From: Thermoproteota archaeon
Lineage (GTDB): Archaea > Korarchaeota > Korarchaeia > Korarchaeales > JAOZGB01
Length of the DNA: 64,000 nucleotides
Assembly (NCBI GenBank): GCA_037917685.1
Contig: JAVCBU010000003.1
Location: 160,001 to 224,000, forward strand
Reading direction: 5' to 3'
The position numbers and the translations under genes are program-made. Shown one piece after another: positions 1-64,000 of this stretch. The notes under the pieces were generated by a model. That model made no database searches and was not told the DNA's origin. It was given only the letters and a program-made list of their open reading frames with translations. The stretch's first letter is position 1, and each line of letters opens with the position of its first letter.

Positions 1-360
1 AAAGTCGCCATACCAACAAACGATAAATTAATGGTCTCTGATAGGTTTGGCAGGTCAAATTACTTCACCATTCTCACCGTTGAGGGGGGTAGTGTTAAAT
101 CACGCGTCTATGTTGTAAACGAGGAGTATAAGGGTCACAGGCAACTTCACGAGATTCTTAAAGACTGTAATGCTGTGATCTGCCGGCATCTAGGTCCCAA
201 GATATTTGCAGAGCTTAAAGACAAAGGCATAGAAGTGTATCTTGTTAAAGAACCAGTTTCAATCGGTGAAGCTGTAGAAATGTTTATTAGTGGCAGGCTT
301 AAACCGGCAGAGAAGCCTGCTCCATGCGGTCTTAGGAAAAGAAACTCTTCACCCTCCTAA
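1..360 (+). CDS. NifB/NifX-family (FeMo-cofactor-binding-like) small protein, 5'-truncated by the window edge
   Basis: Frame is open from base 1 (KVAIPTNDKLMVSDRFGRSNYF); KVAIP...FGR and ICRHLGP are typical of the family. Confidence 0.8.
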   Translation, partial: KVAIPTNDKLMVSDRFGRSNYFTILTVEGGSVKSRVYVVNEEYKGHRQLHEILKDCNAVICRHLGPKIFAELKDKGIEVYLVKEPVSIGEAVEMFISGRLKPAEKPAPCGLRKRNSSPS

Positions 361-1147
361 ATATCAGCCTAGCCTGATACCATGATACAAAAGCGCAGAT
401 ATCCTCATACCTTTCAACATTGCTTAGATATCCACTGATCATGGAAACTCCTATTTTCGGGGACTTTAAACCATAAAGAAGGCATCTGCCGGCTACATAT
501 ACAGGATTATACCCTAACGCCTTCATCCCCTTCCCCCAGGTGAACGCTTTTCTATTGTTCATTATGGTTGGTCTTAAGAGTACATAGTTTATGTCCCCAT
601 ATACTCCGACATGTCTACCCTCCATCAGAGCCTTGTATACCGGGTAGTGCTCAAAACCATAGTTCTCAGGATACCTGAAGCCTATAGTTCCAAACCATTC
701 CGCGTCGAATATCCTACCGCTTCCTCTGACCCCTGGGAATTCTGTTTTCTCTCCTTTAAACGTTCCCGAGGCAATCACATCCTCGTTTTTCTTCATTCTT
801 TCGATAAGCCTTCTCACGTAATCCGGCGGATAATATGTGTCCGCCCCACTAACCATTACATAATCCGGATCGGTCTTATATGCCTCTGAGAATCCTATGT
901 TCAAAATTTTAGGTATCCATGGAGTTCCAATCCTGTTTTCCCTATGAGGAGGTAGATCTATTATTACATCTGCATATGCTTCAGCTATCTTCCTTGTGTT
1001 ATCAGTACTACCATCGTTGACCAGCATTAAAGTTACCCTGACACTCTGTTTTTTCAGGCTTGCCAGACATCTTCCTATAACAGACTCTTCGTTTCTTGCT
1101 GGAATCACACACGTGATATTATACTTGGCCGCTCCTATCTCCGACAC
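332..1147 (-). CDS. Glycosyltransferase family 2 (GT-A)
   Basis: VIPARNEE, VNDGSTDNT and ADT (DxD-like) motifs. Confidence 0.9.
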   Translation of the reverse strand: MSEIGAAKYNITCVIPARNEESVIGRCLASLKKQSVRVTLMLVNDGSTDNTRKIAEAYADVIIDLPPHRENRIGTPWIPKILNIGFSEAYKTDPDYVMVSGADTYYPPDYVRRLIERMKKNEDVIASGTFKGEKTEFPGVRGSGRIFDAEWFGTIGFRYPENYGFEHYPVYKALMEGRHVGVYGDINYVLLRPTIMNNRKAFTWGKGMKALGYNPVYVAGRCLLYGLKSPKIGVSMISGYLSNVERYEDICAFVSWYQARLIFRRVKSFFS

Positions 1148-2405
1148 CTATACAGTAATATTTCTGTTTGAAGATTCTTCCACGCCAGAGAGCTCTCCCA
1201 TCAACAATTAATTTTACATTTTGAGGTATTTCTATATGCTTATAGTTCTGGTGAGCGGTTACAACCACTATAACATTAGCCTCTTGCAGGAGGGGCTTGA
1301 GTCTTGCCCCTATCGCTCCAGTGAGTCTCTCTATCTCTTCGTTAGTGTAAAGGGGATCATTGCAGTAAACCTTCAATCCATGCTCTCTTAGGTATGAGAT
1401 TAATGGTAGTGCTGGAGAGTATCTATGCTCTTTAACCCCTGGCCTAAAGGCTAATCCCAAGACTCCAACTACCGGTTTGACTAGTCCTAGCTCTTTGCTG
1501 AGTTCAACCGTTCTTGAAGCCAGCTTTTCCGGCATTAGACTGTTAATCTCTCTTGCCATTTTTATCAGCTTGGTCTCAGCCTGGCTGATTATGAAATGAG
1601 GGTAGACAGGTATGCAGTGGCCGCCAACGCCTGCTCCAGCCTCATGTATGTGGCAGTAGGGCTGTGTGTTTGCTGCCAGCCTTACATCCCAGAAGTCTAT
1701 CCCCATCTGCTCGCATACAAGGGCAAGCTCGTTCGCAAGGGCGATATTTACATCTCTATATATGCCTTCGAAAACCTTTACTGCCTCGGCGGTCTTACAG
1801 TCCCTCACTATTATTATGCCCTTGGTGAAAACTTTCTCATACACTTCCTTTGTCTTCATGGCTGACTCGATGTTTATGCCGCCTATAATCTTCGGGTAGG
1901 TTTTAAAGTCCTTTAGGGCTCTTCCACTCATTACTCTTTCAGGAGCATGGGATACGTAAAAGTCTCTACCGGCCTTTAGACCTGTCCTTTCAAGTATTGG
2001 AACTAATACTTTCCTCGTAGTTCCAGGCGGCAGAGTGGTCTCAGTGACGTAGACGTCGCCGGGCTTAAGTCCCTTGGCTATACTTTCTGTAGCCTCTATA
2101 AGATATGTAAAGTCTGGCTGGCCGTTACTGGAAAGGATGAGAGGCACCGCCACGATTTTAAAATTAGAGTTTCGCGATGCCCATATTCCATCGACGGTAG
2201 CGGTAAACATACCCTTTGAAACAGCCTTCCTTAGAATCTCATCCACTCCAGGCTCATCGATGTGGGCTGTTCCCTGGTTCAGCTTTTCAACAACCTCCAG
2301 GTTCTTGTCAACCCCTATAACCTTGTATCCTGTCTCTAGAAATGCGCATGCCAGAGGAAGCCCGACCTTCCCCAGGCCGAAGATAGAGATTACTGTTTCA
2401 CGCAT
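1119..2405 (-). CDS. wecC: Nucleotide-sugar dehydrogenase (UDP-N-acetyl-D-mannosamine/glucosamine dehydrogenase type)
   Basis: GLGKVG Rossmann motif, PERV, KVFE..YRDVNIALANEL, catalytic GVGGHCIPV. Confidence 0.85.
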   Translation of the reverse strand: MRETVISIFGLGKVGLPLACAFLETGYKVIGVDKNLEVVEKLNQGTAHIDEPGVDEILRKAVSKGMFTATVDGIWASRNSNFKIVAVPLILSSNGQPDFTYLIEATESIAKGLKPGDVYVTETTLPPGTTRKVLVPILERTGLKAGRDFYVSHAPERVMSGRALKDFKTYPKIIGGINIESAMKTKEVYEKVFTKGIIIVRDCKTAEAVKVFEGIYRDVNIALANELALVCEQMGIDFWDVRLAANTQPYCHIHEAGAGVGGHCIPVYPHFIISQAETKLIKMAREINSLMPEKLASRTVELSKELGLVKPVVGVLGLAFRPGVKEHRYSPALPLISYLREHGLKVYCNDPLYTNEEIERLTGAIGARLKPLLQEANVIVVVTAHQNYKHIEIPQNVKLIVDGRALWRGRIFKQKYYCIGVGDRSGQV

Positions 2406-2497
2406 CTATTATCCCTCACACTAATCCCAAACCTCCCATGGTAAACCTAAAATGTTCTCATTCATAAGGGACGACCTATCTGAAAGTTACGCTTATG

Positions 2498-3535
2498 TCA
2501 TAAGAACCTTTCTATCAGATTTATTACTGTTGGAATCGGGGATTCAAGCTTTTCTAAGAGCTTTGAGGTGTCAACCCTGTATTTCCCGGGGTTTTTCATG
2601 ATCTTCCTCGACTCCTCCAGTACGAGTTTAGGATCTGAAATGTACTTTACGGGAAATCCGTTGCTATGCAGAAACCTAAGGGATGGTGTCCAGAAGTGGT
2701 AGCTTATAGTAGGCGTACCCTGGAGAGCTGCCTCGGACGCCATGGTCCCCCCTGACGAAATGAAAAGGTCTACACAGCCTAGAAGCTCAGGCGTATATAC
2801 TACCTTTTTCAAAATATAGACGTTAGGTATCTCTTCGAATTTTTCTATCTCCTCTCCGTATCTCGGAATGTACACTACTTTATAGGACGATGCAAGCTCT
2901 GAAACAAGTCTATATAGCGGGAACTTTCTACTATAGTAGGAAGCCTTGTACTCTGGACCTCTTACAACTATAACCCTCTCATCTTTAAACCCAATATCCT
3001 CTAGAACCCTTGTTTTAGACACGTCGCCCGGGCTGACCCATGCGGTTTCCTCAACCCCATTATAGGTTTTAATGTTCTCCTCTGGAGCTCCATACCTTAT
3101 CCACACCTCCTTACCACATGCACTAGGGGTAACAAGATAATTAGAAAGTGGAACTGTAAGCTTACAGACAGCGGTATTATATGGGGTGTCATTGCAGTAG
3201 ACTATTGGAATCGAAAGGCCGAATGCAACCCTAATACCAGCTACCTCGCCATGCGTCCACCACACCCTCGGAAGCCCGTACCTGTCTATAACCTTGAGAA
3301 GCGCCTGCATCCTGCTTATCGAAGCTTCAAGCTTTTCTCTTCTCCCCCCTCCACCGTACGTGCCAGCCTTAATGTAGGATAGGTGGAGCGTGTCAGCCAA
3401 GGCTATAGTCTGAGTTTCATCTCTAACTATCAATAGAGACTCAACACCCATTCTCATAAGCTTCTCTTGAATCACCATTGCGAATATTACATGCTTAGGA
3501 GTCCCTGCATCAAGGAAGACATCGTATTTCCCCAC
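2498..3535 (-). CDS. DUF354-family protein (predicted GT-B glycosyltransferase-like)
   Basis: D..TPKHV N-terminus, YNGVEE, GGTMASEAALQGTPTIS; clustered with sugar genes. Confidence 0.8.
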   Translation of the reverse strand: MGKYDVFLDAGTPKHVIFAMVIQEKLMRMGVESLLIVRDETQTIALADTLHLSYIKAGTYGGGGRREKLEASISRMQALLKVIDRYGLPRVWWTHGEVAGIRVAFGLSIPIVYCNDTPYNTAVCKLTVPLSNYLVTPSACGKEVWIRYGAPEENIKTYNGVEETAWVSPGDVSKTRVLEDIGFKDERVIVVRGPEYKASYYSRKFPLYRLVSELASSYKVVYIPRYGEEIEKFEEIPNVYILKKVVYTPELLGCVDLFISSGGTMASEAALQGTPTISYHFWTPSLRFLHSNGFPVKYISDPKLVLEESRKIMKNPGKYRVDTSKLLEKLESPIPTVINLIERFL

Positions 3536-3620
3536 TTAACCCCGGGATTTAAAGGATGAAAAGCCTTAAAAATATACTCAACAGCCTACATTTAAATACC
3601 ACAATCAGAAGGATATCCAT

Positions 3621-4718
3621 GTGGACAGAATAACAAGACGGTTATTTCTTAAACTTTCAGCCCTAACAGCTATTGGAGTGTCAGCTGTGGTGCTAACAAA
3701 GAAAATCTCATCATTACTTAGGAAGATGCCTCAAACAGAGCCTCCTAGTCCCCTGGAGAAAACTATGGCTCCTCCAACTACAAGCCTGCCGACGTTCACA
3801 TCCCCACCTAGGGGCTCCGATGGAATCGTATCTGTTGTGAGAGGGTTAAACGTTGAAGAAATGCTTAATAAAAGCCTAGAGCTAATAGGCTTCAAAGATA
3901 AGGTTAGCGTAAGGGGGAAGAAGGTTCTTGTTAAACCCAATGTGAACAGTAACGATCCAAGCCCGTTCACTACAAACCCAAGTCTTGTCAAAGCTGTGAT
4001 AAAATATCTATATGATTCTGGGGCTTCAGAGGTTACAGTAGCTGATCTTTCAGGCATCCCATGGCAGCCTACATCCAAATGCTTCAAAGCTACGGGAATC
4101 GAAAGTGCAGCCCTAGAAGCACAGGCTAATATAGTAGCTCTTGACAACACAGACTGGGTTAAAATAAGTCTTGAGGGAGCAGAATATCTTAAAGAGGTCA
4201 GAATTCCAACCATAATCGATGAATACGATATCCTGGTGTCTCTACCAGTAGTTAAAACGCATAGGTACGCCTCGTACACTATGTCCCTTAAAAACATGGT
4301 TGGCTTTGTGAGCAACGATGACAGATACTTTATGCATAACTCAGACTACCTTGAAGAAATGATCGCAGAACTCAACCTAGCTTTTAAACCAGAACTTATT
4401 GTCATGGATGGGACAAAATCCCTTGTTTCCGGGGGACCCACCTCCGGAGACGTTGTAGAGACGAATCTCCTTGTCTCAGGCTTTAATAGGGTTGCAGTTG
4501 ATGTTGTCGGTCTTTCAATTGTAAAATATTACGATATGTGGCCAAAAGTATCCAGTAAAAACGTCTGGAGACAGAGGCAGATTATCCGTGCCATAGAGAT
4601 TGGCATCGGAATTGAAAGGGATAAGGTGGGCGTGGAATTTGAAACACTTATCCCAGATGACATAGAATTTGAAGAGTTAAAACATGCAATTGTGCAGTAT
4701 CTATTAGAACCTCTATAA
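3621..4718 (+). CDS. DUF362-domain protein with twin-arginine (Tat) signal
   Basis: TRRLFLK plus hydrophobic stretch; VLVKPN, TNP, PVVKTH, TMSLKNMVG. Confidence 0.8.
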   Translation: MDRITRRLFLKLSALTAIGVSAVVLTKKISSLLRKMPQTEPPSPLEKTMAPPTTSLPTFTSPPRGSDGIVSVVRGLNVEEMLNKSLELIGFKDKVSVRGKKVLVKPNVNSNDPSPFTTNPSLVKAVIKYLYDSGASEVTVADLSGIPWQPTSKCFKATGIESAALEAQANIVALDNTDWVKISLEGAEYLKEVRIPTIIDEYDILVSLPVVKTHRYASYTMSLKNMVGFVSNDDRYFMHNSDYLEEMIAELNLAFKPELIVMDGTKSLVSGGPTSGDVVETNLLVSGFNRVAVDVVGLSIVKYYDMWPKVSSKNVWRQRQIIRAIEIGIGIERDKVGVEFETLIPDDIEFEELKHAIVQYLLEPL

Positions 4719-4720
4719 GG

Positions 4721-5038
4721 GTGGTAAGGTTGGTAGTGGCAGAGATAACAGTGGTCCCCGTAGGGTCTGGTACTAGTCTAAGCAAATACGTAGCGGAATG
4801 TATTAGGGAGATAGGGAAGTCTGGGTTGAAGTATAAGGTGACACCTACAGCCACAATTGTCGAGGGAAGCCTAGATGAGGTATTAGCCCTAATCAAGAGG
4901 GTTCACGAAGCCCCATTTAAACATGGGGTGAAGAGAGTCTTCACCGTCATAAAGATAGACGACAGGAGGGATAAAGCTCTCTCCATGAGCGGGAAAATAG
5001 AGAGTATTAAAACTAGGCTTCCAGAAGCAAAGATATAG
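4721..5038 (+). CDS. MTH1187/YkoF-like thiamine-binding protein
   Basis: EITVVPVGSGTSLSKYVAE...RVFTVIKIDDRRDK. Confidence 0.9.
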   Translation: MVRLVVAEITVVPVGSGTSLSKYVAECIREIGKSGLKYKVTPTATIVEGSLDEVLALIKRVHEAPFKHGVKRVFTVIKIDDRRDKALSMSGKIESIKTRLPEAKI

Positions 5039-5108
5039 GGAAGGCTGATTCAACAAACATTGAACCAATAGAAACCTATTTTAAACGTAGCAGTCCAACT
5101 AGGATCTG

Positions 5109-7331
5109 ATGAAAATAAGGATACTCACCCCTTTAATAGTACTCCTATTGCTGTCGTTTTCATACTGGAAGATAAGGGAGAAGGCAGGAACCGAAACACC
5201 CGTCAATCCAGAGTCGCCTGAACCAACGGCTACCCCTACATCGGAGTTTAAAGAGTACTTCCCATCCCAGTTTGAACCTGAAAGTCTATCATACACTCCA
5301 AATGCGCCACAGTATCAGCTCCCCCTTGAACCTGTGTTGATCGAGAACTATGACAAGTTTCTCGAGTATATCCCACTCTCAGACGGCGCAATAGATAATA
5401 TAAGACAGTACGGCTTCACGATAATAGCCTCTCCCCACGATGACATAATTGAGGCCTGCAGGGACGTGAGTATGAGGGGAATACCCCTATACGTTACTGT
5501 TGACACAGTTCTGCATGTCTACCACATCCTATTTGATAACACCCTCCAGCAGATCGAGGAGGAAAGGTTCTACATGCTCCTAGAAGACCTTACTAAAAGC
5601 ATGCTGTCATCGATGGCTAACGAATACGAGGCAGCAACGGATCCTAGGCTTAAAGAAGCAGCGAGAAGAAACGTAGCCTTCTTCAGCGTTGCCCTATCCT
5701 TACTTAACCCGGACCACCATCCACCCGACTATGTTAAAAACGAGGTTGAAGGCGAGTTAGAACTTATAGGGGAGCACAGCGGTTTCTCCCCTAGTCCAAT
5801 ATTCCATTACAGGGAGGATTACAGCCAGTACGTGCCAAGAGGCCATTATACGAGGAGTGAAAAGCTTGGAAGATACTTCAAGTGTATGATGTGGTACGGA
5901 AGGATGGCATTCCTACTCAAAGGCTGTGAAGAATGCTTTGTTTCAAAAGAAGACGCCGAAATAGCTACAATCCAGGCCATAATGATCTCAGACAAGCTTT
6001 ACAAGGTTGACGTTAAGGGTAGAAACGCCATGGACATATGGCTTGAAATATACCAGGTGACATCTTTCATGGTAGGCTATGCAGACGACCTTACACCCAT
6101 CGAATACAAGCAAGCAGTAGACAGCCTTTACAACGGAAACTTCACCCTTGAAATGTTAGCCAGCAGCGAGGTACTTCTAAACATAAAAGCCGTACTCGCC
6201 CAAATGAGAAATCCAGAGATCTACGGTGGAACAGGAAGATGTAATGTAGAGCCGCCTATAACTGAGGAAAAACTCGACGAATGCCTCTCCAAAAGTAAGG
6301 GTATGAGGTTCATGAGTCAGAGATACGTGCCAGACTCGTACATCTTTCAAAGGCTTGTAGCCCCCTCCGTAGGGGCATATAGAGGCAGCGGTAAACCATT
6401 CACCATGGAATACACCGCACTCGGGCCTGCAAGGGTGTTCCCAAGGGGGCTAGACCTGATGGCTGTTCTAGGCTCAGACCTCGCGCTTGAAATACTGCAA
6501 GAGGAGGGGGACACTGAATACGAAAGGTACATGGATAAGATGTCTCAGCTCAGAGACGAGTTTTCATCCCTAACATGGCAGAATTGGCATAGAAACCTGT
6601 ACTGGTCATGGCTATACTCTCTAAAACCCCTCCTAGAAGAGTACGGAGACGGGTATCCAACCTACATGCAGACAAGGATGTGGGGTAAGCGTCTCCTGCA
6701 GACAGCGTTAGCCTCATGGGTGGAGCTAAGACATGACACAATCCTCTACGCCAAGCAAAGCTACACCCTGGTGTCGACTGCTGTTCCACCAGGCCCTGAA
6801 CCAGCAGGGTACGTTGAGCCAATTCCAGAGCTCTATAAGAGGCTGTCAGACCTGGCGAAAATGACCTGTAACGGCCTTAATGAGATGAATATTATTAATG
6901 AAACTGTATATGCAAAGTTCAAGTCTCTTGCAGATATACTTGACAAGCTTACTCAGATCTCGATTAAAGAACTGGAGTCCCAAGAGCTATCACCAGACGA
7001 ATACAACTTTATAGAGGCGCTTCCAGACCTGCTTGAAGGCATATGCACAGGTTATAAGGCTGAAACCCTCAAGACAACACTGGTAGCAGACGTACATACG
7101 GATATAAATACTGAAACCGTCCTTGAGGAGGCCATCGGGTACGTAGACCTTATTATAGTTGCGGTTAAACTCCCCGATGGAAAGATTATAATGATGGCTG
7201 GCCCAGTCCTATCATACTATGAGTTTAAACATCCTCTAAGCAGTAGACTTACGGATGAGGCATGGAGAGAAATATTAGACCAAAACCCGCCTGAAAGACC
7301 AAAATGGGCCTCCACGCTTCTAGGCGAGTAA
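5109..7331 (+). CDS. DUF3160-domain secreted/membrane-anchored protein
   Basis: EDYSQYVPRGHYT, ALASWVELRHDTILYAKQSY, GYVEP, GPVLSYYEF, RLTDEAW; N-terminal anchor. Confidence 0.9.
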   Translation: MKIRILTPLIVLLLLSFSYWKIREKAGTETPVNPESPEPTATPTSEFKEYFPSQFEPESLSYTPNAPQYQLPLEPVLIENYDKFLEYIPLSDGAIDNIRQYGFTIIASPHDDIIEACRDVSMRGIPLYVTVDTVLHVYHILFDNTLQQIEEERFYMLLEDLTKSMLSSMANEYEAATDPRLKEAARRNVAFFSVALSLLNPDHHPPDYVKNEVEGELELIGEHSGFSPSPIFHYREDYSQYVPRGHYTRSEKLGRYFKCMMWYGRMAFLLKGCEECFVSKEDAEIATIQAIMISDKLYKVDVKGRNAMDIWLEIYQVTSFMVGYADDLTPIEYKQAVDSLYNGNFTLEMLASSEVLLNIKAVLAQMRNPEIYGGTGRCNVEPPITEEKLDECLSKSKGMRFMSQRYVPDSYIFQRLVAPSVGAYRGSGKPFTMEYTALGPARVFPRGLDLMAVLGSDLALEILQEEGDTEYERYMDKMSQLRDEFSSLTWQNWHRNLYWSWLYSLKPLLEEYGDGYPTYMQTRMWGKRLLQTALASWVELRHDTILYAKQSYTLVSTAVPPGPEPAGYVEPIPELYKRLSDLAKMTCNGLNEMNIINETVYAKFKSLADILDKLTQISIKELESQELSPDEYNFIEALPDLLEGICTGYKAETLKTTLVADVHTDINTETVLEEAIGYVDLIIVAVKLPDGKIIMMAGPVLSYYEFKHPLSSRLTDEAWREILDQNPPERPKWASTLLGE
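7302..7329 (+). repeat. Direct repeat copy 1 (3' end of the DUF3160 gene)
   Basis: aaatgggcctccacgcttctaggcgagt matches 8611-8638 at 25/28, with an 18-bp exact core. Confidence 0.8.
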
Positions 7332-7544
7332 CAACATTCTTCCCACCTTTTATTCTTTCATTGTAAGCCGGAGGATGAAAGTCGACATGGGAACTAGTAA
7401 TTGAGGAATAGCTGGCTTTTAGGAGTCGATAGGGCCTATGAAATAGCAGAAATTGACGGGAAACCTTGCAGACTATGGTTAAAATACCAAAGCTTAGACG
7501 TCCGGTTCCGCGGTTAGAGTATTGTTAGAAAATAGCATGGACGG

Positions 7545-7979
7545 TTAGATTTGTCTTCCCCGTTTGCATATAATCCATCCATGCTTGAATCTTTTTATGA
7601 TGTTTGTCTTCTTCATTTTCATGAATATCTCACGCATTTCCACTACTGTTCCATCGTCGTATAGGATTATTCCGTCGTCCATTGCGTAAAGCGCTGTTGG
7701 ATGTGTGTGTTTAAGCATTCTCCTAAACTCTCTCGGTGTATATGCAAGGCATTCTATTGGAGCTGTAGTGTCGTTAAGCTCAGCCATCACCTTAAGTCTC
7801 TCATCTAGGCTTTCAGGTAGATTCTTAGCTATAACGATAATGTCTATGTCACTTCCAACCCCATAGTCTCCCCTGGCCATGGACCCGTATAGGATGATGG
7901 TGTTAGGCTTAAACGAGGCGACGATCTTTCCTATAAACCTTTCAATGTCCTCTTTATGCGGTATGTTGGGAATCTTCAA
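7545..7979 (-). CDS. Minimal nucleotidyltransferase (MNT-type antitoxin)
   Basis: IILYGSMARGDY..GSDIDII; YTPREF. Confidence 0.9.
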   Translation of the reverse strand: MKIPNIPHKEDIERFIGKIVASFKPNTIILYGSMARGDYGVGSDIDIIVIAKNLPESLDERLKVMAELNDTTAPIECLAYTPREFRRMLKHTHPTALYAMDDGIILYDDGTVVEMREIFMKMKKTNIIKRFKHGWIICKRGRQI

Positions 7980-8010
7980 TAGTAGCCACCTTACTCTTCA
8001 CAAACTGCGT

Positions 8011-8266
8011 TTACATACCTGGTTGGGATAGCTGGCTGACTAGCTCTGTTACATCTTTCTCAATTATACTACGAGGTGCGTCATACTCATCTACAAGCTT
8101 TACTATCGCCTCGTCGAAAGATAATCCGCTGAGCACGTATTCAACCGCCTTAGCAGCAGTCTCATTAAAGTATCTCTCCCAGAATAGGTTCCTTTTAGAA
8201 CCCCTTTAATGTGGAAGTCATCCGCAACCGTATTTTCCCTTCTAAAAATAGGTGGGGAGGGTTCAA
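8011..8266 (-). pseudogene. PqqD/RiPP recognition element (RRE) family protein, frameshifted
   Basis: Manual translation YFNETAAKAVEYVLSGLSFDEAIVKLVDEYDAPRSIIEKDVTELVSQL; probable TTG start at 8266 with AGGTGG upstream; span is 85 codons plus 1 nt. Confidence 0.65.
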
Positions 8267-8418
8267 TATCGCCACCTGATCGTTGCGTGTATATCAGCGG
8301 ACAGAGAATTCCACCTCACAATAGGTTGTATTACAGCAGATTTGCTACAGTATGCACAGCCTCCTATATCTCTTGTAGGGAACCTCGCAGCCGAAGGCTT
8401 TACCAATTTCCGCTTCAT
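8263..8418 (-). CDS. 51-aa Cys-containing peptide, candidate RiPP precursor
   Basis: MKRKLVKPSAARFPTRDIGGCAYCSKSAVIQPIVRWNSLSADIHATIRWRY*; its stop overlaps the RRE start (TTGA). Confidence 0.45.
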   Translation of the reverse strand: MKRKLVKPSAARFPTRDIGGCAYCSKSAVIQPIVRWNSLSADIHATIRWRY

Positions 8419-8610
8419 AGTAATCATACATATAACTAGTCAAGATATATGTTTCCATATGTCATATACACGCCTATACAAGGTTCTGTTAGAGGCCTAT
8501 CGTATCCGGGGGACTTTACATGTGAAGCATGGAATTATTACAGCCTCCCCATGCTTAGGACAGGCAGTTTTCCGCTTGTTCTCATCTTCCGTAATTCTTT
8601 GGTCCTAGTC

Positions 8611-8638
8611 AAATGGTCTCCCACGCTTCTAGGCGAGT
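8611..8638 (+). repeat. Direct repeat copy 2
   Basis: aaatggtctcccacgcttctaggcgagt; encodes KWSPTLLGE versus KWASTLLGE at the DUF3160 C-terminus. Confidence 0.8.
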
Positions 8639-8702
8639 GGCACTCAGCTCTTCAGCTTTCAGTATATAATCATTTTATCATTCCAAAGCAGAGTTATATG
8701 GT

Positions 8703-9596
8703 TTGGTGGGTGGGGTGAATTTCAAACTCGCCGTTAGCCTCCTTTTAAACATCATACTCCTCTCCACCCTGCTTAATCTCTACATCGTGAACCAGAGACT
8801 GAAAGCAGATGTTGAACTAGTAGCCGAGCAGAACCGGAATCTTTCGATGGAGGTTGACAGACTTATGAAGCAGGTTGAAATATTGAATCTAAAGATAAAA
8901 TACTACGAGGACATAGCCAAGCAGGGAAACGCCTTTGTACCATACGGGGAAGTCGTAGGCTCATCAGAGATGTACGTCTCAGCCGTTAGGACGGTATCCT
9001 ACGGCTTCTTCAACTATGAATACGAAGGTGTAATACTTATACTTAAAGTGGAGCTGAGGGAGGGTGAAGGCCGAGTACTCGTGAACACGAAGCCAAAGAT
9101 AGGGATAGAACTCCAAGCGAGCGCTGAAGAAGCATTCCTCGCCGCGGAGAAATATCTAGCTGTAAACCTGTCCAGCTACGATGTGATCATTACCATAGAG
9201 GCAGGTGAGCCTGTTGAAATAGTAGACGGCCCAAGCATAGGCTCAGCAATAGCTGTGTCCATAGTCTCAGCATACACCGGGAAACCAGTACGGGGAAATG
9301 CCATTGTAACCGGAACAATCAGCAGGGACGGGCGTATAGGTCCAGTAGGCGGAGTCGCGGAGAAAGCCATTGCAGCAGCGGAGCAAGGCATGGAACTATT
9401 CATCGTCCCAAGAGGCCAAGAGTACGTTACAATCTCAGTCCCCAGAACATATAAGGCAGGCCCAGGCATAACCATAACATACTACGAGTACAGACAGGTC
9501 TCCCTCCAAGAATACATTCTAAGCCACGGCTACAACATGACTGTAACATCAGTTTCAACCCTATCAGAGCTTGTAGAACTATTAATAAGCGGATAA
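8703..9596 (+). CDS. Membrane-anchored Lon-protease-like (S16) serine protease without ATPase domain
   Basis: N-terminal TM and coiled coil; VDGPSIG (Ser) and TGTI...GPVGGVAEKA (Lys) dyad. Confidence 0.85.
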   Translation: MVGGVNFKLAVSLLLNIILLSTLLNLYIVNQRLKADVELVAEQNRNLSMEVDRLMKQVEILNLKIKYYEDIAKQGNAFVPYGEVVGSSEMYVSAVRTVSYGFFNYEYEGVILILKVELREGEGRVLVNTKPKIGIELQASAEEAFLAAEKYLAVNLSSYDVIITIEAGEPVEIVDGPSIGSAIAVSIVSAYTGKPVRGNAIVTGTISRDGRIGPVGGVAEKAIAAAEQGMELFIVPRGQEYVTISVPRTYKAGPGITITYYEYRQVSLQEYILSHGYNMTVTSVSTLSELVELLISG

Positions 9597-9604
9597 CAAA
9601 ATCC

Positions 9605-9644
9605 AACCTTAACAAACTCATACATCCATGAGTTTGTTAAGGTT
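9605..9644. terminator. Perfect 17-bp inverted repeat just downstream of the protease gene
   Basis: aaccttaacaaactcat-acatcc-atgagtttgttaaggtt; terminator function is inferred. Confidence 0.5.
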
Positions 9645-9658
9645 ATTGAGGTGTTTGT

Positions 9659-9719
9659 TATTGACACTCCCAATCTCCAGGACAAAACCTCCCGACTTTA
9701 GTCGTGGGGAGTGTCAATA
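9659..9719. mobile_element. IS200/IS605-type end remnant / miniature palindromic element
   Basis: 13-bp terminal IR (tattgacactccc / gggagtgtcaata) enclosing the hairpin cctcccgactttagtcgtgggg followed by tgtcaa. Confidence 0.55.
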
Positions 9720-9865
9720 TAAGTTTCTTCGTGTAGTCTCACCTTAAAATCTCTCAGTAGCTCATATACACGTCTAAACATGTAACTTTCAAACACGCTT
9801 TCACCCGCTAGGGTGGCTCCCCAGTCGAAGAAGATCCACTTCAAAATAGAAAGTCTTGAGATCAT
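9698..9865 (-). pseudogene. HAD-superfamily hydrolase N-terminal fragment
   Basis: MISRLSILKWIFFDWGATLAGES (motif I-like); frame runs into the IS-like end and stops. Confidence 0.55.
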
Positions 9866-9929
9866 TCAATGTACCAAATACTTCTTTACTTTCTTTAATA
9901 TTCAAATTCATAGGCTTGTACTGTGCTCC

Positions 9930-10193
9930 CTACGTAGGTTTACCTTTCCTTTTCAGCTCTTCTTCCATTACTACTATTTTTATCTCTCTAATTCTCTTTA
10001 GTTTTCGATCGTTTGTTACGAACGCGTCGGCATTCTCACCCAGGGACGCCCCTACTTGCAGGGCGTCGGGTGGCCTAATATCGTATTTGGCCCTGAGTTC
10101 TGCTGCCTTCTCAGCCACTTCAGTGTCTATAGGCCTTATCTTCAGGTTTGGGATGAGGAGTACATAGTTTAAGCCGTTCAGCAGCTGCTCCAC
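9930..10193 (-). pseudogene. PIN/VapC toxin, C-terminal half only
   Basis: AEKAAELRAKYDIRPPDALQ...FVTNDRKL; N-terminal DT motif absent. Confidence 0.75.
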
Positions 10194-10356
10194 ATAGAGA
10201 CGTCATGGCCAAGTCGAAGTCATAGTCCTCGGTAGCCCCAAAGCCTTCCCTTATGATTTAGAAATTTGAACTTCCAGGCTCCAGCCCTATGTTCATAGTG
10301 AGCTGCCTGCCCTTTTCTCTTCCATTTTAATCGTTGACAAGTTGCCTCAGTTTGAT

Positions 10357-10379
10357 GTAAGATGTAAGACGTAAGATTT
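10357..10379 (+). promoter_or_regulatory. Three tandem GTAAGA(T/C) heptads abutting the TATA box of the AbrB-PIN operon
   Basis: gtaagat gtaagac gtaagat then ttatattt; probable antitoxin operator. Confidence 0.45.
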
Positions 10380-10415
10380 ATATTTTCGGGTTTCTTCTAG
10401 CTATAGGGGGCTTTC

Positions 10416-10679
10416 TTGGTTGAGTATAAGGGTAGGGTTTCAAGTAAGGGTCAGATAGTTATCCCTAAGGAGCTTAGGGAGAGGTATGGGTTTAGACGGG
10501 GTGTTGAAGTGGTGTTTAGGCCGTATGGGAAGTATAAAATTATTATTGAGCGTCAGCCCACGTTAAGTGAGCTTTTCGGATTCCTCGGAGATGCTAGGGC
10601 TACCAGAGTACTGGATGAGGAGAGGGGTAAGGAGGCTGAGTCTGAGGCTGAGAGGGAGGAAGAGCTGGTGAACCCGTGA
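10416..10679 (+). CDS. AbrB/MazE/SpoVT-family antitoxin
   Basis: RVSSKGQIVIPKELRERYG. Confidence 0.9.
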   Translation: MVEYKGRVSSKGQIVIPKELRERYGFRRGVEVVFRPYGKYKIIIERQPTLSELFGFLGDARATRVLDEERGKEAESEAEREEELVNP

Positions 10680-11146
10680 TGAACAGGCTTGTCTTCGACA
10701 CAGGCCCGTTCCTCCTGCTCTTCACCAGAGAAGAGGGATCTGAAACTGCAAGAAATATGGTTTTGATGCATGAGAGGGGACACCTGGAAATATACATGCA
10801 CCCAAACAATCTTGCTGAAGCATATAGGGTTATAGGTAGAATTAGAAGTGAACAGTCTAGCCTGCTGATCAGGGATATCACCCCTGATGAAGTTGTGAGA
10901 TCTGCCTATGCAACCCTAAAGGTGGTAAGCAACGTTGAGACGACCCTAGCCTTAGGCTTTCTAAAACACAAGTATAGCTCAAAGCCGTGGGGAGACCTCT
11001 CATCGGCAGCCCTATCAATAAGCCTGTCAAAAAGGGGAGTGAATGCCCCAGTAGTTATCCTAGACAGGGAAAAACATTTTGAAGACATAGAAGAAGTGGA
11101 GGCAGTTAAAATATCCAAGTTACCCAAGGTTATACCCACCCAGTAG
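10676..11146 (+). CDS. vapC: PIN-domain (VapC-like) toxin
   Basis: LVFDTG, NLAE, WGD, LDREKHF; overlaps the antitoxin stop. Confidence 0.8.
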   Translation: MMNRLVFDTGPFLLLFTREEGSETARNMVLMHERGHLEIYMHPNNLAEAYRVIGRIRSEQSSLLIRDITPDEVVRSAYATLKVVSNVETTLALGFLKHKYSSKPWGDLSSAALSISLSKRGVNAPVVILDREKHFEDIEEVEAVKISKLPKVIPTQ

Positions 11147-11562
11147 TCATTCAAGAAGGAAGCAATGCCCGCAACAACATGTTATCCAGCAGCTTAATCT
11201 TATAGCTGGCCCGGCTTAGTTAAGATGCCGCCAGCAGGATGACATCCCATAAAAGTTACATAACACTCTTAGAAACATTTCAAGAAGGCGACTCTCAGAC
11301 TTTAAACTAACGCCACATTACAACCAGCTAGCTATAGCCGTCAAACTACAGTCAAGCTTTAGAAGGGAGGCATGGATTCACACGGTTAGTCCAGCCTAGG
11401 CTGTCCTCATCAAGAGATATACGAAATAAAATGTTTATTTTATCCTTTCAAACTTACAGAGGCGGGGGTTTAAGATCCCCGGAGACCGTTGGATTCTACA
11501 ATTTCCCACAGGGCGGAAAGAGAATCAAATGTTTAAATATTTCGCTTCCTAAACTAGACTTG

Positions 11563-12579
11563 ATGCGTGTAAGCAAAGTACTAATACTGTTTCTTATGTT
11601 CCTAGTCCTAGCAGCCTTCATATTAGTAACCTGGAGAAAGAGGAGTAAAGGCATATCAGAGAATCTAGCAGGCAAGGTACTCTGTAACATTGTCTATAAT
11701 ACTGTGGACGGTGTAAATCTGAGGCTGGACATATATTACCCTGAAGATATTGGAAGCCAGCCTCTGCCAGCCGTTGTCTATGTACATGGAGGGGCATGGG
11801 TCTCAGGAAGCAAGGAGGGGGGTTCCGGGATGCGTGACCTCCACGCTCTTGTGGAGAACGGCTTTATAGGAGTATCCGTAGATTACAGGCTTGCTCCTGA
11901 ATATGGGTTTCCAGCCCAGATAGAAGATGTTAAATGTGCGATAAGATTTCTAAGGGAGAATGCTGAGAAATACCATGTTGACCCGGATAGGATAGGTATC
12001 ATGGGTACAAGCGCCGGGGGGCACCTTGCAGCGCTCGCCGGGCTCGCTGACGAGTCCTGCGGCTTTGATGTTGGGCCTTACCTGGAGCAGTCGAGCAGAG
12101 TACAGGCTGTAGTTGACATGTTCGGCCCAGCAGATCTCACAGTGGTGCCAGAGGACAAGAGGGAGCTGATAATAGGGGTTTTCAAATCCGTAGACCCGGA
12201 GACGCTTGCCTGGGCCAGCCCTATCACCTACATTTCACCGGATGACCCCCCATTCCTGATAATCCACGGGGAAAACGACCGTGTGGTCGATGTTAACCAG
12301 TCAATCAGGCTTTATGAAGCTTTAAGACAGGCAGGCGTGGAGGTAACTCTGGTCATCGTCAAAAAAGCCGGACACGGTCTCAAGCCCTCAGGTGGAACCC
12401 CAGAACCAAGTCGTAGCGAGGTAACAGCTTTAATAGTTAAATTCTTCGCTGAAAAACTTAGCCTCCGACATAGATCACAACTATACTCGATTTTCGGCAG
12501 CCTTCACCCAGTGAAAGTATTGAATGCCCAATTTAATCTGTGCGAGACGCCTGTAAAGCGGTATGCAATGATACCTTAG
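11563..12579 (+). CDS. Secreted alpha/beta-hydrolase (esterase/lipase, HSL-like)
   Basis: HGGAW, GTSAGG, HGEND, AGHG; likely ATG at 11563 with TATA near 11532 (track ORF starts at 11431). Confidence 0.9.
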
Positions 12580-12955
12580 AGCTGAACAAGCATATTTCAG
12601 ATCCTGGCTTGTGTGCCATCATACGCTCTTGAATAGGCCCTATAACAGCATCCCTACAGGTGGACAGTTCTCCAAGGGTCTCCCTTTCTGGGAGAATGCA
12701 TCCCTCTACCTCCAAGTATACGGTTACATCACCGATCAGCTTAGCATATTTTCCTCTCACTGCTAACGATATTTCTTTTGGTTCTTCAAATTGTTCATAC
12801 CCTATTTTCTCAGCGAACTCCCTGTTAAAGTAGCTTCTGTAAAGCTTATATTCTTTTTTACGCGTCCCCGAAACGTCTCTAACGGTAAGCGAGAATGGAA
12901 CCTCAAAAAACTTTCTTAAAGCATCATCCTTAATAGTTTCTATGTCCCGAAGAAA
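12533..12955 (-). pseudogene. Retropepsin-like (clan AA) aspartic protease remnant
   Basis: RSYFNREFAEKIG...ISLAVRG..LIGDVTVYLEVEG...DAVIG; the catalytic D[TS]G segment is missing and the upstream part is frameshifted. Confidence 0.45.
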
Positions 12956-13127
12956 TCAGGTATCTCTACATCAACTCCTTCGAGCTTAAACGCTACCATT
13001 TCTCGATCTATCTTAGATTTCAACCCTCTCCAAGCTGAAAGTAGGACATTAGGGTTTATAACGACAAGCTTTATGCAGATATAACAACAAGTTTTAAATA
13101 TGACATATAGTTACTGTTATCGATGAT

Positions 13128-14855
13128 ATGAACCCTGAATGCTTTTTACGTGTCCTCCCCCTGTTCCTAGCCATGCTGATCCTGTATACACCTGCTTACA
13201 CGGTTGTTTCCCCTCCAAGCCTGCTTGTTTTGGCAAATTCGGTCGACTACAGCCTTGCTGGGGGCTTGTTCGACTACCTCGAGGCTGAGGGAGTTAACTA
13301 TACCCTGATCCAGCTCCCTGGGGACGAGTTGAACCCTGAATGCTTGGATGAGGACATGGCAAGATTTGACGAGGTTAAGGCGGGCTACAGAGTGATCCTG
13401 ATACTCGGGGGCCACAAAGCATACGGGTGTGTCGGGTTTATAGTTGGTGGCATTCTGAATGAGAGTGAGAAGCGAACACTGGAGCGGGAGGGAAGCGTCG
13501 CCGTTTTCGTCAAGAGGGACGTCTGGGCTGAGGGGCAGACCGTGCTTGTAGCCGCGGGTAACACTAGAAATGAGACGTGCGAGGCCCACCTTTACTGCAG
13601 AGAGATGGTCAGGGACATAGTTAAGTATACGTTGCTGTACGTGATACCCCATGACCTTGACGGATACCCTGATCCATACAGTGTCTGGGAGCCCCCTGGC
13701 TCAGACTTCAATAATGTAACGGTGCCTGGTGGGTACTCTTCAAGGGTATGGCTTATAGAGGGCGAAACCTTCGTAGTTGCAGCAGTATTGGACATGGGAA
13801 CAGAAGACAAGGCTATAGGTGCGTACAGGAATCTCTCCAGAGGCCACAACGAGACCTCAATAGACATCGGAGAAGAGGGATTCTACGACGAGGAGAACAG
13901 CAGCCTCGGAACGGTAGGCTTCAGACTCGTAGGATTCAGAAGAGGGAGATGCGTGGCGATAGTCGGCGGAGGAATACTCAGCAACACCTCAACTCCACCT
14001 TCAAGAAGCCTACTGACAGACCTAGCACGGAGAATCGACGACGAGCTTCAACACAACATACGATGTGTATTCGAAGGTGACATAGCCCTAATCCTATCAG
14101 TCCAAGCCGTGCCCCCAGTGAGACATGGCGGAGGCGAGCTACAGGCTCCGATAGGCGCGCCTGTCAAGGTTACGTCGAAAACAATAAAGGTGAATATGAT
14201 AGGTGCTGGCGCGAACCAGGGGAAAAGATACGTCGGCTACATAAAGCTAAGATTCAACGTATCAGAGATCGGACGGGCCATGGAGTGTCCCGAGGGATGC
14301 CCTTACCTTGAGGTAAGGGTTTACATCATGGAGATCCACATAGACAAGAAGGCCGACGATGGAGACGACAGGCTATTCAGAGACGGTTGCGACCCCATGA
14401 TAGGCGGGACAATAAACCTCTACTTCAAATGCCACGGCGAGTTACTTGAAGCGAAGCAGCTAAGGTTCGTGACAGCGCAACTCAGGGGGTTAGACGGCAA
14501 GGGACACACAATAACCGAATTCTATAACGGGAGAACCATGTACTCAATCCGAAAATACATCAATAAAACCACCGGATGCGCTGATGAGATAACTGTCACA
14601 TGCGACCTCCTTCTGAGAGACAGTGACGACGGCGATCTAGCCGACATCCTAAACGTTATAGTCAGCCTTGCTTTGAAGAAGGCAGGCGCAGGAAAGGCTG
14701 CTGGAGCCGTCCCAAAGCAAATAAATACACTGAAGAAAAAGGGCAGGGACACAACTGGGCCTAAGCCGTTCCAAATACTCAGAAGTATAAGTGGGAACGA
14801 CGTGGGGGAAGCCCACCTAGAGCAACCAACAAAAATATATCCTCCAGAGGAGTAG
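13128..14855 (+). CDS. Secreted multidomain surface protein of unknown function
   Basis: Signal peptide; N-terminal LANSVD...ILILGGHKA...AAGNTRNET surface domain; acidic beta-rich C-terminal domain. Confidence 0.7.
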   Translation: MNPECFLRVLPLFLAMLILYTPAYTVVSPPSLLVLANSVDYSLAGGLFDYLEAEGVNYTLIQLPGDELNPECLDEDMARFDEVKAGYRVILILGGHKAYGCVGFIVGGILNESEKRTLEREGSVAVFVKRDVWAEGQTVLVAAGNTRNETCEAHLYCREMVRDIVKYTLLYVIPHDLDGYPDPYSVWEPPGSDFNNVTVPGGYSSRVWLIEGETFVVAAVLDMGTEDKAIGAYRNLSRGHNETSIDIGEEGFYDEENSSLGTVGFRLVGFRRGRCVAIVGGGILSNTSTPPSRSLLTDLARRIDDELQHNIRCVFEGDIALILSVQAVPPVRHGGGELQAPIGAPVKVTSKTIKVNMIGAGANQGKRYVGYIKLRFNVSEIGRAMECPEGCPYLEVRVYIMEIHIDKKADDGDDRLFRDGCDPMIGGTINLYFKCHGELLEAKQLRFVTAQLRGLDGKGHTITEFYNGRTMYSIRKYINKTTGCADEITVTCDLLLRDSDDGDLADILNVIVSLALKKAGAGKAAGAVPKQINTLKKKGRDTTGPKPFQILRSISGNDVGEAHLEQPTKIYPPEE

Positions 14856-15180
14856 GCATAGATCCAAACCATGCCCTACTCCCATTTTCTTTTACCTAAC
14901 ATGAAGAGAATAACATAAAAGCCCCGTATAGAACGCAGATGGCCTTGCAGAGCCGACTGTGTTCTCTATTACTTGGTTAGTTGGCCTTCCTGTAACACTC
15001 CTCGTGTATTATTTTAGCCAGTTCATCCGGGTTCTGGGTGAAGTAGTATGCTCTAGGCTGTGAGGAGCTGTATATCTCCATAACCCCGACCTTAAGCTCC
15101 CAGAGAGACATGTTCACACCACTCCTCACCACGAGAGCCTATCAAGATCTACGACGTCAGTGACTGGCAGGGGGTCAATG

Positions 15181-15350
15181 GGATGCACCACAGACATACT
15201 TATATCTACACTGGCCACACCCGTCTTCAAGCAGTTCACGGTCTCTGAGTCTGTTCAGCACCTCCAAGTATCAATAAAATTTTCCAGCGACAAACCAAAG
15301 GTTGCCGAACACAGGTCCCCGCCTACACGGCCCCGCACCTGTGAACCATT
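15181..15350 (-). pseudogene. Radical SAM SPASM-domain remnant
   Basis: EVLNRLRDRELLEDGCGQCRYKYVCG plus upstream RCGA, similar to the C-terminus of the 54200-55666 product. Confidence 0.65.
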
Positions 15351-15460
15351 ATTCCAGAGCCTGGGTTTTGAATCTGAGCTCCGGACATCCTCTCGACCCA
15401 ACAATTCTCAGTGATGGTTAATTTATCAACAGCGAGATATAGGTGTGGATTTCCCGGTGC

Positions 15461-18400
15461 TTACTGTGTCACCAGTATTGTTTGTGAACTGGTTTGATAT
15501 CTGTTCTCCGGGTTATAATAGTCCTGTACACTTGCCGGCGGCACTGTTGCCTTGAGAGGGTACTTGGCTTGGATTTTAAACTGGAATGTAAACGTTACAC
15601 CTGGCTTTATAGCCCCTGTTAGGAAGTCTATCCTTGTGGGGCTATGTACTTCGTATCTTTCGAGGTATGGGGATGTGCTTATAGCCTCTTCGAGTGAGGT
15701 AATGTTTACTGTGAAGCCTGGTGGGAGGCCTATTGTTATGAACAGCATGTTTATGGTTGGGAGTTGGCCTGTGATGCTTGGTATTCCGAGGTATGCCACG
15801 TAAACCTTTACCGTTACAGTTCCGCCCTGGCTTATCATGGTGCTGTCAAGCTCCCTCCTAATGATGAGAGGCTTGTCTGAGACTGTTATTCCAACAGGGT
15901 TCCCAACCGCTACAGGTCTTCCTTCTATGAGCGCCGCCGGCCCTGGGAAAATGTAGTCTCCTGGTATCAGGCCTGTAGCCTCGTATTCTATGACAGCCGT
16001 GCCTCCAGGCTCAACTGTGACATGGAAGGTTAAGACACCCTTGTCCAGCTGGCTGGGCGAGGTGTTTGATATGAAGCCTGCTGGTAGGGGGTCTCTTATC
16101 CGGAGTGTTAGAGTTCTATGCTCCCGGTTTGTCACGGTTAGCCTGACCTTTACGGGGACTCCTACCATTGTTACGGGTATGCCTGCGATGGTTTCAACAT
16201 GCTTCTCCACCGTTATCCTCCTTTCAACGCCTTCCCCAGCTATGCTTACCATGGCTGGGTTCGCCTCAGCCTTCAGGTTTCCCCCGTATCTCCCCTGGTA
16301 CAGGAGCATGTACTCCACGGTGGGGTTGATGGTGTAGGTTCCCTCCTCCTCCGCCTTGAAGTATAGGGTGACGGTTTCAGGCTCTCTTAGCTCTGTGATG
16401 TACCTTGTCCCACCCCCGAGAACCTGCAGGCCCATTGGGGGCCTAACTGTGACCCTCACCATCACAGGGGTGAGGTCTCCTCCCGGAGGGGTGACGGTAA
16501 CGTTTAACTGGAATATTTCCCCCCTTCTAGCCCTCTGGTTCAGCGGGGTTGCTAAGCATGTGACGTTGTCTCGCAGCCACTGCCTTACGACAAGCTGGTA
16601 CATGAATAGGCCTTTCCCCGTAAGCCTGATGGTTACATTGTTCATGCCTGTCCGTAGCCATGCTGCTATGGGGAATATTCTCTCAACGTCTGAGGTTTCG
16701 GGTGTTACATGTTCGCTGTACGCTAGGAGCCCGTTTACTGTTATGGTTATGGTTGCGTCTGCTTCAGCTACCCCCTTCCTCTCTGCAATCCTTACTAGGA
16801 GCTCTAGGAAGCCGCATGTGTCGCTTGTGGTTCTTATCCATCCTCCTGGGGATCTGTGCTTAACAAGCCAGTCCACTATTTTCCTAACCATGTCATGGTG
16901 TCCTCCAGCCATTACTAGGGCTATCCCGGCGTAGGCCGTGTTTTCGGTGTCGCCCGCGAAGCTGCTGCCCTTAGGAAAGTGTATTCCATATTCGTCTTCG
17001 ACGGCGAGGCTTAGAAGGCTGCTTACAGCCTTCTCCAGCGCCTGGTCGCCCTCCGGGACGTCTGCAAGCTTGAAGCATACTATCGAAAGTGCTAGGCCAT
17101 ACGAGTCTTCAATCCTGTCATGTAGAACTCTACTTCTAAGGTAGTTCAGTGCTTTCGCAACCTTTGGGTTTTCAGGTGGCACCCCCGACCTCAGTAAGCC
17201 CCTGAGTACGAAGCCTGTCATCACGAACTCGTCAGGCTTATAGGAGCCGTGCCCGTAGAACCCTACTGGCGGGAAGCTTCCATCCTGGTTCTGCTGCTCC
17301 ATTATCCATGCCTGAAGCCTTTCTACAACCCTGTCGTCAATGTCAAACCCGGCCTTTTCGGCTTCCCCAAACGTGTTCAGGATCCAAGCAGACATTCCAA
17401 GGTTGTCCTCGTCCGTTGCATACCAGCCCATGCCCCCCGACGGGTGCTGCCTCGAAACAAGGGTTTGGAGGCCTGTCTGAGCGTAGGCTTCCAGTTTAGC
17501 CCTTAACTCCGGTGTTAGCTTTCCCTCCCTGTCAAGGTAGTTTAGGATGAGGATGTCAGGTATGAGCCTTGAAGAAACCTGCTCGTTGCACCCTCCGGGG
17601 AATCCTATGAGGGCTTCTAGGCCGCCGATGAACATCGACTCGTAGCCTGGGGATATTCTTACAAAGGCTTCCGTGGCATTTCTAATTGCTTTTGGATGAA
17701 CGAGGAAGGCTTCTGAGACATCTGATTTTAGATCCCCGTTCCTATTGATCTCCATGGGGAGGCCGTTAGGCTCGACTTTAACCTGCCTTCTAACCGCGTC
17801 CAACCTGTCAGCCGCCTCAGCATAGACTGTCAAGTAGTGTAGGCCGGGCTCTAACGCCTTAATCCTCCAGTAGACACCCATCACAGAGTTGGCGGGAACG
17901 GTAACCCGCTTCCCCCCATCATCCAATAGTCTAAACCATTTTTCAGGCTTAATTCTCAGTGTAGCATTTAGCTCCCTTCCTGCATAGTTGTATACAGCTA
18001 CCCTTAGGGATATCTCATCGTCCTGGGTAAGCCTAAGCGGGATGTCCGGTTCCACGAAGAAGTCCTTGAAAACCCTTATGGATCCCTGCCCGACGGCTAT
18101 CCTCCCATCCTTTGTCGATGCTATGGCCTTCACACTCCAGGTGGTGATCGTATGTGCCATCACCAGGTTTACCTCTGCATGCCCGGATACCGGGAGGGAG
18201 GGGCTCCAGAACAGTGTTTCAGGGAAGAACCATCTAACCTCCTGGGCTGCTGATCCAGCTTCCCGGCTGCTCGCCTCCTCATATACTTCCTGGTCCCCAC
18301 CAGCTACCTCTGGAGCCACCCCCTTCCTAACAAACTCAGGACCCATCATGACCGGCCTTGGAACCCCCCATCTCTCGACAAGTATGCCTCCCCGAGGTCT

Positions 18401-20548
18401 AAATATTATGGTGTAGAGCACCATTGCTGAGGGCAGTGCTATCGGTACTTGTAGGAGCAGGCCTATGGCGACGAGAACCTTTCCCCGGCTCTTCCTCCCG
18501 GTCAGTAAGTAGTATAGCCCTGCAAGTAGTGCAATCGTTGGTGTAGCTGCGACACCTGATATGCCGGCTAATATCATGGCTGTGTTTATCCTTTTTTGAA
18601 GGTTTTCAGCCCTTTGAATCTCCATCTGCAGGCTTGAAAACTCGTTTACGGACTCAAGTTCATGTATCTCCCACTGTACTTCCTGATACTCCTCTGAAAG
18701 CGTGTAGAAAACCTCTTCGAAGCCCGGCCTCTGCTCTGCCAGGGCGAGGAGCGAGCTGTCCACTATGGATATGCAAACTACGCAGTCTCTAACTTCGTTC
18801 CCGTCAGCGTCTGAAACCGCTATTCTGATGCGGCAGTCTTCACCCGGCAGGTATTCATCCTTGTCGGGCTCAACCTCTACCTTCATATCCCTCTTAGGCT
18901 GGACGTCAACCTTTAACCAGTCTGCGTAGAACTCCATGTCAGGGCCTATGGCGTAGGCCCTTACCAGGACGTAGGGTGCGTAGGTGTCTAATGCTACAAT
19001 TTTAAACTCTGCAACCCCGTCTTCAAGCCTTTCCGAACCAGTGTATAGTGTTGACTTGTCCAGTGGGCTTATTACATCCAGGTAAACCCATTTCGAGCTG
19101 ACATTTAGGCTTGGCTCCTTAACAAGTACCTTTATGTCCATCTCTTCACCCACCTTGTAGGATGGCTTGTCGCTTCTAACCCATACTATAAACCTTTCAC
19201 CCATGGTTTTCGACCTGAAGCTGAAGCTGTACTCCCCATAGTACCCCTGAGCATCAAGGCATCTGGCTAGGAGCATGATCTCCCCGGTGTCCGGCGGCGC
19301 TATAGACAGTGATGCTACCCCGGCCTGGTCTGTTAGGAGGGTGTGCCTGGACAGGAGGCTTCCGTTCCCGGTGAGCACCTCAACATTTAACGTTGTATTC
19401 CCTACAGGTTTACCATCGGGATATCTGACCACGAAGTATATTGGGTAATCTTCTCCGGGCATGAACTCTTTCTTCAACGTTACAGCTCCAACTATGAATG
19501 GTGTGTCACTTATCACAAGCTTCCTGGATGCCGTCTCTACATGTCCTGAGCCGTCGATCACGCTTGCATTCACCACGATCTCAGCCTTCCCTCTTGAAAT
19601 GTCCAGGCCTACCAGGTATGATGGTGCATCAAACGTGAAGCTCATAAGGCCTTCCCTGTTTGTGCTACCATAGTACTGCCACACAGTTGTCCATTCCCCG
19701 GTGTATGCCTGCACGCTTAAAGTTACGTTTCCAACTACGGGCTTACCGAAGAAGTATGAAGCGTTAACCCTTCCATAGATCTTCTCGCCTAGAAGATACC
19801 ACTTCTTCTGGAATTCAAGCTCAACCTTGAACTTGGGAAGGACGTATTCCCTGATGTTCACAGTAACTTCCTGTGTATAGTCTCCTATCTCAACCCTAAC
19901 CCTATATCTACCCTGTTTCAGCTCTTTTGAAAGCGGTATGTTGCAGAAGGCAACGCCATACTCGTCCGTTTTAAGGAATCGCTTAAATACCCTTACACCG
20001 TCGGGGTTTACAAGGCTAACTGTAAGGCTGGTGTTTGGGCAGGCCCTATAATCCCCGTTCGCCTCCCAGACCAGCGCTCTAAAATGTAGAGTCTGACCCG
20101 GCTGGTACCAAGGTTTATCGGTGGTTATAAGAACCCGGAAAGACCTCCGGATCCTAACTGGAACCTCAACCCTTCCCTCCATGACACCTGAAGCCTTCAC
20201 CACAAGCTTGTAGGCACCCGGTTCGATGTTTGGCACCCTAAGTGACGCGTAGAGCGAACCATCATCGCCGGTTAAACCTTTAAATACCGGTGCAACCTTT
20301 GACCCGTTACTGTTAACAAGGTAAGCCTCCACCCTAGAGCTGACCGGGTTAGAGGCCGCCATGCTGAATGTCAAAACCTTCACAGATACGTTTCTACCTG
20401 GAACCCAGATTTCTGGGGCAACCACGCTTACGCCAGGCTTCAATACAAGCAAAAGCCTTCCAGTGTTGGACAATAGTAAAACCATGGTGAAAAACACCAA
20501 TACAGCGAGAATAACCTTCCTTTCCATACAATTCTTCCACCCCTGCAA
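15461..20548 (-). CDS. Alpha-2-macroglobulin-family thioester-containing protein, membrane-anchored
   Basis: TDKPWYQPGQ, EYVLPKF, VRWFFPETLFW, DFFVEPDIP, thioester PGGCNEQ, TTSDT, C-terminal IGLPPGF...VQDYYNPE. Confidence 0.93.
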   Translation of the reverse strand: MQGWKNCMERKVILAVLVFFTMVLLLSNTGRLLLVLKPGVSVVAPEIWVPGRNVSVKVLTFSMAASNPVSSRVEAYLVNSNGSKVAPVFKGLTGDDGSLYASLRVPNIEPGAYKLVVKASGVMEGRVEVPVRIRRSFRVLITTDKPWYQPGQTLHFRALVWEANGDYRACPNTSLTVSLVNPDGVRVFKRFLKTDEYGVAFCNIPLSKELKQGRYRVRVEIGDYTQEVTVNIREYVLPKFKVELEFQKKWYLLGEKIYGRVNASYFFGKPVVGNVTLSVQAYTGEWTTVWQYYGSTNREGLMSFTFDAPSYLVGLDISRGKAEIVVNASVIDGSGHVETASRKLVISDTPFIVGAVTLKKEFMPGEDYPIYFVVRYPDGKPVGNTTLNVEVLTGNGSLLSRHTLLTDQAGVASLSIAPPDTGEIMLLARCLDAQGYYGEYSFSFRSKTMGERFIVWVRSDKPSYKVGEEMDIKVLVKEPSLNVSSKWVYLDVISPLDKSTLYTGSERLEDGVAEFKIVALDTYAPYVLVRAYAIGPDMEFYADWLKVDVQPKRDMKVEVEPDKDEYLPGEDCRIRIAVSDADGNEVRDCVVCISIVDSSLLALAEQRPGFEEVFYTLSEEYQEVQWEIHELESVNEFSSLQMEIQRAENLQKRINTAMILAGISGVAATPTIALLAGLYYLLTGRKSRGKVLVAIGLLLQVPIALPSAMVLYTIIFRPRGGILVERWGVPRPVMMGPEFVRKGVAPEVAGGDQEVYEEASSREAGSAAQEVRWFFPETLFWSPSLPVSGHAEVNLVMAHTITTWSVKAIASTKDGRIAVGQGSIRVFKDFFVEPDIPLRLTQDDEISLRVAVYNYAGRELNATLRIKPEKWFRLLDDGGKRVTVPANSVMGVYWRIKALEPGLHYLTVYAEAADRLDAVRRQVKVEPNGLPMEINRNGDLKSDVSEAFLVHPKAIRNATEAFVRISPGYESMFIGGLEALIGFPGGCNEQVSSRLIPDILILNYLDREGKLTPELRAKLEAYAQTGLQTLVSRQHPSGGMGWYATDEDNLGMSAWILNTFGEAEKAGFDIDDRVVERLQAWIMEQQNQDGSFPPVGFYGHGSYKPDEFVMTGFVLRGLLRSGVPPENPKVAKALNYLRSRVLHDRIEDSYGLALSIVCFKLADVPEGDQALEKAVSSLLSLAVEDEYGIHFPKGSSFAGDTENTAYAGIALVMAGGHHDMVRKIVDWLVKHRSPGGWIRTTSDTCGFLELLVRIAERKGVAEADATITITVNGLLAYSEHVTPETSDVERIFPIAAWLRTGMNNVTIRLTGKGLFMYQLVVRQWLRDNVTCLATPLNQRARRGEIFQLNVTVTPPGGDLTPVMVRVTVRPPMGLQVLGGGTRYITELREPETVTLYFKAEEEGTYTINPTVEYMLLYQGRYGGNLKAEANPAMVSIAGEGVERRITVEKHVETIAGIPVTMVGVPVKVRLTVTNREHRTLTLRIRDPLPAGFISNTSPSQLDKGVLTFHVTVEPGGTAVIEYEATGLIPGDYIFPGPAALIEGRPVAVGNPVGITVSDKPLIIRRELDSTMISQGGTVTVKVYVAYLGIPSITGQLPTINMLFITIGLPPGFTVNITSLEEAISTSPYLERYEVHSPTRIDFLTGAIKPGVTFTFQFKIQAKYPLKATVPPASVQDYYNPENRYQTSSQTILVTQ

Positions 20549-20659
20549 ATTGGATTAAAAGTTATACTATAACTTCAACAAACGTTAAACCATAACCCCT
20601 AAGCCTAAGCTCCCCACAAGAACTACATATTATCCATAGTCTAGCCGTGGGGAAGCAGG

Positions 20660-20726
20660 AAATGTAAAGAATGAGGTTAAATGAATGAGGTTAAATGATG
20701 ATAAATGTAAAGAATGAGGTTAAATG
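20660..20726 (+). repeat. Short nested direct repeats
   Basis: aatgaggttaaatg x3; aaatgtaaagaatgaggttaaatg x2 (20660-20683 and 20703-20726). Confidence 0.8.
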
Positions 20727-21040
20727 GTTGGTTCAGCAGGGTACATATACTGTTTTTCATTGCCATCCCATTTCTCAGATATTGAGTACTCTGGAAATCT
20801 CCTAGTGTTAAACAGGCACTGGCAAAGCGGATGTGGGGCAAATATATCTCCATAGTATGCCAGGCTAGCTATTCTGCATCGGCCTGCGCATAAATCCTTC
20901 ACGTTGCATATCTCACATACACCCTTTAAACGGCTCTCTATGTTCCTGTGGAGTTCACTCTAAGTTCGTTAAGGTTCTTCCTATACATGACCGTCTCCCC
21001 TTATGATTTCATGCGAAGCCTTGGTAGCTTGATGTTTTTA
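20720..21040 (-). pseudogene. Internally deleted radical SAM/SPASM maturase
   Basis: Fragments ATKASHEIIRGDG, VMYRKNLNEL and LKGVCEICNVKDLCAGRCRIASLAYYGDIFAPHPLCQ. Confidence 0.8.
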
Positions 21041-21068
21041 TAGAAACGTTGTATAAACGCATCACCAA

Positions 21069-21280
21069 ATTATAACTGCATCCACTATCACATATTAACC
21101 CATATCGCAACCTACGCCGCAAATTCCAGTTTCTTTTATTAGTTCTTTAACTCCTTTCTTTTATCCCTCAACGCTTTCCTCACCCCATGGAGCACCTTGC
21201 TCACAACCTGGTATACGCTTCAATCCGGATGAGCATCCAATACTACAGGTTGGTTGCATCACTACTATATTCTTAAACAT
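21069..21280 (-). pseudogene. Decayed tandem Cys-motif peptide genes (candidate RiPP precursors)
   Basis: MFKNIVVMQPTCSIGCSSGLKRIPGCEQGAPWGEESVEG* (21280-21161), then IKETGICGVGCDMG and, one frame over, LICDSGCSYN. Confidence 0.55.
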
Positions 21281-21389
21281 GTCCTTTCCATCCTTTATTT
21301 TGGGTCAATGGGGTACTTATCCCTTTTATATAAATTGATCTGATAACTGGTTTAGCGAAAGTTTTAAAGGATGAGAGGTCTACCTGTGT

Positions 21390-23045
21390 GTGGAAAGGCT
21401 GGTTTTACTGGTCATTATCCTGTTCGGGTTTCCCCTTTACGGCTGGCAGCCTCCGCTTTCAGCGTCGGGTGTGATATATCCAAGACTTGGGATGCCGGCG
21501 TTTATCCAGCCGTTTGGAACGTTAAACATAACCTATACTGGGATGGAGGTTCAGAGTGTTAAGGCATACAATTTAACCCATGAAGTCCAGCTTGAAGTAC
21601 TGGAAAAGATGGAAGGCGTGGATTTCAACGTGTTGACCGTAAGGCTTCCTGAAGGCCTCACACTTGGACTCTATGGTTTAAGGTTGCGTACAGACGGCGG
21701 CCTGATGGATGAACCCAACTGCCTCTGTGTATGGACCCCAGATGACGATATCCTAATTTTGCATGCTACAGATCTCCACTTCTCCACGGTCAGGGAGAAG
21801 ATGGGTATAGAAACCTATAGCCCGAGATACTATCTTAACATGCTTATCCAGGAGGCGAATGCGTTAAAGCCTGACCTAGTAATTATGACAGGAGACAATA
21901 CTGACAGCCAACTAGAGGAAGACCATGCAGAGTTCAGGAGGCTCCTAGCCGATTTTAGCGTACCTATCATCCTGGTTATCGGCAACCATGACTTCCAGAG
22001 GCTGAGCCCGGAGCTTTTCATAACCTACCAGGGGCCTGACCATGGAGTCGTAGACCTAGGCTGGCTGTCCATATATACCATAAGCACGGACGACGGCAAG
22101 ATTGTAAGAGAGCATCTAAACTGGTTGAACAAGAGCCTCCAGGAGAACGATGATAGGAAGATCGTGTGCTTCCACCATCCCCCAGTAAGCCTTAACGAGT
22201 CTGATTCTGCCGGCCTAATTAAACTGTTAAGGATCCTATCCCAGGGAGGGGTTGAAATATGCCTCCACGGACACATGCATGTAGACATGGTTGAAAAATA
22301 CGATGGTGTAACATACGTAACAACAGAATCTATCACCTACTCCCAGAAGCACCACTGCAGGCTAATAAAGATCGTGAAAGACAGACCTATAGACTACGAG
22401 ACACTCTACACCCTTGGAAGCTTCCTCACGGTCTCCACCGCAAATGACGGAAGCATGCAGGCCTATATAGCTAAGGCTTCAAACCCCACCGGAGAGGAGA
22501 TAGAGCTGTATCCAACAGTTAAACTATCATGGATGGACAAAGAACCTGTCTTTGAAGGCGCGGAGCCGATGAGAACCTTCAAGGTGGGAAACACTGAAGT
22601 TGCGGTGCTTAAAGTACGCGTTAAACCAGGGGAGGAGAAAACAATTAGAGCATACTACTCGCTGGACAAGACAAACCCGGTGATAGAGAATCCTACGGTG
22701 AGCATAGCTGAAGATAAACTGAATATATCCTTCTCAGCGGTTGACCATGAGTGGGGGGTCATGGATGTCAAAATAGAGGTTGCAGGCGATGCAACATCAT
22801 CCCAGACAGTGAAACCGAGGGACAGCCAGGTATCAACTATGGTAAAGGTTGGAGACAAATGGAAGAAGCTAACGGTAAACATAATAGTTACAGATTATGC
22901 TGGAAACACCGCAACATGGAGCAGGGAAATAGAGAGGGGGGATAGGAGGGTTCTCCTCGCCGCAACCATAGTGGCCTTAGTAGCAGGCATAGTAGCAGGT
23001 GTCATGATAAAAAGGGCTAAAGCAGAAGCTCAGGCTAGCAGGTAG
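21390..23045 (+). CDS. Extracellular calcineurin-like metallophosphoesterase with C-terminal TM anchor
   Basis: DLH, GDNTD, GNHD, HHP and GHMH motifs; signal peptide. Confidence 0.9.
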   Translation: MERLVLLVIILFGFPLYGWQPPLSASGVIYPRLGMPAFIQPFGTLNITYTGMEVQSVKAYNLTHEVQLEVLEKMEGVDFNVLTVRLPEGLTLGLYGLRLRTDGGLMDEPNCLCVWTPDDDILILHATDLHFSTVREKMGIETYSPRYYLNMLIQEANALKPDLVIMTGDNTDSQLEEDHAEFRRLLADFSVPIILVIGNHDFQRLSPELFITYQGPDHGVVDLGWLSIYTISTDDGKIVREHLNWLNKSLQENDDRKIVCFHHPPVSLNESDSAGLIKLLRILSQGGVEICLHGHMHVDMVEKYDGVTYVTTESITYSQKHHCRLIKIVKDRPIDYETLYTLGSFLTVSTANDGSMQAYIAKASNPTGEEIELYPTVKLSWMDKEPVFEGAEPMRTFKVGNTEVAVLKVRVKPGEEKTIRAYYSLDKTNPVIENPTVSIAEDKLNISFSAVDHEWGVMDVKIEVAGDATSSQTVKPRDSQVSTMVKVGDKWKKLTVNIIVTDYAGNTATWSREIERGDRRVLLAATIVALVAGIVAGVMIKRAKAEAQASR

Positions 23046-23055
23046 GTCAAAAGCC

Positions 23056-24108
23056 ATGGATAGGTTCAAGCCGGTATGGCTAGACTCCCTCGGGGCTAAA
23101 AGCTTCTGCATCATGGTAACAACCCAGGACTGCTCTCTACTTATAGACCCTGGAGTCTCTGTCATGCACCCCAGCTTTCCAGCCACGGATGAGGATAAGA
23201 TTAAATGGCTTACTCAAGGGAGGCAATCCATCAAGGAAGCCGCAGGGAAAGCCGACGTAGTAATTATCTCCCACTACCACTACGACCACTTCTCCCCTGA
23301 CGACATGAGCATCTACGAGGGGAAACTACTACTCGTAAAGAATCCCAACTGCTACATCAACGACTCCCAGCGTGAAAGAGCATATAGGTTCTTCCAAAAG
23401 CTTTACAAAACATACGGAGTAAACATGGATGATGTATTACAAAATCCTAAGCCTGCTGACTATTCCAATCCTTTATCCACGCTACCCCTTGCGATGAGTA
23501 GAGACTATGGAGACTACAAGGAGAGAAAGATGGAACTATTGGAAAAGGGGTTAAAATGGTTTAAACGCCGGGTGGAGAAGTGGAACAGCTATAAACAAAT
23601 CCCTGAGATAAACATGGGCAAGCTGAAGGTTAGATTTGCAGATGGGAAAACGATAAGGATCGGCGACACTAAAATATCGTTTTCAAAACCTCTGTTTCAC
23701 GGAATCGAGTTTTCAAGGGTTGGATGGGTCTTCATGACGATAGTAGAGCACAAAGGGTGGAAACTAATCCACACAAGCGATTTGAACGGGCCAATAATCG
23801 AAGACTACGCAGATTTAGTGATCAAAGAGAACCCTGACGTTCTCTTCATAGACGGTCCAATGACATATATGTATGGCTACACTCTGAACAGGATAAACCT
23901 GAATAGGGCAGTAGAAAATGCTGCAAGGATTGTAAAAGAGACGGATACAAAACTAATAATCTATGACCACCACCTGCCAAGAGAGCCCAAATTCAGGGAG
24001 CACACAATGAAAGTGTGGGAAACAGCAGGGCAAGAAGGGAAAAGAGTATTAACAGCAGCAGAATATCTCGGCTTAAAACCTAGAGTCCTACTGTCCTTTA
24101 GGGGATAG
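23056..24108 (+). CDS. MBL-fold metallo-hydrolase (UPF0282-like)
   Basis: DSLGAKS, IDPG, SHYHYDH, HTSD, YDHHLPR. Confidence 0.85.
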   Translation: MDRFKPVWLDSLGAKSFCIMVTTQDCSLLIDPGVSVMHPSFPATDEDKIKWLTQGRQSIKEAAGKADVVIISHYHYDHFSPDDMSIYEGKLLLVKNPNCYINDSQRERAYRFFQKLYKTYGVNMDDVLQNPKPADYSNPLSTLPLAMSRDYGDYKERKMELLEKGLKWFKRRVEKWNSYKQIPEINMGKLKVRFADGKTIRIGDTKISFSKPLFHGIEFSRVGWVFMTIVEHKGWKLIHTSDLNGPIIEDYADLVIKENPDVLFIDGPMTYMYGYTLNRINLNRAVENAARIVKETDTKLIIYDHHLPREPKFREHTMKVWETAGQEGKRVLTAAEYLGLKPRVLLSFRG

Positions 24109-24120
24109 TAACCTAATGAT

Positions 24121-24312
24121 TCAGAGTGTTCCAAGGTTATCGTCTCTGCGTGGAACATGTAGTCTAAGCCTGGATGCATACTCCTCCACGGCCTTTCTAA
24201 CAGAAAAATAACATGCAGAAGCGCATTTATTCAGGCATCCATGTGAAAAATCCGATTCAGCCTCCTCAAGCAGTAGAAGCGGCTTCCATGAACTTTTCAA
24301 TTGTTGGGTCAC
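24121..24312 (-). pseudogene. HEPN-domain toxin, truncated
   Basis: LEEAESDFSHGCLNKCASACYFSVRKAVE; directly downstream of an MNT-like gene. Confidence 0.6.
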
Positions 24313-24568
24313 CCTTCTGGACTATCATGTAGCTTATCGTAGACCTGTACCTCTCATTAGTCTCCAATGCCGCCTTTGCCACAGCCATACTGGTGTCTCT
24401 GTCAAGCCTATCCACAACCACCAACACATTAGAATCCATGAAGTATGCATCAGGGTTTGGAGACGCCACGACCTCAATTATCCCTTCATCAAGACCTCTC
24501 CTAAGCTCCCGGGCAAACTCGTGAAGCATCTCCCGCCAGTCATTCCGAAAATCTAGAACTAAGGCCAT
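24266..24568 (-). CDS. Divergent MNT-like antitoxin
   Basis: DSNVLVVVDR; about 100 aa; paired with the HEPN fragment. Confidence 0.55.
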   Translation of the reverse strand: MALVLDFRNDWREMLHEFARELRRGLDEGIIEVVASPNPDAYFMDSNVLVVVDRLDRDTSMAVAKAALETNERYRSTISYMIVQKGDPTIEKFMEAASTA

Positions 24569-24846
24569 ACAATCATTAGTAAGCTCCAGGGAATATTAAA
24601 TCTAAGTATACCTAGTGGAATAGTATAGAGTCGGGAGGGCTAAGCTACATCTTTAAATCTCCTCAAATCGCTCTGTTACCACATTCAAACCTTTAAACAA
24701 CTAGGAGAATAGCATCCGCAAATCCTACTTCTATACCGAGATTAAAAGAACTCAGCAGCAAGTCCGCAATACGCGTTGGTAACCCCGAGAGGAAACTGTT
24801 AAAAACAGGATTGATCTGTCCTTAAATTGTTCAGTTCTAGCTTTGC

Positions 24847-25604
24847 ATGGTAAAGCCTAGCCCCGTTACTGACCTCCAATGGAAGAGTCCACCTGTTATA
24901 GGTGGACTATTAACAGGTAGTCAAAGCGTCCTATCGGTCGGATTTGACAACATAGGTGATGTAGCCTCATCGTATTTCGCATGGAGGTTTTCAGAGGAAG
25001 CTTTGAAACCTCCAGACTCGGAGCATCACTATGGAACACCTAAGACTTGACGCTGCGTCGGGTGTCCTAACTTCATCTCTTATGCTGGCTTCAGGCCTCC
25101 TACCGTCTTATATTATACTTGAGAATGTACGCTTGAACCACCTAGCCGTCAAGCTTGAAGCTTCAGGTGTGGCTCTACTATCACTCAGCCTGAACGCTGT
25201 AAGACTAAAGATTTATACAAGGACTTGTAGGCTTTCTTGGAGCCCTACTTGGATCCGTAGTCTCTCCAATGTTAGATACCGCCTGCGGGATCCTAATACT
25301 AACATATATTCTACTCAGCCCTGAACTCTTTCAAAGGGTGTTTACAGCTGTATACGACATTTCATCTGATGAAAATGTTGTTAACAGTATTTCAAGATCT
25401 ATAAGTAATGTTGAAGGAGTGGAGTCACACCACAAACTCAGATGTAGACTTGTAGGCAAATACGTCTATGTGGACGTTCACATATTAGTTAACCCAAACC
25501 ATAGCGTTGAAAAATTCCATGAAATAGCCACAAAGGTCGCAGAGAAGGTTAAAGATGAAAATCCTATGGTTAAAGATGTAGTGGTTCACATAGAGCCAGC
25601 ATAA
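24847..25604 (+). pseudogene. Cation diffusion facilitator (CDF) transporter, multiply frameshifted
   Basis: GSQSVLS.GFDNIGD, KPPDSEHHYG, and C-terminal HKLRCRLVG..VYVDVHI...VVVHIEP spread over three ORFs. Confidence 0.85.
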
Positions 25605-25703
25605 ACCTTAAACCGCATGTAAAGATGAAACCCGCGGACAATCTGTCAGTGTTAGACATCCAAGCCGACAAGGAGAAAACAGGAATTACCCTAACTGCAG
25701 ATA

Positions 25704-26489
25704 TTAAATCAGAGAAAGCGTTAGCGCCGCTATAGAAAATAGTTTTCTCGATATTGCTTCCTTCTCCCCTTTTCCTCTCTTCCTGTAGTACCATCTTCTC
25801 CGGGTAAGTCTGTCCCCAGCGTAGAATAGGGCTGCAAGCCTAACATTTCTATACATGGCAACCGCGAAACATGCTGATGCTTCCATGTCAACACATACTG
25901 CTCCCATCTCCCTGAACTTTAATATTCTCCGAGGAGTCTCCCTGTAAGGAGCATCCGTCGTCCAAACTCTTCCTAAGTGAAATTTTATATTCAGCCTTTC
26001 GCAGGCTTTTTTAAGCCCCTCCACTAAGCCTGGTGATGGCTTCGCCTCAACCTGTGGTGGCAGGTAGTGGTAGGAAGTTCCTTCGTCTCTAATTGACCCT
26101 GTTGGAATTATTATTTCCCCCACGGGTATCTTTCTTAAAACACCAGCTCCCCCAATCAAGATGAACTCCCTACCTCCCATGAATATAAGCTCCTCAAGGG
26201 TGGTAGCTGCCATTGGGGCCCCAATGGTGATAAACATGAAACCTATAGGTGGCTTTCCCCCTATTATGTATAGGTTAGGGTACCATTCTACACTATAACC
26301 TATCTTTTCAACCATATTCTTAAGATTCCTCATGTATTCAAAGGTTAAAACATACTTCTTGACATTTGAAAGTTCCTCTACCTTCCTGTGGCGTTCGGCA
26401 ACCCTAAACCAGTCGCTTGGCGATATGACTCCGTCCTGGTCGAGATCCTTGATAAACAACGGAATATCAGGATAAACTCTAGGCCTCAC
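25704..26489 (-). CDS. Nucleoside phosphorylase (PNP/UDP family)
   Basis: IGAP, GGAG, RDEGTSYHY, WTTDAPYRET, VDMEASA. Confidence 0.9.
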   Translation of the reverse strand: MRPRVYPDIPLFIKDLDQDGVISPSDWFRVAERHRKVEELSNVKKYVLTFEYMRNLKNMVEKIGYSVEWYPNLYIIGGKPPIGFMFITIGAPMAATTLEELIFMGGREFILIGGAGVLRKIPVGEIIIPTGSIRDEGTSYHYLPPQVEAKPSPGLVEGLKKACERLNIKFHLGRVWTTDAPYRETPRRILKFREMGAVCVDMEASACFAVAMYRNVRLAALFYAGDRLTRRRWYYRKRGKGEKEAISRKLFSIAALTLSLI

Positions 26490-26566
26490 ACGTGGAAGAA
26501 GATACTACGAAAATAAATAAGTTGCTGGATATCCCGATCATCCCTCACCGTTAACTTCTTAGTTGT

Positions 26567-27223
26567 TTAGCAGTGATATACTCCGATCGAGACTTCTTTA
26601 CTATCAATCCTTCTAAGCTTCGCAGCTATCTCTCTGGGCAGCAGGTCCCCTACCCATCCTATCCACCTCAATCTGAAGATATTTATTAGGCGTAGAACTC
26701 TAAGCACGTCTCTATAGGTGTAGAAGATTATCTTTCCTTTCGGCCTGCAAGCCTTTATCAGCTTATCTATCATTTCTTCAAGATCGTCAGCCAGAACATT
26801 GTAAGGGTCGAAAAATATGAAGTCGAAGGTTTTAGTTCCAAGATCTATGTCAACTATGTTCCCAACAGTAAAATTTCTGGCATACTCGGGCAGAATAGTT
26901 TGTCTAGCCTGCCTGATTGATTCCTCGATGAAGTCAATACCATAGGGTACTATTTTGTACTTGCTTCTCGTAAGAAGGTGACGTAGCATAAGCCCATTTC
27001 CACAGCCAAGGTCAATAACCTTCCCGTCATGATCTATTAGGCTGAGAAAAATGTTATAGATCTCCTCAGGGTAACTCCTGAAACCATTTGGCATAAGTAT
27101 GTCCGACCCGTCATTGTTCTTCCAGTACATTTCCCACAACCCACGTTTTCTTGCACTATAGAACTTCTCCCTATCTTTCATATCTACTGATGATATCATG
27201 TAACTGTTATATAAAACTGGCAA
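26567..27223 (-). CDS. Class I SAM-dependent methyltransferase
   Basis: VIDLGCGNG, YGIDF, FDFIFFDP. Confidence 0.85.
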   Translation of the reverse strand: MPVLYNSYMISSVDMKDREKFYSARKRGLWEMYWKNNDGSDILMPNGFRSYPEEIYNIFLSLIDHDGKVIDLGCGNGLMLRHLLTRSKYKIVPYGIDFIEESIRQARQTILPEYARNFTVGNIVDIDLGTKTFDFIFFDPYNVLADDLEEMIDKLIKACRPKGKIIFYTYRDVLRVLRLINIFRLRWIGWVGDLLPREIAAKLRRIDSKEVSIGVYHC

Positions 27224-27428
27224 ATGTAGGTTGGAGGCAGGCTATCTCTAGTGTGGTCGATTTAAGCGTCTTTAGGAGGATCTTAAAATTTTACTCCTAC
27301 TCCTATTATACAGCCATACCTAACGCTCTAAACTCTTACTACAATGTTCACATGTAACTTCACTTCTAATCTAAAATAGTAATGCTACCTAACCCGTAAA
27401 GCAATACAGTTTTAAGTATTAATTCTTT

Positions 27429-28240
27429 ATGCAAATCTTGATGTCTAAGAATAATAAAATAAGGATTGAGGATTTAAACCTCGAAAATATCAACGATCTA
27501 TCTCTCTGCATAGGTAGCGAAATGGCTGAGAATCCCTTGTTTAAAAGAGGGTTAGCGGAGAAAAAGAAGTGGGCACAGGCTATGATAGAGAAGGGCTTTC
27601 CTCTTGCAAAAATAGCTTATTCGGGTTCAAAACCTATAGGGCTTATTCAGTATAGGTTAAAGCCCGAGGAGAGAATTATCTGGATAGACTGTATATATGT
27701 TCACGGGAAGGAAAACCAACATAGAGGAGTCGGTAAAGCTCTTCTGCAAAGCTTAATAAGAGACGTTGAGAAACCTATGGCAGCTTTGAACGGTAAGCCT
27801 CCAAGGGCGCTCGTAACCTACGCATTTGAGACAGAAGCCGGATACCCACAGCACCTTTTCTATTTGAAGATGGGCTTCAAGAAGGTCGGCGAGGGCGATC
27901 CTCACCTCCTTTACCTTCCATTTGAAGCGGGCTACGTGTATAAACTATACGTAAAACCTACAAGCCTATCAAGGAGGATAAAGGGAAAGCGGTAATATTA
28001 TACTTCCCTGATTGCCCATTCTCCTACTACTTCGCTGACAAGATGAGAAGAATAATTAAGGATGTAGCTCCCAATCTCCCCATTGAGATAATCAACACCT
28101 TTGAGAAGCCTGAGGAGCCCGAGAAAAGGCACTCGGAGCCTTTCACATGCATAGTTAACATGAAACAGATCGAAACATTCGTAACAGACGAAGAAGCGTT
28201 TAGAAAAGAGGTTAAGGAGGCGTGTTCAAACCAGGCATAG
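27429..28240 (+). pseudogene. GNAT acetyltransferase with YoaP-like C-terminal domain, single frameshift near 27950
   Basis: IDCIYV...HRGVGKALL, FYLKMGF; second frame continues YKPIKEDKGKAVILYFPDCPFSYY into the 28043-28240 ORF. Confidence 0.75.
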
Positions 28241-28337
28241 AATTTGCATGAGCGGAAGTCTGATCTGAGCAGGCTTAATGGCCTCCCATAGTATAGCTTA
28301 GGTAACAGATATACCTTAGCTATACTATATCTGTTAC

Positions 28338-29627
28338 CTATGCGGTGTTTTCCACACTATTTTGTCTAATGATGGTATATGGGCCGTCGGGGATTATTGC
28401 GATAGATTTTTCACTGTTCTCCCTTACTCCTGCCTCTTCGAGCGCTTCTTCAAACTGTCTGACTGCTTTTAAACCCATCCTTTCCGCATCCTTCCTGCCC
28501 AAGTGTTCAGATACAACTATAATGTTAGCTTTAAGCATTATTCTTGCAAGTATCTGCGCCTCCCACTGGTCTCTTAAAGGCTCGTTCTCACGGATGTATT
28601 CCAGCACGTCTCTTGGACTTTCACCGATTTCCATAAGCCTCTGAAAATCAGGATGAGCTACTCCGTCCCTGCACTCCGAAACTATGATTATCGTACCGCC
28701 CTTCTTAACTACTGACTCAGCAGTTGACATTCCCTTAACAGCTTGGTAAAGGTTCCTGTCCAACGGGTACCCACCGTTGCTTGTGACCACTACGTCATAC
28801 CTCGTGGTGACATCCACGGTGGATTCCTGTGAAACCTTTCTTGTAGCCCTCAGATACGCATCGTCCACATTCCCCGCGTAAACGCCAGATATCTTTCTCC
28901 CACTTACAGTTACATTAACAATTAAGTCCAGCCCCGCCATCCGGCCAGCCTGCCATATATCCTCGTGAATGGGGTTCCCTTCCAAGACGCCGGCCCGCGC
29001 CCGGGGGTGCCCTATCATTTTATAGCTGTGATTTTGGTAGACTGTTTCGGTTGATGAGATTCCTGGAAGGATGCTCTTGTAGCCTCCACTAAACCCGGCG
29101 AAGAAGTGGGGCTCCACAAGCCCCGTAGCTATCTTGAACTTTGCCTCGATGAAAGACCTGTTTATCCAAACATTGGTTCCAAAAGTGGTGCGTCCAAGAA
29201 ACACATGCTGGTCCATGTCGTCTGAGACATGGTTTAGAACATTATATCTCCCAACTATATCCTCACCAAGGTTTTCAGCGAGCTCTCCACGTGTCATAGG
29301 TTTATGGAGCCCGTTTGCAACCAGTATCGTCAAATACTCGGTTTTCACACCTTCGGACTCTAGCTGTTTTAGAAGAATTGGAAGAATTAGATCGTTAAAA
29401 GCAAGCCTGGTCTTATCGCTAACAACAATACAAATTCTGCCCCCGCTTTCCCTTATCCTTTCTTTACAGCTCTTAACGGCGAAGGCGATGGGATTTTCCA
29501 AATCTACGCGTGCTTCTTCAATAACAGTCCTCCTAGGCTTAAATACATCTACACTGTTCCCCCCGGGTATCTCTACTTCGAGAAAACTTTGACCATAAGG
29601 AATCTTCAATTCAAACACTATACCCAT
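28338..29627 (-). CDS. larA: Nickel-pincer-dependent lactate racemase family protein
   Basis: SDKTR, ANGLHKP, NH, EPHFFAGFSGGYKSILPG, GGYPLDRNLYQAVKG. Confidence 0.92.
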   Translation of the reverse strand: MGIVFELKIPYGQSFLEVEIPGGNSVDVFKPRRTVIEEARVDLENPIAFAVKSCKERIRESGGRICIVVSDKTRLAFNDLILPILLKQLESEGVKTEYLTILVANGLHKPMTRGELAENLGEDIVGRYNVLNHVSDDMDQHVFLGRTTFGTNVWINRSFIEAKFKIATGLVEPHFFAGFSGGYKSILPGISSTETVYQNHSYKMIGHPRARAGVLEGNPIHEDIWQAGRMAGLDLIVNVTVSGRKISGVYAGNVDDAYLRATRKVSQESTVDVTTRYDVVVTSNGGYPLDRNLYQAVKGMSTAESVVKKGGTIIIVSECRDGVAHPDFQRLMEIGESPRDVLEYIRENEPLRDQWEAQILARIMLKANIIVVSEHLGRKDAERMGLKAVRQFEEALEEAGVRENSEKSIAIIPDGPYTIIRQNSVENTA

Positions 29628-29809
29628 CCTCCATCCTATTTTAATATTCTTAACATGGACCCGCTACGGTCCAGCCATAATTTCCATAAGCGTTTACAAA
29701 GTATCAGGGATGGTTTCGCTGGATGATTGGTATAGCTGGCGTACGGGTCTAGTGTTTCGTATGCGAATGTCTAGGTATGTTTAAAATTACATAGGGGGCA
29801 TTTATCCAG

Positions 29810-30985
29810 GTGGAATTGAAAGCTAAAAGGTTTCTGGCTTTAACCCTTTATCTTATATTCACACACGCATACATATTATCTTCAGCATATGATATTGAAA
29901 CCATTGCCTATACTAGTACTCCACCATTTGTTGTTCATGTTTGGGTTAATAAGGGGTGCGGAGCCGAGTATACAGTTGGCGAGTCTATTACAGTATTCTT
30001 CTCCTCCAATAGGAATGCAACTGTCGAGCTTATAGCTTTCACTAGTAGTGGAGCGAGCTATCTATTCGTCGGAAACATTATAGAGAACGAAATATATACA
30101 TGGATGGGAAATGTTGGAACAACCCCCGGAGAAGTACTATACGTTCTCAGGGGTTGGAATAACACAGACTACTGTGAGGACTCATGCCTCATATACGTAG
30201 TTGAAATATCCGGCACTCTAACACTAATTGTCCGGGAGAAACAGTCAAACATCTCCTTAAATGGGGTAAAAGTATACCTCAACGGCAGCCTCCAGGGAGA
30301 AACAGGTGAAGACGGTACATTCACAATAGCAGGCCTCGAAACAGGCGTATACAACCTTACACTTAAGAAAACAGGATACTACACATGGAAGGGTATAGTA
30401 CAGATACATCCCGGGCAAACAACAGAAGTCTCAGCATACATGGAGAAAATGCCCGAAGTCGGCGACCTCAAAATCCTCGTGGTGGAAGAAAACACCTTAC
30501 AAAGCATACCCAACGCTCAGATATACATCGACGACCAAATGAAAGGAACAACCGGAGCATACGGCTCCATAACTATTAATAACCTCCAGGCAGGACCCCA
30601 TACAATAACAGTAATAGCAGAAGGATACCAAACATACGAATCTACAATAATGGTTAAGAAATGGAAGCTCAACACATTCATGGCAAAGCTGAAACCAATC
30701 ACTCAGCCTCCTACGACTCCTCCTCCTACAACCCAGCCTCCTACGACTCCTCCTCCTACAACCCAGCCTCCTACGACTCCTCCTCCTACAACCCAGCCTC
30801 CTACGACTCCTCCTCCTACAACCCAGCCTCCTACGACTCCTCCTCCTACAACCCAGCCTCCTACGACTCCTCCTCCTACAACCCAGCCTCCCGCCAGGTC
30901 GATGTACTTAAACACGGTTATAATACTTGCGGCTCTGGTTATAGTGTTATCTATAGCACTTGCGGTATTAGCGCTGAAGAGGTAA
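29810..30985 (+). CDS. Surface protein: N-terminal beta domain, two PEGA-like domains, Pro/Thr linker, C-terminal TM
   Basis: Signal peptide; VYLNG..GET, IYIDD..GTT; (TTQPPTTPPP)6; TM ending KR. Confidence 0.85.
   Translation: MELKAKRFLALTLYLIFTHAYILSSAYDIETIAYTSTPPFVVHVWVNKGCGAEYTVGESITVFFSSNRNATVELIAFTSSGASYLFVGNIIENEIYTWMGNVGTTPGEVLYVLRGWNNTDYCEDSCLIYVVEISGTLTLIVREKQSNISLNGVKVYLNGSLQGETGEDGTFTIAGLETGVYNLTLKKTGYYTWKGIVQIHPGQTTEVSAYMEKMPEVGDLKILVVEENTLQSIPNAQIYIDDQMKGTTGAYGSITINNLQAGPHTITVIAEGYQTYESTIMVKKWKLNTFMAKLKPITQPPTTPPPTTQPPTTPPPTTQPPTTPPPTTQPPTTPPPTTQPPTTPPPTTQPPTTPPPTTQPPARSMYLNTVIILAALVIVLSIALAVLALKR
30704..30891 (+). repeat. Perfect 30-bp coding tandem repeat, 6 full units plus a partial
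   Basis: cagcctcctacgactcctcctcctacaacc at 30704, 30734, 30764, 30794, 30824, 30854. Confidence 0.95.
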
Positions 30986-31022
30986 ACATCAGAACCATGT
31001 AGAATAAACGTCTAACGCCACA

Positions 31023-32021
31023 TTACTTGTACTCATGCTTCATAACTAATGCGTTACCTATAAAGGAAAAGCCTATTCTGCGAAAAGCCTCTATTGTTTC
31101 AGCTCTTATTTTAGGAACCGCGGCGTAGATCCTTCTCGCCCCACGCCTGTAAAGGGTATTAACAGCCTTCACCACCATCAATGCCTCGACAGGCTTCCCC
31201 CACATGTTCTTCACGGTCCTAACTTCTATCCTCCCTATCCCATCGCTTCTCGACAATGCTATCCCATAATGAGACAGTATCCTACCATTTGACACGGCAA
31301 TCTGCTCGTCATAATCGGGTTTCCTAAAGAGCCTTGATACTAGCTGTGTAAAACCTCCCCTTCCAACCCTGAATTTAGACGGTTTAACCTCGTCAAATGA
31401 TTCTACGGCTTCCACGTCGCCTACATCCTTAAGATATCTGAGTATAAACCTGTCGACAAGCTCGTAATCACCCTTGCTTGGGGGTCTAATGGCTACTCCG
31501 GGCTCTCTCCACTCTCTAAACTCATACCTGACCCTCATCTCGAGAATTGCATTCTCATGGGACCTCTTGAAACCATTAGCCTCGAAAAAACGTAATGCAG
31601 GCTTATTATCCTCAAAGACAATGGCCATGAACTTTTCTACATCCCTGCTCAACCAGTACCGCTTAAACTCGGCCAGCATCTCTGAGCCAACCCCCCTCTT
31701 CCTGTAACCCTCAGCGGTACAAACGAGGTGTACCTCAGCAATATTCCTGGTTTCGGGATACGGAAGCCTTGAGATTAGAACCCCAACAAGCCTGTCATCT
31801 ACAACCGCCTTCAACCCGTAATACGCCTCAGCAATGTGTTTGAGGGCTGGACTAGTCTGTATAGTCATGTAGGTTCCAATCTTCCTTACCTCAAAGATAG
31901 GGTTTAGAGTAAGAGGGTAGCCGCCCCTATAGCAGTCTGCAACCAGTTTGACAGCATCATTGAAGTCCTCAACCTCAAGTCTACCAACATTTACCTCCAA
32001 AGCTCTCACATGGTAAAGCAT
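31023..32021 (-). CDS. Tandem-GNAT acetyltransferase
   Basis: YRKRGVGSEML, NKPALRFFEANGF; second degenerate GNAT ending AFRRIGF. Confidence 0.85.
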   Translation of the reverse strand: MLYHVRALEVNVGRLEVEDFNDAVKLVADCYRGGYPLTLNPIFEVRKIGTYMTIQTSPALKHIAEAYYGLKAVVDDRLVGVLISRLPYPETRNIAEVHLVCTAEGYRKRGVGSEMLAEFKRYWLSRDVEKFMAIVFEDNKPALRFFEANGFKRSHENAILEMRVRYEFREWREPGVAIRPPSKGDYELVDRFILRYLKDVGDVEAVESFDEVKPSKFRVGRGGFTQLVSRLFRKPDYDEQIAVSNGRILSHYGIALSRSDGIGRIEVRTVKNMWGKPVEALMVVKAVNTLYRRGARRIYAAVPKIRAETIEAFRRIGFSFIGNALVMKHEYK

Positions 32022-32114
32022 CAGAATAGTAAATAAATTATTCTAAGAGCTAAATACCAGACTTCTACATGGCAAGACAAGTTTATATTAATTCACAGCC
32101 CCCTATATCTTAGT

Positions 32115-32501
32115 ATGCCCGTGAAAAAGAGAAGAACCATATTCGACCTTTTCTCCGACATGTTCGAGAGCGACCTGGAAAACCTGATACCTGAAGGCGC
32201 TGGGAGCTACAGCATAACTGTTTACACAGGCGAAGACGGGAGGGTTAAAGTTAGAGCTAAAGTCTCCGACGGAGCCACCGCCGAAAAACTGTTAGAAGAT
32301 CTTAGAAGGAGATACGGCAGGAATGCAGATATAGAGATAGACACCCCCCACGGAAAGGTGTCAAATATCACCATAAGGTTTGTAGATGAAAACCAAGAAA
32401 AACAGGATAAGGAAAAAGAGAGGGAAAAGGCGGAGAAGGGCTCGGGGGTAAGAATTAGGTTTACTAAGTCCGGGGAAACGCTGATAAGAGAGATAGAATA
32501 G
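32115..32501 (+). CDS. Small protein resembling the N-terminal region of archaeal Hsp20
   Basis: IFDLFSDMFE...YSITVYTGEDGRVKVR; no alpha-crystallin domain visible. Confidence 0.45.
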   Translation: MPVKKRRTIFDLFSDMFESDLENLIPEGAGSYSITVYTGEDGRVKVRAKVSDGATAEKLLEDLRRRYGRNADIEIDTPHGKVSNITIRFVDENQEKQDKEKEREKAEKGSGVRIRFTKSGETLIREIE

Positions 32502-33092
32502 CTATCCGGTAAATCTTATTATTACACCACCCCTCTCGACGCCTGCGAATCTAGCTATAACATCGCATTTAGCCTTCAATAAGTACGCCACCGGTGGCTC
32601 AAGCACAGCCTCCTCATCTGTTAAGGTTTCATAATGGGCCATCCCCTTTGCAATGATCAGGTCAGCGGTGTTTAGCTTGTCTATAAGGCTTCTCCTAACC
32701 ATCCCTGGAATGATGCTTGATGCGTCGCTTCCTGTTTCTGCTACGTCGTCGAAGTACCTTGAAAGCCTGAACATTCTATACTCTCTAATGGTCACGTCGT
32801 CTTGGAAAGGTTTGGACTTTACAACCGCGGTAACCTTGCACCAGTAATCTCTAAGCACCTCAGCCAGCAAGCCGTCGATTACAGCCTCCCCGCAGTTATC
32901 TAGTAGCATGTAGACGTTGTCTGCGGAGGACGCGGTGTCCATGATCCTGTCTACTACTGAGAAGTCATGGTGAACGCTTGAAAGCCTTGAAACTATTCCT
33001 ACGTCATATTTCTGGTCCGGGATACCTATGTCAAGGATGTTTGCTTCTACAGACATAATACGTACAGCTCTAAAACGATCTTCCCAGCTCAT
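32502..33092 (-). CDS. ARMT1-like/DUF89 damage-control phosphatase, N-terminally shortened
   Basis: ANILD, LDNCGEAVID, KSKPFQDDVT, IIAKGMAHYETL, LLKAKC. Confidence 0.75.
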   Translation of the reverse strand: MSWEDRFRAVRIMSVEANILDIGIPDQKYDVGIVSRLSSVHHDFSVVDRIMDTASSADNVYMLLDNCGEAVIDGLLAEVLRDYWCKVTAVVKSKPFQDDVTIREYRMFRLSRYFDDVAETGSDASSIIPGMVRRSLIDKLNTADLIIAKGMAHYETLTDEEAVLEPPVAYLLKAKCDVIARFAGVERGGVIIRFTG

Positions 33093-33140
33093 CCTGTGGA
33101 TTCTTCTCTCACATTAAAAAGGGATATAATGGGGAGGGGG

Positions 33141-34562
33141 TTATGAGCTGTATATAAGTTTACATTCATCCATTGTGACAGTTTTATCCCCGTTTTTATC
33201 GGTCCACATGACTACAATGGTTGTCGACTGGCCTATTCTTCCACCTATCAGGTAGAGAGCTGCTGCTTGAGTCCCGTACCTGGTGCATCCCTCTACGAAA
33301 ACTATCCATCTGGCATTCTCAGCATCCTTGTAAAGCCTTATTACTCCATAGTCCCTTTTAGCCCAGTCTCCCTTATTATAGGTCCAAGACATGTCTTCTA
33401 CCTTCAGGGTAATGCCTTCCTTTGAGAACTCGAATGATATTCCAGCGTCACTATTATACGTCTCTGACACCTTGCATGAGAGAGGCCCGCCCACAACAAC
33501 GAGGTTTCTACCAGTATCTTCACTAACAACTTCTCCCTTTATCTCCAGCGCTACCTTGATCTTCGTGGCTGATGCTCTGTCATATGTCCCACATGTTATA
33601 TCTGAGTCCTGAGCTGCCTTCGTCTTCCAGCCTTCAAGGTTTATGTCTATCATTCCTTCAGCCTCTGCCAGCATGCACGCGAGAGCCAGGGTGAGCCTTG
33701 TATTGTCAAATAAGATTTCGAAGTCTACATTGTTTTTAATCGTGTCTCTATCGCTGTGGATGTACGTGTTTGAGAAGGCATTCGAGTCCATTATGCATAT
33801 TGCTGGTACTCCAATCTTCAGGAATGACGCGTGGTCTGAAAACTCGTATCTACCGTACATTATCTCAGCGTCTACACCTATAGTCTCGGCAACTGTTATG
33901 GCTGTTTCTGCAAGGCTCATTTCACCCTCGGACGGGTTTCTCGACGGGGATGTTCCAACCCAGATACCGGTGGGCCTGTCCTTGGCAACCATGTCTAGCT
34001 GTACATTAAACTTGATGTTTTCCCCCTTATGCTCGGATACGTAGGCTCTTGAGCCGAATAGTCCCAGCTCCTCACCCGAGAAGAATACTATTCTCAGTGT
34101 ATGTTTTAGTTTCAGGTATGAGATGATTCTCGCAACTTCCAATAACGCTACAACCCCACTTCCATCATCATCTGCCCCGGGAGCCCTGTCAGAGGTATCC
34201 TCCCAGTTGACACTGTCAAAGTGGGCGCTGAAGACTATTATTTCGTCATCTCCCGGGAATTCTCCCACTACGTTAGGCACCACTACCGATGTGTCTCCCC
34301 ATGAAAGCCTATAGTATTCCAGGTGGACCTCCGCCCCGGCTTCCTCCAGCTTTTCAGCTAGGAAGTTAGCGCTCTCATTGATATACGGGGTTATCGTGAA
34401 CCGAGTATAGAACGAAGTCAACGTTTGAAGGTCGTCTTCAAGTCTCTCGATAGATACTTGATCGAGGATTTCAAGGTAGTTGAAAACCGTGCCTGCTGAT
34501 AGGCCCATAAAGACTTGGGACAGGACAATAAGAAGCAGTATGGTGGATAAGTGGATCCTCAT
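33141..34562 (-). CDS. Secreted M28 peptidase with C-terminal S-layer-like domain
   Basis: SAHFDS, GADDDGSG, GEELGL, LDM, SDH, YIHS; C-terminal VVGGP...EGCTRYGTQAA. Confidence 0.9.
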   Translation of the reverse strand: MRIHLSTILLLIVLSQVFMGLSAGTVFNYLEILDQVSIERLEDDLQTLTSFYTRFTITPYINESANFLAEKLEEAGAEVHLEYYRLSWGDTSVVVPNVVGEFPGDDEIIVFSAHFDSVNWEDTSDRAPGADDDGSGVVALLEVARIISYLKLKHTLRIVFFSGEELGLFGSRAYVSEHKGENIKFNVQLDMVAKDRPTGIWVGTSPSRNPSEGEMSLAETAITVAETIGVDAEIMYGRYEFSDHASFLKIGVPAICIMDSNAFSNTYIHSDRDTIKNNVDFEILFDNTRLTLALACMLAEAEGMIDINLEGWKTKAAQDSDITCGTYDRASATKIKVALEIKGEVVSEDTGRNLVVVGGPLSCKVSETYNSDAGISFEFSKEGITLKVEDMSWTYNKGDWAKRDYGVIRLYKDAENARWIVFVEGCTRYGTQAAALYLIGGRIGQSTTIVVMWTDKNGDKTVTMDECKLIYSS

Positions 34563-34628
34563 CGCTTTTTAAATCTTGTTGGAAACTCTTAAATTCATCC
34601 CTACCATTCAACTAATGAGCTTACGACG

Positions 34629-34958
34629 GTGGGTGATAGCTTGTACTGTGTTGTTTTCGTAATGGCGCCAATGGATTCCGCGAGGGAGATAGCCGAGCAC
34701 CTTGTTAATAAAAGACTTGCCGCGTGTGTGAACATTATAGACGGGGTTAGAAGCATCTACTGGTGGAAGGGTAAAGTTGAAGAGGCAAGCGAGTCTCTTA
34801 TCATAGCTAAAACCAAGCTTGAAATGTTTGACAGGGTTATGGATGCTGTAAGGAAGGTTCATCCATACGAGGTTCCAGAGATAATAGCCTTGAAGATCAC
34901 GGATGGGCTAAAAGAATATCTCTCGTGGATCGGAGAAAACGTCGAAGCAGACATCTGA
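34629..34958 (+). CDS. cutA: Divalent-cation tolerance protein CutA
   Basis: LAACVNI, SIYWWKGKVE, HPYEVPEII. Confidence 0.95.
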   Translation: MGDSLYCVVFVMAPMDSAREIAEHLVNKRLAACVNIIDGVRSIYWWKGKVEEASESLIIAKTKLEMFDRVMDAVRKVHPYEVPEIIALKITDGLKEYLSWIGENVEADI

Positions 34959-36131
34959 CATCGCTTCCCAAACATATGATTCAACCCTAGACGCTAGGAC
35001 ATAGACCATGGACCCGTCCTGGAGGACAGCATAGTATACACTACCAACTACTATCACCCCTTTCTCCGTAAGGTTTCCACGCCCTGTATACGCCTCCATG
35101 ACTGTTTCATAAAACCTTTCAGCATGTTCATCTGTGTCCCACAGCGTTGCCCATATAAGGAGGCTGTTATTATCCCTCGACTGTAATGTTAAATTATCGC
35201 CACGCCAGTTAAAGCTTATGTTTGTGTACTCTGGGCCAGCATTAACCCCTATGAAAACATTCACGAAAAATTCCCCCATCCTGTCCGAATACTCTATTTC
35301 AAATCCTGGTATGGTAGGAGCATAGACGGGTATGTAATGTACGCCAGCTATGTATCTATCTGGGTGGAGTATCTCCATAGTTGTAAGTGGTGGGTTTGAA
35401 TAGCATTCGTTAACGAGCCCCCATCCACCGGTGCTGTAGAGTTCCATGACGAAATCATCCCCGTAAGCGTAGGGGAACAGCCAGAGCATTCTCAGCGGCT
35501 GCGTGTAATTATCCGGGTATCCGAGGGAGACCCTGAATGGCGTATAATTGTAGTATCTAGTTGCAGCATTGTAAGCTGTTAGGAGGGCATCGCCCTCTAT
35601 TAGTGCGTACCATGCCATTTTCTCATCGTAGAGTTTCGGGCTATATCCGGGCAGGTTCTGCCTTTGAAGTATATGCGTCAACTCGTGAACAAGGATTTCC
35701 ACGGTGTAGGCTTCAGATTCTAGGTTGAGGTAGTCTTTCACTATGTAGACACTGTCTCCAACAGCCGCGGCCATGGCTGCACCCCTCTGTCCCTCAACAA
35801 TCTTCAGTAAATCCTCTTCCCAAGGGATTATTCCCAGAAGATGATATATCTCATTAAGCCTACGATACTTCCGTCTCTCAGCCTCCGACATCTTCCCCCA
35901 GTTTTCCCTTACCCAGCTTGATGTTACTAGCTTATAATTCACGTCAACGCTGAAATTTAGACCTCTTTCCCTAACTACCAGATCCTTGGAGGTTGAAAAC
36001 ATTCTCTCCAGAGTTTCCTCCTCTTCCCGTGGGGAAATAATGGTTAAGAGGAGTATGGCAGCTGTTATGGTTAAAACGATTATAATCACACTGTTTCTTG
36101 CTATTATTGTCTTATTTTTCCTGCTTATCAT
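34908..36131 (-). CDS. Membrane-anchored zincin-like surface metalloprotease
   Basis: HELTHILQ, ALIEGDA, FPYAYG, PPLTTMEILHP, WRGD. Confidence 0.75.
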   Translation of the reverse strand: MISRKNKTIIARNSVIIIVLTITAAILLLTIISPREEEETLERMFSTSKDLVVRERGLNFSVDVNYKLVTSSWVRENWGKMSEAERRKYRRLNEIYHLLGIIPWEEDLLKIVEGQRGAAMAAAVGDSVYIVKDYLNLESEAYTVEILVHELTHILQRQNLPGYSPKLYDEKMAWYALIEGDALLTAYNAATRYYNYTPFRVSLGYPDNYTQPLRMLWLFPYAYGDDFVMELYSTGGWGLVNECYSNPPLTTMEILHPDRYIAGVHYIPVYAPTIPGFEIEYSDRMGEFFVNVFIGVNAGPEYTNISFNWRGDNLTLQSRDNNSLLIWATLWDTDEHAERFYETVMEAYTGRGNLTEKGVIVVGSVYYAVLQDGSMVYVLASRVESYVWEAMSDVCFDVFSDPREIFF

Positions 36132-36252
36132 GAAATCCTTAATATTCTCGCTAATGTTACTTATATTTTATCTTTAATCTATCATAGGATATAATAGGAT
36201 GTAATTGGGTGTTCATAACATTTTTAAGATGGTAAAGTTGCTGAGATAACGT

Positions 36253-36708
36253 ATGAAAGTTAGTAGAAACTGTGGTATTTCCACGATTGTTTCAATATCT
36301 ATAATTGCGGGTGCCGCGTTGCTCTTGGGCATCATAGTAGCCCTCTATTATACAAGTATCACTTCTCATTTATTTCGAAGCGAGCAACTCAAGATAAAAG
36401 GGTATACTATCAATTCTAACGGTGGGATCTATGTATGTCTCAAAATAAGCTGTACTGGTAATAAACCTATTACGATAACAGACATTCTTGTCAATGGGGT
36501 AAGGCTGGAAGATACAAATTTAAACATAGAGTTAACATGGGAAAGGGAAGGATCGACGGATCCTCAGCATGAACTACCCTTTACAATAAACCCAGGAGAA
36601 TCCGGGCTCCTAAAACTTTGGAGTGACTCGTGGTCCAAGGAGACAAGTTATGAGATAGCACTCCACACATCTACTGGAATAGACTACCCCCACGTCGTCA
36701 AGCCGTAG
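36253..36708 (+). CDS. Archaeal type IV pilin-like protein
   Basis: Class III-like signal RNCG/ISTIV plus hydrophobic helix; ITDILVNG, INPGES. Confidence 0.65.
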   Translation: MKVSRNCGISTIVSISIIAGAALLLGIIVALYYTSITSHLFRSEQLKIKGYTINSNGGIYVCLKISCTGNKPITITDILVNGVRLEDTNLNIELTWEREGSTDPQHELPFTINPGESGLLKLWSDSWSKETSYEIALHTSTGIDYPHVVKP

Positions 36709-36771
36709 CCTAGGCTGGCTTCGCTTGGGCTGGCCATAGAGATTCTCGCATGTGTACGCGTGATTCTAGGT

Positions 36772-38208
36772 TTAGCTCCAATCACCATTAAAGGTGTCTA
36801 TAATTTTTGAGACTACCTCTTTAGATTCCAGTACAACCCCTAACTCCCTATTTGAATCCATCGAGGTTGGTGTAAAGTTTGCAGATCCTACATATACCTT
36901 CATTCCGTCTATAACTATCATCTTAGCATGCATTGTTAGCCCCCTAGCCCACTTTACAAGCACTCCTGACTCCGAGAGCTCCCTGTAAGTATGAGTATTC
37001 GCATCGTTGTACTCCATTATGACCTTAACTGTTACTCCACTTCTTGCCTTCTGTTTGAGTATATTAATGAATTCGTTGTCGGTTATGTACTCAGCCTCTA
37101 TGAGTATGGTGTTTCTGGCCTCTGTTAGTAGAGAAATTAAGCCGTACCTCATGTTTCCCGGGGAGACAAGTATCTGGCTTACTGCTGGAGTGCTTTCCCC
37201 CTTCCAGTCGGCTAGAAAGACTTTCACCGCGTCCTGTACTGGGTCTCCCTTAACTATTGCCACGTATTCACGGTTGTGATGAAGTGATGAGTAAGCATAG
37301 TTTGCTGTACCCACCACTAAGGTCTCGCCATCTATTATTGCGAATTTTGCATGTACATTTGGATAGCGTGAAGAATCCCATTTCACATTCACACCTGAAG
37401 CTATCAGCCTATAGTAGGCTTCAACATTTATATCCGGGGCACCATAGGGGCTTCTCTCAAGAATTACTCTAACATCCACACCTCTCCTGGCAGAGCTTTC
37501 AAAGATAGAAATTATCTCATCGTTAGTGAGTATATATACCTCAACCCATAGAGACTTCCTTGCCGATCCCAAAATGTTGAGGAATATGTGAGACTCCTCC
37601 GGGAGCATCAGTACACTTTCTGTCTGAGCAGCCTCGTTCATCGCCAGAACTTTTACCTCGGACTCTTCAACAACCATGTCATCATTCGAGTCCTCCCACT
37701 TTAAAACTACGTATCCCGAGACCAGCTGAGAAGCTGAAGACTTCAAGTATAGACAGGCAGCCCTAGTTCCATATCTCGTGCATCCTGCAACAAGCAAGAG
37801 GTTATCTCTTACTGCTATAACTGCGACATCCTCGCCAAGTGTGTAGTTAGCCTTGTAGGTGACAGCTCCGACTTGAACATAGTTCGTATCTCCCCTTCTC
37901 CAAAACCTTATCCCATAGAACCTTGGTTCAAACCTTAAAGCAGCCATGTTTGCAAGAGGCCCCCCTACAATAACTGTAGGCTTACCCTCCTCAGCTTCCT
38001 CTATCCATCGGTCGCTGTCGCATCTAATATATCCGTCAAATAGCTCGGTAACTATGCTAGCAGATATGTAGTCGTCGACATACCCTGGAGCCATAGACCC
38101 AACTATGACATTTGCATTTCTAAACCTAGCTGCCACCGGCTGAAACTGGGCTAGCAGGACAATTACCAGAAGGGGTAAAGATAACCTCATCTTCAGCAAT
38201 CCTACCAA
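36772..38208 (-). CDS. Secreted phospholipase D/nuclease-family protein with N-terminal S-layer-like domain
   Basis: Two HKD motifs (HAKFAIID, HAKMIVID), GTAN/GSAN, NRE; N-terminal IVGGPLAN...AGCTRYGTRAA. Confidence 0.9.
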   Translation of the reverse strand: MVGLLKMRLSLPLLVIVLLAQFQPVAARFRNANVIVGSMAPGYVDDYISASIVTELFDGYIRCDSDRWIEEAEEGKPTVIVGGPLANMAALRFEPRFYGIRFWRRGDTNYVQVGAVTYKANYTLGEDVAVIAVRDNLLLVAGCTRYGTRAACLYLKSSASQLVSGYVVLKWEDSNDDMVVEESEVKVLAMNEAAQTESVLMLPEESHIFLNILGSARKSLWVEVYILTNDEIISIFESSARRGVDVRVILERSPYGAPDINVEAYYRLIASGVNVKWDSSRYPNVHAKFAIIDGETLVVGTANYAYSSLHHNREYVAIVKGDPVQDAVKVFLADWKGESTPAVSQILVSPGNMRYGLISLLTEARNTILIEAEYITDNEFINILKQKARSGVTVKVIMEYNDANTHTYRELSESGVLVKWARGLTMHAKMIVIDGMKVYVGSANFTPTSMDSNRELGVVLESKEVVSKIIDTFNGDWS

Positions 38209-38328
38209 TGAAATTAAAGGTTTTAACCATTTCTATATGTGTGCCCGCCTTTACTATTATTGATGGTAAAGGCATAAGACTGCATTCTCAACGTAATGTT
38301 TTAATGCCTCCCTCCATTATAAACCAAT

Positions 38329-38760
38329 ATGCTTCCTAATAAGTTATCCTACACTGTAAGTGTAGAATGGGACGGGGAAACAGGCGGATATGCCAGGCTT
38401 GGCAAGGGGAAAGAAGTAAGAGTAGATACTCCACCTGAGTTTCAGGGGAGGGGAGTAGGATACTGTCCAGATGAGCTGTTTGTCAGCTCAATAGCCTCCT
38501 GTGTTCTAACCACCTTTCTATATTTCAAGAATAAGCTTAAGCTAGAGCTCAAAGGTCTAAGCGTAAAGGCATATATGAAAGTTGTAAGGGAGGAAACAGG
38601 TTATTGGATAAGAGGGTTGGAGATTAAGGTAACAGGTAGCGTGGAGAAGGAGGAGAGGGAGAAGTTCATGAAGTGTTTGCAACTGGCAAAGAAGTACTGC
38701 CACATCACTAGGGCCCTATCGGACGTCGGTCTACAAATAACCGGGGAGATTAAAGAGTAA
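38329..38760 (+). CDS. OsmC-family protein
   Basis: PPEFQG..CPDELFVSSIASC...AKKYCHI. Confidence 0.9.
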   Translation: MLPNKLSYTVSVEWDGETGGYARLGKGKEVRVDTPPEFQGRGVGYCPDELFVSSIASCVLTTFLYFKNKLKLELKGLSVKAYMKVVREETGYWIRGLEIKVTGSVEKEEREKFMKCLQLAKKYCHITRALSDVGLQITGEIKE

Positions 38761-38880
38761 GCGCGCTTGAAACTGGATAGGGATAGGGTAAATAATGGCA
38801 GTAGGCGTTATTAATAGTAAACCCAGCCCTAACATCAAAAAGTAGGGCTTGGGTTTTTGATGTGCTGCTTGGTTGGCGTT

Positions 38881-40137
38881 TTAAGCTGGGTGTTTTACCA
38901 GTCTCCTGTAGCCTAGCACACCTATTAGGTAGGCTACCGCTGCCCCTGCCACTACTGGGGGGAGTGATGGGAGTATCTCCTGTACACTGGCCCCAAATAC
39001 GACGGCTTCCCTTACGGATTCTATAGCCTTTGTGAGGGGGAAGAGTCTTGCGATGATTCTTAGGCTCTTCGGAAGGATAAACTCTGGGATTATGAGTCCT
39101 GTGAAGAACATTAGAGGCCACGTGATCACGGTGGCTATTCCGCTGGCTCCTTTAACTGTCTTGGCCACCATTGAGATGATAAGCCCGCAGCCAATCATCA
39201 TGATACCTCCTAGGAGCAGTATTAGAGCCGACAGCATGTGGGCCGGGTTCAAGGGGTTAAATGTTATGTCAGCGTTATGTACTAGTACTCCGTAGACTAT
39301 GCATGAGGCTGCGGAGATCAGTAGGGAAACTATTTCGGCCAGGGTTTTTCCAATGAGCACTTCCCATGGGCTGACGGGCGCGGAGAGGAGCCTTGCAAGT
39401 GTACTTTTCTCTTTCTCTGCTATGATCGCTGTTGAGGCTCCAATCATGCCTGAGAACATGAACTGCACGCCGATCATTCCAATGGTGTACCATCCTATGA
39501 TCTTCTCCCTTGTGGCCAGTGATTCAGGCACAATCTCCTCTATCACGTATTTAATTGGCTTGGCGATACCCTCCAAGTACTCCTTTATCTGTGCAACTTC
39601 CACTTCCTCTTCGGATACGTAGTTTTTCATCTCTTGCATTGCAATTTTAATCCTATACTTGCTGACGTCTTCATTTATTGCCGTTAGGAATCCGTCTATT
39701 ATGCTTTTTACGACCTGCTTCTTGTTGATGTCTCCTGCAGCTATGTACACCTTAACGGTTGCTGAGAGGCCTCTAGTCATGTTTGCTGTGAAGCCTTCTG
39801 GGAAGATAAGTCCAAGGTCAGCCTTACCGCTTTCGACTTCTGACAATACCTCGTCGCTACTGTTTAGAATCCTAACCTTGAAGAGGGGTTCCCCTCCAAT
39901 GCTCGCCAGCTCCATGACCCTCCTGACAAGTCCAGGGCCGAGCTCACCGCTGAATCCCTCCTCTGAGAACATCACAGCGTTAAAGGTCATTGGTTTACCG
40001 TCTTTCGGTATCCATAGGACTGTGGATAGCGTTATGAACATCAGTGGGAACACTATAACCCAGAACACTGTCATCTTATCTCTAAAGGTGTGCCTTAAAT
40101 CCTTCAGGGCTATACCGAGAACTGCTCTTAGCCTCAT
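38881..40137 (-). CDS. ABC-2 type exporter permease
   Basis: EKEKSTLARLLSAPVS..EVLIGK; six TMs. Confidence 0.9.
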   Translation of the reverse strand: MRLRAVLGIALKDLRHTFRDKMTVFWVIVFPLMFITLSTVLWIPKDGKPMTFNAVMFSEEGFSGELGPGLVRRVMELASIGGEPLFKVRILNSSDEVLSEVESGKADLGLIFPEGFTANMTRGLSATVKVYIAAGDINKKQVVKSIIDGFLTAINEDVSKYRIKIAMQEMKNYVSEEEVEVAQIKEYLEGIAKPIKYVIEEIVPESLATREKIIGWYTIGMIGVQFMFSGMIGASTAIIAEKEKSTLARLLSAPVSPWEVLIGKTLAEIVSLLISAASCIVYGVLVHNADITFNPLNPAHMLSALILLLGGIMMIGCGLIISMVAKTVKGASGIATVITWPLMFFTGLIIPEFILPKSLRIIARLFPLTKAIESVREAVVFGASVQEILPSLPPVVAGAAVAYLIGVLGYRRLVKHPA

Positions 40138-41060
40138 TCTCTCAACCTCCTACCTGTTAGCTTTATGAAAACGTCCTCAAGGGTTGGCTCCGTGATATTA
40201 ACGCTTAAAACACGGGAGCCTGAGTCTAGAACAGACTCTACAACCCTCGGAAGTATAGGGTCGGGATCCCTGGTATAAAGCCTTATGACATCATCCTCTA
40301 CCATGGGCTCCTCCTCAGAGTATTGCTTCAAAGCATCCAGCAAGCTTTCAGACCGGGCTACAACCTTAAGCTCTATAACAGATAGGTCTCCGAGTCTTCT
40401 CTTAAGCTCGTCGGGGGAGTCCATGGCGATTATTCTGCCCCTGTCCATGATGGCAACCCTGTTGCATAGGTAGTCGGCCTCCTCCATGTAGTGGGTGGCG
40501 ATCAGTATAGCTCTCCCCTCACTTCTTAGTCCCTTAATCAAGTCCCACATCTCCCTCCTTATAGCCGGGTCAAGCCCTGTGGTTGGCTCGTCGAGAATCA
40601 CGATTTTGGGCTCGTTAATCAGGGATGCCGCGAGGTTAAGCCTTTTCTTCATCCCGCCAGAGAACTTTTTAACCCTGATGTCTGCCTTGTTTTTGAGGCC
40701 TATAAGCTCTAGAAGCCTTGCAGCCCTCTTCTTAGCCTCCCCACCCGGGATGTCGTAGAGGGAGGCGTAGAACATGAGATTCTCCCATGCCGAGTGGTCA
40801 TCATAGACAATACTCTCCTGGGGGCAGTAACCTATGAGACGCCTAGCCTCAATACTTCTAGGATTATAGCCGCCGACCCTAACCATGCCCTTGGACTCTT
40901 CCAGTATCCCTGACAGGATGCGTAGAAGCGTGGTTTTACCAGCTCCGTTTGGCCCTAGGATACCGAATATCTCTCCATACCTGACTTTGAAGCTGACCCT
41001 ATCAAGAGCCTTAAAACCATTGTAAAACATGGTCAGCTCTGAAACCTCCACCGCGTACAT
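40134..41060 (-). CDS. ABC exporter ATP-binding subunit
   Basis: GPNGAGKTT, FSGGMKKR, ILDEPTTGLD, EPTLEDVF. Confidence 0.95.
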   Translation of the reverse strand: MYAVEVSELTMFYNGFKALDRVSFKVRYGEIFGILGPNGAGKTTLLRILSGILEESKGMVRVGGYNPRSIEARRLIGYCPQESIVYDDHSAWENLMFYASLYDIPGGEAKKRAARLLELIGLKNKADIRVKKFSGGMKKRLNLAASLINEPKIVILDEPTTGLDPAIRREMWDLIKGLRSEGRAILIATHYMEEADYLCNRVAIMDRGRIIAMDSPDELKRRLGDLSVIELKVVARSESLLDALKQYSEEEPMVEDDVIRLYTRDPDPILPRVVESVLDSGSRVLSVNITEPTLEDVFIKLTGRRLRE

Positions 41061-41189
41061 AGTACATCAGCAATATATAGTGATGTGCTCTAAATAATTG
41101 TACCAAATACTCTGTAATGCAGAGATACTTTGAAACCATGGAGGCTGAGTCTCCACGTTTAACGCGTAAATTGAAATGCCAGGCCTACG

Positions 41190-41897
41190 ATGGAAAACTC
41201 TAAAATATTCAGCCGGGACTTGTTGTCTGTGGAAACTGGGGACTCGGAGCTTGAAGATCTTAAACGGTTACTGGAGAGCCTCCGCTTCCTAGAGAGATAC
41301 CTCCTATTCATATCGATCAGGGAGGTCTCTCTCTACTATTTTGGCTGGGCGATAGCTGTGATAATCGGCGGCACTGCATCAGGCCTCATATGGGAGGCTT
41401 TTCAAGGTGGAACCATCACCACCGCGTCTATAACAATCTTATGGGTGTGTCTCGCCTTTATAGTCGGGTTCCTGTCACGCAGAGCCTTTAAACACCAGAA
41501 AATATACATACTGTCAAGGCTACCACGGGAGAAGAGAGACCAGTATTCTCTAAGGTTTAAAAAGATAAGCCGTAAAATCGGACTTGCATGGGCATCGCTA
41601 TCTATAGCTCTATACCTAATCGGCATCCCCCTACTTTCAAGGATGATTCCCATTGAAAGAGCTACCAGCTTTGTAATACTTGCATTTGTCGCATTGGGAA
41701 ACATAGCAACATACTATTATAACCGGAAAGAAAAGATTCCCCTGCTTGTCGGAATAGCTCTCCTAGCAGGTAGCCCTGCTATATTCGTATTGAGCTTGGG
41801 CTATGTGTACCTGTATATGACGCTTCTAATATTCGTTGTATACATGCTTGCAGGAATAGCGTATCTGAACAAGGCAGACAAGGTACTGGGGTTCTAG
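41190..41897 (+). CDS. Multi-pass membrane protein, co-transcribed with a wHTH regulator
   Basis: About six hydrophobic segments; 1-nt gap to the next gene. Confidence 0.7.
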   Translation: MENSKIFSRDLLSVETGDSELEDLKRLLESLRFLERYLLFISIREVSLYYFGWAIAVIIGGTASGLIWEAFQGGTITTASITILWVCLAFIVGFLSRRAFKHQKIYILSRLPREKRDQYSLRFKKISRKIGLAWASLSIALYLIGIPLLSRMIPIERATSFVILAFVALGNIATYYYNRKEKIPLLVGIALLAGSPAIFVLSLGYVYLYMTLLIFVVYMLAGIAYLNKADKVLGF

Positions 41898-41898
41898 G

Positions 41899-42225
41899 TT
41901 GGAAGCCATCAGAAAGCTTGCAGAAGCTTCGAAAGCAAACCCCTTGTTAGCTCAGCCCACCAGGCTGTCAATAATGCTCATTCTACTTGTTAAGGGAAGC
42001 GCTCCTTTCACGGAGCTCCAGAAAATCCTAAACTTGACACCTGGAAACCTTGGAAGCCACATAGAAAGACTTGAAAAGGAAGGATACGTTATTCGGAGGA
42101 AGGGCTTCAGACTATTCAGATACATAACCTACATAAATATAACCGAGAAGGGGGCTGTGGAAACGCTGAGCTTCATCTCAGACTTGAAGAATGCTATTGA
42201 AAGCCTCCCCCTAAAACTGAAATGA
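41899..42225 (+). CDS. Winged-helix transcriptional regulator (ArsR/MarR-like)
   Basis: PTRLSIM...FTELQKILNLTPGNLGSHIERLE..GY...ITEKG. Confidence 0.9.
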   Translation: MEAIRKLAEASKANPLLAQPTRLSIMLILLVKGSAPFTELQKILNLTPGNLGSHIERLEKEGYVIRRKGFRLFRYITYINITEKGAVETLSFISDLKNAIESLPLKLK

Positions 42226-42251
42226 TCATGTCGGTATCAACACCATTAACA

Positions 42252-42273
42252 TTTTGTGTTATTGCAAAATATT
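42252..42273 (+). promoter_or_regulatory. Palindromic operator, site 1
   Basis: ttttgtgttattgcaaaatatt, identical to 42593-42614; abuts a TATA-like tract. Confidence 0.65.
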
Positions 42274-42309
42274 TTTATCCCGAGAGAGGCATAATCTATA
42301 TGATCATAA

Positions 42310-42471
42310 ATGTGCAGGTGGAGGGGCTACAGAGGTTGGAGATGCTGGTATACGCCTTGGCTGTTTAAACCATGCTGGTTGCCTTTCTACATATCTCCTT
42401 CATATTACGTTTATCCAAGGCTCGGATATATATGGCCGCCCGGCTGGAGGTGGTTAGTGTGGAACTTATGA
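42310..42471 (+). CDS. Unannotated 53-aa Trp/Arg/Pro/Tyr-rich peptide
   Basis: MCRWRGYRGWRCWYTPWLFKPCWLPFYISPSYYVYPRLGYIWPPGWRWLVWNL*; offset from site 1 (58 nt) matches that of the NifB/X gene from site 2 (56 nt). Confidence 0.5.
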   Translation: MCRWRGYRGWRCWYTPWLFKPCWLPFYISPSYYVYPRLGYIWPPGWRWLVWNL

Positions 42472-42592
42472 TTACACGGCTGTTCTATTGGTCTAATGTC
42501 ACCTATATAATCATCCTGCATCTGATAGCTTAATTAGAATTGTCTCCGGTCATATGATTTGCGGATTTCGGTGTGGATCAGCTCCAAATATG

Positions 42593-42614
42593 TTTTGTGT
42601 TATTGCAAAATATT
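42593..42614 (+). promoter_or_regulatory. Palindromic operator, site 2
   Basis: ttttgtgttattgcaaaatatt directly before the TATA of the NifB/NifX gene. Confidence 0.65.
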
Positions 42615-42648
42615 ATATTTTCCCTATACCATCTGATATTGGAGGGAG

Positions 42649-42987
42649 ATGGTTAGGATAGCGGTGGCCTGTAAAGGCACCAAGGGTTTAAATGATAATG
42701 TCCACGAGACCTTTGCACATGCCCCCTACTTCCTCATTTTAGACATTAAAGATGGAGAAATTGTTAAGACGAAGACCATGGAAAACAGCTTCCTAAAGTA
42801 TGAGTATGGGGTCGGACCAGCTGTATCTATTAAGCTAGTGGAGATGGGTATCAACGTTGTCGTAGGCTCAGAATTCGGGCCAGGCGTTAAAAACATACTT
42901 CAGAAAGAGTCAATAACCATGGTCGAAGTAGAAGAGGGTACCACGGTCAAAGATGCCGTTAAGAAAGCTTTAAAACAGTTAATATAG
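42649..42987 (+). CDS. NifB/NifX-family protein
   Basis: RIAVA...FAHAPYF...GVGP...EFGP. Confidence 0.85.
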   Translation: MVRIAVACKGTKGLNDNVHETFAHAPYFLILDIKDGEIVKTKTMENSFLKYEYGVGPAVSIKLVEMGINVVVGSEFGPGVKNILQKESITMVEVEEGTTVKDAVKKALKQLI

Positions 42988-43078
42988 CTGTGTAGTCAGC
43001 AATCCCTAGCCAAGCCCGAAACCTATCCTCTCCGATTAAATTATTTTATTTTAAGTATCAATGTAGCATGATTTTACA

Positions 43079-45412
43079 TTGATACTTAAACGCTTTAGTA
43101 TGGCGGAGAGGAACCTTGCTCTTATGGTTCTCTCTGTCTCTTTTACACCTTTATCCACCATCGGCCTCCTAATGTTTAGAAGAAGTCGCAGTAGGCCTGG
43201 AAAAGCGTTATACCTCCTCATGTTTCTGGCAGGTCTGCCAATTGGTGTGTTCTGGTTTCTTAAAGTGGGTTGGATTCTCGGCCTGCCTACACTATATTGT
43301 TCAATTCTCATATCCTCGTACACGAGGAGAGAGCACGGAGCTGCCGCTGAAGCTGAGGTAGAGACTGGTTTAAGGAGGATAATGCTTCTTCCCTTTGACT
43401 ATTGCCTTAAAACAGCAAGTCTTGTTATGGACTATCCCCTGTCACTTGTCTGGTCAATGCTTACTTTTGGGTTTCTCTGGCCTGCCTCGAGCCTTGTCCT
43501 TCGAAGAAGCCGAAAACCCAGCTTAAAGGTAAGGATGGTATCATTCCTATCCTTCATTGGCATCGTACTGGGCCTCCCGGTTGGAATATTATGGTTCTTG
43601 AGGGTTGGCTGGCTGTTATCCCTGGCCACTTTACCTGTTTTCTCCTCAATCTCCTCTATTTGGAGATATAGGCGGTCACGCCCTCGCGTAGAATTAGAGA
43701 GAGTAGAAGCTCCTGCTAGACGTGAAGTCGAACTTAAGCTGGAAATCCCATCCTACCCTTGTAAAACCATATTCTATCTCCTTTTTAGCTTGCATATCTT
43801 GATTCTTACACTTGTTCAAATGGGGACTTCCGGTTTCCTGAATCCAGATAACGCTTATCACGTGTTAATAGGCAAGATGATAGGAGAGAGGGGGTATTTC
43901 CTTTGGGATTGGGTTCAGTTTGCCCCTGCTGGAAGACCTCACTTGTACCCTCCCCTCTTCCATACCATTATAGCAATTGTTGGGAGAGCATTAGGAGGAT
44001 CCCCGTGGGGATACATATATGGCAACCTGGTTGCTAGTCTTCTAATTCTGATACTTGGATTGTACTCGGCATGGTATGTTGGACGTAAGCTTTACGGAGA
44101 GGTCGGCGGACTGGTTCTCTTCATCCTCGTTTCAGGGATAGGCCTGTTGACATTGTCCATGGCTATAGGCCTCCCCTCAGCTCTTGTCTTTATACTAGCG
44201 CCTCTGTCAGCTCTCTGGATGCTTGAAGGTAAGGATTTCTACTCAATCTTGTCGGCTACAGCATCCATGTACAGCCATGTATCAGGATTAGCCATACCAA
44301 CCATAACCCTAATTGTAAGCGGGTTTCTGTCGGGTAGGCTCAGGAAGGCGTTGAAGATAGTGTTTCTTTCCCTAGCCGCCTATGCGCCTTGGCTTATAAG
44401 ACTAATCATATTCAGAGAGTGGTTTTCGGTTCCAGAGCATGACATACACATAGAGTGGAACTACTACCTTACCGCGCTTACCATACCTGGAGTGGCAATT
44501 TCGTTAAGAACTCCAAGAAGGTATCCCGTGCAGCTTGGCTATCTGTCATCATTGATACCCGTCTTCCTAACATATCCTGGTAGGGCCATACTTCAAGGAA
44601 GCTATGCCTACAGCCTGTTTGCCACACTAACAATCATAACATTGATTAAACTGCTCAAGAAACATAGAAAGAAGATACTGTCAACAATCTTACTTATAAC
44701 CTACCTGTTCCCCCTAGGAATCTCAACACCCGCCTTCGAAATATACCTGCTCACCCATCCTAAGACCCTTTCAAAGTCAGACTGGAGGGAGGCTGAGGTG
44801 GTAGCATTGGCACTTCAAAACATAACAAGGCAAGGGGAGGTGGTGCATTTTGAAAAGCCTTACTTCGGCTGTGCCGTTGCAGTATTCGCAAATATAAGGT
44901 TGGACTCAGGGGCGTGGGGCGAAGTTGCCCCGAAAAACACGGGCGCTATTATAGGTGAGAATGTCCTGACAATTGTAGCCAAACTCGACGTTGAAATTCC
45001 CCGTTTCTTTCAAGACTTCTTCGTTGCAAGCTATGCCTCCGGTGACTATTGGATAATAAGGTTAAACCCTGAAGGCTCTATAAACTTGTCAGAGGCGCTT
45101 CCCATGATCATCGATTCATGCAGAACCGCGGCCCAGCTGCTTAAATCAAACCATACCCTCGCAGTTGTAGAGCTTAAAAAGCTTGAATTAGCATTCGCAT
45201 CCCTTTCCCTATACTATGTAAAGAGAGATCCGAATCTTTCAAGGACACTTTCAGAGATATCTCAGGGGATATCATGGCTAATACTAATACTCACGGAAGA
45301 CTGGGCGGAGGACTTGAGAACCCCGGAGAAAATAGGAGAGTTCGCTACAATGTTAAACCAGCTCGCAGACAATGTCGAAGTTAGATATAGAGAGCTGCAG
45401 GTGAATCCATAG
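43079..45412 (+). CDS. Polytopic membrane protein, GT-C (STT3/PMT-like) glycosyltransferase fold with duplicated N-terminal TM module
   Basis: NPDNAYH...WD...APAGRPHLYPPLFH loop after a TM; many TMs; probable start at MAERN. Confidence 0.6.
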   Translation: MILKRFSMAERNLALMVLSVSFTPLSTIGLLMFRRSRSRPGKALYLLMFLAGLPIGVFWFLKVGWILGLPTLYCSILISSYTRREHGAAAEAEVETGLRRIMLLPFDYCLKTASLVMDYPLSLVWSMLTFGFLWPASSLVLRRSRKPSLKVRMVSFLSFIGIVLGLPVGILWFLRVGWLLSLATLPVFSSISSIWRYRRSRPRVELERVEAPARREVELKLEIPSYPCKTIFYLLFSLHILILTLVQMGTSGFLNPDNAYHVLIGKMIGERGYFLWDWVQFAPAGRPHLYPPLFHTIIAIVGRALGGSPWGYIYGNLVASLLILILGLYSAWYVGRKLYGEVGGLVLFILVSGIGLLTLSMAIGLPSALVFILAPLSALWMLEGKDFYSILSATASMYSHVSGLAIPTITLIVSGFLSGRLRKALKIVFLSLAAYAPWLIRLIIFREWFSVPEHDIHIEWNYYLTALTIPGVAISLRTPRRYPVQLGYLSSLIPVFLTYPGRAILQGSYAYSLFATLTIITLIKLLKKHRKKILSTILLITYLFPLGISTPAFEIYLLTHPKTLSKSDWREAEVVALALQNITRQGEVVHFEKPYFGCAVAVFANIRLDSGAWGEVAPKNTGAIIGENVLTIVAKLDVEIPRFFQDFFVASYASGDYWIIRLNPEGSINLSEALPMIIDSCRTAAQLLKSNHTLAVVELKKLELAFASLSLYYVKRDPNLSRTLSEISQGISWLILILTEDWAEDLRTPEKIGEFATMLNQLADNVEVRYRELQVNP

Positions 45413-45499
45413 TTAAATAGGGGCCTGCACCGTTTAAGATCTTCTATAGTTTCCATCCACATTTTAGTAGCCTTGAAGCCTCTTCTACGGCTAAGTCTA

Positions 45500-45575
45500 T
45501 GTTCCATTATCTTAGCTGTAACGAGCTGCACGGCGTCCTCAAAGTCTAAACCATATTTCCAACAGGTCTCCCCTA
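45500..45575 (-). pseudogene. PIN-domain C-terminal remnant
   Basis: GETCWKYGLDFEDAVQLVTAK. Confidence 0.5.
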
Positions 45576-45764
45576 TTTGAGTGTTCGAGTGCTAAGCCCT
45601 TATCCTCTCATAATTTCCCTCTCGAATTGTACTGTTCTCGAGTTTAAACGTACTGCTGAGAGTTTGTGTAGCATTCCGCCCTAGCACTTAATATGCCAGC
45701 TGATTCGCCTTTTCGGTGATGTGACGATGTAAGGTCTACGATGGGTAAGTCTTCTCCTACGTGT

Positions 45765-46007
45765 TTAGGAGACTACAGGGATCTTCGCCTTTCTCAACAG
45801 TTTCCTGAACACGTCTATAGGCATCCCAGCTATCTTCGACGACAATCTTATGTCTCCGGTTTCCACGTAGTATTTTAGGGCTGCTCTGGCTTTTGGAGGC
45901 TGCTTTTCGATGAATTCCCAGTCAGCCTCCTCCCTCCTAATCCTCCTAGCCTCCTCCTCAAGCCTCACCCACCAATCAAGTTTCTTCTTATATTCTTCTG
46001 ATCGCAT
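45765..46007 (-). CDS. Small HTH antitoxin-like protein, copy B
   Basis: MRSEEYKKKLDWWVRLEEEARRIRREEADWEFIEKQPP...GDIRLSSKIAGMPIDVFRKLLRKAKIP; overlaps the PIN stop. Confidence 0.65.
   Translation of the reverse strand: MRSEEYKKKLDWWVRLEEEARRIRREEADWEFIEKQPPKARAALKYYVETGDIRLSSKIAGMPIDVFRKLLRKAKIPVVS
45853..45979 (+). repeat. 127-bp exact direct repeat, copy 1
   Basis: Identical to 46604-46730. Confidence 0.95.
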
Positions 46008-46512
46008 CTTCAAACTCACCTCTTGGGAATCTGTGTCCTGTCTCCCTTTCATACTCATAGAATATTGCAGCTGGATCTTTAAATGCTACTAGCCTTCTCC
46101 TCAAAATCTCAGATATGATTTCCAGAGCCCTCCAGACTCTCACATGACTGTACTCTTCCAGTAGGCTTGCAGCCATTAGGGCACCCCTATTCTCGGTTAA
46201 CACCGTATATCCCCTCCTCCTACCAGCTGCAAGGCACATCGCTTCTGGCATGTCAACCCCCCTGATGAATGGGGTAAGCCTCGTCCTTTCCACTATAGAT
46301 CTTGCCTCTTCGATTATGTCTGGTGTCTCTGTGAAGAGTGAGAGACTCCCAGCAGCCATAGAGCTTGCTATCCATTCAATTACGTTCCCGCTTTCTACTT
46401 CCCTAAGAACCCTTTCAGGCACGAAGACGGTAGTAAATAGTTTTAGAAGGAGGTCTCTCCTCCTCCATGAGGACCAGTCGATTAGGAAGCATGTATCTGC
46501 TATCGCAAACAC
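45988..46512 (-). CDS. PIN-domain toxin-like protein
   Basis: AIADTCFLID, VPERVLRE, DMPEAMCL, VLTEN. Confidence 0.8.
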   Translation of the reverse strand: MFAIADTCFLIDWSSWRRRDLLLKLFTTVFVPERVLREVESGNVIEWIASSMAAGSLSLFTETPDIIEEARSIVERTRLTPFIRGVDMPEAMCLAAGRRRGYTVLTENRGALMAASLLEEYSHVRVWRALEIISEILRRRLVAFKDPAAIFYEYERETGHRFPRGEFEDAIRRI

Positions 46513-46515
46513 GTG

Positions 46516-46737
46516 TCACACCACATTTGGGATTTTAGCCCTCTTCCTTAAACTATTAAATCCTTCAACTGTAAGCCCTGAAATTCTCGCTGCCACGTAC
46601 AAATCTCCGGTTTCCACGTAGTATTTTAGGGCTGCTCTGGCTTTTGGAGGCTGCTTTTCGATGAATTCCCAGTCAGCCTCCTCCCTCCTAATCCTCCTAG
46701 CCTCCTCCTCAAGCCTCACCCACCAATCAATATCCAC
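46516..46737 (-). CDS. Small HTH antitoxin-like protein, copy A
   Basis: Upstream of PIN; GDLYVAARISGLTVEGFNSLRKRAKIP. Confidence 0.7.
   Translation of the reverse strand: MDIDWWVRLEEEARRIRREEADWEFIEKQPPKARAALKYYVETGDLYVAARISGLTVEGFNSLRKRAKIPNVV
46604..46730 (+). repeat. 127-bp exact direct repeat, copy 2
   Basis: Identical to 45853-45979. Confidence 0.95.
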
Positions 46738-46922
46738 TTCCCCTCAACAAAGTAACAATCTAAACTCGAATATAACGCTTAGCATAATATCGGTTTGGAG
46801 GACGGCCGCTGTAAACAGGGCGGGTATAGAAAGAAAATATTGTCCGTAGATTGTAGCCTCACTCGGCATCTACAGGTCTCCGCATTAGGGCTTGTGAGCT
46901 ATAATGACAAGTAAGACGTAAG

Positions 46923-46962
46923 ATTTTAGGCGTGTGATTTAAATTTTAGGCGTGCCTAGAAT
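46923..46962 (+). promoter_or_regulatory. TTAGG-N4-CCTA palindrome plus half-site around the TATA box
   Basis: attttaggcgtg twice; the second copy forms attttaggcgtgcctagaat. Confidence 0.5.
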
Positions 46963-46968
46963 CCATGC

Positions 46969-47865
46969 TTGGCTAAGACCATTGTAGTTCTAAGCGGGAA
47001 GGGTGGGGTTGGAAAGACTACAATATCCTCGTCTTTAGCCTACCTATACTCCAAGGATGGAGCTAGAATTGTAGCGGTTGACGCAGATGTGGATGCACCA
47101 GACCTAGAATACTTCCTTGGAAGCGGGAAAATAGTTAAGCAGGCCAGAATAGAAACCTCAGACAAGGCCCTTATAGACGAGTCCAAATGCATCGGCTGCG
47201 GCAAATGCGTCGAAGTCTGCATATATGGAGCTCTTACAATGCGTAAAGGCATGGCTAAAGTTGAGAGAATAATGTGTGAGGGTTGCGGAGCCTGCATGTA
47301 CGTCTGCCCTACAGACGCGATCATGCTTGAGAAACACAGGGGAGGCACGATAACAGTTAAAGAGACAAGGTACGGGTTTAAACTTGTAACAGGAAGAATA
47401 GGCCTCGGAGAACACAACTCTGGAAAAATGGTTTCCGTAGCAAGAACAGAAGCATACAAGATAGCTCAGGCTGAAGGCTCGGACATTATACTCGTAGATG
47501 GGGCTCCAGGCATCGGCTGCCCTGTAATAGCAAGTGTGACAGGCTCAGACTACGTGGTAGCAGTAGCAGAGCCTACAAAGCTCTCATATCAAGGCCTCAC
47601 CCGTCTCCTAGACGTGGTTGGACACTTTAAGATTAAGGCAGGCATCGTAATAAACAAATGTGACATTTCAGACGGGTGGACAACTAAAATAACAGGGTAT
47701 ACAATGTCGAGAGGATACCAGCTGCTCGGACAGATACCTTTAAGTCGGGAGGTCGTCGAGGCGATGTCTCATATGAGCCCTCCACCAGAGTACAAGCCGG
47801 GAAGCAGGGTCTCAGAGAGGATCACAAGCATATACAAGGAAATTAGGAGGGTGACTGAGGTTTGA
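46969..47865 (+). CDS. MinD-superfamily P-loop ATPase with inserted 2x[4Fe-4S] ferredoxin domain
   Basis: SGKGGVGKTT, DADVDAPD, CIGCGKC/CEGCGAC, SGKMV, DGAPGIGCPV, AEPT. Confidence 0.92.
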   Translation: MAKTIVVLSGKGGVGKTTISSSLAYLYSKDGARIVAVDADVDAPDLEYFLGSGKIVKQARIETSDKALIDESKCIGCGKCVEVCIYGALTMRKGMAKVERIMCEGCGACMYVCPTDAIMLEKHRGGTITVKETRYGFKLVTGRIGLGEHNSGKMVSVARTEAYKIAQAEGSDIILVDGAPGIGCPVIASVTGSDYVVAVAEPTKLSYQGLTRLLDVVGHFKIKAGIVINKCDISDGWTTKITGYTMSRGYQLLGQIPLSREVVEAMSHMSPPPEYKPGSRVSERITSIYKEIRRVTEV

Positions 47866-48725
47866 AAGTAGCGGTTACGGGCGGGAAGGGTGGAGTAGGG
47901 AAATCCACGATAGCATCAGCCCTAATAAGATACTGCTCAACAATGGGTAAAATCCTGGCTGCAGACCTCGATGTTGATAATCCATGCCTATCTTCAATGC
48001 TCGACATGCCCAGTCCCTACAAGGTTGAAGATGCAGAAACCTTTAAGCCTAAGGTGGTGGCTGCAAGGTGCATAGGCTGCCATAAATGTGTGGACGCCTG
48101 CCGGGAGCACGCGCTCTACGGCCTTGAGGGAGGGGTGCCCACCCTATTCGACCAGCTGTGCTCTGGATGCGGAGCCTGCAGGCTAGTATGCCCAGCAGCC
48201 GCCATTGAAGATGATAGCAAGATACTTGGCCAAATATCATGGTATAACAAGGGTAATATAACCCTTATAGAAGGAAGGATCAGGCCTGGGGAGGCTAGAT
48301 CCCCTATAGTTGCACGGCAGACCGCCCTAGCCGCCGACAGAGAATACTCTAAGGGAGTGTACGAGCACCTCGTCATCGACACTATGCCTGGTGTTGCAAA
48401 TCCGGTTGCCCAGGCCCTTTCAATCGCTGAAAAAGTCGTTGCAGTAACGGAGCCCACACTCCTAGGAATACACGATCTCATGTTAACAATGGAATTATCA
48501 GAATATCTTGGGAAAACAGTCGGAATAGTGATAAATAAGGCGGACATTTCAACCGAACACCTCAGCAAGCTCAGAAACATTTGTAAGGAGAAAGGAGTAG
48601 AAATAATAGTTGAGATCCCCTATAGTAGGGACATCCTGTTTACAAGCGTATCAAGAACACTAGGAAACGAACTTGAAACATACACTAGAAAAATCCTATC
48701 ATGGCTGAAATATGAAAACCCATAG
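47862..48725 (+). CDS. Second MinD-superfamily ATPase with ferredoxin insert
   Basis: GGKGGVGKST, DLDVDNP, CIGCHKC/CSGCGAC, VTEPT. Confidence 0.92.
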   Translation: MKVAVTGGKGGVGKSTIASALIRYCSTMGKILAADLDVDNPCLSSMLDMPSPYKVEDAETFKPKVVAARCIGCHKCVDACREHALYGLEGGVPTLFDQLCSGCGACRLVCPAAAIEDDSKILGQISWYNKGNITLIEGRIRPGEARSPIVARQTALAADREYSKGVYEHLVIDTMPGVANPVAQALSIAEKVVAVTEPTLLGIHDLMLTMELSEYLGKTVGIVINKADISTEHLSKLRNICKEKGVEIIVEIPYSRDILFTSVSRTLGNELETYTRKILSWLKYENP

Positions 48726-48928
48726 AATAGAAGGCTAAACACTAACAGGAAAGCTGATAGTACGGGTTCAACAACCCACAAAATACGGCTTTCAAATCTA
48801 AAATTTAAAATTTATTTGATTAGGTACTTTCTTAAAATATGTTTACATCTATTTACACATTACCTTTCCAGTGGTTTACGATTTAGTCGAATAGGGAACA
48901 TTTAAATAATTGTGTTACTTTTCGTAAA

Positions 48929-49858
48929 ATGATGCTACCATACATGGTTCGTGTCTGTCTAGCCCTAATGGTGTTAAGCCTACTCGTCCAGATCTCTGGC
49001 CAGGAGAAGCCACTAGTGGTGGTAACGTCGACGGTTCTCGGAAGCATAGTTGAAGATCTCGCAGGTGACCAGGTTGAGGTTCGTGTAATCTTAAACCCTG
49101 CATTATGCCCGGCACACCAAGATCTTAAACCGAGTGATGTCGAACTAGTCTCAAGGGCGAAGCTACTACTCTACCATGGCTTTGAACCGTTTGTAGATAG
49201 GCTGGTGGAGGCTGCCGGCAACAGAACAGTTGCCGTCAGGGTGGGAGGTCTATGGAACACGTTCGATGCGTTAAGGGGTAAGTACAGGAACATCTCCGAA
49301 ATCCTCTCCCAGCATCTCGGAATTGACGTGTCTAGCAGACTTGAAGAATGCCTACACGCCATAGATCGCGTGGAGGCTGAAGTAATGTCGAGTATAGGGG
49401 AGCTTGACCCGTCAAGGATAAATGTTATCGTCATGGCTTGGCAGGCGGACTTTGTTAAGAGCCTCGGCTTCAACGTGGTTGCGACTTATCCTCCTCCAGA
49501 GAGGATGTCTGCAGGGTACATATCTAACCTTGTCTCGGTGGGAACCAAGGAAAACGTCCAAATGGTTATAGATAACCTTCAGAGTGGAGTAGACGTTGGA
49601 AGGGAGATAGCTAACAAGATAGGCGCAGTACACGTGGTACTCACAAACTTCCCGGAGACATCTCCCGGAGTGGAAAATGTGACAATGATGCTCAGGTATA
49701 ATACGGAGTCTCTAAAGACGGCACTGCTTACGGCGGAGGTTAAGATAGAGCTTCAGAAAGCCCGGAGAAAAGCTGAAACCTACATGTACCTGAGCATAGG
49801 CCTCCTGGCCATAGTGATAGTTGAAAGCTTAATAATAGCTGTGAGGTCTAGGGGATGA
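48929..49858 (+). CDS. Metal (Zn/Mn/Ni-type, ZnuA-like) ABC transporter substrate-binding protein with C-terminal TM
   Basis: CPAHQDLKPSD, LLYHGFE; signal peptide. Confidence 0.85.
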   Translation: MMLPYMVRVCLALMVLSLLVQISGQEKPLVVVTSTVLGSIVEDLAGDQVEVRVILNPALCPAHQDLKPSDVELVSRAKLLLYHGFEPFVDRLVEAAGNRTVAVRVGGLWNTFDALRGKYRNISEILSQHLGIDVSSRLEECLHAIDRVEAEVMSSIGELDPSRINVIVMAWQADFVKSLGFNVVATYPPPERMSAGYISNLVSVGTKENVQMVIDNLQSGVDVGREIANKIGAVHVVLTNFPETSPGVENVTMMLRYNTESLKTALLTAEVKIELQKARRKAETYMYLSIGLLAIVIVESLIIAVRSRG

Positions 49859-50250
49859 GGTATCTAAGCCTTAAAGATGCTGGAGCCTTCCATGGACACC
49901 TAGGGCCATACCTCACACTAGGTTACATGGCAGGTATGCTCGCTGTCTCGATTCTCAAGCCCAAGGACGAACTAAGCATGGAGGCTGTTGTTGAATGCCC
50001 TTGGAGAAGACCTTTTACATGCTTCGTTGACGGAGTCCAATGCTCAACAAAGTGCACCCTTGGCAAGGGAAATATCAAGCTTAAGGAGTCTGAAGGCCTT
50101 GCAGTCTCATTCACCGTTAGAGGAGGAGGTAAGCTTAAGATTAGAGTGAGGCATTCAATACTAGAAAAGCTGGCTGACTACCGGAAGATGGAGGATGCTG
50201 TCAGATGGATCCTAAGCACAAAACCAGAGGAAATATTCGAACTGTGCTAG
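49855..50250 (+). CDS. FmdE-family protein
   Basis: FHGHLGPYLTLG, CFVDGVQ.STKCTLGKGNI. Confidence 0.9.
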   Translation: MRYLSLKDAGAFHGHLGPYLTLGYMAGMLAVSILKPKDELSMEAVVECPWRRPFTCFVDGVQCSTKCTLGKGNIKLKESEGLAVSFTVRGGGKLKIRVRHSILEKLADYRKMEDAVRWILSTKPEEIFELC

Positions 50251-50924
50251 AATTTATCGATGTGTGGACAAGGTATAGGGGTGAGAAGAACCCTGCTCTC
50301 AAAGGAGTGACGCTCAAAGTAGGGTATGGAGAGTTCACCCTGATTACCGGGCCAAACGGCGCTGGAAAAACAACCCTAATAGAGACCGCTATAGGGCTTC
50401 TCAGGCATGAGAGGGGAACCGTCAGGCTTCTAGGGCTTCCTCCAACCAGCAGGGAAGCAAGGCTGAAGATAGGCTACCTCCCACAGGATTTTATGAAAAC
50501 CCCTTACGAGCCATACACAGCCAGGCAGGTTGTAGAGATGGCCTTCTCATCATATAGGAAGCCGCTCTCAACTTTAACACCGGAACAGTTAGAGGCTGTG
50601 GATAGAGCTATGAGCCTCGTGGGAGTCAGGGAGCTTGCCCATAAGAGTTTTGGAAAGCTCAGCGCCGGCCAGCAGCAGAAAATCTTAATAGCTAGAGTGC
50701 TGGCTAGAATGCCTAAAGTTCTATTCCTAGATGAGCCTTTCAGCAGCCTAGATCATAAATCAAGACTAAAAGTATCTACAATACTTTCAAAGCTTAACAG
50801 GGAAGGAGGAGTGACAATATTAATGGTTTCACATGATCTCTCAACGATTCCAGAAGCCTGCACAAGGATAGTTGAGATGCAAGAGGGAGAAATAGTAGGT
50901 GTCAAGAGATGCCGTGGACCCTAA
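50205..50924 (+). CDS. Metal ABC transporter ATP-binding subunit
   Basis: GPNGAGKTT, GYLPQ, LSAGQQQK, FLDEP, VSHD. Confidence 0.92.
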   Translation: MDPKHKTRGNIRTVLEFIDVWTRYRGEKNPALKGVTLKVGYGEFTLITGPNGAGKTTLIETAIGLLRHERGTVRLLGLPPTSREARLKIGYLPQDFMKTPYEPYTARQVVEMAFSSYRKPLSTLTPEQLEAVDRAMSLVGVRELAHKSFGKLSAGQQQKILIARVLARMPKVLFLDEPFSSLDHKSRLKVSTILSKLNREGGVTILMVSHDLSTIPEACTRIVEMQEGEIVGVKRCRGP

Positions 50925-51703
50925 TACTCTATGCCTACATAGCTTCAGCGCTTGCAGGGATACTATGCGGGTCTACAGGCGTTCTGGCGTCTAAGCTGGG
51001 TCTGAGGACTGTAGCGTTCTCTATGTCCCATGCAGCCATGGCAGGGGCGGCAGTAGGCCTGTATGCAGGTCTAAACCCGGAAGCTGTGGCATTCGCACTT
51101 GCAGCAGCCACGGCCGTAGCGCTAGGGCCGCTAGCTGAACACTCTAGGATACCTTCAGAGCTTGTGTCTATGGCCCTATTCTCAGGCTACACGGCGATGG
51201 CCTTTATATTCACCTACCTGTCACCTGGGACAGCCCTCTCAACAAGAACCCTTTCACTTGTATTTTGGGGAAGCGTACTCGCGGTAACCCAAGGCTATAT
51301 AATCCTATTATTAGCATCGATAATTTCTATAGCCTTTCTCCTAGTGGCGTTCTGGCCGCAGTTCTCAACAATATTCTTCGACAGGAAAATAGCTGAGGCT
51401 GAGGGGATAAACACAAAAGCGTATATTTACATGGCAACCATAATCACAGGGGTAACAGTAATACTGATCCTGAAGCTTGTGGGGGGATTTCTGGTTTTCT
51501 CTCTATTGTACACGCCGGCAGCAGCATCAATAAAGGTAGGCCGAACCCTAAAAAGAATGGTCTTATCGGCAGCCCTATTGGGGTCACTCTCAGGAGTGAT
51601 AGGGGTGACGATAAGCCTCCTAGCAGATCTCCCAGTAGGGGCATGTATCTCCCTGTCTTCAACGATGACACTTCTTACCGTCATGTTTAAACAGTCAAAA
51701 TAA
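50909..51703 (+). CDS. Metal ABC transporter permease (ZnuB-like)
   Basis: MSHAAMAGAA, FWGSVL, FDRKIAEAEG, LVG..LV..LL..PAA. Confidence 0.9.
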   Translation: MPWTLILYAYIASALAGILCGSTGVLASKLGLRTVAFSMSHAAMAGAAVGLYAGLNPEAVAFALAAATAVALGPLAEHSRIPSELVSMALFSGYTAMAFIFTYLSPGTALSTRTLSLVFWGSVLAVTQGYIILLLASIISIAFLLVAFWPQFSTIFFDRKIAEAEGINTKAYIYMATIITGVTVILILKLVGGFLVFSLLYTPAAASIKVGRTLKRMVLSAALLGSLSGVIGVTISLLADLPVGACISLSSTMTLLTVMFKQSK

Positions 51704-51782
51704 TGCTAAGCCCTCATAAATAAGGGATTCGTCTCAAAATAGACTATTCTCATGGTTTACACATTCAACATGAGTGGGCAGA

Positions 51783-51802
51783 TTTTGTGAATATACAAGA
51801 AA
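51783..51802 (+). promoter_or_regulatory. Palindromic operator, site 3
   Basis: ttttgtgaatatacaagaaa directly before the TATA-like tattatta of the radical SAM gene. Confidence 0.55.
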
Positions 51803-51835
51803 TATTATTAGTGTTTCTGTACTATACCTAGTAGG

Positions 51836-52771
51836 ATGGGCGTAGTTTTTGGCCCTGTTCCATCCCGGAGACTCGGGAGGTCTCTTGGAGTTAATAATAT
51901 CCCATCGAAGCATTGCACCTATTCCTGCATATACTGCCAGCTTGGAATAACAAAGAAGATAACCATAGATAGGAGAGGCTTCTACAAGCCCGAAGACATC
52001 GCCCTAGAGGTAGCTAAAAGAATCGAAACTATTCGGGACGGAGTCGAATACGTAACATTTGTATCTGACGGTGAGCCCACCCTAGATGTAAACCTGTCTA
52101 AAACAGTCAAGCTCATAAGGGAGATTACAGACAAACCCCTAGCAATACTTTCCAACGCATCTCTAATATGGATGCCCGAAGTGAGCAAAGACTTACAACT
52201 ATTTGATCTGGTTTCCCTAAAGCTTGATTCAACCATAAAGGAGGTCTGGCGTCGAATTAACAGGCCCCACCCAGATCTAAATCTGCTAAAAATCCTTGAG
52301 GGGGTGGAAAAATTCCAGAAAGAGTTCGAGAAAAGCCTAATATTTGAGGTCATGCTTGTTAAAGGAGTAAATGACACCTTGGAAAACGCTAGGTCTGTGT
52401 CATCCTATCTTTCAAGCTTAAAATTTGAAAAGGTATACATTGCGGTCCCAACAAGGCCTCCTACACTTCCGTGGGTCAAGCCGCCGGACACAGCTAGGTT
52501 TAATATTTTCTACGGAGTGCTCAGGGATACGCTAGGGCCAGAAATGGTTGATACTCTTGTAAAAAGCGAGGGACCCGACTTTTACATATCACAGAACGTT
52601 GAAGACGAAATACTGTCTATAGTGAGAGTTCATCCGCTTAGAGAAGACTATGCGTCTTTATTGATAAGAAGGCGTGGTGGAAATCCTGAAATAATAATTA
52701 GAAAAATGGTGGAGGAAGGTAAAGTCAGGATAAAAACCTACCAGGGATACAGATTCGTCCATGCAGCCTGA
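51836..52771 (+). CDS. Radical SAM protein (TYW1-related, FGPVPSRRLGRSLG type)
   Basis: VFGPVPSRRLGRSLGVN, CTYSCIYCQLG, DGEPTL, PTRPP. Confidence 0.9.
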   Translation: MGVVFGPVPSRRLGRSLGVNNIPSKHCTYSCIYCQLGITKKITIDRRGFYKPEDIALEVAKRIETIRDGVEYVTFVSDGEPTLDVNLSKTVKLIREITDKPLAILSNASLIWMPEVSKDLQLFDLVSLKLDSTIKEVWRRINRPHPDLNLLKILEGVEKFQKEFEKSLIFEVMLVKGVNDTLENARSVSSYLSSLKFEKVYIAVPTRPPTLPWVKPPDTARFNIFYGVLRDTLGPEMVDTLVKSEGPDFYISQNVEDEILSIVRVHPLREDYASLLIRRRGGNPEIIIRKMVEEGKVRIKTYQGYRFVHAA

Positions 52772-52803
52772 AGGTTCCAAGAAGCCCTTGCAAACCTTTA
52801 TTC

Positions 52804-53100
52804 TCACTTGCTTTCAAGCTCTCCTATCCTTTTCTCTATATTCTCAAGTAGGCTTTTGAGGTAGTCCCTCTGCTGCTTAAGAATTCGAAGCTCCGTTTCC
52901 TTTGGTAACATGCCGGTTGGATATGGTGTTGGAGGCGTCGTTACAGGTGGTGTAGCAGGCGGCGTGTATCCTGTTTTCCCCAGCCAGAATATTGGTGGGA
53001 GGCCTCCAGGACTCCTTCCAACCCACCCGGGGCTATATCCGAACCTCATCCAGCCTGGCAGTCCTGTTAAGTAGAACATGTTTCTATGTCTCCACCCCAT
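52804..53100 (-). CDS. DUF5320-like protein
   Basis: GWRHRNMFYLTGLPGWMRFGY, Pro-rich middle, C-terminal coiled coil IEKRIGELE. Confidence 0.8.
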   Translation of the reverse strand: MGWRHRNMFYLTGLPGWMRFGYSPGWVGRSPGGLPPIFWLGKTGYTPPATPPVTTPPTPYPTGMLPKETELRILKQQRDYLKSLLENIEKRIGELESK

Positions 53101-53113
53101 GATACCACCATAT

Positions 53114-53133
53114 TTATGTGATATTGCTCAAAA
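53114..53133 (-). promoter_or_regulatory. Palindromic operator, site 4
   Basis: Minus strand ttttgagcaatatcacataa, between the TATA (ctttatat) and the DUF5320 start. Confidence 0.55.
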
Positions 53134-53270
53134 ATATAAAGCTTTTGAAATATGACCCTGCCTTTAAGAATCCTGGTATCATATGGAATCGGTTGAAATC
53201 TCATATAAGATTTCAACTTAAACCTCTTCACAATAATGCCTAACACAACACGTCTCCCATACCTCACGGG

Positions 53271-53292
53271 ATTTTGTGGTTTAACACAAAAT
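53271..53292 (+). promoter_or_regulatory. Palindromic operator, site 5 (perfect)
   Basis: attttgtg-gtttaa-cacaaaat, 8-bp perfect arms. Confidence 0.7.
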
Positions 53293-53316
53293 TTTTAGGA
53301 GTGCCCAACCATACAC

Positions 53317-53763
53317 ATGTTTGGGATATCAGTGGAGAGAGTTGCTATAGCATCTCAGGGGCCTGGCGGGCTCAAATCTATAGTAGATTTTAGGTTTGCA
53401 AGATGCCCATACTACACCATAGTAGACGTCGAAGACGGGCGGATTGTGAAAGTTCAAGAGGTTCCAAACCCAAACGCGATGGCTGGCCATGGGGCCGGCA
53501 TAGCAGCAGCTCAGATGCTTCAGGTCATGGGTGTGTCCGCTATAATAGCAGGATCGGTGGGCCCCAACGCATATTCAGCGCTGAAAAACATGAATATCAA
53601 AGTTTATGCTGGGATATCGGGGATAACTGTGGAAGATGCCGTTCAGAAACTTATCAGGGGGGAAATTAGGCCTGCTGAATACCCGACTGGTCCAGGTCAT
53701 GCGGGCTTTCCAGCCGGCCGCTGGGTGGAGCGCGGTAGGGGAAGATGGAGGCAGCCTTACTAA
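53317..53763 (+). CDS. NifB/NifX-family protein with Gly/Arg-rich tail
   Basis: RVAIAS...RFARCPYY...GHGAGIAAAQ...VGPNA. Confidence 0.9.
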   Translation: MFGISVERVAIASQGPGGLKSIVDFRFARCPYYTIVDVEDGRIVKVQEVPNPNAMAGHGAGIAAAQMLQVMGVSAIIAGSVGPNAYSALKNMNIKVYAGISGITVEDAVQKLIRGEIRPAEYPTGPGHAGFPAGRWVERGRGRWRQPY

Positions 53764-53886
53764 ATGTTGCACGCCTATTACGCGCTCTAATTTGAACGTG
53801 CTAGCCCTAAACTGAAAAAGGCCATAGGGTTCCACCTAGGTAGTAAGTTTTATTTTGATGTAACATTAAATTATATATGGTGTGTA

Positions 53887-54243
53887 ATGAATCTTCCCAG
53901 CAAGGTTGTTGACGAGCTAATAAACATTGCCGAGGAAGCCTTAAACCTCCCTAGGTCGGCCAAGTCTATCCTAAAACTACTATTCGATGAGGGAGAGGCA
54001 ACCATCGTGAAGATAGTTAGATCCACAAGGATATCCAGGAAGACGGTTCATGAGCATCTTAAGAGGATGCGGAGAATAGGATTAGTAGTCAGGAGGCCAT
54101 CAGAGGTCGGGGGACGGCTTCTCTACGTCTACTCAACACCCCCAGCTACGGCTGTGATAGGCCTTTTGAAAAGGGTACTCCTAGAAAGGCTCAGGACTCT
54201 TGAGGAGATTGAGAGGGTTCTTGGGGGTGTTGAGGGTGGGTAG
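53887..54243 (+). CDS. TrmB-like HTH transcriptional regulator
   Basis: ISRKTVHEHLKRM...GLVVR...YVYS.PP. Confidence 0.8.
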   Translation: MNLPSKVVDELINIAEEALNLPRSAKSILKLLFDEGEATIVKIVRSTRISRKTVHEHLKRMRRIGLVVRRPSEVGGRLLYVYSTPPATAVIGLLKRVLLERLRTLEEIERVLGGVEGG

Positions 54244-55666
54244 CCTGACAGGTGCTGTGGGCACATTTCAGAGGCTTATCGAAAACCCCCTGTCGAGAAA
54301 GCTTCTGAAATATACAGCCAGCTACTGTAGCAGGGACCGGGGGAGCAGGCTCGATGTGGCGCTTAGAATATACTCAGGGATACTAAGACCTGAAGATGCA
54401 TGTGTGAAGTGCAGGCTAACATCGAAGGCTGTCTCCAGGATTGTTGAAAGGGGTGCGAAGGCTTTCGGGGCAGACCTGGAGGAGGTTAGGGCAAGGCTTA
54501 GAGATTCCTATTGGAGGAGAGCCTTGGTTAATGTGGTTGAGGGCCTATCCTACTTTGGAGTTAAAAAGCCCTTCATCCCGGGTGCACCCTTCCTGGTGGT
54601 CTGGGATGTCACGTACGCCTGCAACCTGAGATGTAAGCATTGTTACGCCAACGCTGGGAAGCCTCTTAGCGACGAGCTTAGCACTGAGGAGGCAAAGAGG
54701 GTGATCGACATTCTTGATAAGGCTGGCGTAGTATCCATAGCGTGGTCTGGGGGAGAGCCCCTTGTAAGGCCTGACATATTTGAACTCTCAAAGTATGCCG
54801 CTGACAAGGGCATCTACGTTGCCATGGCTACGAATGGGACTCTTATAACCGAAGAGACCGCCGATAAGCTTATGGCTTCGGGTGTAAGGTTCCTCCAGAT
54901 AAGCCTCGACGGTGCCGACGCTAAGACTCATGACGAGTTCAGGGGTGTCCCTGGATCCTGGAGTAGGGCTGTAAGGGGGATAAAGATTGCTGTCAAGAAG
55001 GGGTTCTTCGTAAACGTTTCGACAACTGTGACCAGGTACAACCTGGGTGAGGTTCCAAGGATAATAGAACTTTGCAACTCCATTGGGGTTCAGTGGTTCA
55101 TGATGTACAACTTCATACCTACTGGGAGAGGCCTATTCATATGCGAGGAGGATATAAGCCCTGAGGAGAGGGAGAAACTTCTAAAGCTCCTGTGGAGGAT
55201 GCTCAAGGAGAGCGGCGGAATGAAGACTAGAGTGCTAAGCACCGCCCCACAGCTTGCGAGAGTAGCCCTATCAGAGGAGGGCGTCAACGTGATTCTCCCG
55301 ACACACTTCTACAATGCCAAGCTTGGGCGGAAGCTCAGCGGCCTAGCAGACTTCATAGGTGGATGCGGAGCTGGAAGATTCTACTTCGGCCTATGGCCGA
55401 ACGGTGACATGAGACCATGCGTCTTTTTCCCCATGAAGATAGGCAACATACTGGAGATAGGAGACGAATTCAAGGAGTGGTGGATATCAAACCAGGTCCT
55501 ACAAGAGCTGAGAGACAAGGACATGCTCCAGGAGCCATGTGGCTCCTGCAGGTTCAGATATGTATGCGGAGGCTGTAGGGCGAGGGCCTATGGCTACTAC
55601 GGAGACTACATGGCACCGGATCCGGGTTGCATCCTAGTTTCGAGGAGGCCGGCCTTGCAAAGCTAG
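54200..55666 (+). CDS. Radical SAM/SPASM domain protein
   Basis: CNLRCKHC, SGGEP, ISLDG...HDEFRG, GCGAGR, PCVF, CGSCRFRYVCGGCRARAY, DPGC. Confidence 0.95.
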   Translation: MRRLRGFLGVLRVGSLTGAVGTFQRLIENPLSRKLLKYTASYCSRDRGSRLDVALRIYSGILRPEDACVKCRLTSKAVSRIVERGAKAFGADLEEVRARLRDSYWRRALVNVVEGLSYFGVKKPFIPGAPFLVVWDVTYACNLRCKHCYANAGKPLSDELSTEEAKRVIDILDKAGVVSIAWSGGEPLVRPDIFELSKYAADKGIYVAMATNGTLITEETADKLMASGVRFLQISLDGADAKTHDEFRGVPGSWSRAVRGIKIAVKKGFFVNVSTTVTRYNLGEVPRIIELCNSIGVQWFMMYNFIPTGRGLFICEEDISPEEREKLLKLLWRMLKESGGMKTRVLSTAPQLARVALSEEGVNVILPTHFYNAKLGRKLSGLADFIGGCGAGRFYFGLWPNGDMRPCVFFPMKIGNILEIGDEFKEWWISNQVLQELRDKDMLQEPCGSCRFRYVCGGCRARAYGYYGDYMAPDPGCILVSRRPALQS

Positions 55667-55692
55667 CGCAACACAGCCCATGAGCATCTACG

Positions 55693-56058
55693 CTACAGGT
55701 TAGAATAACCATCTTCCTCACCCCTAACCCTAACATTGCCTGCTGGGACAATGTATATTTCCCTGCCCTCGACTATAGCTGTCGCTATTTTACGTCTTGC
55801 ACTCTCCAGGAGCCGCCACACAGTGCCCCTTGACACACCCATCCTTTCAGCTATCTCATCCTGCTTCAGGCCAAGCACGTCTGAAAGTCTCAAAGCCTCA
55901 TACTCATCATAGCTAAGGTACACCGGAAGCGAGGGCTCCCTTCCAGGCGGGAGTGAAGGCTGGAAATGCTTGACTATGGGCGTGGCTTCTATTATCCTAG
56001 GCTTCACAGGCCTCCCTGGGCCCCGTCTCCTCCTTCTCCTGGGTCCCCCCCTGAACAT
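55693..56058 (-). CDS. DUF134 (UPF0251) HTH protein
   Basis: GRPVKPR, DEYEALRLSD, AERMGVSRGTVWRLLESARRKIA.AIVEG. Confidence 0.9.
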   Translation of the reverse strand: MFRGGPRRRRRRGPGRPVKPRIIEATPIVKHFQPSLPPGREPSLPVYLSYDEYEALRLSDVLGLKQDEIAERMGVSRGTVWRLLESARRKIATAIVEGREIYIVPAGNVRVRGEEDGYSNL

Positions 56059-56120
56059 TTAAGAGAGAAATGGAGCCAAACCTATATAAGAATTGCTAAA
56101 CTAAATTGTAAGTAATTCCC

Positions 56121-57308
56121 TCAGTAGCCTAAACCTCCGGTGTATGATGAGTGTTCACTTTCAGTGAATCTCTCTAGCAGCCTAACATGGCTCTCCGGCA
56201 TTGCCTTAGTATCTATAGGCACTATAACTGTTACATTATAGTATCCTGCGATATCGACGATCGAGTTCAAAAGCTTGGCTGTCTCATCGAACCCGTTGTA
56301 AAGGATAAGATATTCCAATCCGTCCAGAAGTATTACACTTCTCTCATGTTTACTTGCAAATGCTTCTATTGATGCTTTAAGCCTTGAGAGATGCGTTGGG
56401 GGTATACTGCTTTCATCCTTCACTTCTGAGAGCCAGATTACCTTAACACCTGGGAATCTCCTGCGAATATCTTGAGGCGTCAGCCTAGTAATACAGAGGC
56501 CTGGAATACCGAGGGAGTGTATTTCCTTGAATAGTTGGAGAGCCCTCTCTATAGTAGGGTCGTGGAAGATGTTAACCCTCCCTATCATTCTCTTGAGAGC
56601 CGGCTCTAGCTCTACAAGGGAAGCAGGCTTAACTAACCTAAGACTGTTACCCTTAGAGAGCTTGTACAATATGATTAATGCGGGAATAAACAGCGTAGAG
56701 TATGAAGTCACAGCGTATATACTGGGTGGGTAGAAACGTTCAATGACAGCCACGCTTACAAAAGCTGTTGCTACAGCGAAGATTACACCTAAATATTTTA
56801 CTCTATATTCTCCTCCTCTGAAAAGGTCGTAGACTAAAAGTCCGATAATACAAGCACAAATTACCAGCTCTAAGATCCTGAGGTACTCTGAATATGCGCC
56901 AAACTCTGCTATAAGAATCTTAGAACCAGTTATAGTGGTTATTGTTATGGGATCCGGGTCCAGCTCGCCAGATAGGTACAGCAGTAATACGTAGATAGGC
57001 GGAAAATACACAGGTATATATAAGAGCTTTGGAGGACAGGGGACAGAGCTGATAGATATAACATAGTGGAACAGGGTGGAGATGCCTGTGAACAGAAGGA
57101 TCAAGAGTGAGACAGCCAGGAATACTGTTAGTTTCTCGTCCATGATGTAGATATAAATTGTCTCAACAGCCGATAGAAGAGCTGAAACGGCAAATATAAA
57201 GGATTTAATCCTTTCACATGAAGCAGCACTTATTTCAAGACTTCTTTTTAAGAAATACACCGATAAGAACCCGGTAAAAAGCGTTGATGCAATTATGTAG
57301 ATTGACAT
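56121..57308 (-). CDS. 7TM membrane domain fused to DUF835
   Basis: About seven TMs, then GLCITR, VIWLS, IPPTHL, ILLDGLEYLILYNGF. Confidence 0.85.
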   Translation of the reverse strand: MSIYIIASTLFTGFLSVYFLKRSLEISAASCERIKSFIFAVSALLSAVETIYIYIMDEKLTVFLAVSLLILLFTGISTLFHYVISISSVPCPPKLLYIPVYFPPIYVLLLYLSGELDPDPITITTITGSKILIAEFGAYSEYLRILELVICACIIGLLVYDLFRGGEYRVKYLGVIFAVATAFVSVAVIERFYPPSIYAVTSYSTLFIPALIILYKLSKGNSLRLVKPASLVELEPALKRMIGRVNIFHDPTIERALQLFKEIHSLGIPGLCITRLTPQDIRRRFPGVKVIWLSEVKDESSIPPTHLSRLKASIEAFASKHERSVILLDGLEYLILYNGFDETAKLLNSIVDIAGYYNVTVIVPIDTKAMPESHVRLLERFTESEHSSYTGGLGY

Positions 57309-57369
57309 TGAATTGTAATGGACATTGAGATTTTATAATATAACTGAATCGTCGACCATGTTTATACAC

Positions 57370-58512
57370 TTATAGTTCCTTCAAAAACTTCTTCAATAAA
57401 GCTAACTCCCTTCCTGCAACCGTCCTGGGATCTATGGGCACCAGTACGACTGATTTATATTTTAATGCTATATCTGCCAACCCATTTAGAAACTTTATAG
57501 TCTGCTCGAAGCCGTTGAAAAGAATTAGGGACTCCACGTTATCAATCATTACAACTCTTCCACCGGCTTTCAGGAAGCTTTCAACGATATCTTTGATCCT
57601 AGCTAGGTGAGTAAGGGGGATGGAACGCTCCACTCCAAGGGTTGAAATCCAAACTACATTGTTCGTGCCGCATCTTCTAACTGAGGCTTCAGGCATCCGT
57701 TTCGAGATGCACAGCCCTTCCAAACCTTGGTTTAACAGTTTTTTAAACAGCCTTAGGCTTCTAAGCCTGTTAGGGTCTTCAATTATATATGTAGCGCCTG
57801 GTTCAACCTCTTCTATCTCCCTCTCCGCAAATTCCAGTTTTGAAAAGCCTACTCTCTTAGAAACACTGTATAGAACTATCCATCCTGGGATTGCAAGAGT
57901 GGAGATGGAGCAAACCTTGTAGACACCAACAACAGGGTAAAGTAGCCTGAATACCAAGCAGCCCATATTTATCGGTAGTATTGATATGAAAACAGCAATG
58001 TACATTTTCCTACTACGGCCTTTCTCCTTAAGAATCCCTCTAAAAAGCGTGAGATATATAATAAAACCGTAAATCATAAGTAGAATCTCGAAGGGAACCT
58101 GGAACCTCCCCCCGGTAACAGCTGTGAACTCCCCTCCATATAGGCTAGTAACCCTCACGACAGTGGGATGCAGGTCTAAAGTGAACATCAACACTGCTAA
58201 GAATATGGGTGGAACATACATAGGAATAGTCCACAGAAGGTTCACAAAACCATAGATCAGAAGAGTCACATAGTGGAGGAGAATTGAACAGTTCAAAAAG
58301 AAAATCAGTAGTAGAGATAACCCGGTTATTTCAACGACACTCTTATTTTGGGAGGCCAACATTATACCTTCAATGATTGAGCCTAAAGCTGCCGAAAGGA
58401 ACCATGCCGTTGCTACCCTCCTATACGGCTCGTGTCCCTCACTGTGAGCTTTGTATCCTAGATACCCGGAGAACAGGCTTGATATAAAGTTTAGTGGAAG
58501 TACTATAATCAT
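57370..58512 (-). CDS. 7TM membrane domain fused to DUF835 (paralog)
   Basis: About seven TMs, then GLCISKR, VWIST, IDNVESLILFNGF. Confidence 0.85.
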   Translation of the reverse strand: MIIVLPLNFISSLFSGYLGYKAHSEGHEPYRRVATAWFLSAALGSIIEGIMLASQNKSVVEITGLSLLLIFFLNCSILLHYVTLLIYGFVNLLWTIPMYVPPIFLAVLMFTLDLHPTVVRVTSLYGGEFTAVTGGRFQVPFEILLMIYGFIIYLTLFRGILKEKGRSRKMYIAVFISILPINMGCLVFRLLYPVVGVYKVCSISTLAIPGWIVLYSVSKRVGFSKLEFAEREIEEVEPGATYIIEDPNRLRSLRLFKKLLNQGLEGLCISKRMPEASVRRCGTNNVVWISTLGVERSIPLTHLARIKDIVESFLKAGGRVVMIDNVESLILFNGFEQTIKFLNGLADIALKYKSVVLVPIDPRTVAGRELALLKKFLKEL

Positions 58513-58739
58513 AGTTAGGTAACATATTATATTAAGCCTATTCCTATTTTAAATCTTGGCAAGCATCATTAAGACACACTGAGGACATCCCTAAAAGTCT
58601 CTTTACCCTTTCTAACACTTATAATCCTACCACAGTTGTCTCTAACTGCTGAACCGCTAGGAGATGTTGAAGATCCAACAACCTTCATAGTATCCACTAA
58701 GTATCCTAGAAGCCATATTAGGCTTTTCGCTTTGGATGC

Positions 58740-59208
58740 GTGCATGGGGGATGGCGGGAACACCCGGAGGATACGTTGCCGCAGAATTCATTGTTGAAAC
58801 CTTGATAGGTGTGGACTAAGGTCGATGGATGAGTAGTAAGTTATGAAATATTCTATGTGGACTGCTAGTATATCGTATAAATATGAATGTAGCGTGTGAA
58901 GATGTATCCAAGGAATCTATTATGAAGATATAAGCGTTTGCAGAGGTATACATGTCATACCCGCAGGCTATAATACTCCCTAGAGGTGCTTTTCGATAAT
59001 GTGGACAGCTGTAGCTATAGCTTCCTCAACGAGTGGGTGCACTCTGATTGTTGATGGTTGCACTAGGTGTGGCGGTCTTGCTGTAGCAATGCTTATATGT
59101 GATGGTGTTAGTATAAGTGTAAGATTAATAGTTGCATACTGGGCTGATGTTAGCCGGGACGGTGTGGTTGGCGATGGAGAGTACACGATCCTATGGAGCA
59201 AGCCCTGA
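58740..59208 (+). pseudogene. Decayed copy of the S-layer-like GCTRYGT domain
   Basis: LIVDGCTRCGGLAVAMLI...LIVAYWADVSRDGVVGDGEYTILWS aligns with the M28 C-terminus; upstream part interrupted by stops. Confidence 0.55.
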
Positions 59209-59542
59209 AATAACAGGTATTATAGTGGAGAAAAGCGTGAAAATAGGGGATACAATAAACATAGTGGTTTCTTATAGGGCGAGGGACGAGGGGAGGGGAG
59301 TAAAATACTTCTACTGGCTGAGCCTTACAGGAGTTAAGGAGAGAGGCGTAGAATCGGAGGCCACAACACACCAGTTCAGAGTATCACTGCCGGTAACACG
59401 GGAACTTGCAAGTCTTCTCCTAAAAGGAGAGACACTAAAGTTATTTGGTTTCGCGTCAATCACAACTATAAAGCCTGAGGACTTCCAGGTACAATATGTA
59501 AAAAGGCTAAACTTCGAGGTAAAACTTGAAAATGTCCTTTAA
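59132..59542 (+). CDS. Hypothetical protein
   Basis: Open frame overlapping the PHP gene start; start codon uncertain. Confidence 0.45.
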   Translation: MHTGLMLAGTVWLAMESTRSYGASPEITGIIVEKSVKIGDTINIVVSYRARDEGRGVKYFYWLSLTGVKERGVESEATTHQFRVSLPVTRELASLLLKGETLKLFGFASITTIKPEDFQVQYVKRLNFEVKLENVL

Positions 59543-60368
59543 AATAGATCTTCACACGCATACTACAGCTTCAGATGGCATACTCACACCTAGGGAAATA
59601 GTGAGGCTTGCGGCCAGGCTTAAAGTAGAATATCTTGGAATAACAGACCACGACACAACCCTAGGGTTGAAAGAAGCGTTAGAGGAGGCGAGGAATTGGG
59701 ATGTAGAAGTAGTACCAGGGGTTGAGCTAAGCGTTGAATGGCCCACTGGTGAAATGCACATTCTAGGCTACTACGTCCCACCGGAAGGAGGAAGGCTTGA
59801 AGAAAAACTGGAGGAACTGAGGGAAGACAGGAGGGCTAGGGTTGCAAGGATTATAGAAAAGCTCAAAGATCTGGGTATAATTTTAGATCTTGATGAAGTC
59901 TATGAGCTTGTAGGCGGGTCTGTGGGTAGACCGCACATAGCAAGGCTTATGGTAAGCAAGGGATACGTGTCAAGCGTTGAAGAGGCATTCGAGAAATACC
60001 TTAAAAGAGGAGCGCCAGCCTACGTTGAGAAACGCTGGCTTAAACCTTCCGAAGCCATAAGGCTTCTAAGAGAATGTGGTGCGATACCAGTTTTAGCTCA
60101 CCCTGTAACCCTAAACATTGGAACCTCAGAGCTAGACAACCTTATTTCTAAGTTGAAGGGCACGGGTCTCATGGGAGTCGAAGTCTACACACCTATACAC
60201 ACGGAAAGTCGAATAGCGGCCTACAAGGAGATCGCTGAAAAACACGGGCTAATCTGCACTGGTGGAACCGACTTCCACGGGGACCAGGATTCAGGGATAA
60301 GGCTTGCAATGATCGACGTCCCAATAGAATGTGTCAAGGCTTTGATGGATGCAAGAGCTAGAGCTTAG
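59526..60368 (+). CDS. PHP-domain metal-dependent phosphoesterase (TrpH/YciV-like)
   Basis: DLHTHTTASDG, ITDHD, GVELS, HILGY, GRPHIA, LAHP, GGTDFHG. Confidence 0.92.
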   Translation: MKMSFKIDLHTHTTASDGILTPREIVRLAARLKVEYLGITDHDTTLGLKEALEEARNWDVEVVPGVELSVEWPTGEMHILGYYVPPEGGRLEEKLEELREDRRARVARIIEKLKDLGIILDLDEVYELVGGSVGRPHIARLMVSKGYVSSVEEAFEKYLKRGAPAYVEKRWLKPSEAIRLLRECGAIPVLAHPVTLNIGTSELDNLISKLKGTGLMGVEVYTPIHTESRIAAYKEIAEKHGLICTGGTDFHGDQDSGIRLAMIDVPIECVKALMDARARA

Positions 60369-60416
60369 ACGTCATAATTTTAACTACTTGAGCCCCTATC
60401 TGAGTAGGGTTGAAAG

Positions 60417-61670
60417 TTGAAGTTTGAATGGTATACCGAGTTTGTAGATACCGAGTACACTCCAAAACCGAGCGATCTCATCGTAAAGTTCAGGATTCAA
60501 CCCGCCCCGGGAATAACGATGGAGGAAGCCGCCGGAAGAGTGGCTTCCGAAAGCTCCGTTGGGACATGGACCACCCTCACAACGATGAAGCCTGAGATAA
60601 GGCGTCTTATGGCTAAAGCCTACAAAATATCAGGGAACATTGTTGAAATAGCTTATCCTGTGGAGCTATTTGAGCCAGGCAATATGCCCCAAATCCTAAG
60701 CTCAATAGCTGGTAACATATTCGGGATGAAAGCGGTGGAAAGGCTGAGGCTGCTGGACATCAAATGGCCCAAGGAGATAATAGAAAGCTTCAAAGGCCCA
60801 CAGTACGGGATAAAGGGCGTTAGAGAAATGTTGAAAGTCTATGATAGGCCCATCACAGCGTCAGTCCTTAAACCTAAGCTAGGCTTCACAGCTGAAAACC
60901 ATGCAAAAGCGGGATATGAGGCATGGATAGGGGGGATCGACATGCTCAAGGACGACGAAAACCTTTCAAGCCAGAGCTTCAACAGGTTCGAGGAGAGAGC
61001 TGAGAAATGCTTCAAGATGCGTGATAAGGCGGAAGCGGAGACAGGGGAGAAGAAGATTTACCTGATAAACATCACAGCAGAGACCAGGGAAATGTTGAGA
61101 AGAGCAAAACTCGTGAAAAACCTGGGCGGAGAGTTTGTGATGGTTGACATATTAACAACAGGCTGGGCAGCGGTGCAAACAGTTAGGGAGGAATGCGAAG
61201 AGTTAAAGCTTGCGATACATGCCCATAGAGCCTTCCATGCAGCATTCACCAGGGACAAGACCCATGGGATGAGCATGCTGGCTGTAGCGAAGGTGGCAAG
61301 GCTAATAGGAGTCGACCAGCTCCACATAGGAACAGTCGTCGGAAAGCTTGAGTCCCCACTAGAAGAGGTAAAGGCAATAAGACAGTCCCTAATAGAAGAG
61401 CTAGATCACATGAAGAAAACGTTCCCAGTAAGCTCTGGAGGGCTGCACCCAGGCCTGCTCCCGGAAGTAATGAGAATATTCGGGACAGACTTCGTTGTAC
61501 AGGTAGGAGGGGGAGTATGGGGCCACCCTTGGGGTGGGAAGGCGGGAGCGATGGCGGTGAGACAGGCGATAGAGGCGACACTTAAAGGAATAAGCCTAGA
61601 CGAATATGCAAGGGAAAAACCGGAACTAAGAGAAGCTCTGAAAAAGTGGGGATATGCGAAGCCAAAATAA
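60417..61670 (+). CDS. rbcL: Form III ribulose-1,5-bisphosphate carboxylase large subunit
   Basis: ESSVGTWT, AGNIFGMK, KPKLG, KDDENL, HAHRAFH, HIGTVVGKL, SSGGLHPG, GGGVWGHP. Confidence 0.95.
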   Translation: MKFEWYTEFVDTEYTPKPSDLIVKFRIQPAPGITMEEAAGRVASESSVGTWTTLTTMKPEIRRLMAKAYKISGNIVEIAYPVELFEPGNMPQILSSIAGNIFGMKAVERLRLLDIKWPKEIIESFKGPQYGIKGVREMLKVYDRPITASVLKPKLGFTAENHAKAGYEAWIGGIDMLKDDENLSSQSFNRFEERAEKCFKMRDKAEAETGEKKIYLINITAETREMLRRAKLVKNLGGEFVMVDILTTGWAAVQTVREECEELKLAIHAHRAFHAAFTRDKTHGMSMLAVAKVARLIGVDQLHIGTVVGKLESPLEEVKAIRQSLIEELDHMKKTFPVSSGGLHPGLLPEVMRIFGTDFVVQVGGGVWGHPWGGKAGAMAVRQAIEATLKGISLDEYAREKPELREALKKWGYAKPK

Positions 61671-61847
61671 CCTAAATATCCATAGGAGTGAATGCCCTGT
61701 GTGGTTAGTCGCGCGCAAAGCCAGGCTTAAGCCGAAGGCAAATCCGTAGAACAGCCAATCGTACCCGTAGCACGCTTTATCTGTGACTCAAGGTCTAGAA
61801 GCTACGATCTGACCGGGTACGCGTGGAGGCTGAGTTGATGTTCTGGC

Positions 61848-62244
61848 TTACCATTTCCGCTTTATGTTTGGTATTCTGTCGAATGCTTTATCGGTTGATA
61901 CTACTATGCCGTCGTGCTGGAGGGCTTCAGAGGCTACTCCTGCATCGAAGTAGTCGAGTTTGTGCTCCATTTCAAGCTTCGCAGACAGATATAGTGTTAG
62001 CGGTGTTATTCTACCCATCCTGTCCTTGACTTGTGGATAGTCTGCCAGGAGTAGGGCTAGCTTTTCCATCCTCTCCTCAGGGGGGAACCCTCGGCTTTTC
62101 AGGACAATGTCAAACTCCACTAGGGCTAGGCATGAAAGAACGTAGTCCTCCTCCCGTAGCTTTTCCATGAATACATGCCTTTTCATGTTTCGGACCCGTG
62201 GAGTCGGCGGCTGCGAAAAGGACGACAGTATCTAGTACTGGCAT
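61848..62244 (-). pseudogene. vapC: VapC PIN toxin with a frameshift near the 5' end
   Basis: ATG at 62244 (TAATG overlap) gives MPVLDTVVLFAAAD..PKHEKA; remainder (LDYFDA, STDKAFD) lies in another frame; 397 nt total. Confidence 0.8.
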
Positions 62245-62495
62245 TATCCTCCACCTAGCAGGTATCTTGTAGCCTCATGCTCCTCCTCTCTGAAGCTGAA
62301 CCCGTCCAGGCATCCCTTAAAGCTTTTCCCCTTAACTGGGACTAGGACTATGCCCCCTCTGAAGGGTATGACTATAAGCTTGTCACCCTTGCCTATACCA
62401 GCTTTACTCCTAACCTCCTTCCCAAGGGTCACCCTGTACTTATTATCGACCACGACAATGCTCATTTCCCCACTAGTCAACAATATAAACCACAA
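62244..62495 (-). CDS. AbrB/MazE-family antitoxin
   Basis: VDNKYRVTLGKEVRSKAGIGKGDKL; likely start at 62465. Confidence 0.85.
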   Translation of the reverse strand: MWFILLTSGEMSIVVVDNKYRVTLGKEVRSKAGIGKGDKLIVIPFRGGIVLVPVKGKSFKGCLDGFSFREEEHEATRYLLGGG

Positions 62496-62579
62496 ATATT
62501 TAATGATTCTGAGCTGGAGAGGCCTGCCTTAAACTTTACATTGCTGGATGCGGAAGGTTTAGCATGTTTCAACAGTTCT

Positions 62580-63416
62580 CTACAGTACCTCTACTATTCT
62601 GGTGTAGTCTTTCCTCGGGATTAACCTCGAGGCCTTCGTATAGTTTTGGAGTGCAGCAGACGCCATTGGGAGCATCTGCCTGTTCCTAACCCCTGTTTCA
62701 ACTATGTACCTCAGGTCTTTAGCTGCAAGTTCAATATAGAACTTCGCCCTTGTCTCGCTTGGGAGCATCCTGTTCCAGTAGTACTCCAACGCCTTACCGG
62801 TTGAATGTTCACGCATCACTTCCAATATTCTCTCAGGTTTTATACCTAGAGATCTTGTTAGGGCGAGGGCCTCAGCGAGACTAGAAACCGTAGTTATAAG
62901 TATATGGTTAACAATCATCTTAACCCTACTCCCGTAGCCGGGAGGCCCTATGTAGAAAGGCTCCCCCATAGCCCTCAACACGTCTAGAACCCTTTCATAG
63001 ACCTCCCTACTGCCTCCAACCAGAATCTTAAGCTTGCCTCTCTCCGCAGCGTCAACATTTCCGAGCACCGGAGCGTCTAGGAAATGGAACCTTCTACTCT
63101 CAGCCTCTAAGGCCATCTTCTCTGAGAAGGCGGGGTAAACAGTGCTCATGTCTACAAATATGGTGCCAGGCCTAGCTTTCCGAAAAGCCTTCCGCAGAAT
63201 CTTTTCAACCACGTCAGCATCCCTAAGCATAGTAATATAGACATCTACATCAGAGGCTAAATCGCCAGGCCCGCCTGCGATGTCTGCCCCCAGCTCCCTA
63301 AAGGGCAAGGCCTTCTCAACAGTCCTATTATAAACCTTAAGCTGAAATCCAGCCTCTAAGAGACGCCTAGCCATCGGTGCACCCATCATGCCCAAACCGG
63401 CAAATCCAACCCTCAA
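62580..63416 (-). CDS. NAD(P)-dependent oxidoreductase, 3-hydroxyisobutyrate dehydrogenase family
   Basis: GLGMMG, YNRT, DMST, DAPVLG, KMIVN, KDL. Confidence 0.92.
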   Translation of the reverse strand: MRVGFAGLGMMGAPMARRLLEAGFQLKVYNRTVEKALPFRELGADIAGGPGDLASDVDVYITMLRDADVVEKILRKAFRKARPGTIFVDMSTVYPAFSEKMALEAESRRFHFLDAPVLGNVDAAERGKLKILVGGSREVYERVLDVLRAMGEPFYIGPPGYGSRVKMIVNHILITTVSSLAEALALTRSLGIKPERILEVMREHSTGKALEYYWNRMLPSETRAKFYIELAAKDLRYIVETGVRNRQMLPMASAALQNYTKASRLIPRKDYTRIVEVL

Positions 63417-63532
63417 CTCTCACCACCTACATATCCAATACGGCTTCCTTTAATAAACAAAGCCGGAAACATCCAGCTTGTTCGGTGTTGGGGTGTGGGG
63501 ATTTCCATGTCACATGGTAACTTTTAACTTTC

Positions 63533-63964
63533 ATGCATAGGTTACTGGTAGTGGTTGTCTTGCCCTTGAGAATATCAGTTGTAGACTCCGACCTTTGTGT
63601 TGGCTGTTTCAGCTGTGTCCTGGCATGTACGAGAAGGCTCGGCCTTGTCGGATATGGTAAGTCCGCCATAAGGGTTAGAAGTCTTGGAGCAATAGAGCGT
63701 GGCCACATAGTGGTTGTCTGTAGAGCCTGTCTCGACCCTCCCTGCGCTGCCTCCTGCCCCGAGGATGCTCTGAAGCCCAGGGAGGGTGGTGGGGTGACGT
63801 TTAATCCCGACATGTGTATTGGCTGCGGCTACTGTGTGGAAGCCTGCCCCTTTGGAGCTGTAAACTGGGATAGCGAGGTGAATAAGCCTATCTTCTGCAT
63901 CTACTGCGGCTACTGTGCCAAGTACTGTCCGTACGGCGTGATAAAGCTTGAAGAGGTGGGATAA
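63533..63964 (+). CDS. 4Fe-4S dicluster electron-transfer subunit
   Basis: CVGCFSC, CRACLDPPCAASCP, CIGCGYCVEACP, CIYCGYCAKYCP. Confidence 0.9.
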   Translation: MHRLLVVVVLPLRISVVDSDLCVGCFSCVLACTRRLGLVGYGKSAIRVRSLGAIERGHIVVVCRACLDPPCAASCPEDALKPREGGGVTFNPDMCIGCGYCVEACPFGAVNWDSEVNKPIFCIYCGYCAKYCPYGVIKLEEVG

Positions 63965-64000
63965 TGGAAGCTCTAAATAGAGTTCTGTATATTGATCTTT
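63964..64000 (+). CDS. Start of a probable aldehyde:ferredoxin oxidoreductase-family gene (cut by the window edge)
   Basis: MEALNRVLYIDL coupled to the ferredoxin gene (TAATG); only 12 codons visible. Confidence 0.5.
   Translation, partial: MEALNRVLYIDL

Follow-up and report, generated by a model that had tools for sequence, protein, structure and literature searches.

The open reading frame at 15461-20548 on the minus strand of the window (the whole 64,000-nucleotide stretch of DNA analysed here) encodes a full homologue of the thioester A2M/TEP proteins, composed of MG domains, a bait-region domain, an A2M domain, a thioester domain (TED), and a receptor-binding domain (RBD). This A2M homologue carries a transmembrane-type helical hairpin in its bait slot. 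In our reading, the protein belongs to the A2M/TEP/complement family, works on the cell surface as a protease trap with a thioester, and is fastened to the archaeal membrane at its trigger; we assign this reading a probability of about 0.6.

Domain architecture of the protein

The translation in the list of open reading frames is free of stops over 1,695 codons. The database copy of the protein (P0002) starts with ATG, and the gene in Table 1 is counted from there. An alternative TTG start at 20548 gives 7 extra residues; residue numbers in this text count from the TTG unless marked as ATG numbering.

The domains MG2, MG3, MG4, A2M_BRD, A2M, TED, and A2M_recep pass their Pfam cut-offs, with the MG ring being represented by MG2 (E value of 2.4e-29), MG3, and MG4. 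A scan of the protein against NCBIfam gave no meaningful family. Two AF2 models of the protein have pLDDT values of 80.4 and 89.4, and the best Foldseek matches are CD109, C4b, A2ML1, and C5, with E values down to 3.5e-45 (CD109, 9fx3). By sequence and structure comparison, the fold resembles CD109, C3/C4/C5, A2ML1, and A2M. The thioester motif is intact: the G, C, E, and Q of GCNEQ are invariant in 63 aligned sequences, and the N is kept too in 5 close relatives.

The hydrophobic segment at the N-terminus is also present in P0003, P0004, and P0006, the three other full-length archaeal relatives. A hydrophobic anchor at the C-terminus was not found, with no Kyte-Doolittle (KD) window of at least 1.6 past residue 716 and a C-terminus reading ...SSQTILVTQ. 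For the extra beta-sandwich region located before the receptor-binding domain, Pfam gives just a weak BatD/DUF11-like match.

Table 1. Features of the gene, in window coordinates, with the evidence for each
Feature	Position	Strand	Evidence and remarks
Whole gene, thioester A2M/TEP homologue	15461..20527	-	Stop codon included; 1,688 aa counted from ATG at 20527
N-terminal hydrophobic signal or signal-anchor, MERK and about 16 hydrophobic residues	20441..20527	-	KD peak 2.29; AF2 helices 2-20 and 22-29
MG1 to first part of MG6, including Pfam A2M_BRD; predicted extracellular N-terminal lobe	18740..20440	-	Pfam; AF2 beta-sandwiches, pLDDT mostly 80-97; Foldseek
Helix-1 motif AEQRPGFEEVFY..EYQEVQWEIHELE, family-wide element outside the membrane insert	18653..18739	-	Mean pairwise identity 0.83 (7 archaeal sequences)
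Helix 2 ("stalk"), 24 residues, predicted continuous with TM1	18581..18652	-	AF2 helix 632-676 (ATG numbering) runs into TM1; identity 0.34
TM1, 26 residues (657-682), predicted outside to inside	18503..18580	-	KD peak 1.86; AF2 helical
Loop TGRKSRGK, residues 683-690, predicted cytoplasmic	18479..18502	-	Charge pattern, positive-inside rule
TM2, 26 residues (691-716), predicted inside to outside	18401..18478	-	KD peak 2.11; AF2 helix 681-709 (ATG numbering)
Variable disordered linker, 54 residues, RPRGG...SAAQE, candidate bait/trigger	18239..18400	-	Identity 0.25; pLDDT about 30
Pfam A2M domain (MG7 region), immediately after the FPET motif	17954..18217	-	PF00207, E 2e-17; genome search gave the same place
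Thioester motif GCNEQ	17579-17593	-	Coordinates checked; thioester Cys is Cys987
Thioester domain TED	16796..17626	-	PF07678, E 1.4e-28; AF2 alpha/alpha toroid, model residues 202-490, pLDDT about 90
Extra beta-sandwich domains, about 237 residues, between second CUB half and receptor-binding domain	15851..16561	-	AF2 strands, model residues 564-800, high pLDDT
C-terminal receptor-binding (MG8) domain	15494..15754	-	PF07677, E 6.4e-8, 33.6 bits against a cut-off of 21.7

A helical hairpin in the bait slot

The hairpin lies in the bait slot, because the Pfam domain A2M_BRD (PF07703, residues 457-603) ends before it and the A2M domain (PF00207, residues 778-865) starts after it. At the downstream border, HMMER aligned the query "..RWFFPET" with "RkYFPETWIW" of human A2M. 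The earlier note on this DNA had placed two hydrophobic helices and the loop TGRKSRGK between IVDSSLLAL (residues 595-603) and VRWFFPET (at 771), and this is borne out; the quoted strings are all present, and its interval of 18400-18590 brackets the hairpin at 18401-18580.

We called the TM segments from hydropathy, charge pattern, conservation, and AF2 helices. The 19-residue Kyte-Doolittle means average -0.04 +/- 0.63 over the whole protein, and only four stretches in the 1,695 residues reach 1.6, namely TM1, TM2, the N-terminal anchor, and a marginal strand at residue 586 (1.68). In AF2, the two hairpin helices are separated by a turn and followed by a region with pLDDT below 50 (710-766, ATG numbering); the confidence in the helices themselves is moderate, with block means of 62-74. 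Following the positive-inside rule, by which a basic loop marks the cytoplasmic side, the loop TGRKSRGK is placed in the cytoplasm.

The flanks of the hairpin were only partly as described before. A Gly/Glu-rich linker does lie downstream, and helices lie upstream, but the first 29 residues of the proposed stalk (AEQRPGFEEVFY..EIHELE) are no part of the inserted module, the same motif being found in TM-less homologues. The pattern PGF..(F/Y)F.LE.E...P.YEIH follows VD..(V/L).AL in every homologue for which the insert was printed, including four TM-less ones of the Acidobacteria type. This helix-1 motif has a pLDDT below 50 in the AF2 half-protein model. Nor does the slot hold a short bait in this family; it measures at least 160 residues in 136 of 136 aligned homologues, with a median of 357.

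The linker between TM2 and RWFFPET is rich in Gly, Glu, and Pro and is the least conserved of all segments, with its length varying by indels between 46 and 61 residues among the archaeal relatives. Variable in both sequence and length, as baits are, and disordered in the model, it is a candidate for the real bait.

Conservation of the hairpin and its neighbourhood

The hairpin is kept in all seven archaeal relatives. TM1 is 26 residues long in each of them, with no D/E and at most one K/R; TM2 spans 24-26 residues and has no acidic residues; and the loop of 7-8 residues contains 3-5 K/R and no D/E (7/7 for each). Sequence identity in the helices is just 0.37, while length and overall hydrophobicity hold in all seven. 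Judged from the alignment, such low identity with conserved length and hydrophobicity is the pattern of a lipid-facing anchor.

The neighbours of the gene are a metallophosphoesterase, an MBL-fold protein, a 575-aa open reading frame without a Pfam match, and an S9/esterase. There is no pbpC, transglycosylase, or transpeptidase neighbour in the window or beside the relative L017, and no linked protease, PBP, partner, or regulator gene adjoins the gene in either place. This neighbourhood comparison rests on collection scans that yielded two loci each.

Membrane inserts at the same slot in other homologues

The survey of homologues for TM segments at this position, which the earlier note had suggested, gave the hairpin in the archaeal relatives as described above and showed that bacterial homologues repeatedly have inserts there, with two to eight helices. 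When the first 500 residues served as the seed of a search, 13 of the 120 matches listed had 2 or 6-8 TMs at the slot, and TM-like segments occur in 51 of the best 150 profile-search matches. The helix number is odd in 15 of the 51 TM-bearing representatives by a rough count, which, if real, would leave one lobe outside the membrane and the other inside in those proteins; we think that these are miscounts. A rough hydropathy filter returned 73 homologues with TM-type stretches before R..FPET, and in all 73 a spacer of 21-146 residues follows the last stretch. Ten Acidobacteria-type rows with one or two hydropathy segments were set aside as probable false positives, and the printed rows of this type (P0055, P0067, P0105, and P0115) have Gly-rich stretches in soluble inserts of 356-371 residues. 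A lipobox-like L-x-[GAS]-C after the last helix was matched by regex in 7 of the 73 TM-bearing homologues, none archaeal (e.g., P0012, P0177, P0218, and P0224), and was rejected as a general feature of the slot, being restricted to a bacterial subclade.

The six-helix type of bacterial A2M-like protein includes P0035, P0075, P0077, P0078, P0101, P0102, P0137, and others. With hhalign, the archaeal hairpin and linker match the last two helices and linker of the bacterial six-helix insert with a score of 44.8 and a probability of 88%, compared to 12-20 in 7 of 7 controls with reversed or block-shuffled sequences. The same program found no match of the archaeal insert to a three-sequence bacterial hairpin set or to a two-sequence Planctomycete-like set. 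The AU test does not reject the placing of all 28 TM-bearing rows, a group named after tree inspection, in one clade (p 0.214); in free trees the TM-bearing rows fall in three to four places, with the archaeal clade alone on a long branch. A search of the protein atlas with the insert reached no score above 0.80, and its results count only as leads. Four weak PF00207 matches were seen within the phylum, with E values of 1e-4 to 1e-3 on open reading frames of 423-878 aa.

As a tentative scenario, against which we see the odds as clearly leaning, membrane helices may have entered the bait slot once, in an ancestor from which both the six-helix bacterial forms and, in reduced form, the archaeal hairpin descend; the membrane-embedded trigger would then be an old alternative design of thioester protein and not a peculiarity of one lineage. 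The archaeal protein could then act as a complement-like sentinel, in which a cut in the linker close to the membrane would unlatch the tethered thioester lobe, which would covalently tag the protease, a virus particle, or an attacking cell at the membrane, in the manner of a primitive, cell-autonomous archaeal opsonin.

Proposed topology and mechanism

For the membrane-sewn protease trap that we favour, we infer the following topology and order of events. The N-terminal signal or anchor would export the MG1-MG6 lobe, TM1 would bring the chain back to the cytoplasm, where the 8-residue basic loop would lie, and TM2 would export it again. The lobe composed of MG7, CUB, TED, and RBD would also lie outside, since TM2 re-exports the chain, and the hairpin would form a tether in the middle of the chain. 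The 54-residue disordered linker from TM2 to RWFFPET may act as the bait. A foreign protease cutting it would free a new N-terminus of the C-terminal lobe, which would rearrange as in other A2Ms and C3 and expose the putative Cys-Gln thioester of GCNEQ. The exposed thioester would form a covalent link with the protease or with material close by. After cleavage, the complex would stay on the cell, because the lobes would be interlocked at MG6 and the N-terminal lobe would keep the hairpin; once the linker is cut, the C-terminal lobe may come partly free of TM2.

Alternative explanations

An artefact can practically be dismissed, whether it were a chimera of the assembly, which the earlier note had proposed to exclude by read coverage, a pseudogene with a frameshift, or foreign DNA inserted at this point; nothing was found in its favour. 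The frame is open throughout; two Logan contig sets of 19-21 kb, possibly from the source sample, span 17900-19100 in one piece with no differences and with word depths at the site of 252 and 364; and seven independently assembled relatives, 42-72% identical across the hairpin region, have the same layout. The hairpin is no assembly artefact. We consider it quite unlikely that both hydrophobic helices are instead buried inside the molecule, perhaps within the cavity at the centre of the MG ring, so that the protein is anchored by the N-terminus alone or secreted. In solved A2Ms the bait-region domain threads through this cavity, and burial would fit the only moderate AF2 confidence in the helices and the composition of TM1, which is rich in Gly, Ala, Thr, and Pro and with a KD of 1.86 comes near the 1.6 threshold. 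However, two acid-free 26-residue stretches with a basic, acid-free loop occur in 7 of 7 relatives, their sequences drift while length and hydrophobicity are kept, and the four to eight helices that other relatives have at the slot are too many for the interior of a ring.

Another reading takes TM2 as an internal signal sequence that is removed, or cut after, by signal peptidase. The mature protein would then consist of two chains: the N-terminal one would finish with a membrane anchor, and only non-covalent contacts would hold the C-terminal lobe. The hairpin would serve biogenesis and processing and form no lasting tether of the trigger. C3, C4, and C5 are processed into chains at the equivalent site, TM2 is laid out like a signal sequence with a basic n-region (RKSRGK) and a hydrophobic core, and the lipobox-like motif of the bacterial subclade follows the last helix. 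The seven archaeal sequences, however, have no Cys and no conserved small-x-small site after TM2, and a hydrophobic stretch of 24-26 residues has TM length and exceeds the usual core of a signal peptide. Split or shortened versions of the archaeal protein did not turn up either at E values up to 1e-5, although this counts for little, given how difficult it is to tell fragments from splits. Taken together, this makes processing at TM2 rather unlikely. A surface protease sensor, in which cleavage of the bait would free the hairpin for intramembrane proteolysis or signal across the membrane, appears very unlikely. The trigger is physically joined to membrane helices, the six-helix bacterial relative P0078 is named a zf-HC2 (anti-sigma-type) domain protein by its source, and the hairpin relative P0253 starts with a Cys/His-rich stretch that we took by eye as zf-HC2 type. 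Yet the sole cytoplasmic part predicted for the archaeal proteins is the loop of 7-8 residues, and no linked regulator or site-2-protease gene lies nearby. The coupling to signalling or intramembrane proteolysis that the earlier note had put forward is therefore unsupported, because there is no cytoplasmic domain to act as an output.

Comparison with known systems

In the literature searched, no description of membrane helices in an A2M bait slot was found, in line with the earlier note, which did not know this architecture from described A2Ms. The slot seems to tolerate even membrane helices. Bacterial relatives with two to eight slot helices are common in metagenomes and form a large group for which no description was found in the literature, and a result on topology and cleavage would therefore inform this large group. 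In an archaeon that has no outer membrane, such a design would keep the trap, of 190 kDa, attached to the cell together with its prey. It is a candidate open to testing among the surface defences of archaea, of which little is known.

Human A2M and A2ML1, CD109, and insect TEP1 share the same order of MG ring, bait-region domain, FPET, MG7, CUB, TED with CxEQ, and RBD, and, among solved structures, eukaryotic monomeric thioester A2Ms match best in sequence (E values of 5e-46 to 2e-36). The eukaryotic proteins have a soluble bait loop, whereas the archaeal protein has two TM helices in the slot, an N-terminal anchor, and about 237 extra beta-sandwich residues before the RBD. CD109 is also held at the membrane, but through a C-terminal GPI anchor, and the archaeal protein has no C-terminal hydrophobic signal.

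Type I bacterial A2Ms have an N-terminal lipid anchor and are usually paired with pbpC. Escherichia coli YfhM (ECAM) and Salmonella SaA2M are likewise monomeric prokaryotic thioester traps on the cytoplasmic membrane facing outward, with the same presumed role of guarding the envelope against foreign proteases. Unlike them, the archaeal protein has no lipobox Cys (no Cys in the first 40 residues) and no pbpC neighbour, and its predicted anchor is a hairpin in the middle of the chain. Similarity to the type I proteins is weak and covers the MG2 stretch only (4rtd, E value of 3.6e-7; 4u48, E value of 7.1e-6), and the bMG10 score of 25.5 bits is under the Pfam cut-off of 26.2. The bacterial six-helix A2M-like proteins have TM helices at the same slot and then a spacer before R..FPET, as in the archaeal protein, which differs in its host, in lacking a lipobox-like Cys, and in having two helices where they have six to eight.

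The statement in the earlier note that A2Ms are soluble, lipid-anchored, or GPI-anchored is incomplete. The TM helix of Drosophila Mcr is at the C-terminus. In the accessible part of its description, Mcr, a protein of septate junctions, is an A2M-family protein with its own TM segment (PMC8006247), and Pseudomonas aeruginosa MagD is, according to the excerpt available, tied to the membrane through its TM partner MagB (PMC5764988). Makarova et al. 2021 list archaeal A2M homologues, and the accessible portion of that article does not mention bait-slot helices (PMC8416519). A preprint on the CAGE complex (10.1101/2025.09.22.677704) is, from its available text, unrelated to the bait-slot hairpin. 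Neither Mcr nor MagD-MagB has a helix in the bait slot, unlike the archaeal protein.

In complement C3, C4, and C5, the stretch that corresponds to the one from VD...AL to FPE(T/S) carries an anaphylatoxin domain and the site at which the chain is processed. These proteins share the insertion hot spot with the archaeal protein, and their thioester tags surfaces, but their insert is soluble and released, and the archaeal protein lacks an ANA domain. A2M, TEP, and complement proteins are soluble or end-anchored traps in which the trigger is a free loop. A trigger threaded through the membrane would alter the geometry of activation, with the cut being made within a few nanometres of the bilayer, and would alter what remains attached after cleavage.

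Domain structure of the protein and its gene neighbourhood

The A2M gene is one long open reading frame (ORF) without an internal stop, giving 1695 residues from a TTG start or 1688 from an ATG at 20527, the ATG form being that of database protein P0002. Pfam recovers a complete alpha-2-macroglobulin domain set, an NCBIfam scan of the protein yielding nothing beyond it, and the G, C, E, and Q of the thioester motif are invariant across a 63-sequence alignment. The closest sequence among solved structures is human A2M (HMMER E 5e-46), followed by A2ML1, CD109, TEP1, and C3, with E. coli YfhM (E 3.6e-7) and Salmonella A2M (E 7.1e-6) being far weaker matches. The Foldseek match of the N-terminal model to CD109 (9fx3, E 3.5e-45) agrees with the sequence search. 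The C-terminal 929 residues are predicted by AlphaFold2 to adopt a confident fold (pLDDT 89.4) with MG7, CUB, an alpha/alpha TED, and the receptor-binding domain (RBD), the last preceded by extra beta-sandwich domains that follow the second CUB half. The sole Pfam match of the extra beta-sandwich is weak and BatD/DUF11-like.

Convergent with the A2M gene lies a 575-residue ORF with no Pfam match at E ≤ 0.001, and a few kb downstream several genes in succession probably encode secreted or hydrolytic proteins: DUF3160 (740 residues, E 8e-201), a protein with a Lon_C-type protease domain, and a BD-FAE/S9-type hydrolase. On the other side, about 840 bases, holding no ORF of at least 80 residues in the ORF list, separate the A2M start from a divergent metallophosphoesterase gene. 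A metallophosphoesterase and MBL pair is also found near the A2M gene at a relative's locus (L017), with an ECF-transporter module and a SAM_HAT gene in between.

Features of the A2M protein and its surroundings. Residues are counted from the TTG start; identity is the mean pairwise identity of seven archaeal sequences, to which the lengths and compositions of the slot segments also refer.
Feature	Residues	Window	Strand	Basis	Identity	Length and composition
Run of putative secreted or hydrolytic proteins		5109-12579				
575-residue ORF		13128-14855	+			
A2M ORF		15461..20548	-			
MG2	139-220			Pfam		
MG3	234-306			Pfam		
MG4	364-421			Pfam		
A2M_BRD	457-603			Pfam		
Flank before slot					0.59	
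Helix-1 motif (AEQRPGFEEVFY..EIHELE)					0.83	29 residues
Helix 2 (helix-1 motif to TM1)					0.34	23-24 residues
TM1	657-682	18503-18580	-	hydropathy	0.37	always 26 residues; no D/E
Loop TGRKSRGK	683-690	18479-18502	-	sequence	0.43	7-8 residues; 3-5 K/R, never D/E
TM2	691-716	18401-18478	-	hydropathy	0.37	24-26 residues; no D/E
Linker (TM2 to RWFFPET)					0.25	46-61 residues, with indels
Flank after slot					0.80	
A2M	778-865			Pfam		
TED	975-1251			Pfam		
Thioester motif GCNEQ		17579-17593	-	sequence		
Extra beta-sandwich domains		15851-16561	-	confident model		about 237 residues
A2M_recep	1599-1685			Pfam		
Gap before metallophosphoesterase gene		20549-21389				

A hydrophobic hairpin in the bait slot

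The earlier note had described two hydrophobic helices joined by a basic loop between IVDSSLLAL and VRWFFPET, and every string that it quoted is found in the translation. Hydropathy peaks at 1.86 in TM1 and 2.11 in TM2 against a protein mean of -0.04 +/- 0.63, about 3 standard deviations up, and reaches at least 1.6 in only four stretches, namely, TM1, TM2, the N-terminal anchor, and one marginal strand. The hairpin follows the end of A2M_BRD and precedes RWFFPET, which pairs with RkYFPETWIW of human A2M in the HMMER alignment and thus places the hairpin in the bait slot. In an AlphaFold2 run on residues 1-900 with a 65-sequence alignment (mean pLDDT 80.4), the stalk and TM1 form a single long helix (632-676, here counted from the ATG), followed by a turn and the TM2 helix (681-709), with block pLDDT values of 62-74, while residues 710-766 fall to about 30.

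Since length and hydrophobicity are held and the sequence is free, TM1 and TM2 appear to behave as lipid-facing anchors, and the charge pattern of the loop fits the positive-inside rule. The linker, being variable, of mixed charge, and predicted to be disordered, is the most bait-like part of the slot. A pattern PGF..F.LE.E...P.YEIH is recognisable after VD...AL in every homologue whose insert was inspected, including four without a real TM; because the same motif occurs in these TM-less homologues, the helix-1 motif belongs to no inserted module. Of the Glu/Gln-rich stalk in the earlier note, the first 29 residues are this helix-1 motif and the rest is helix 2, which runs into TM1 in the AlphaFold2 model.

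The hairpin is real and conserved. Two public contig sets each span positions 17900-19100 with one unbroken contig (21 and 19 kb), with zero differences and word depths of 364 and 252 (possibly the source sample). An assembly artefact is ruled out by these agreeing sets and, more tellingly, by relatives with the same hairpin: P0003, P0004, P0005, and P0006 carry it at 45-70% identity over residues 560-800, and it recurs in partial genes of two relatives' genomes (G003 and G004), so that it is kept in 7/7 archaeal sequences. The insert query matched 4 of the 43 species genomes available for the window's phylum; PF00207 is strong in three of these, the gene in the fourth being cut by a contig end, and has four further weak matches in the 43.

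Slot inserts in the wider family

Among the 120 listed of the 376 matches to a search seeded with the first 500 residues, which is blind to the slot, 97 have no slot helices, 5 are archaeal hairpin proteins, and 8 have six to eight slot helices (P0035, P0075, P0077, P0078, P0096, P0101, P0102, and P0137). A further 10 show one or two hydropathy segments and were taken as false positives, the four inspected (P0055, P0067, P0105, and P0115) being Gly-rich stretches in soluble inserts of 356-371 residues. A slot-seeded search, biased to hydrophobic words, added two-helix and six-helix bacterial forms, and the 16 further proteins aligned from it bring the slot alignment to 136 proteins, all with a motif-to-motif spacing of at least 160 residues (median, 357).

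Searching 1.84 billion representatives with a profile built from four archaeal slot regions gave 1800 matches at E ≤ 1e-3, of which 487 reach ≤ 1e-10 and 2 reach ≤ 1e-30. In a rough helix count on the best 150 of the 1800, 83 have no TM-like segment, 51 have such segments, and the motif heuristic failed for 16, among which inspection revealed further hairpin forms (P0138, P0222, and P0245). The 51 TM-bearing representatives were roughly counted as having one (6), two (10), four (5), five (1), six (19), seven (7), eight (1), nine (1), or twelve (1) helices.

In most homologues, of Acidobacteria type (P0025-P0136), the insert is soluble, spans 350-400 residues, and in many carries a CarboxypepD_reg-like domain according to precomputed Pfam lists. 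Judged from these sequences, the bait slot is a general insertion hot spot in this homologue family. A bacterial hairpin subclade (P0012, P0014, P0016, P0177, P0218, P0222, and P0224) combines an N-terminal lipoprotein-type signal and a TRRRR-type loop with a lipobox-like L-x-[GAS]-C that immediately follows the second helix; a regular expression finds this motif after the last helix in 7/73 TM-bearing homologues. Such a layout resembles a lipoprotein signal placed inside the bacterial protein, and cleavage there could leave two chains, anchored by lipid or by helices. In P0163, P0196, P0233, P0258, P0276, P0281, P0096, and P0022, the last slot helix ends in an LLP.(L/F).RAREAAR-like sequence. 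Many Planctomycete proteins have a prepilin-type N-terminal helix with a similar end.

Origin and possible action of the membrane insert

Insert columns were excluded from both trees. With FastTree on 136 rows, a long branch leads to the archaeal clade, the TM-bearing rows are scattered over at least three positions, and a two-helix subclade is nested within a six-helix clade. In a quick IQ-TREE run on 53 rows, the TM-bearing rows occupy four positions, and the four archaeal sequences group with P0138 and P0245 (SH-aLRT 100). An AU test did not reject a single group of all 28 TM-bearing rows (p 0.214), this group having been named after a tree was seen and non-rejection being no proof. With hhalign, the archaeal hairpin and linker pair with the last two helices and linker of the six-helix insert over 109 columns (score 44.8, probability 88%), against scores of 12-20 for seven reversed or block-shuffled controls. 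Taken together, these results suggest that the membrane inserts are likely to share an ancestor.

Given the export signal at the N-terminus and the even helix count, both large lobes would lie outside the cell, with only the eight-residue loop predicted to lie inside. The earlier suggestion that bait cleavage is coupled to signalling or intramembrane proteolysis has no support, as the protein has no cytoplasmic domain and no linked regulator or site-2-protease gene nearby. In our reading, the hairpin would be a mid-chain tether, and the linker after TM2 would act as the trigger. A protease cutting the linker would free the N-terminus of the C-terminal lobe; this may then allow TED movement and thioester reaction, both of which cleavage permits in A2M and C3, and the complex would be held on the cell by the interlocked MG6 and the hairpin. 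Cleavage of the chain after TM2 by a signal peptidase is conceivable but less likely, the archaeal sequences having no conserved site there.

Comparison with known A2M-like proteins

A membrane-embedded bait slot recurs among thioester A2M-like proteins, and the archaeal protein has a two-helix version of it. The earlier note called the architecture unfamiliar among described A2Ms, and we found no paper describing TM helices in the bait slot, although Figure 3A of Makarova et al. 2021 (PMC8416519) may show TM segments. According to that work, archaeal A2M homologues carry CxEQ, differ in domain layout, and have "typically a predicted signal peptide"; its tables label arCOG08038 a "putative membrane-associated protease inhibitor". 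Other membrane connections are described for MagD, which is tied to the membrane via its TM partner MagB (PMC5764988), and for Drosophila Mcr, listed as a transmembrane A2M-family protein (PMC8006247). In sequence, the archaeal protein and the surrounding bacterial family are much nearer to animal A2M/CD109/TEP (E about 1e-46 to 1e-36); the studied enterobacterial A2Ms match the archaeal protein at E about 1e-7.
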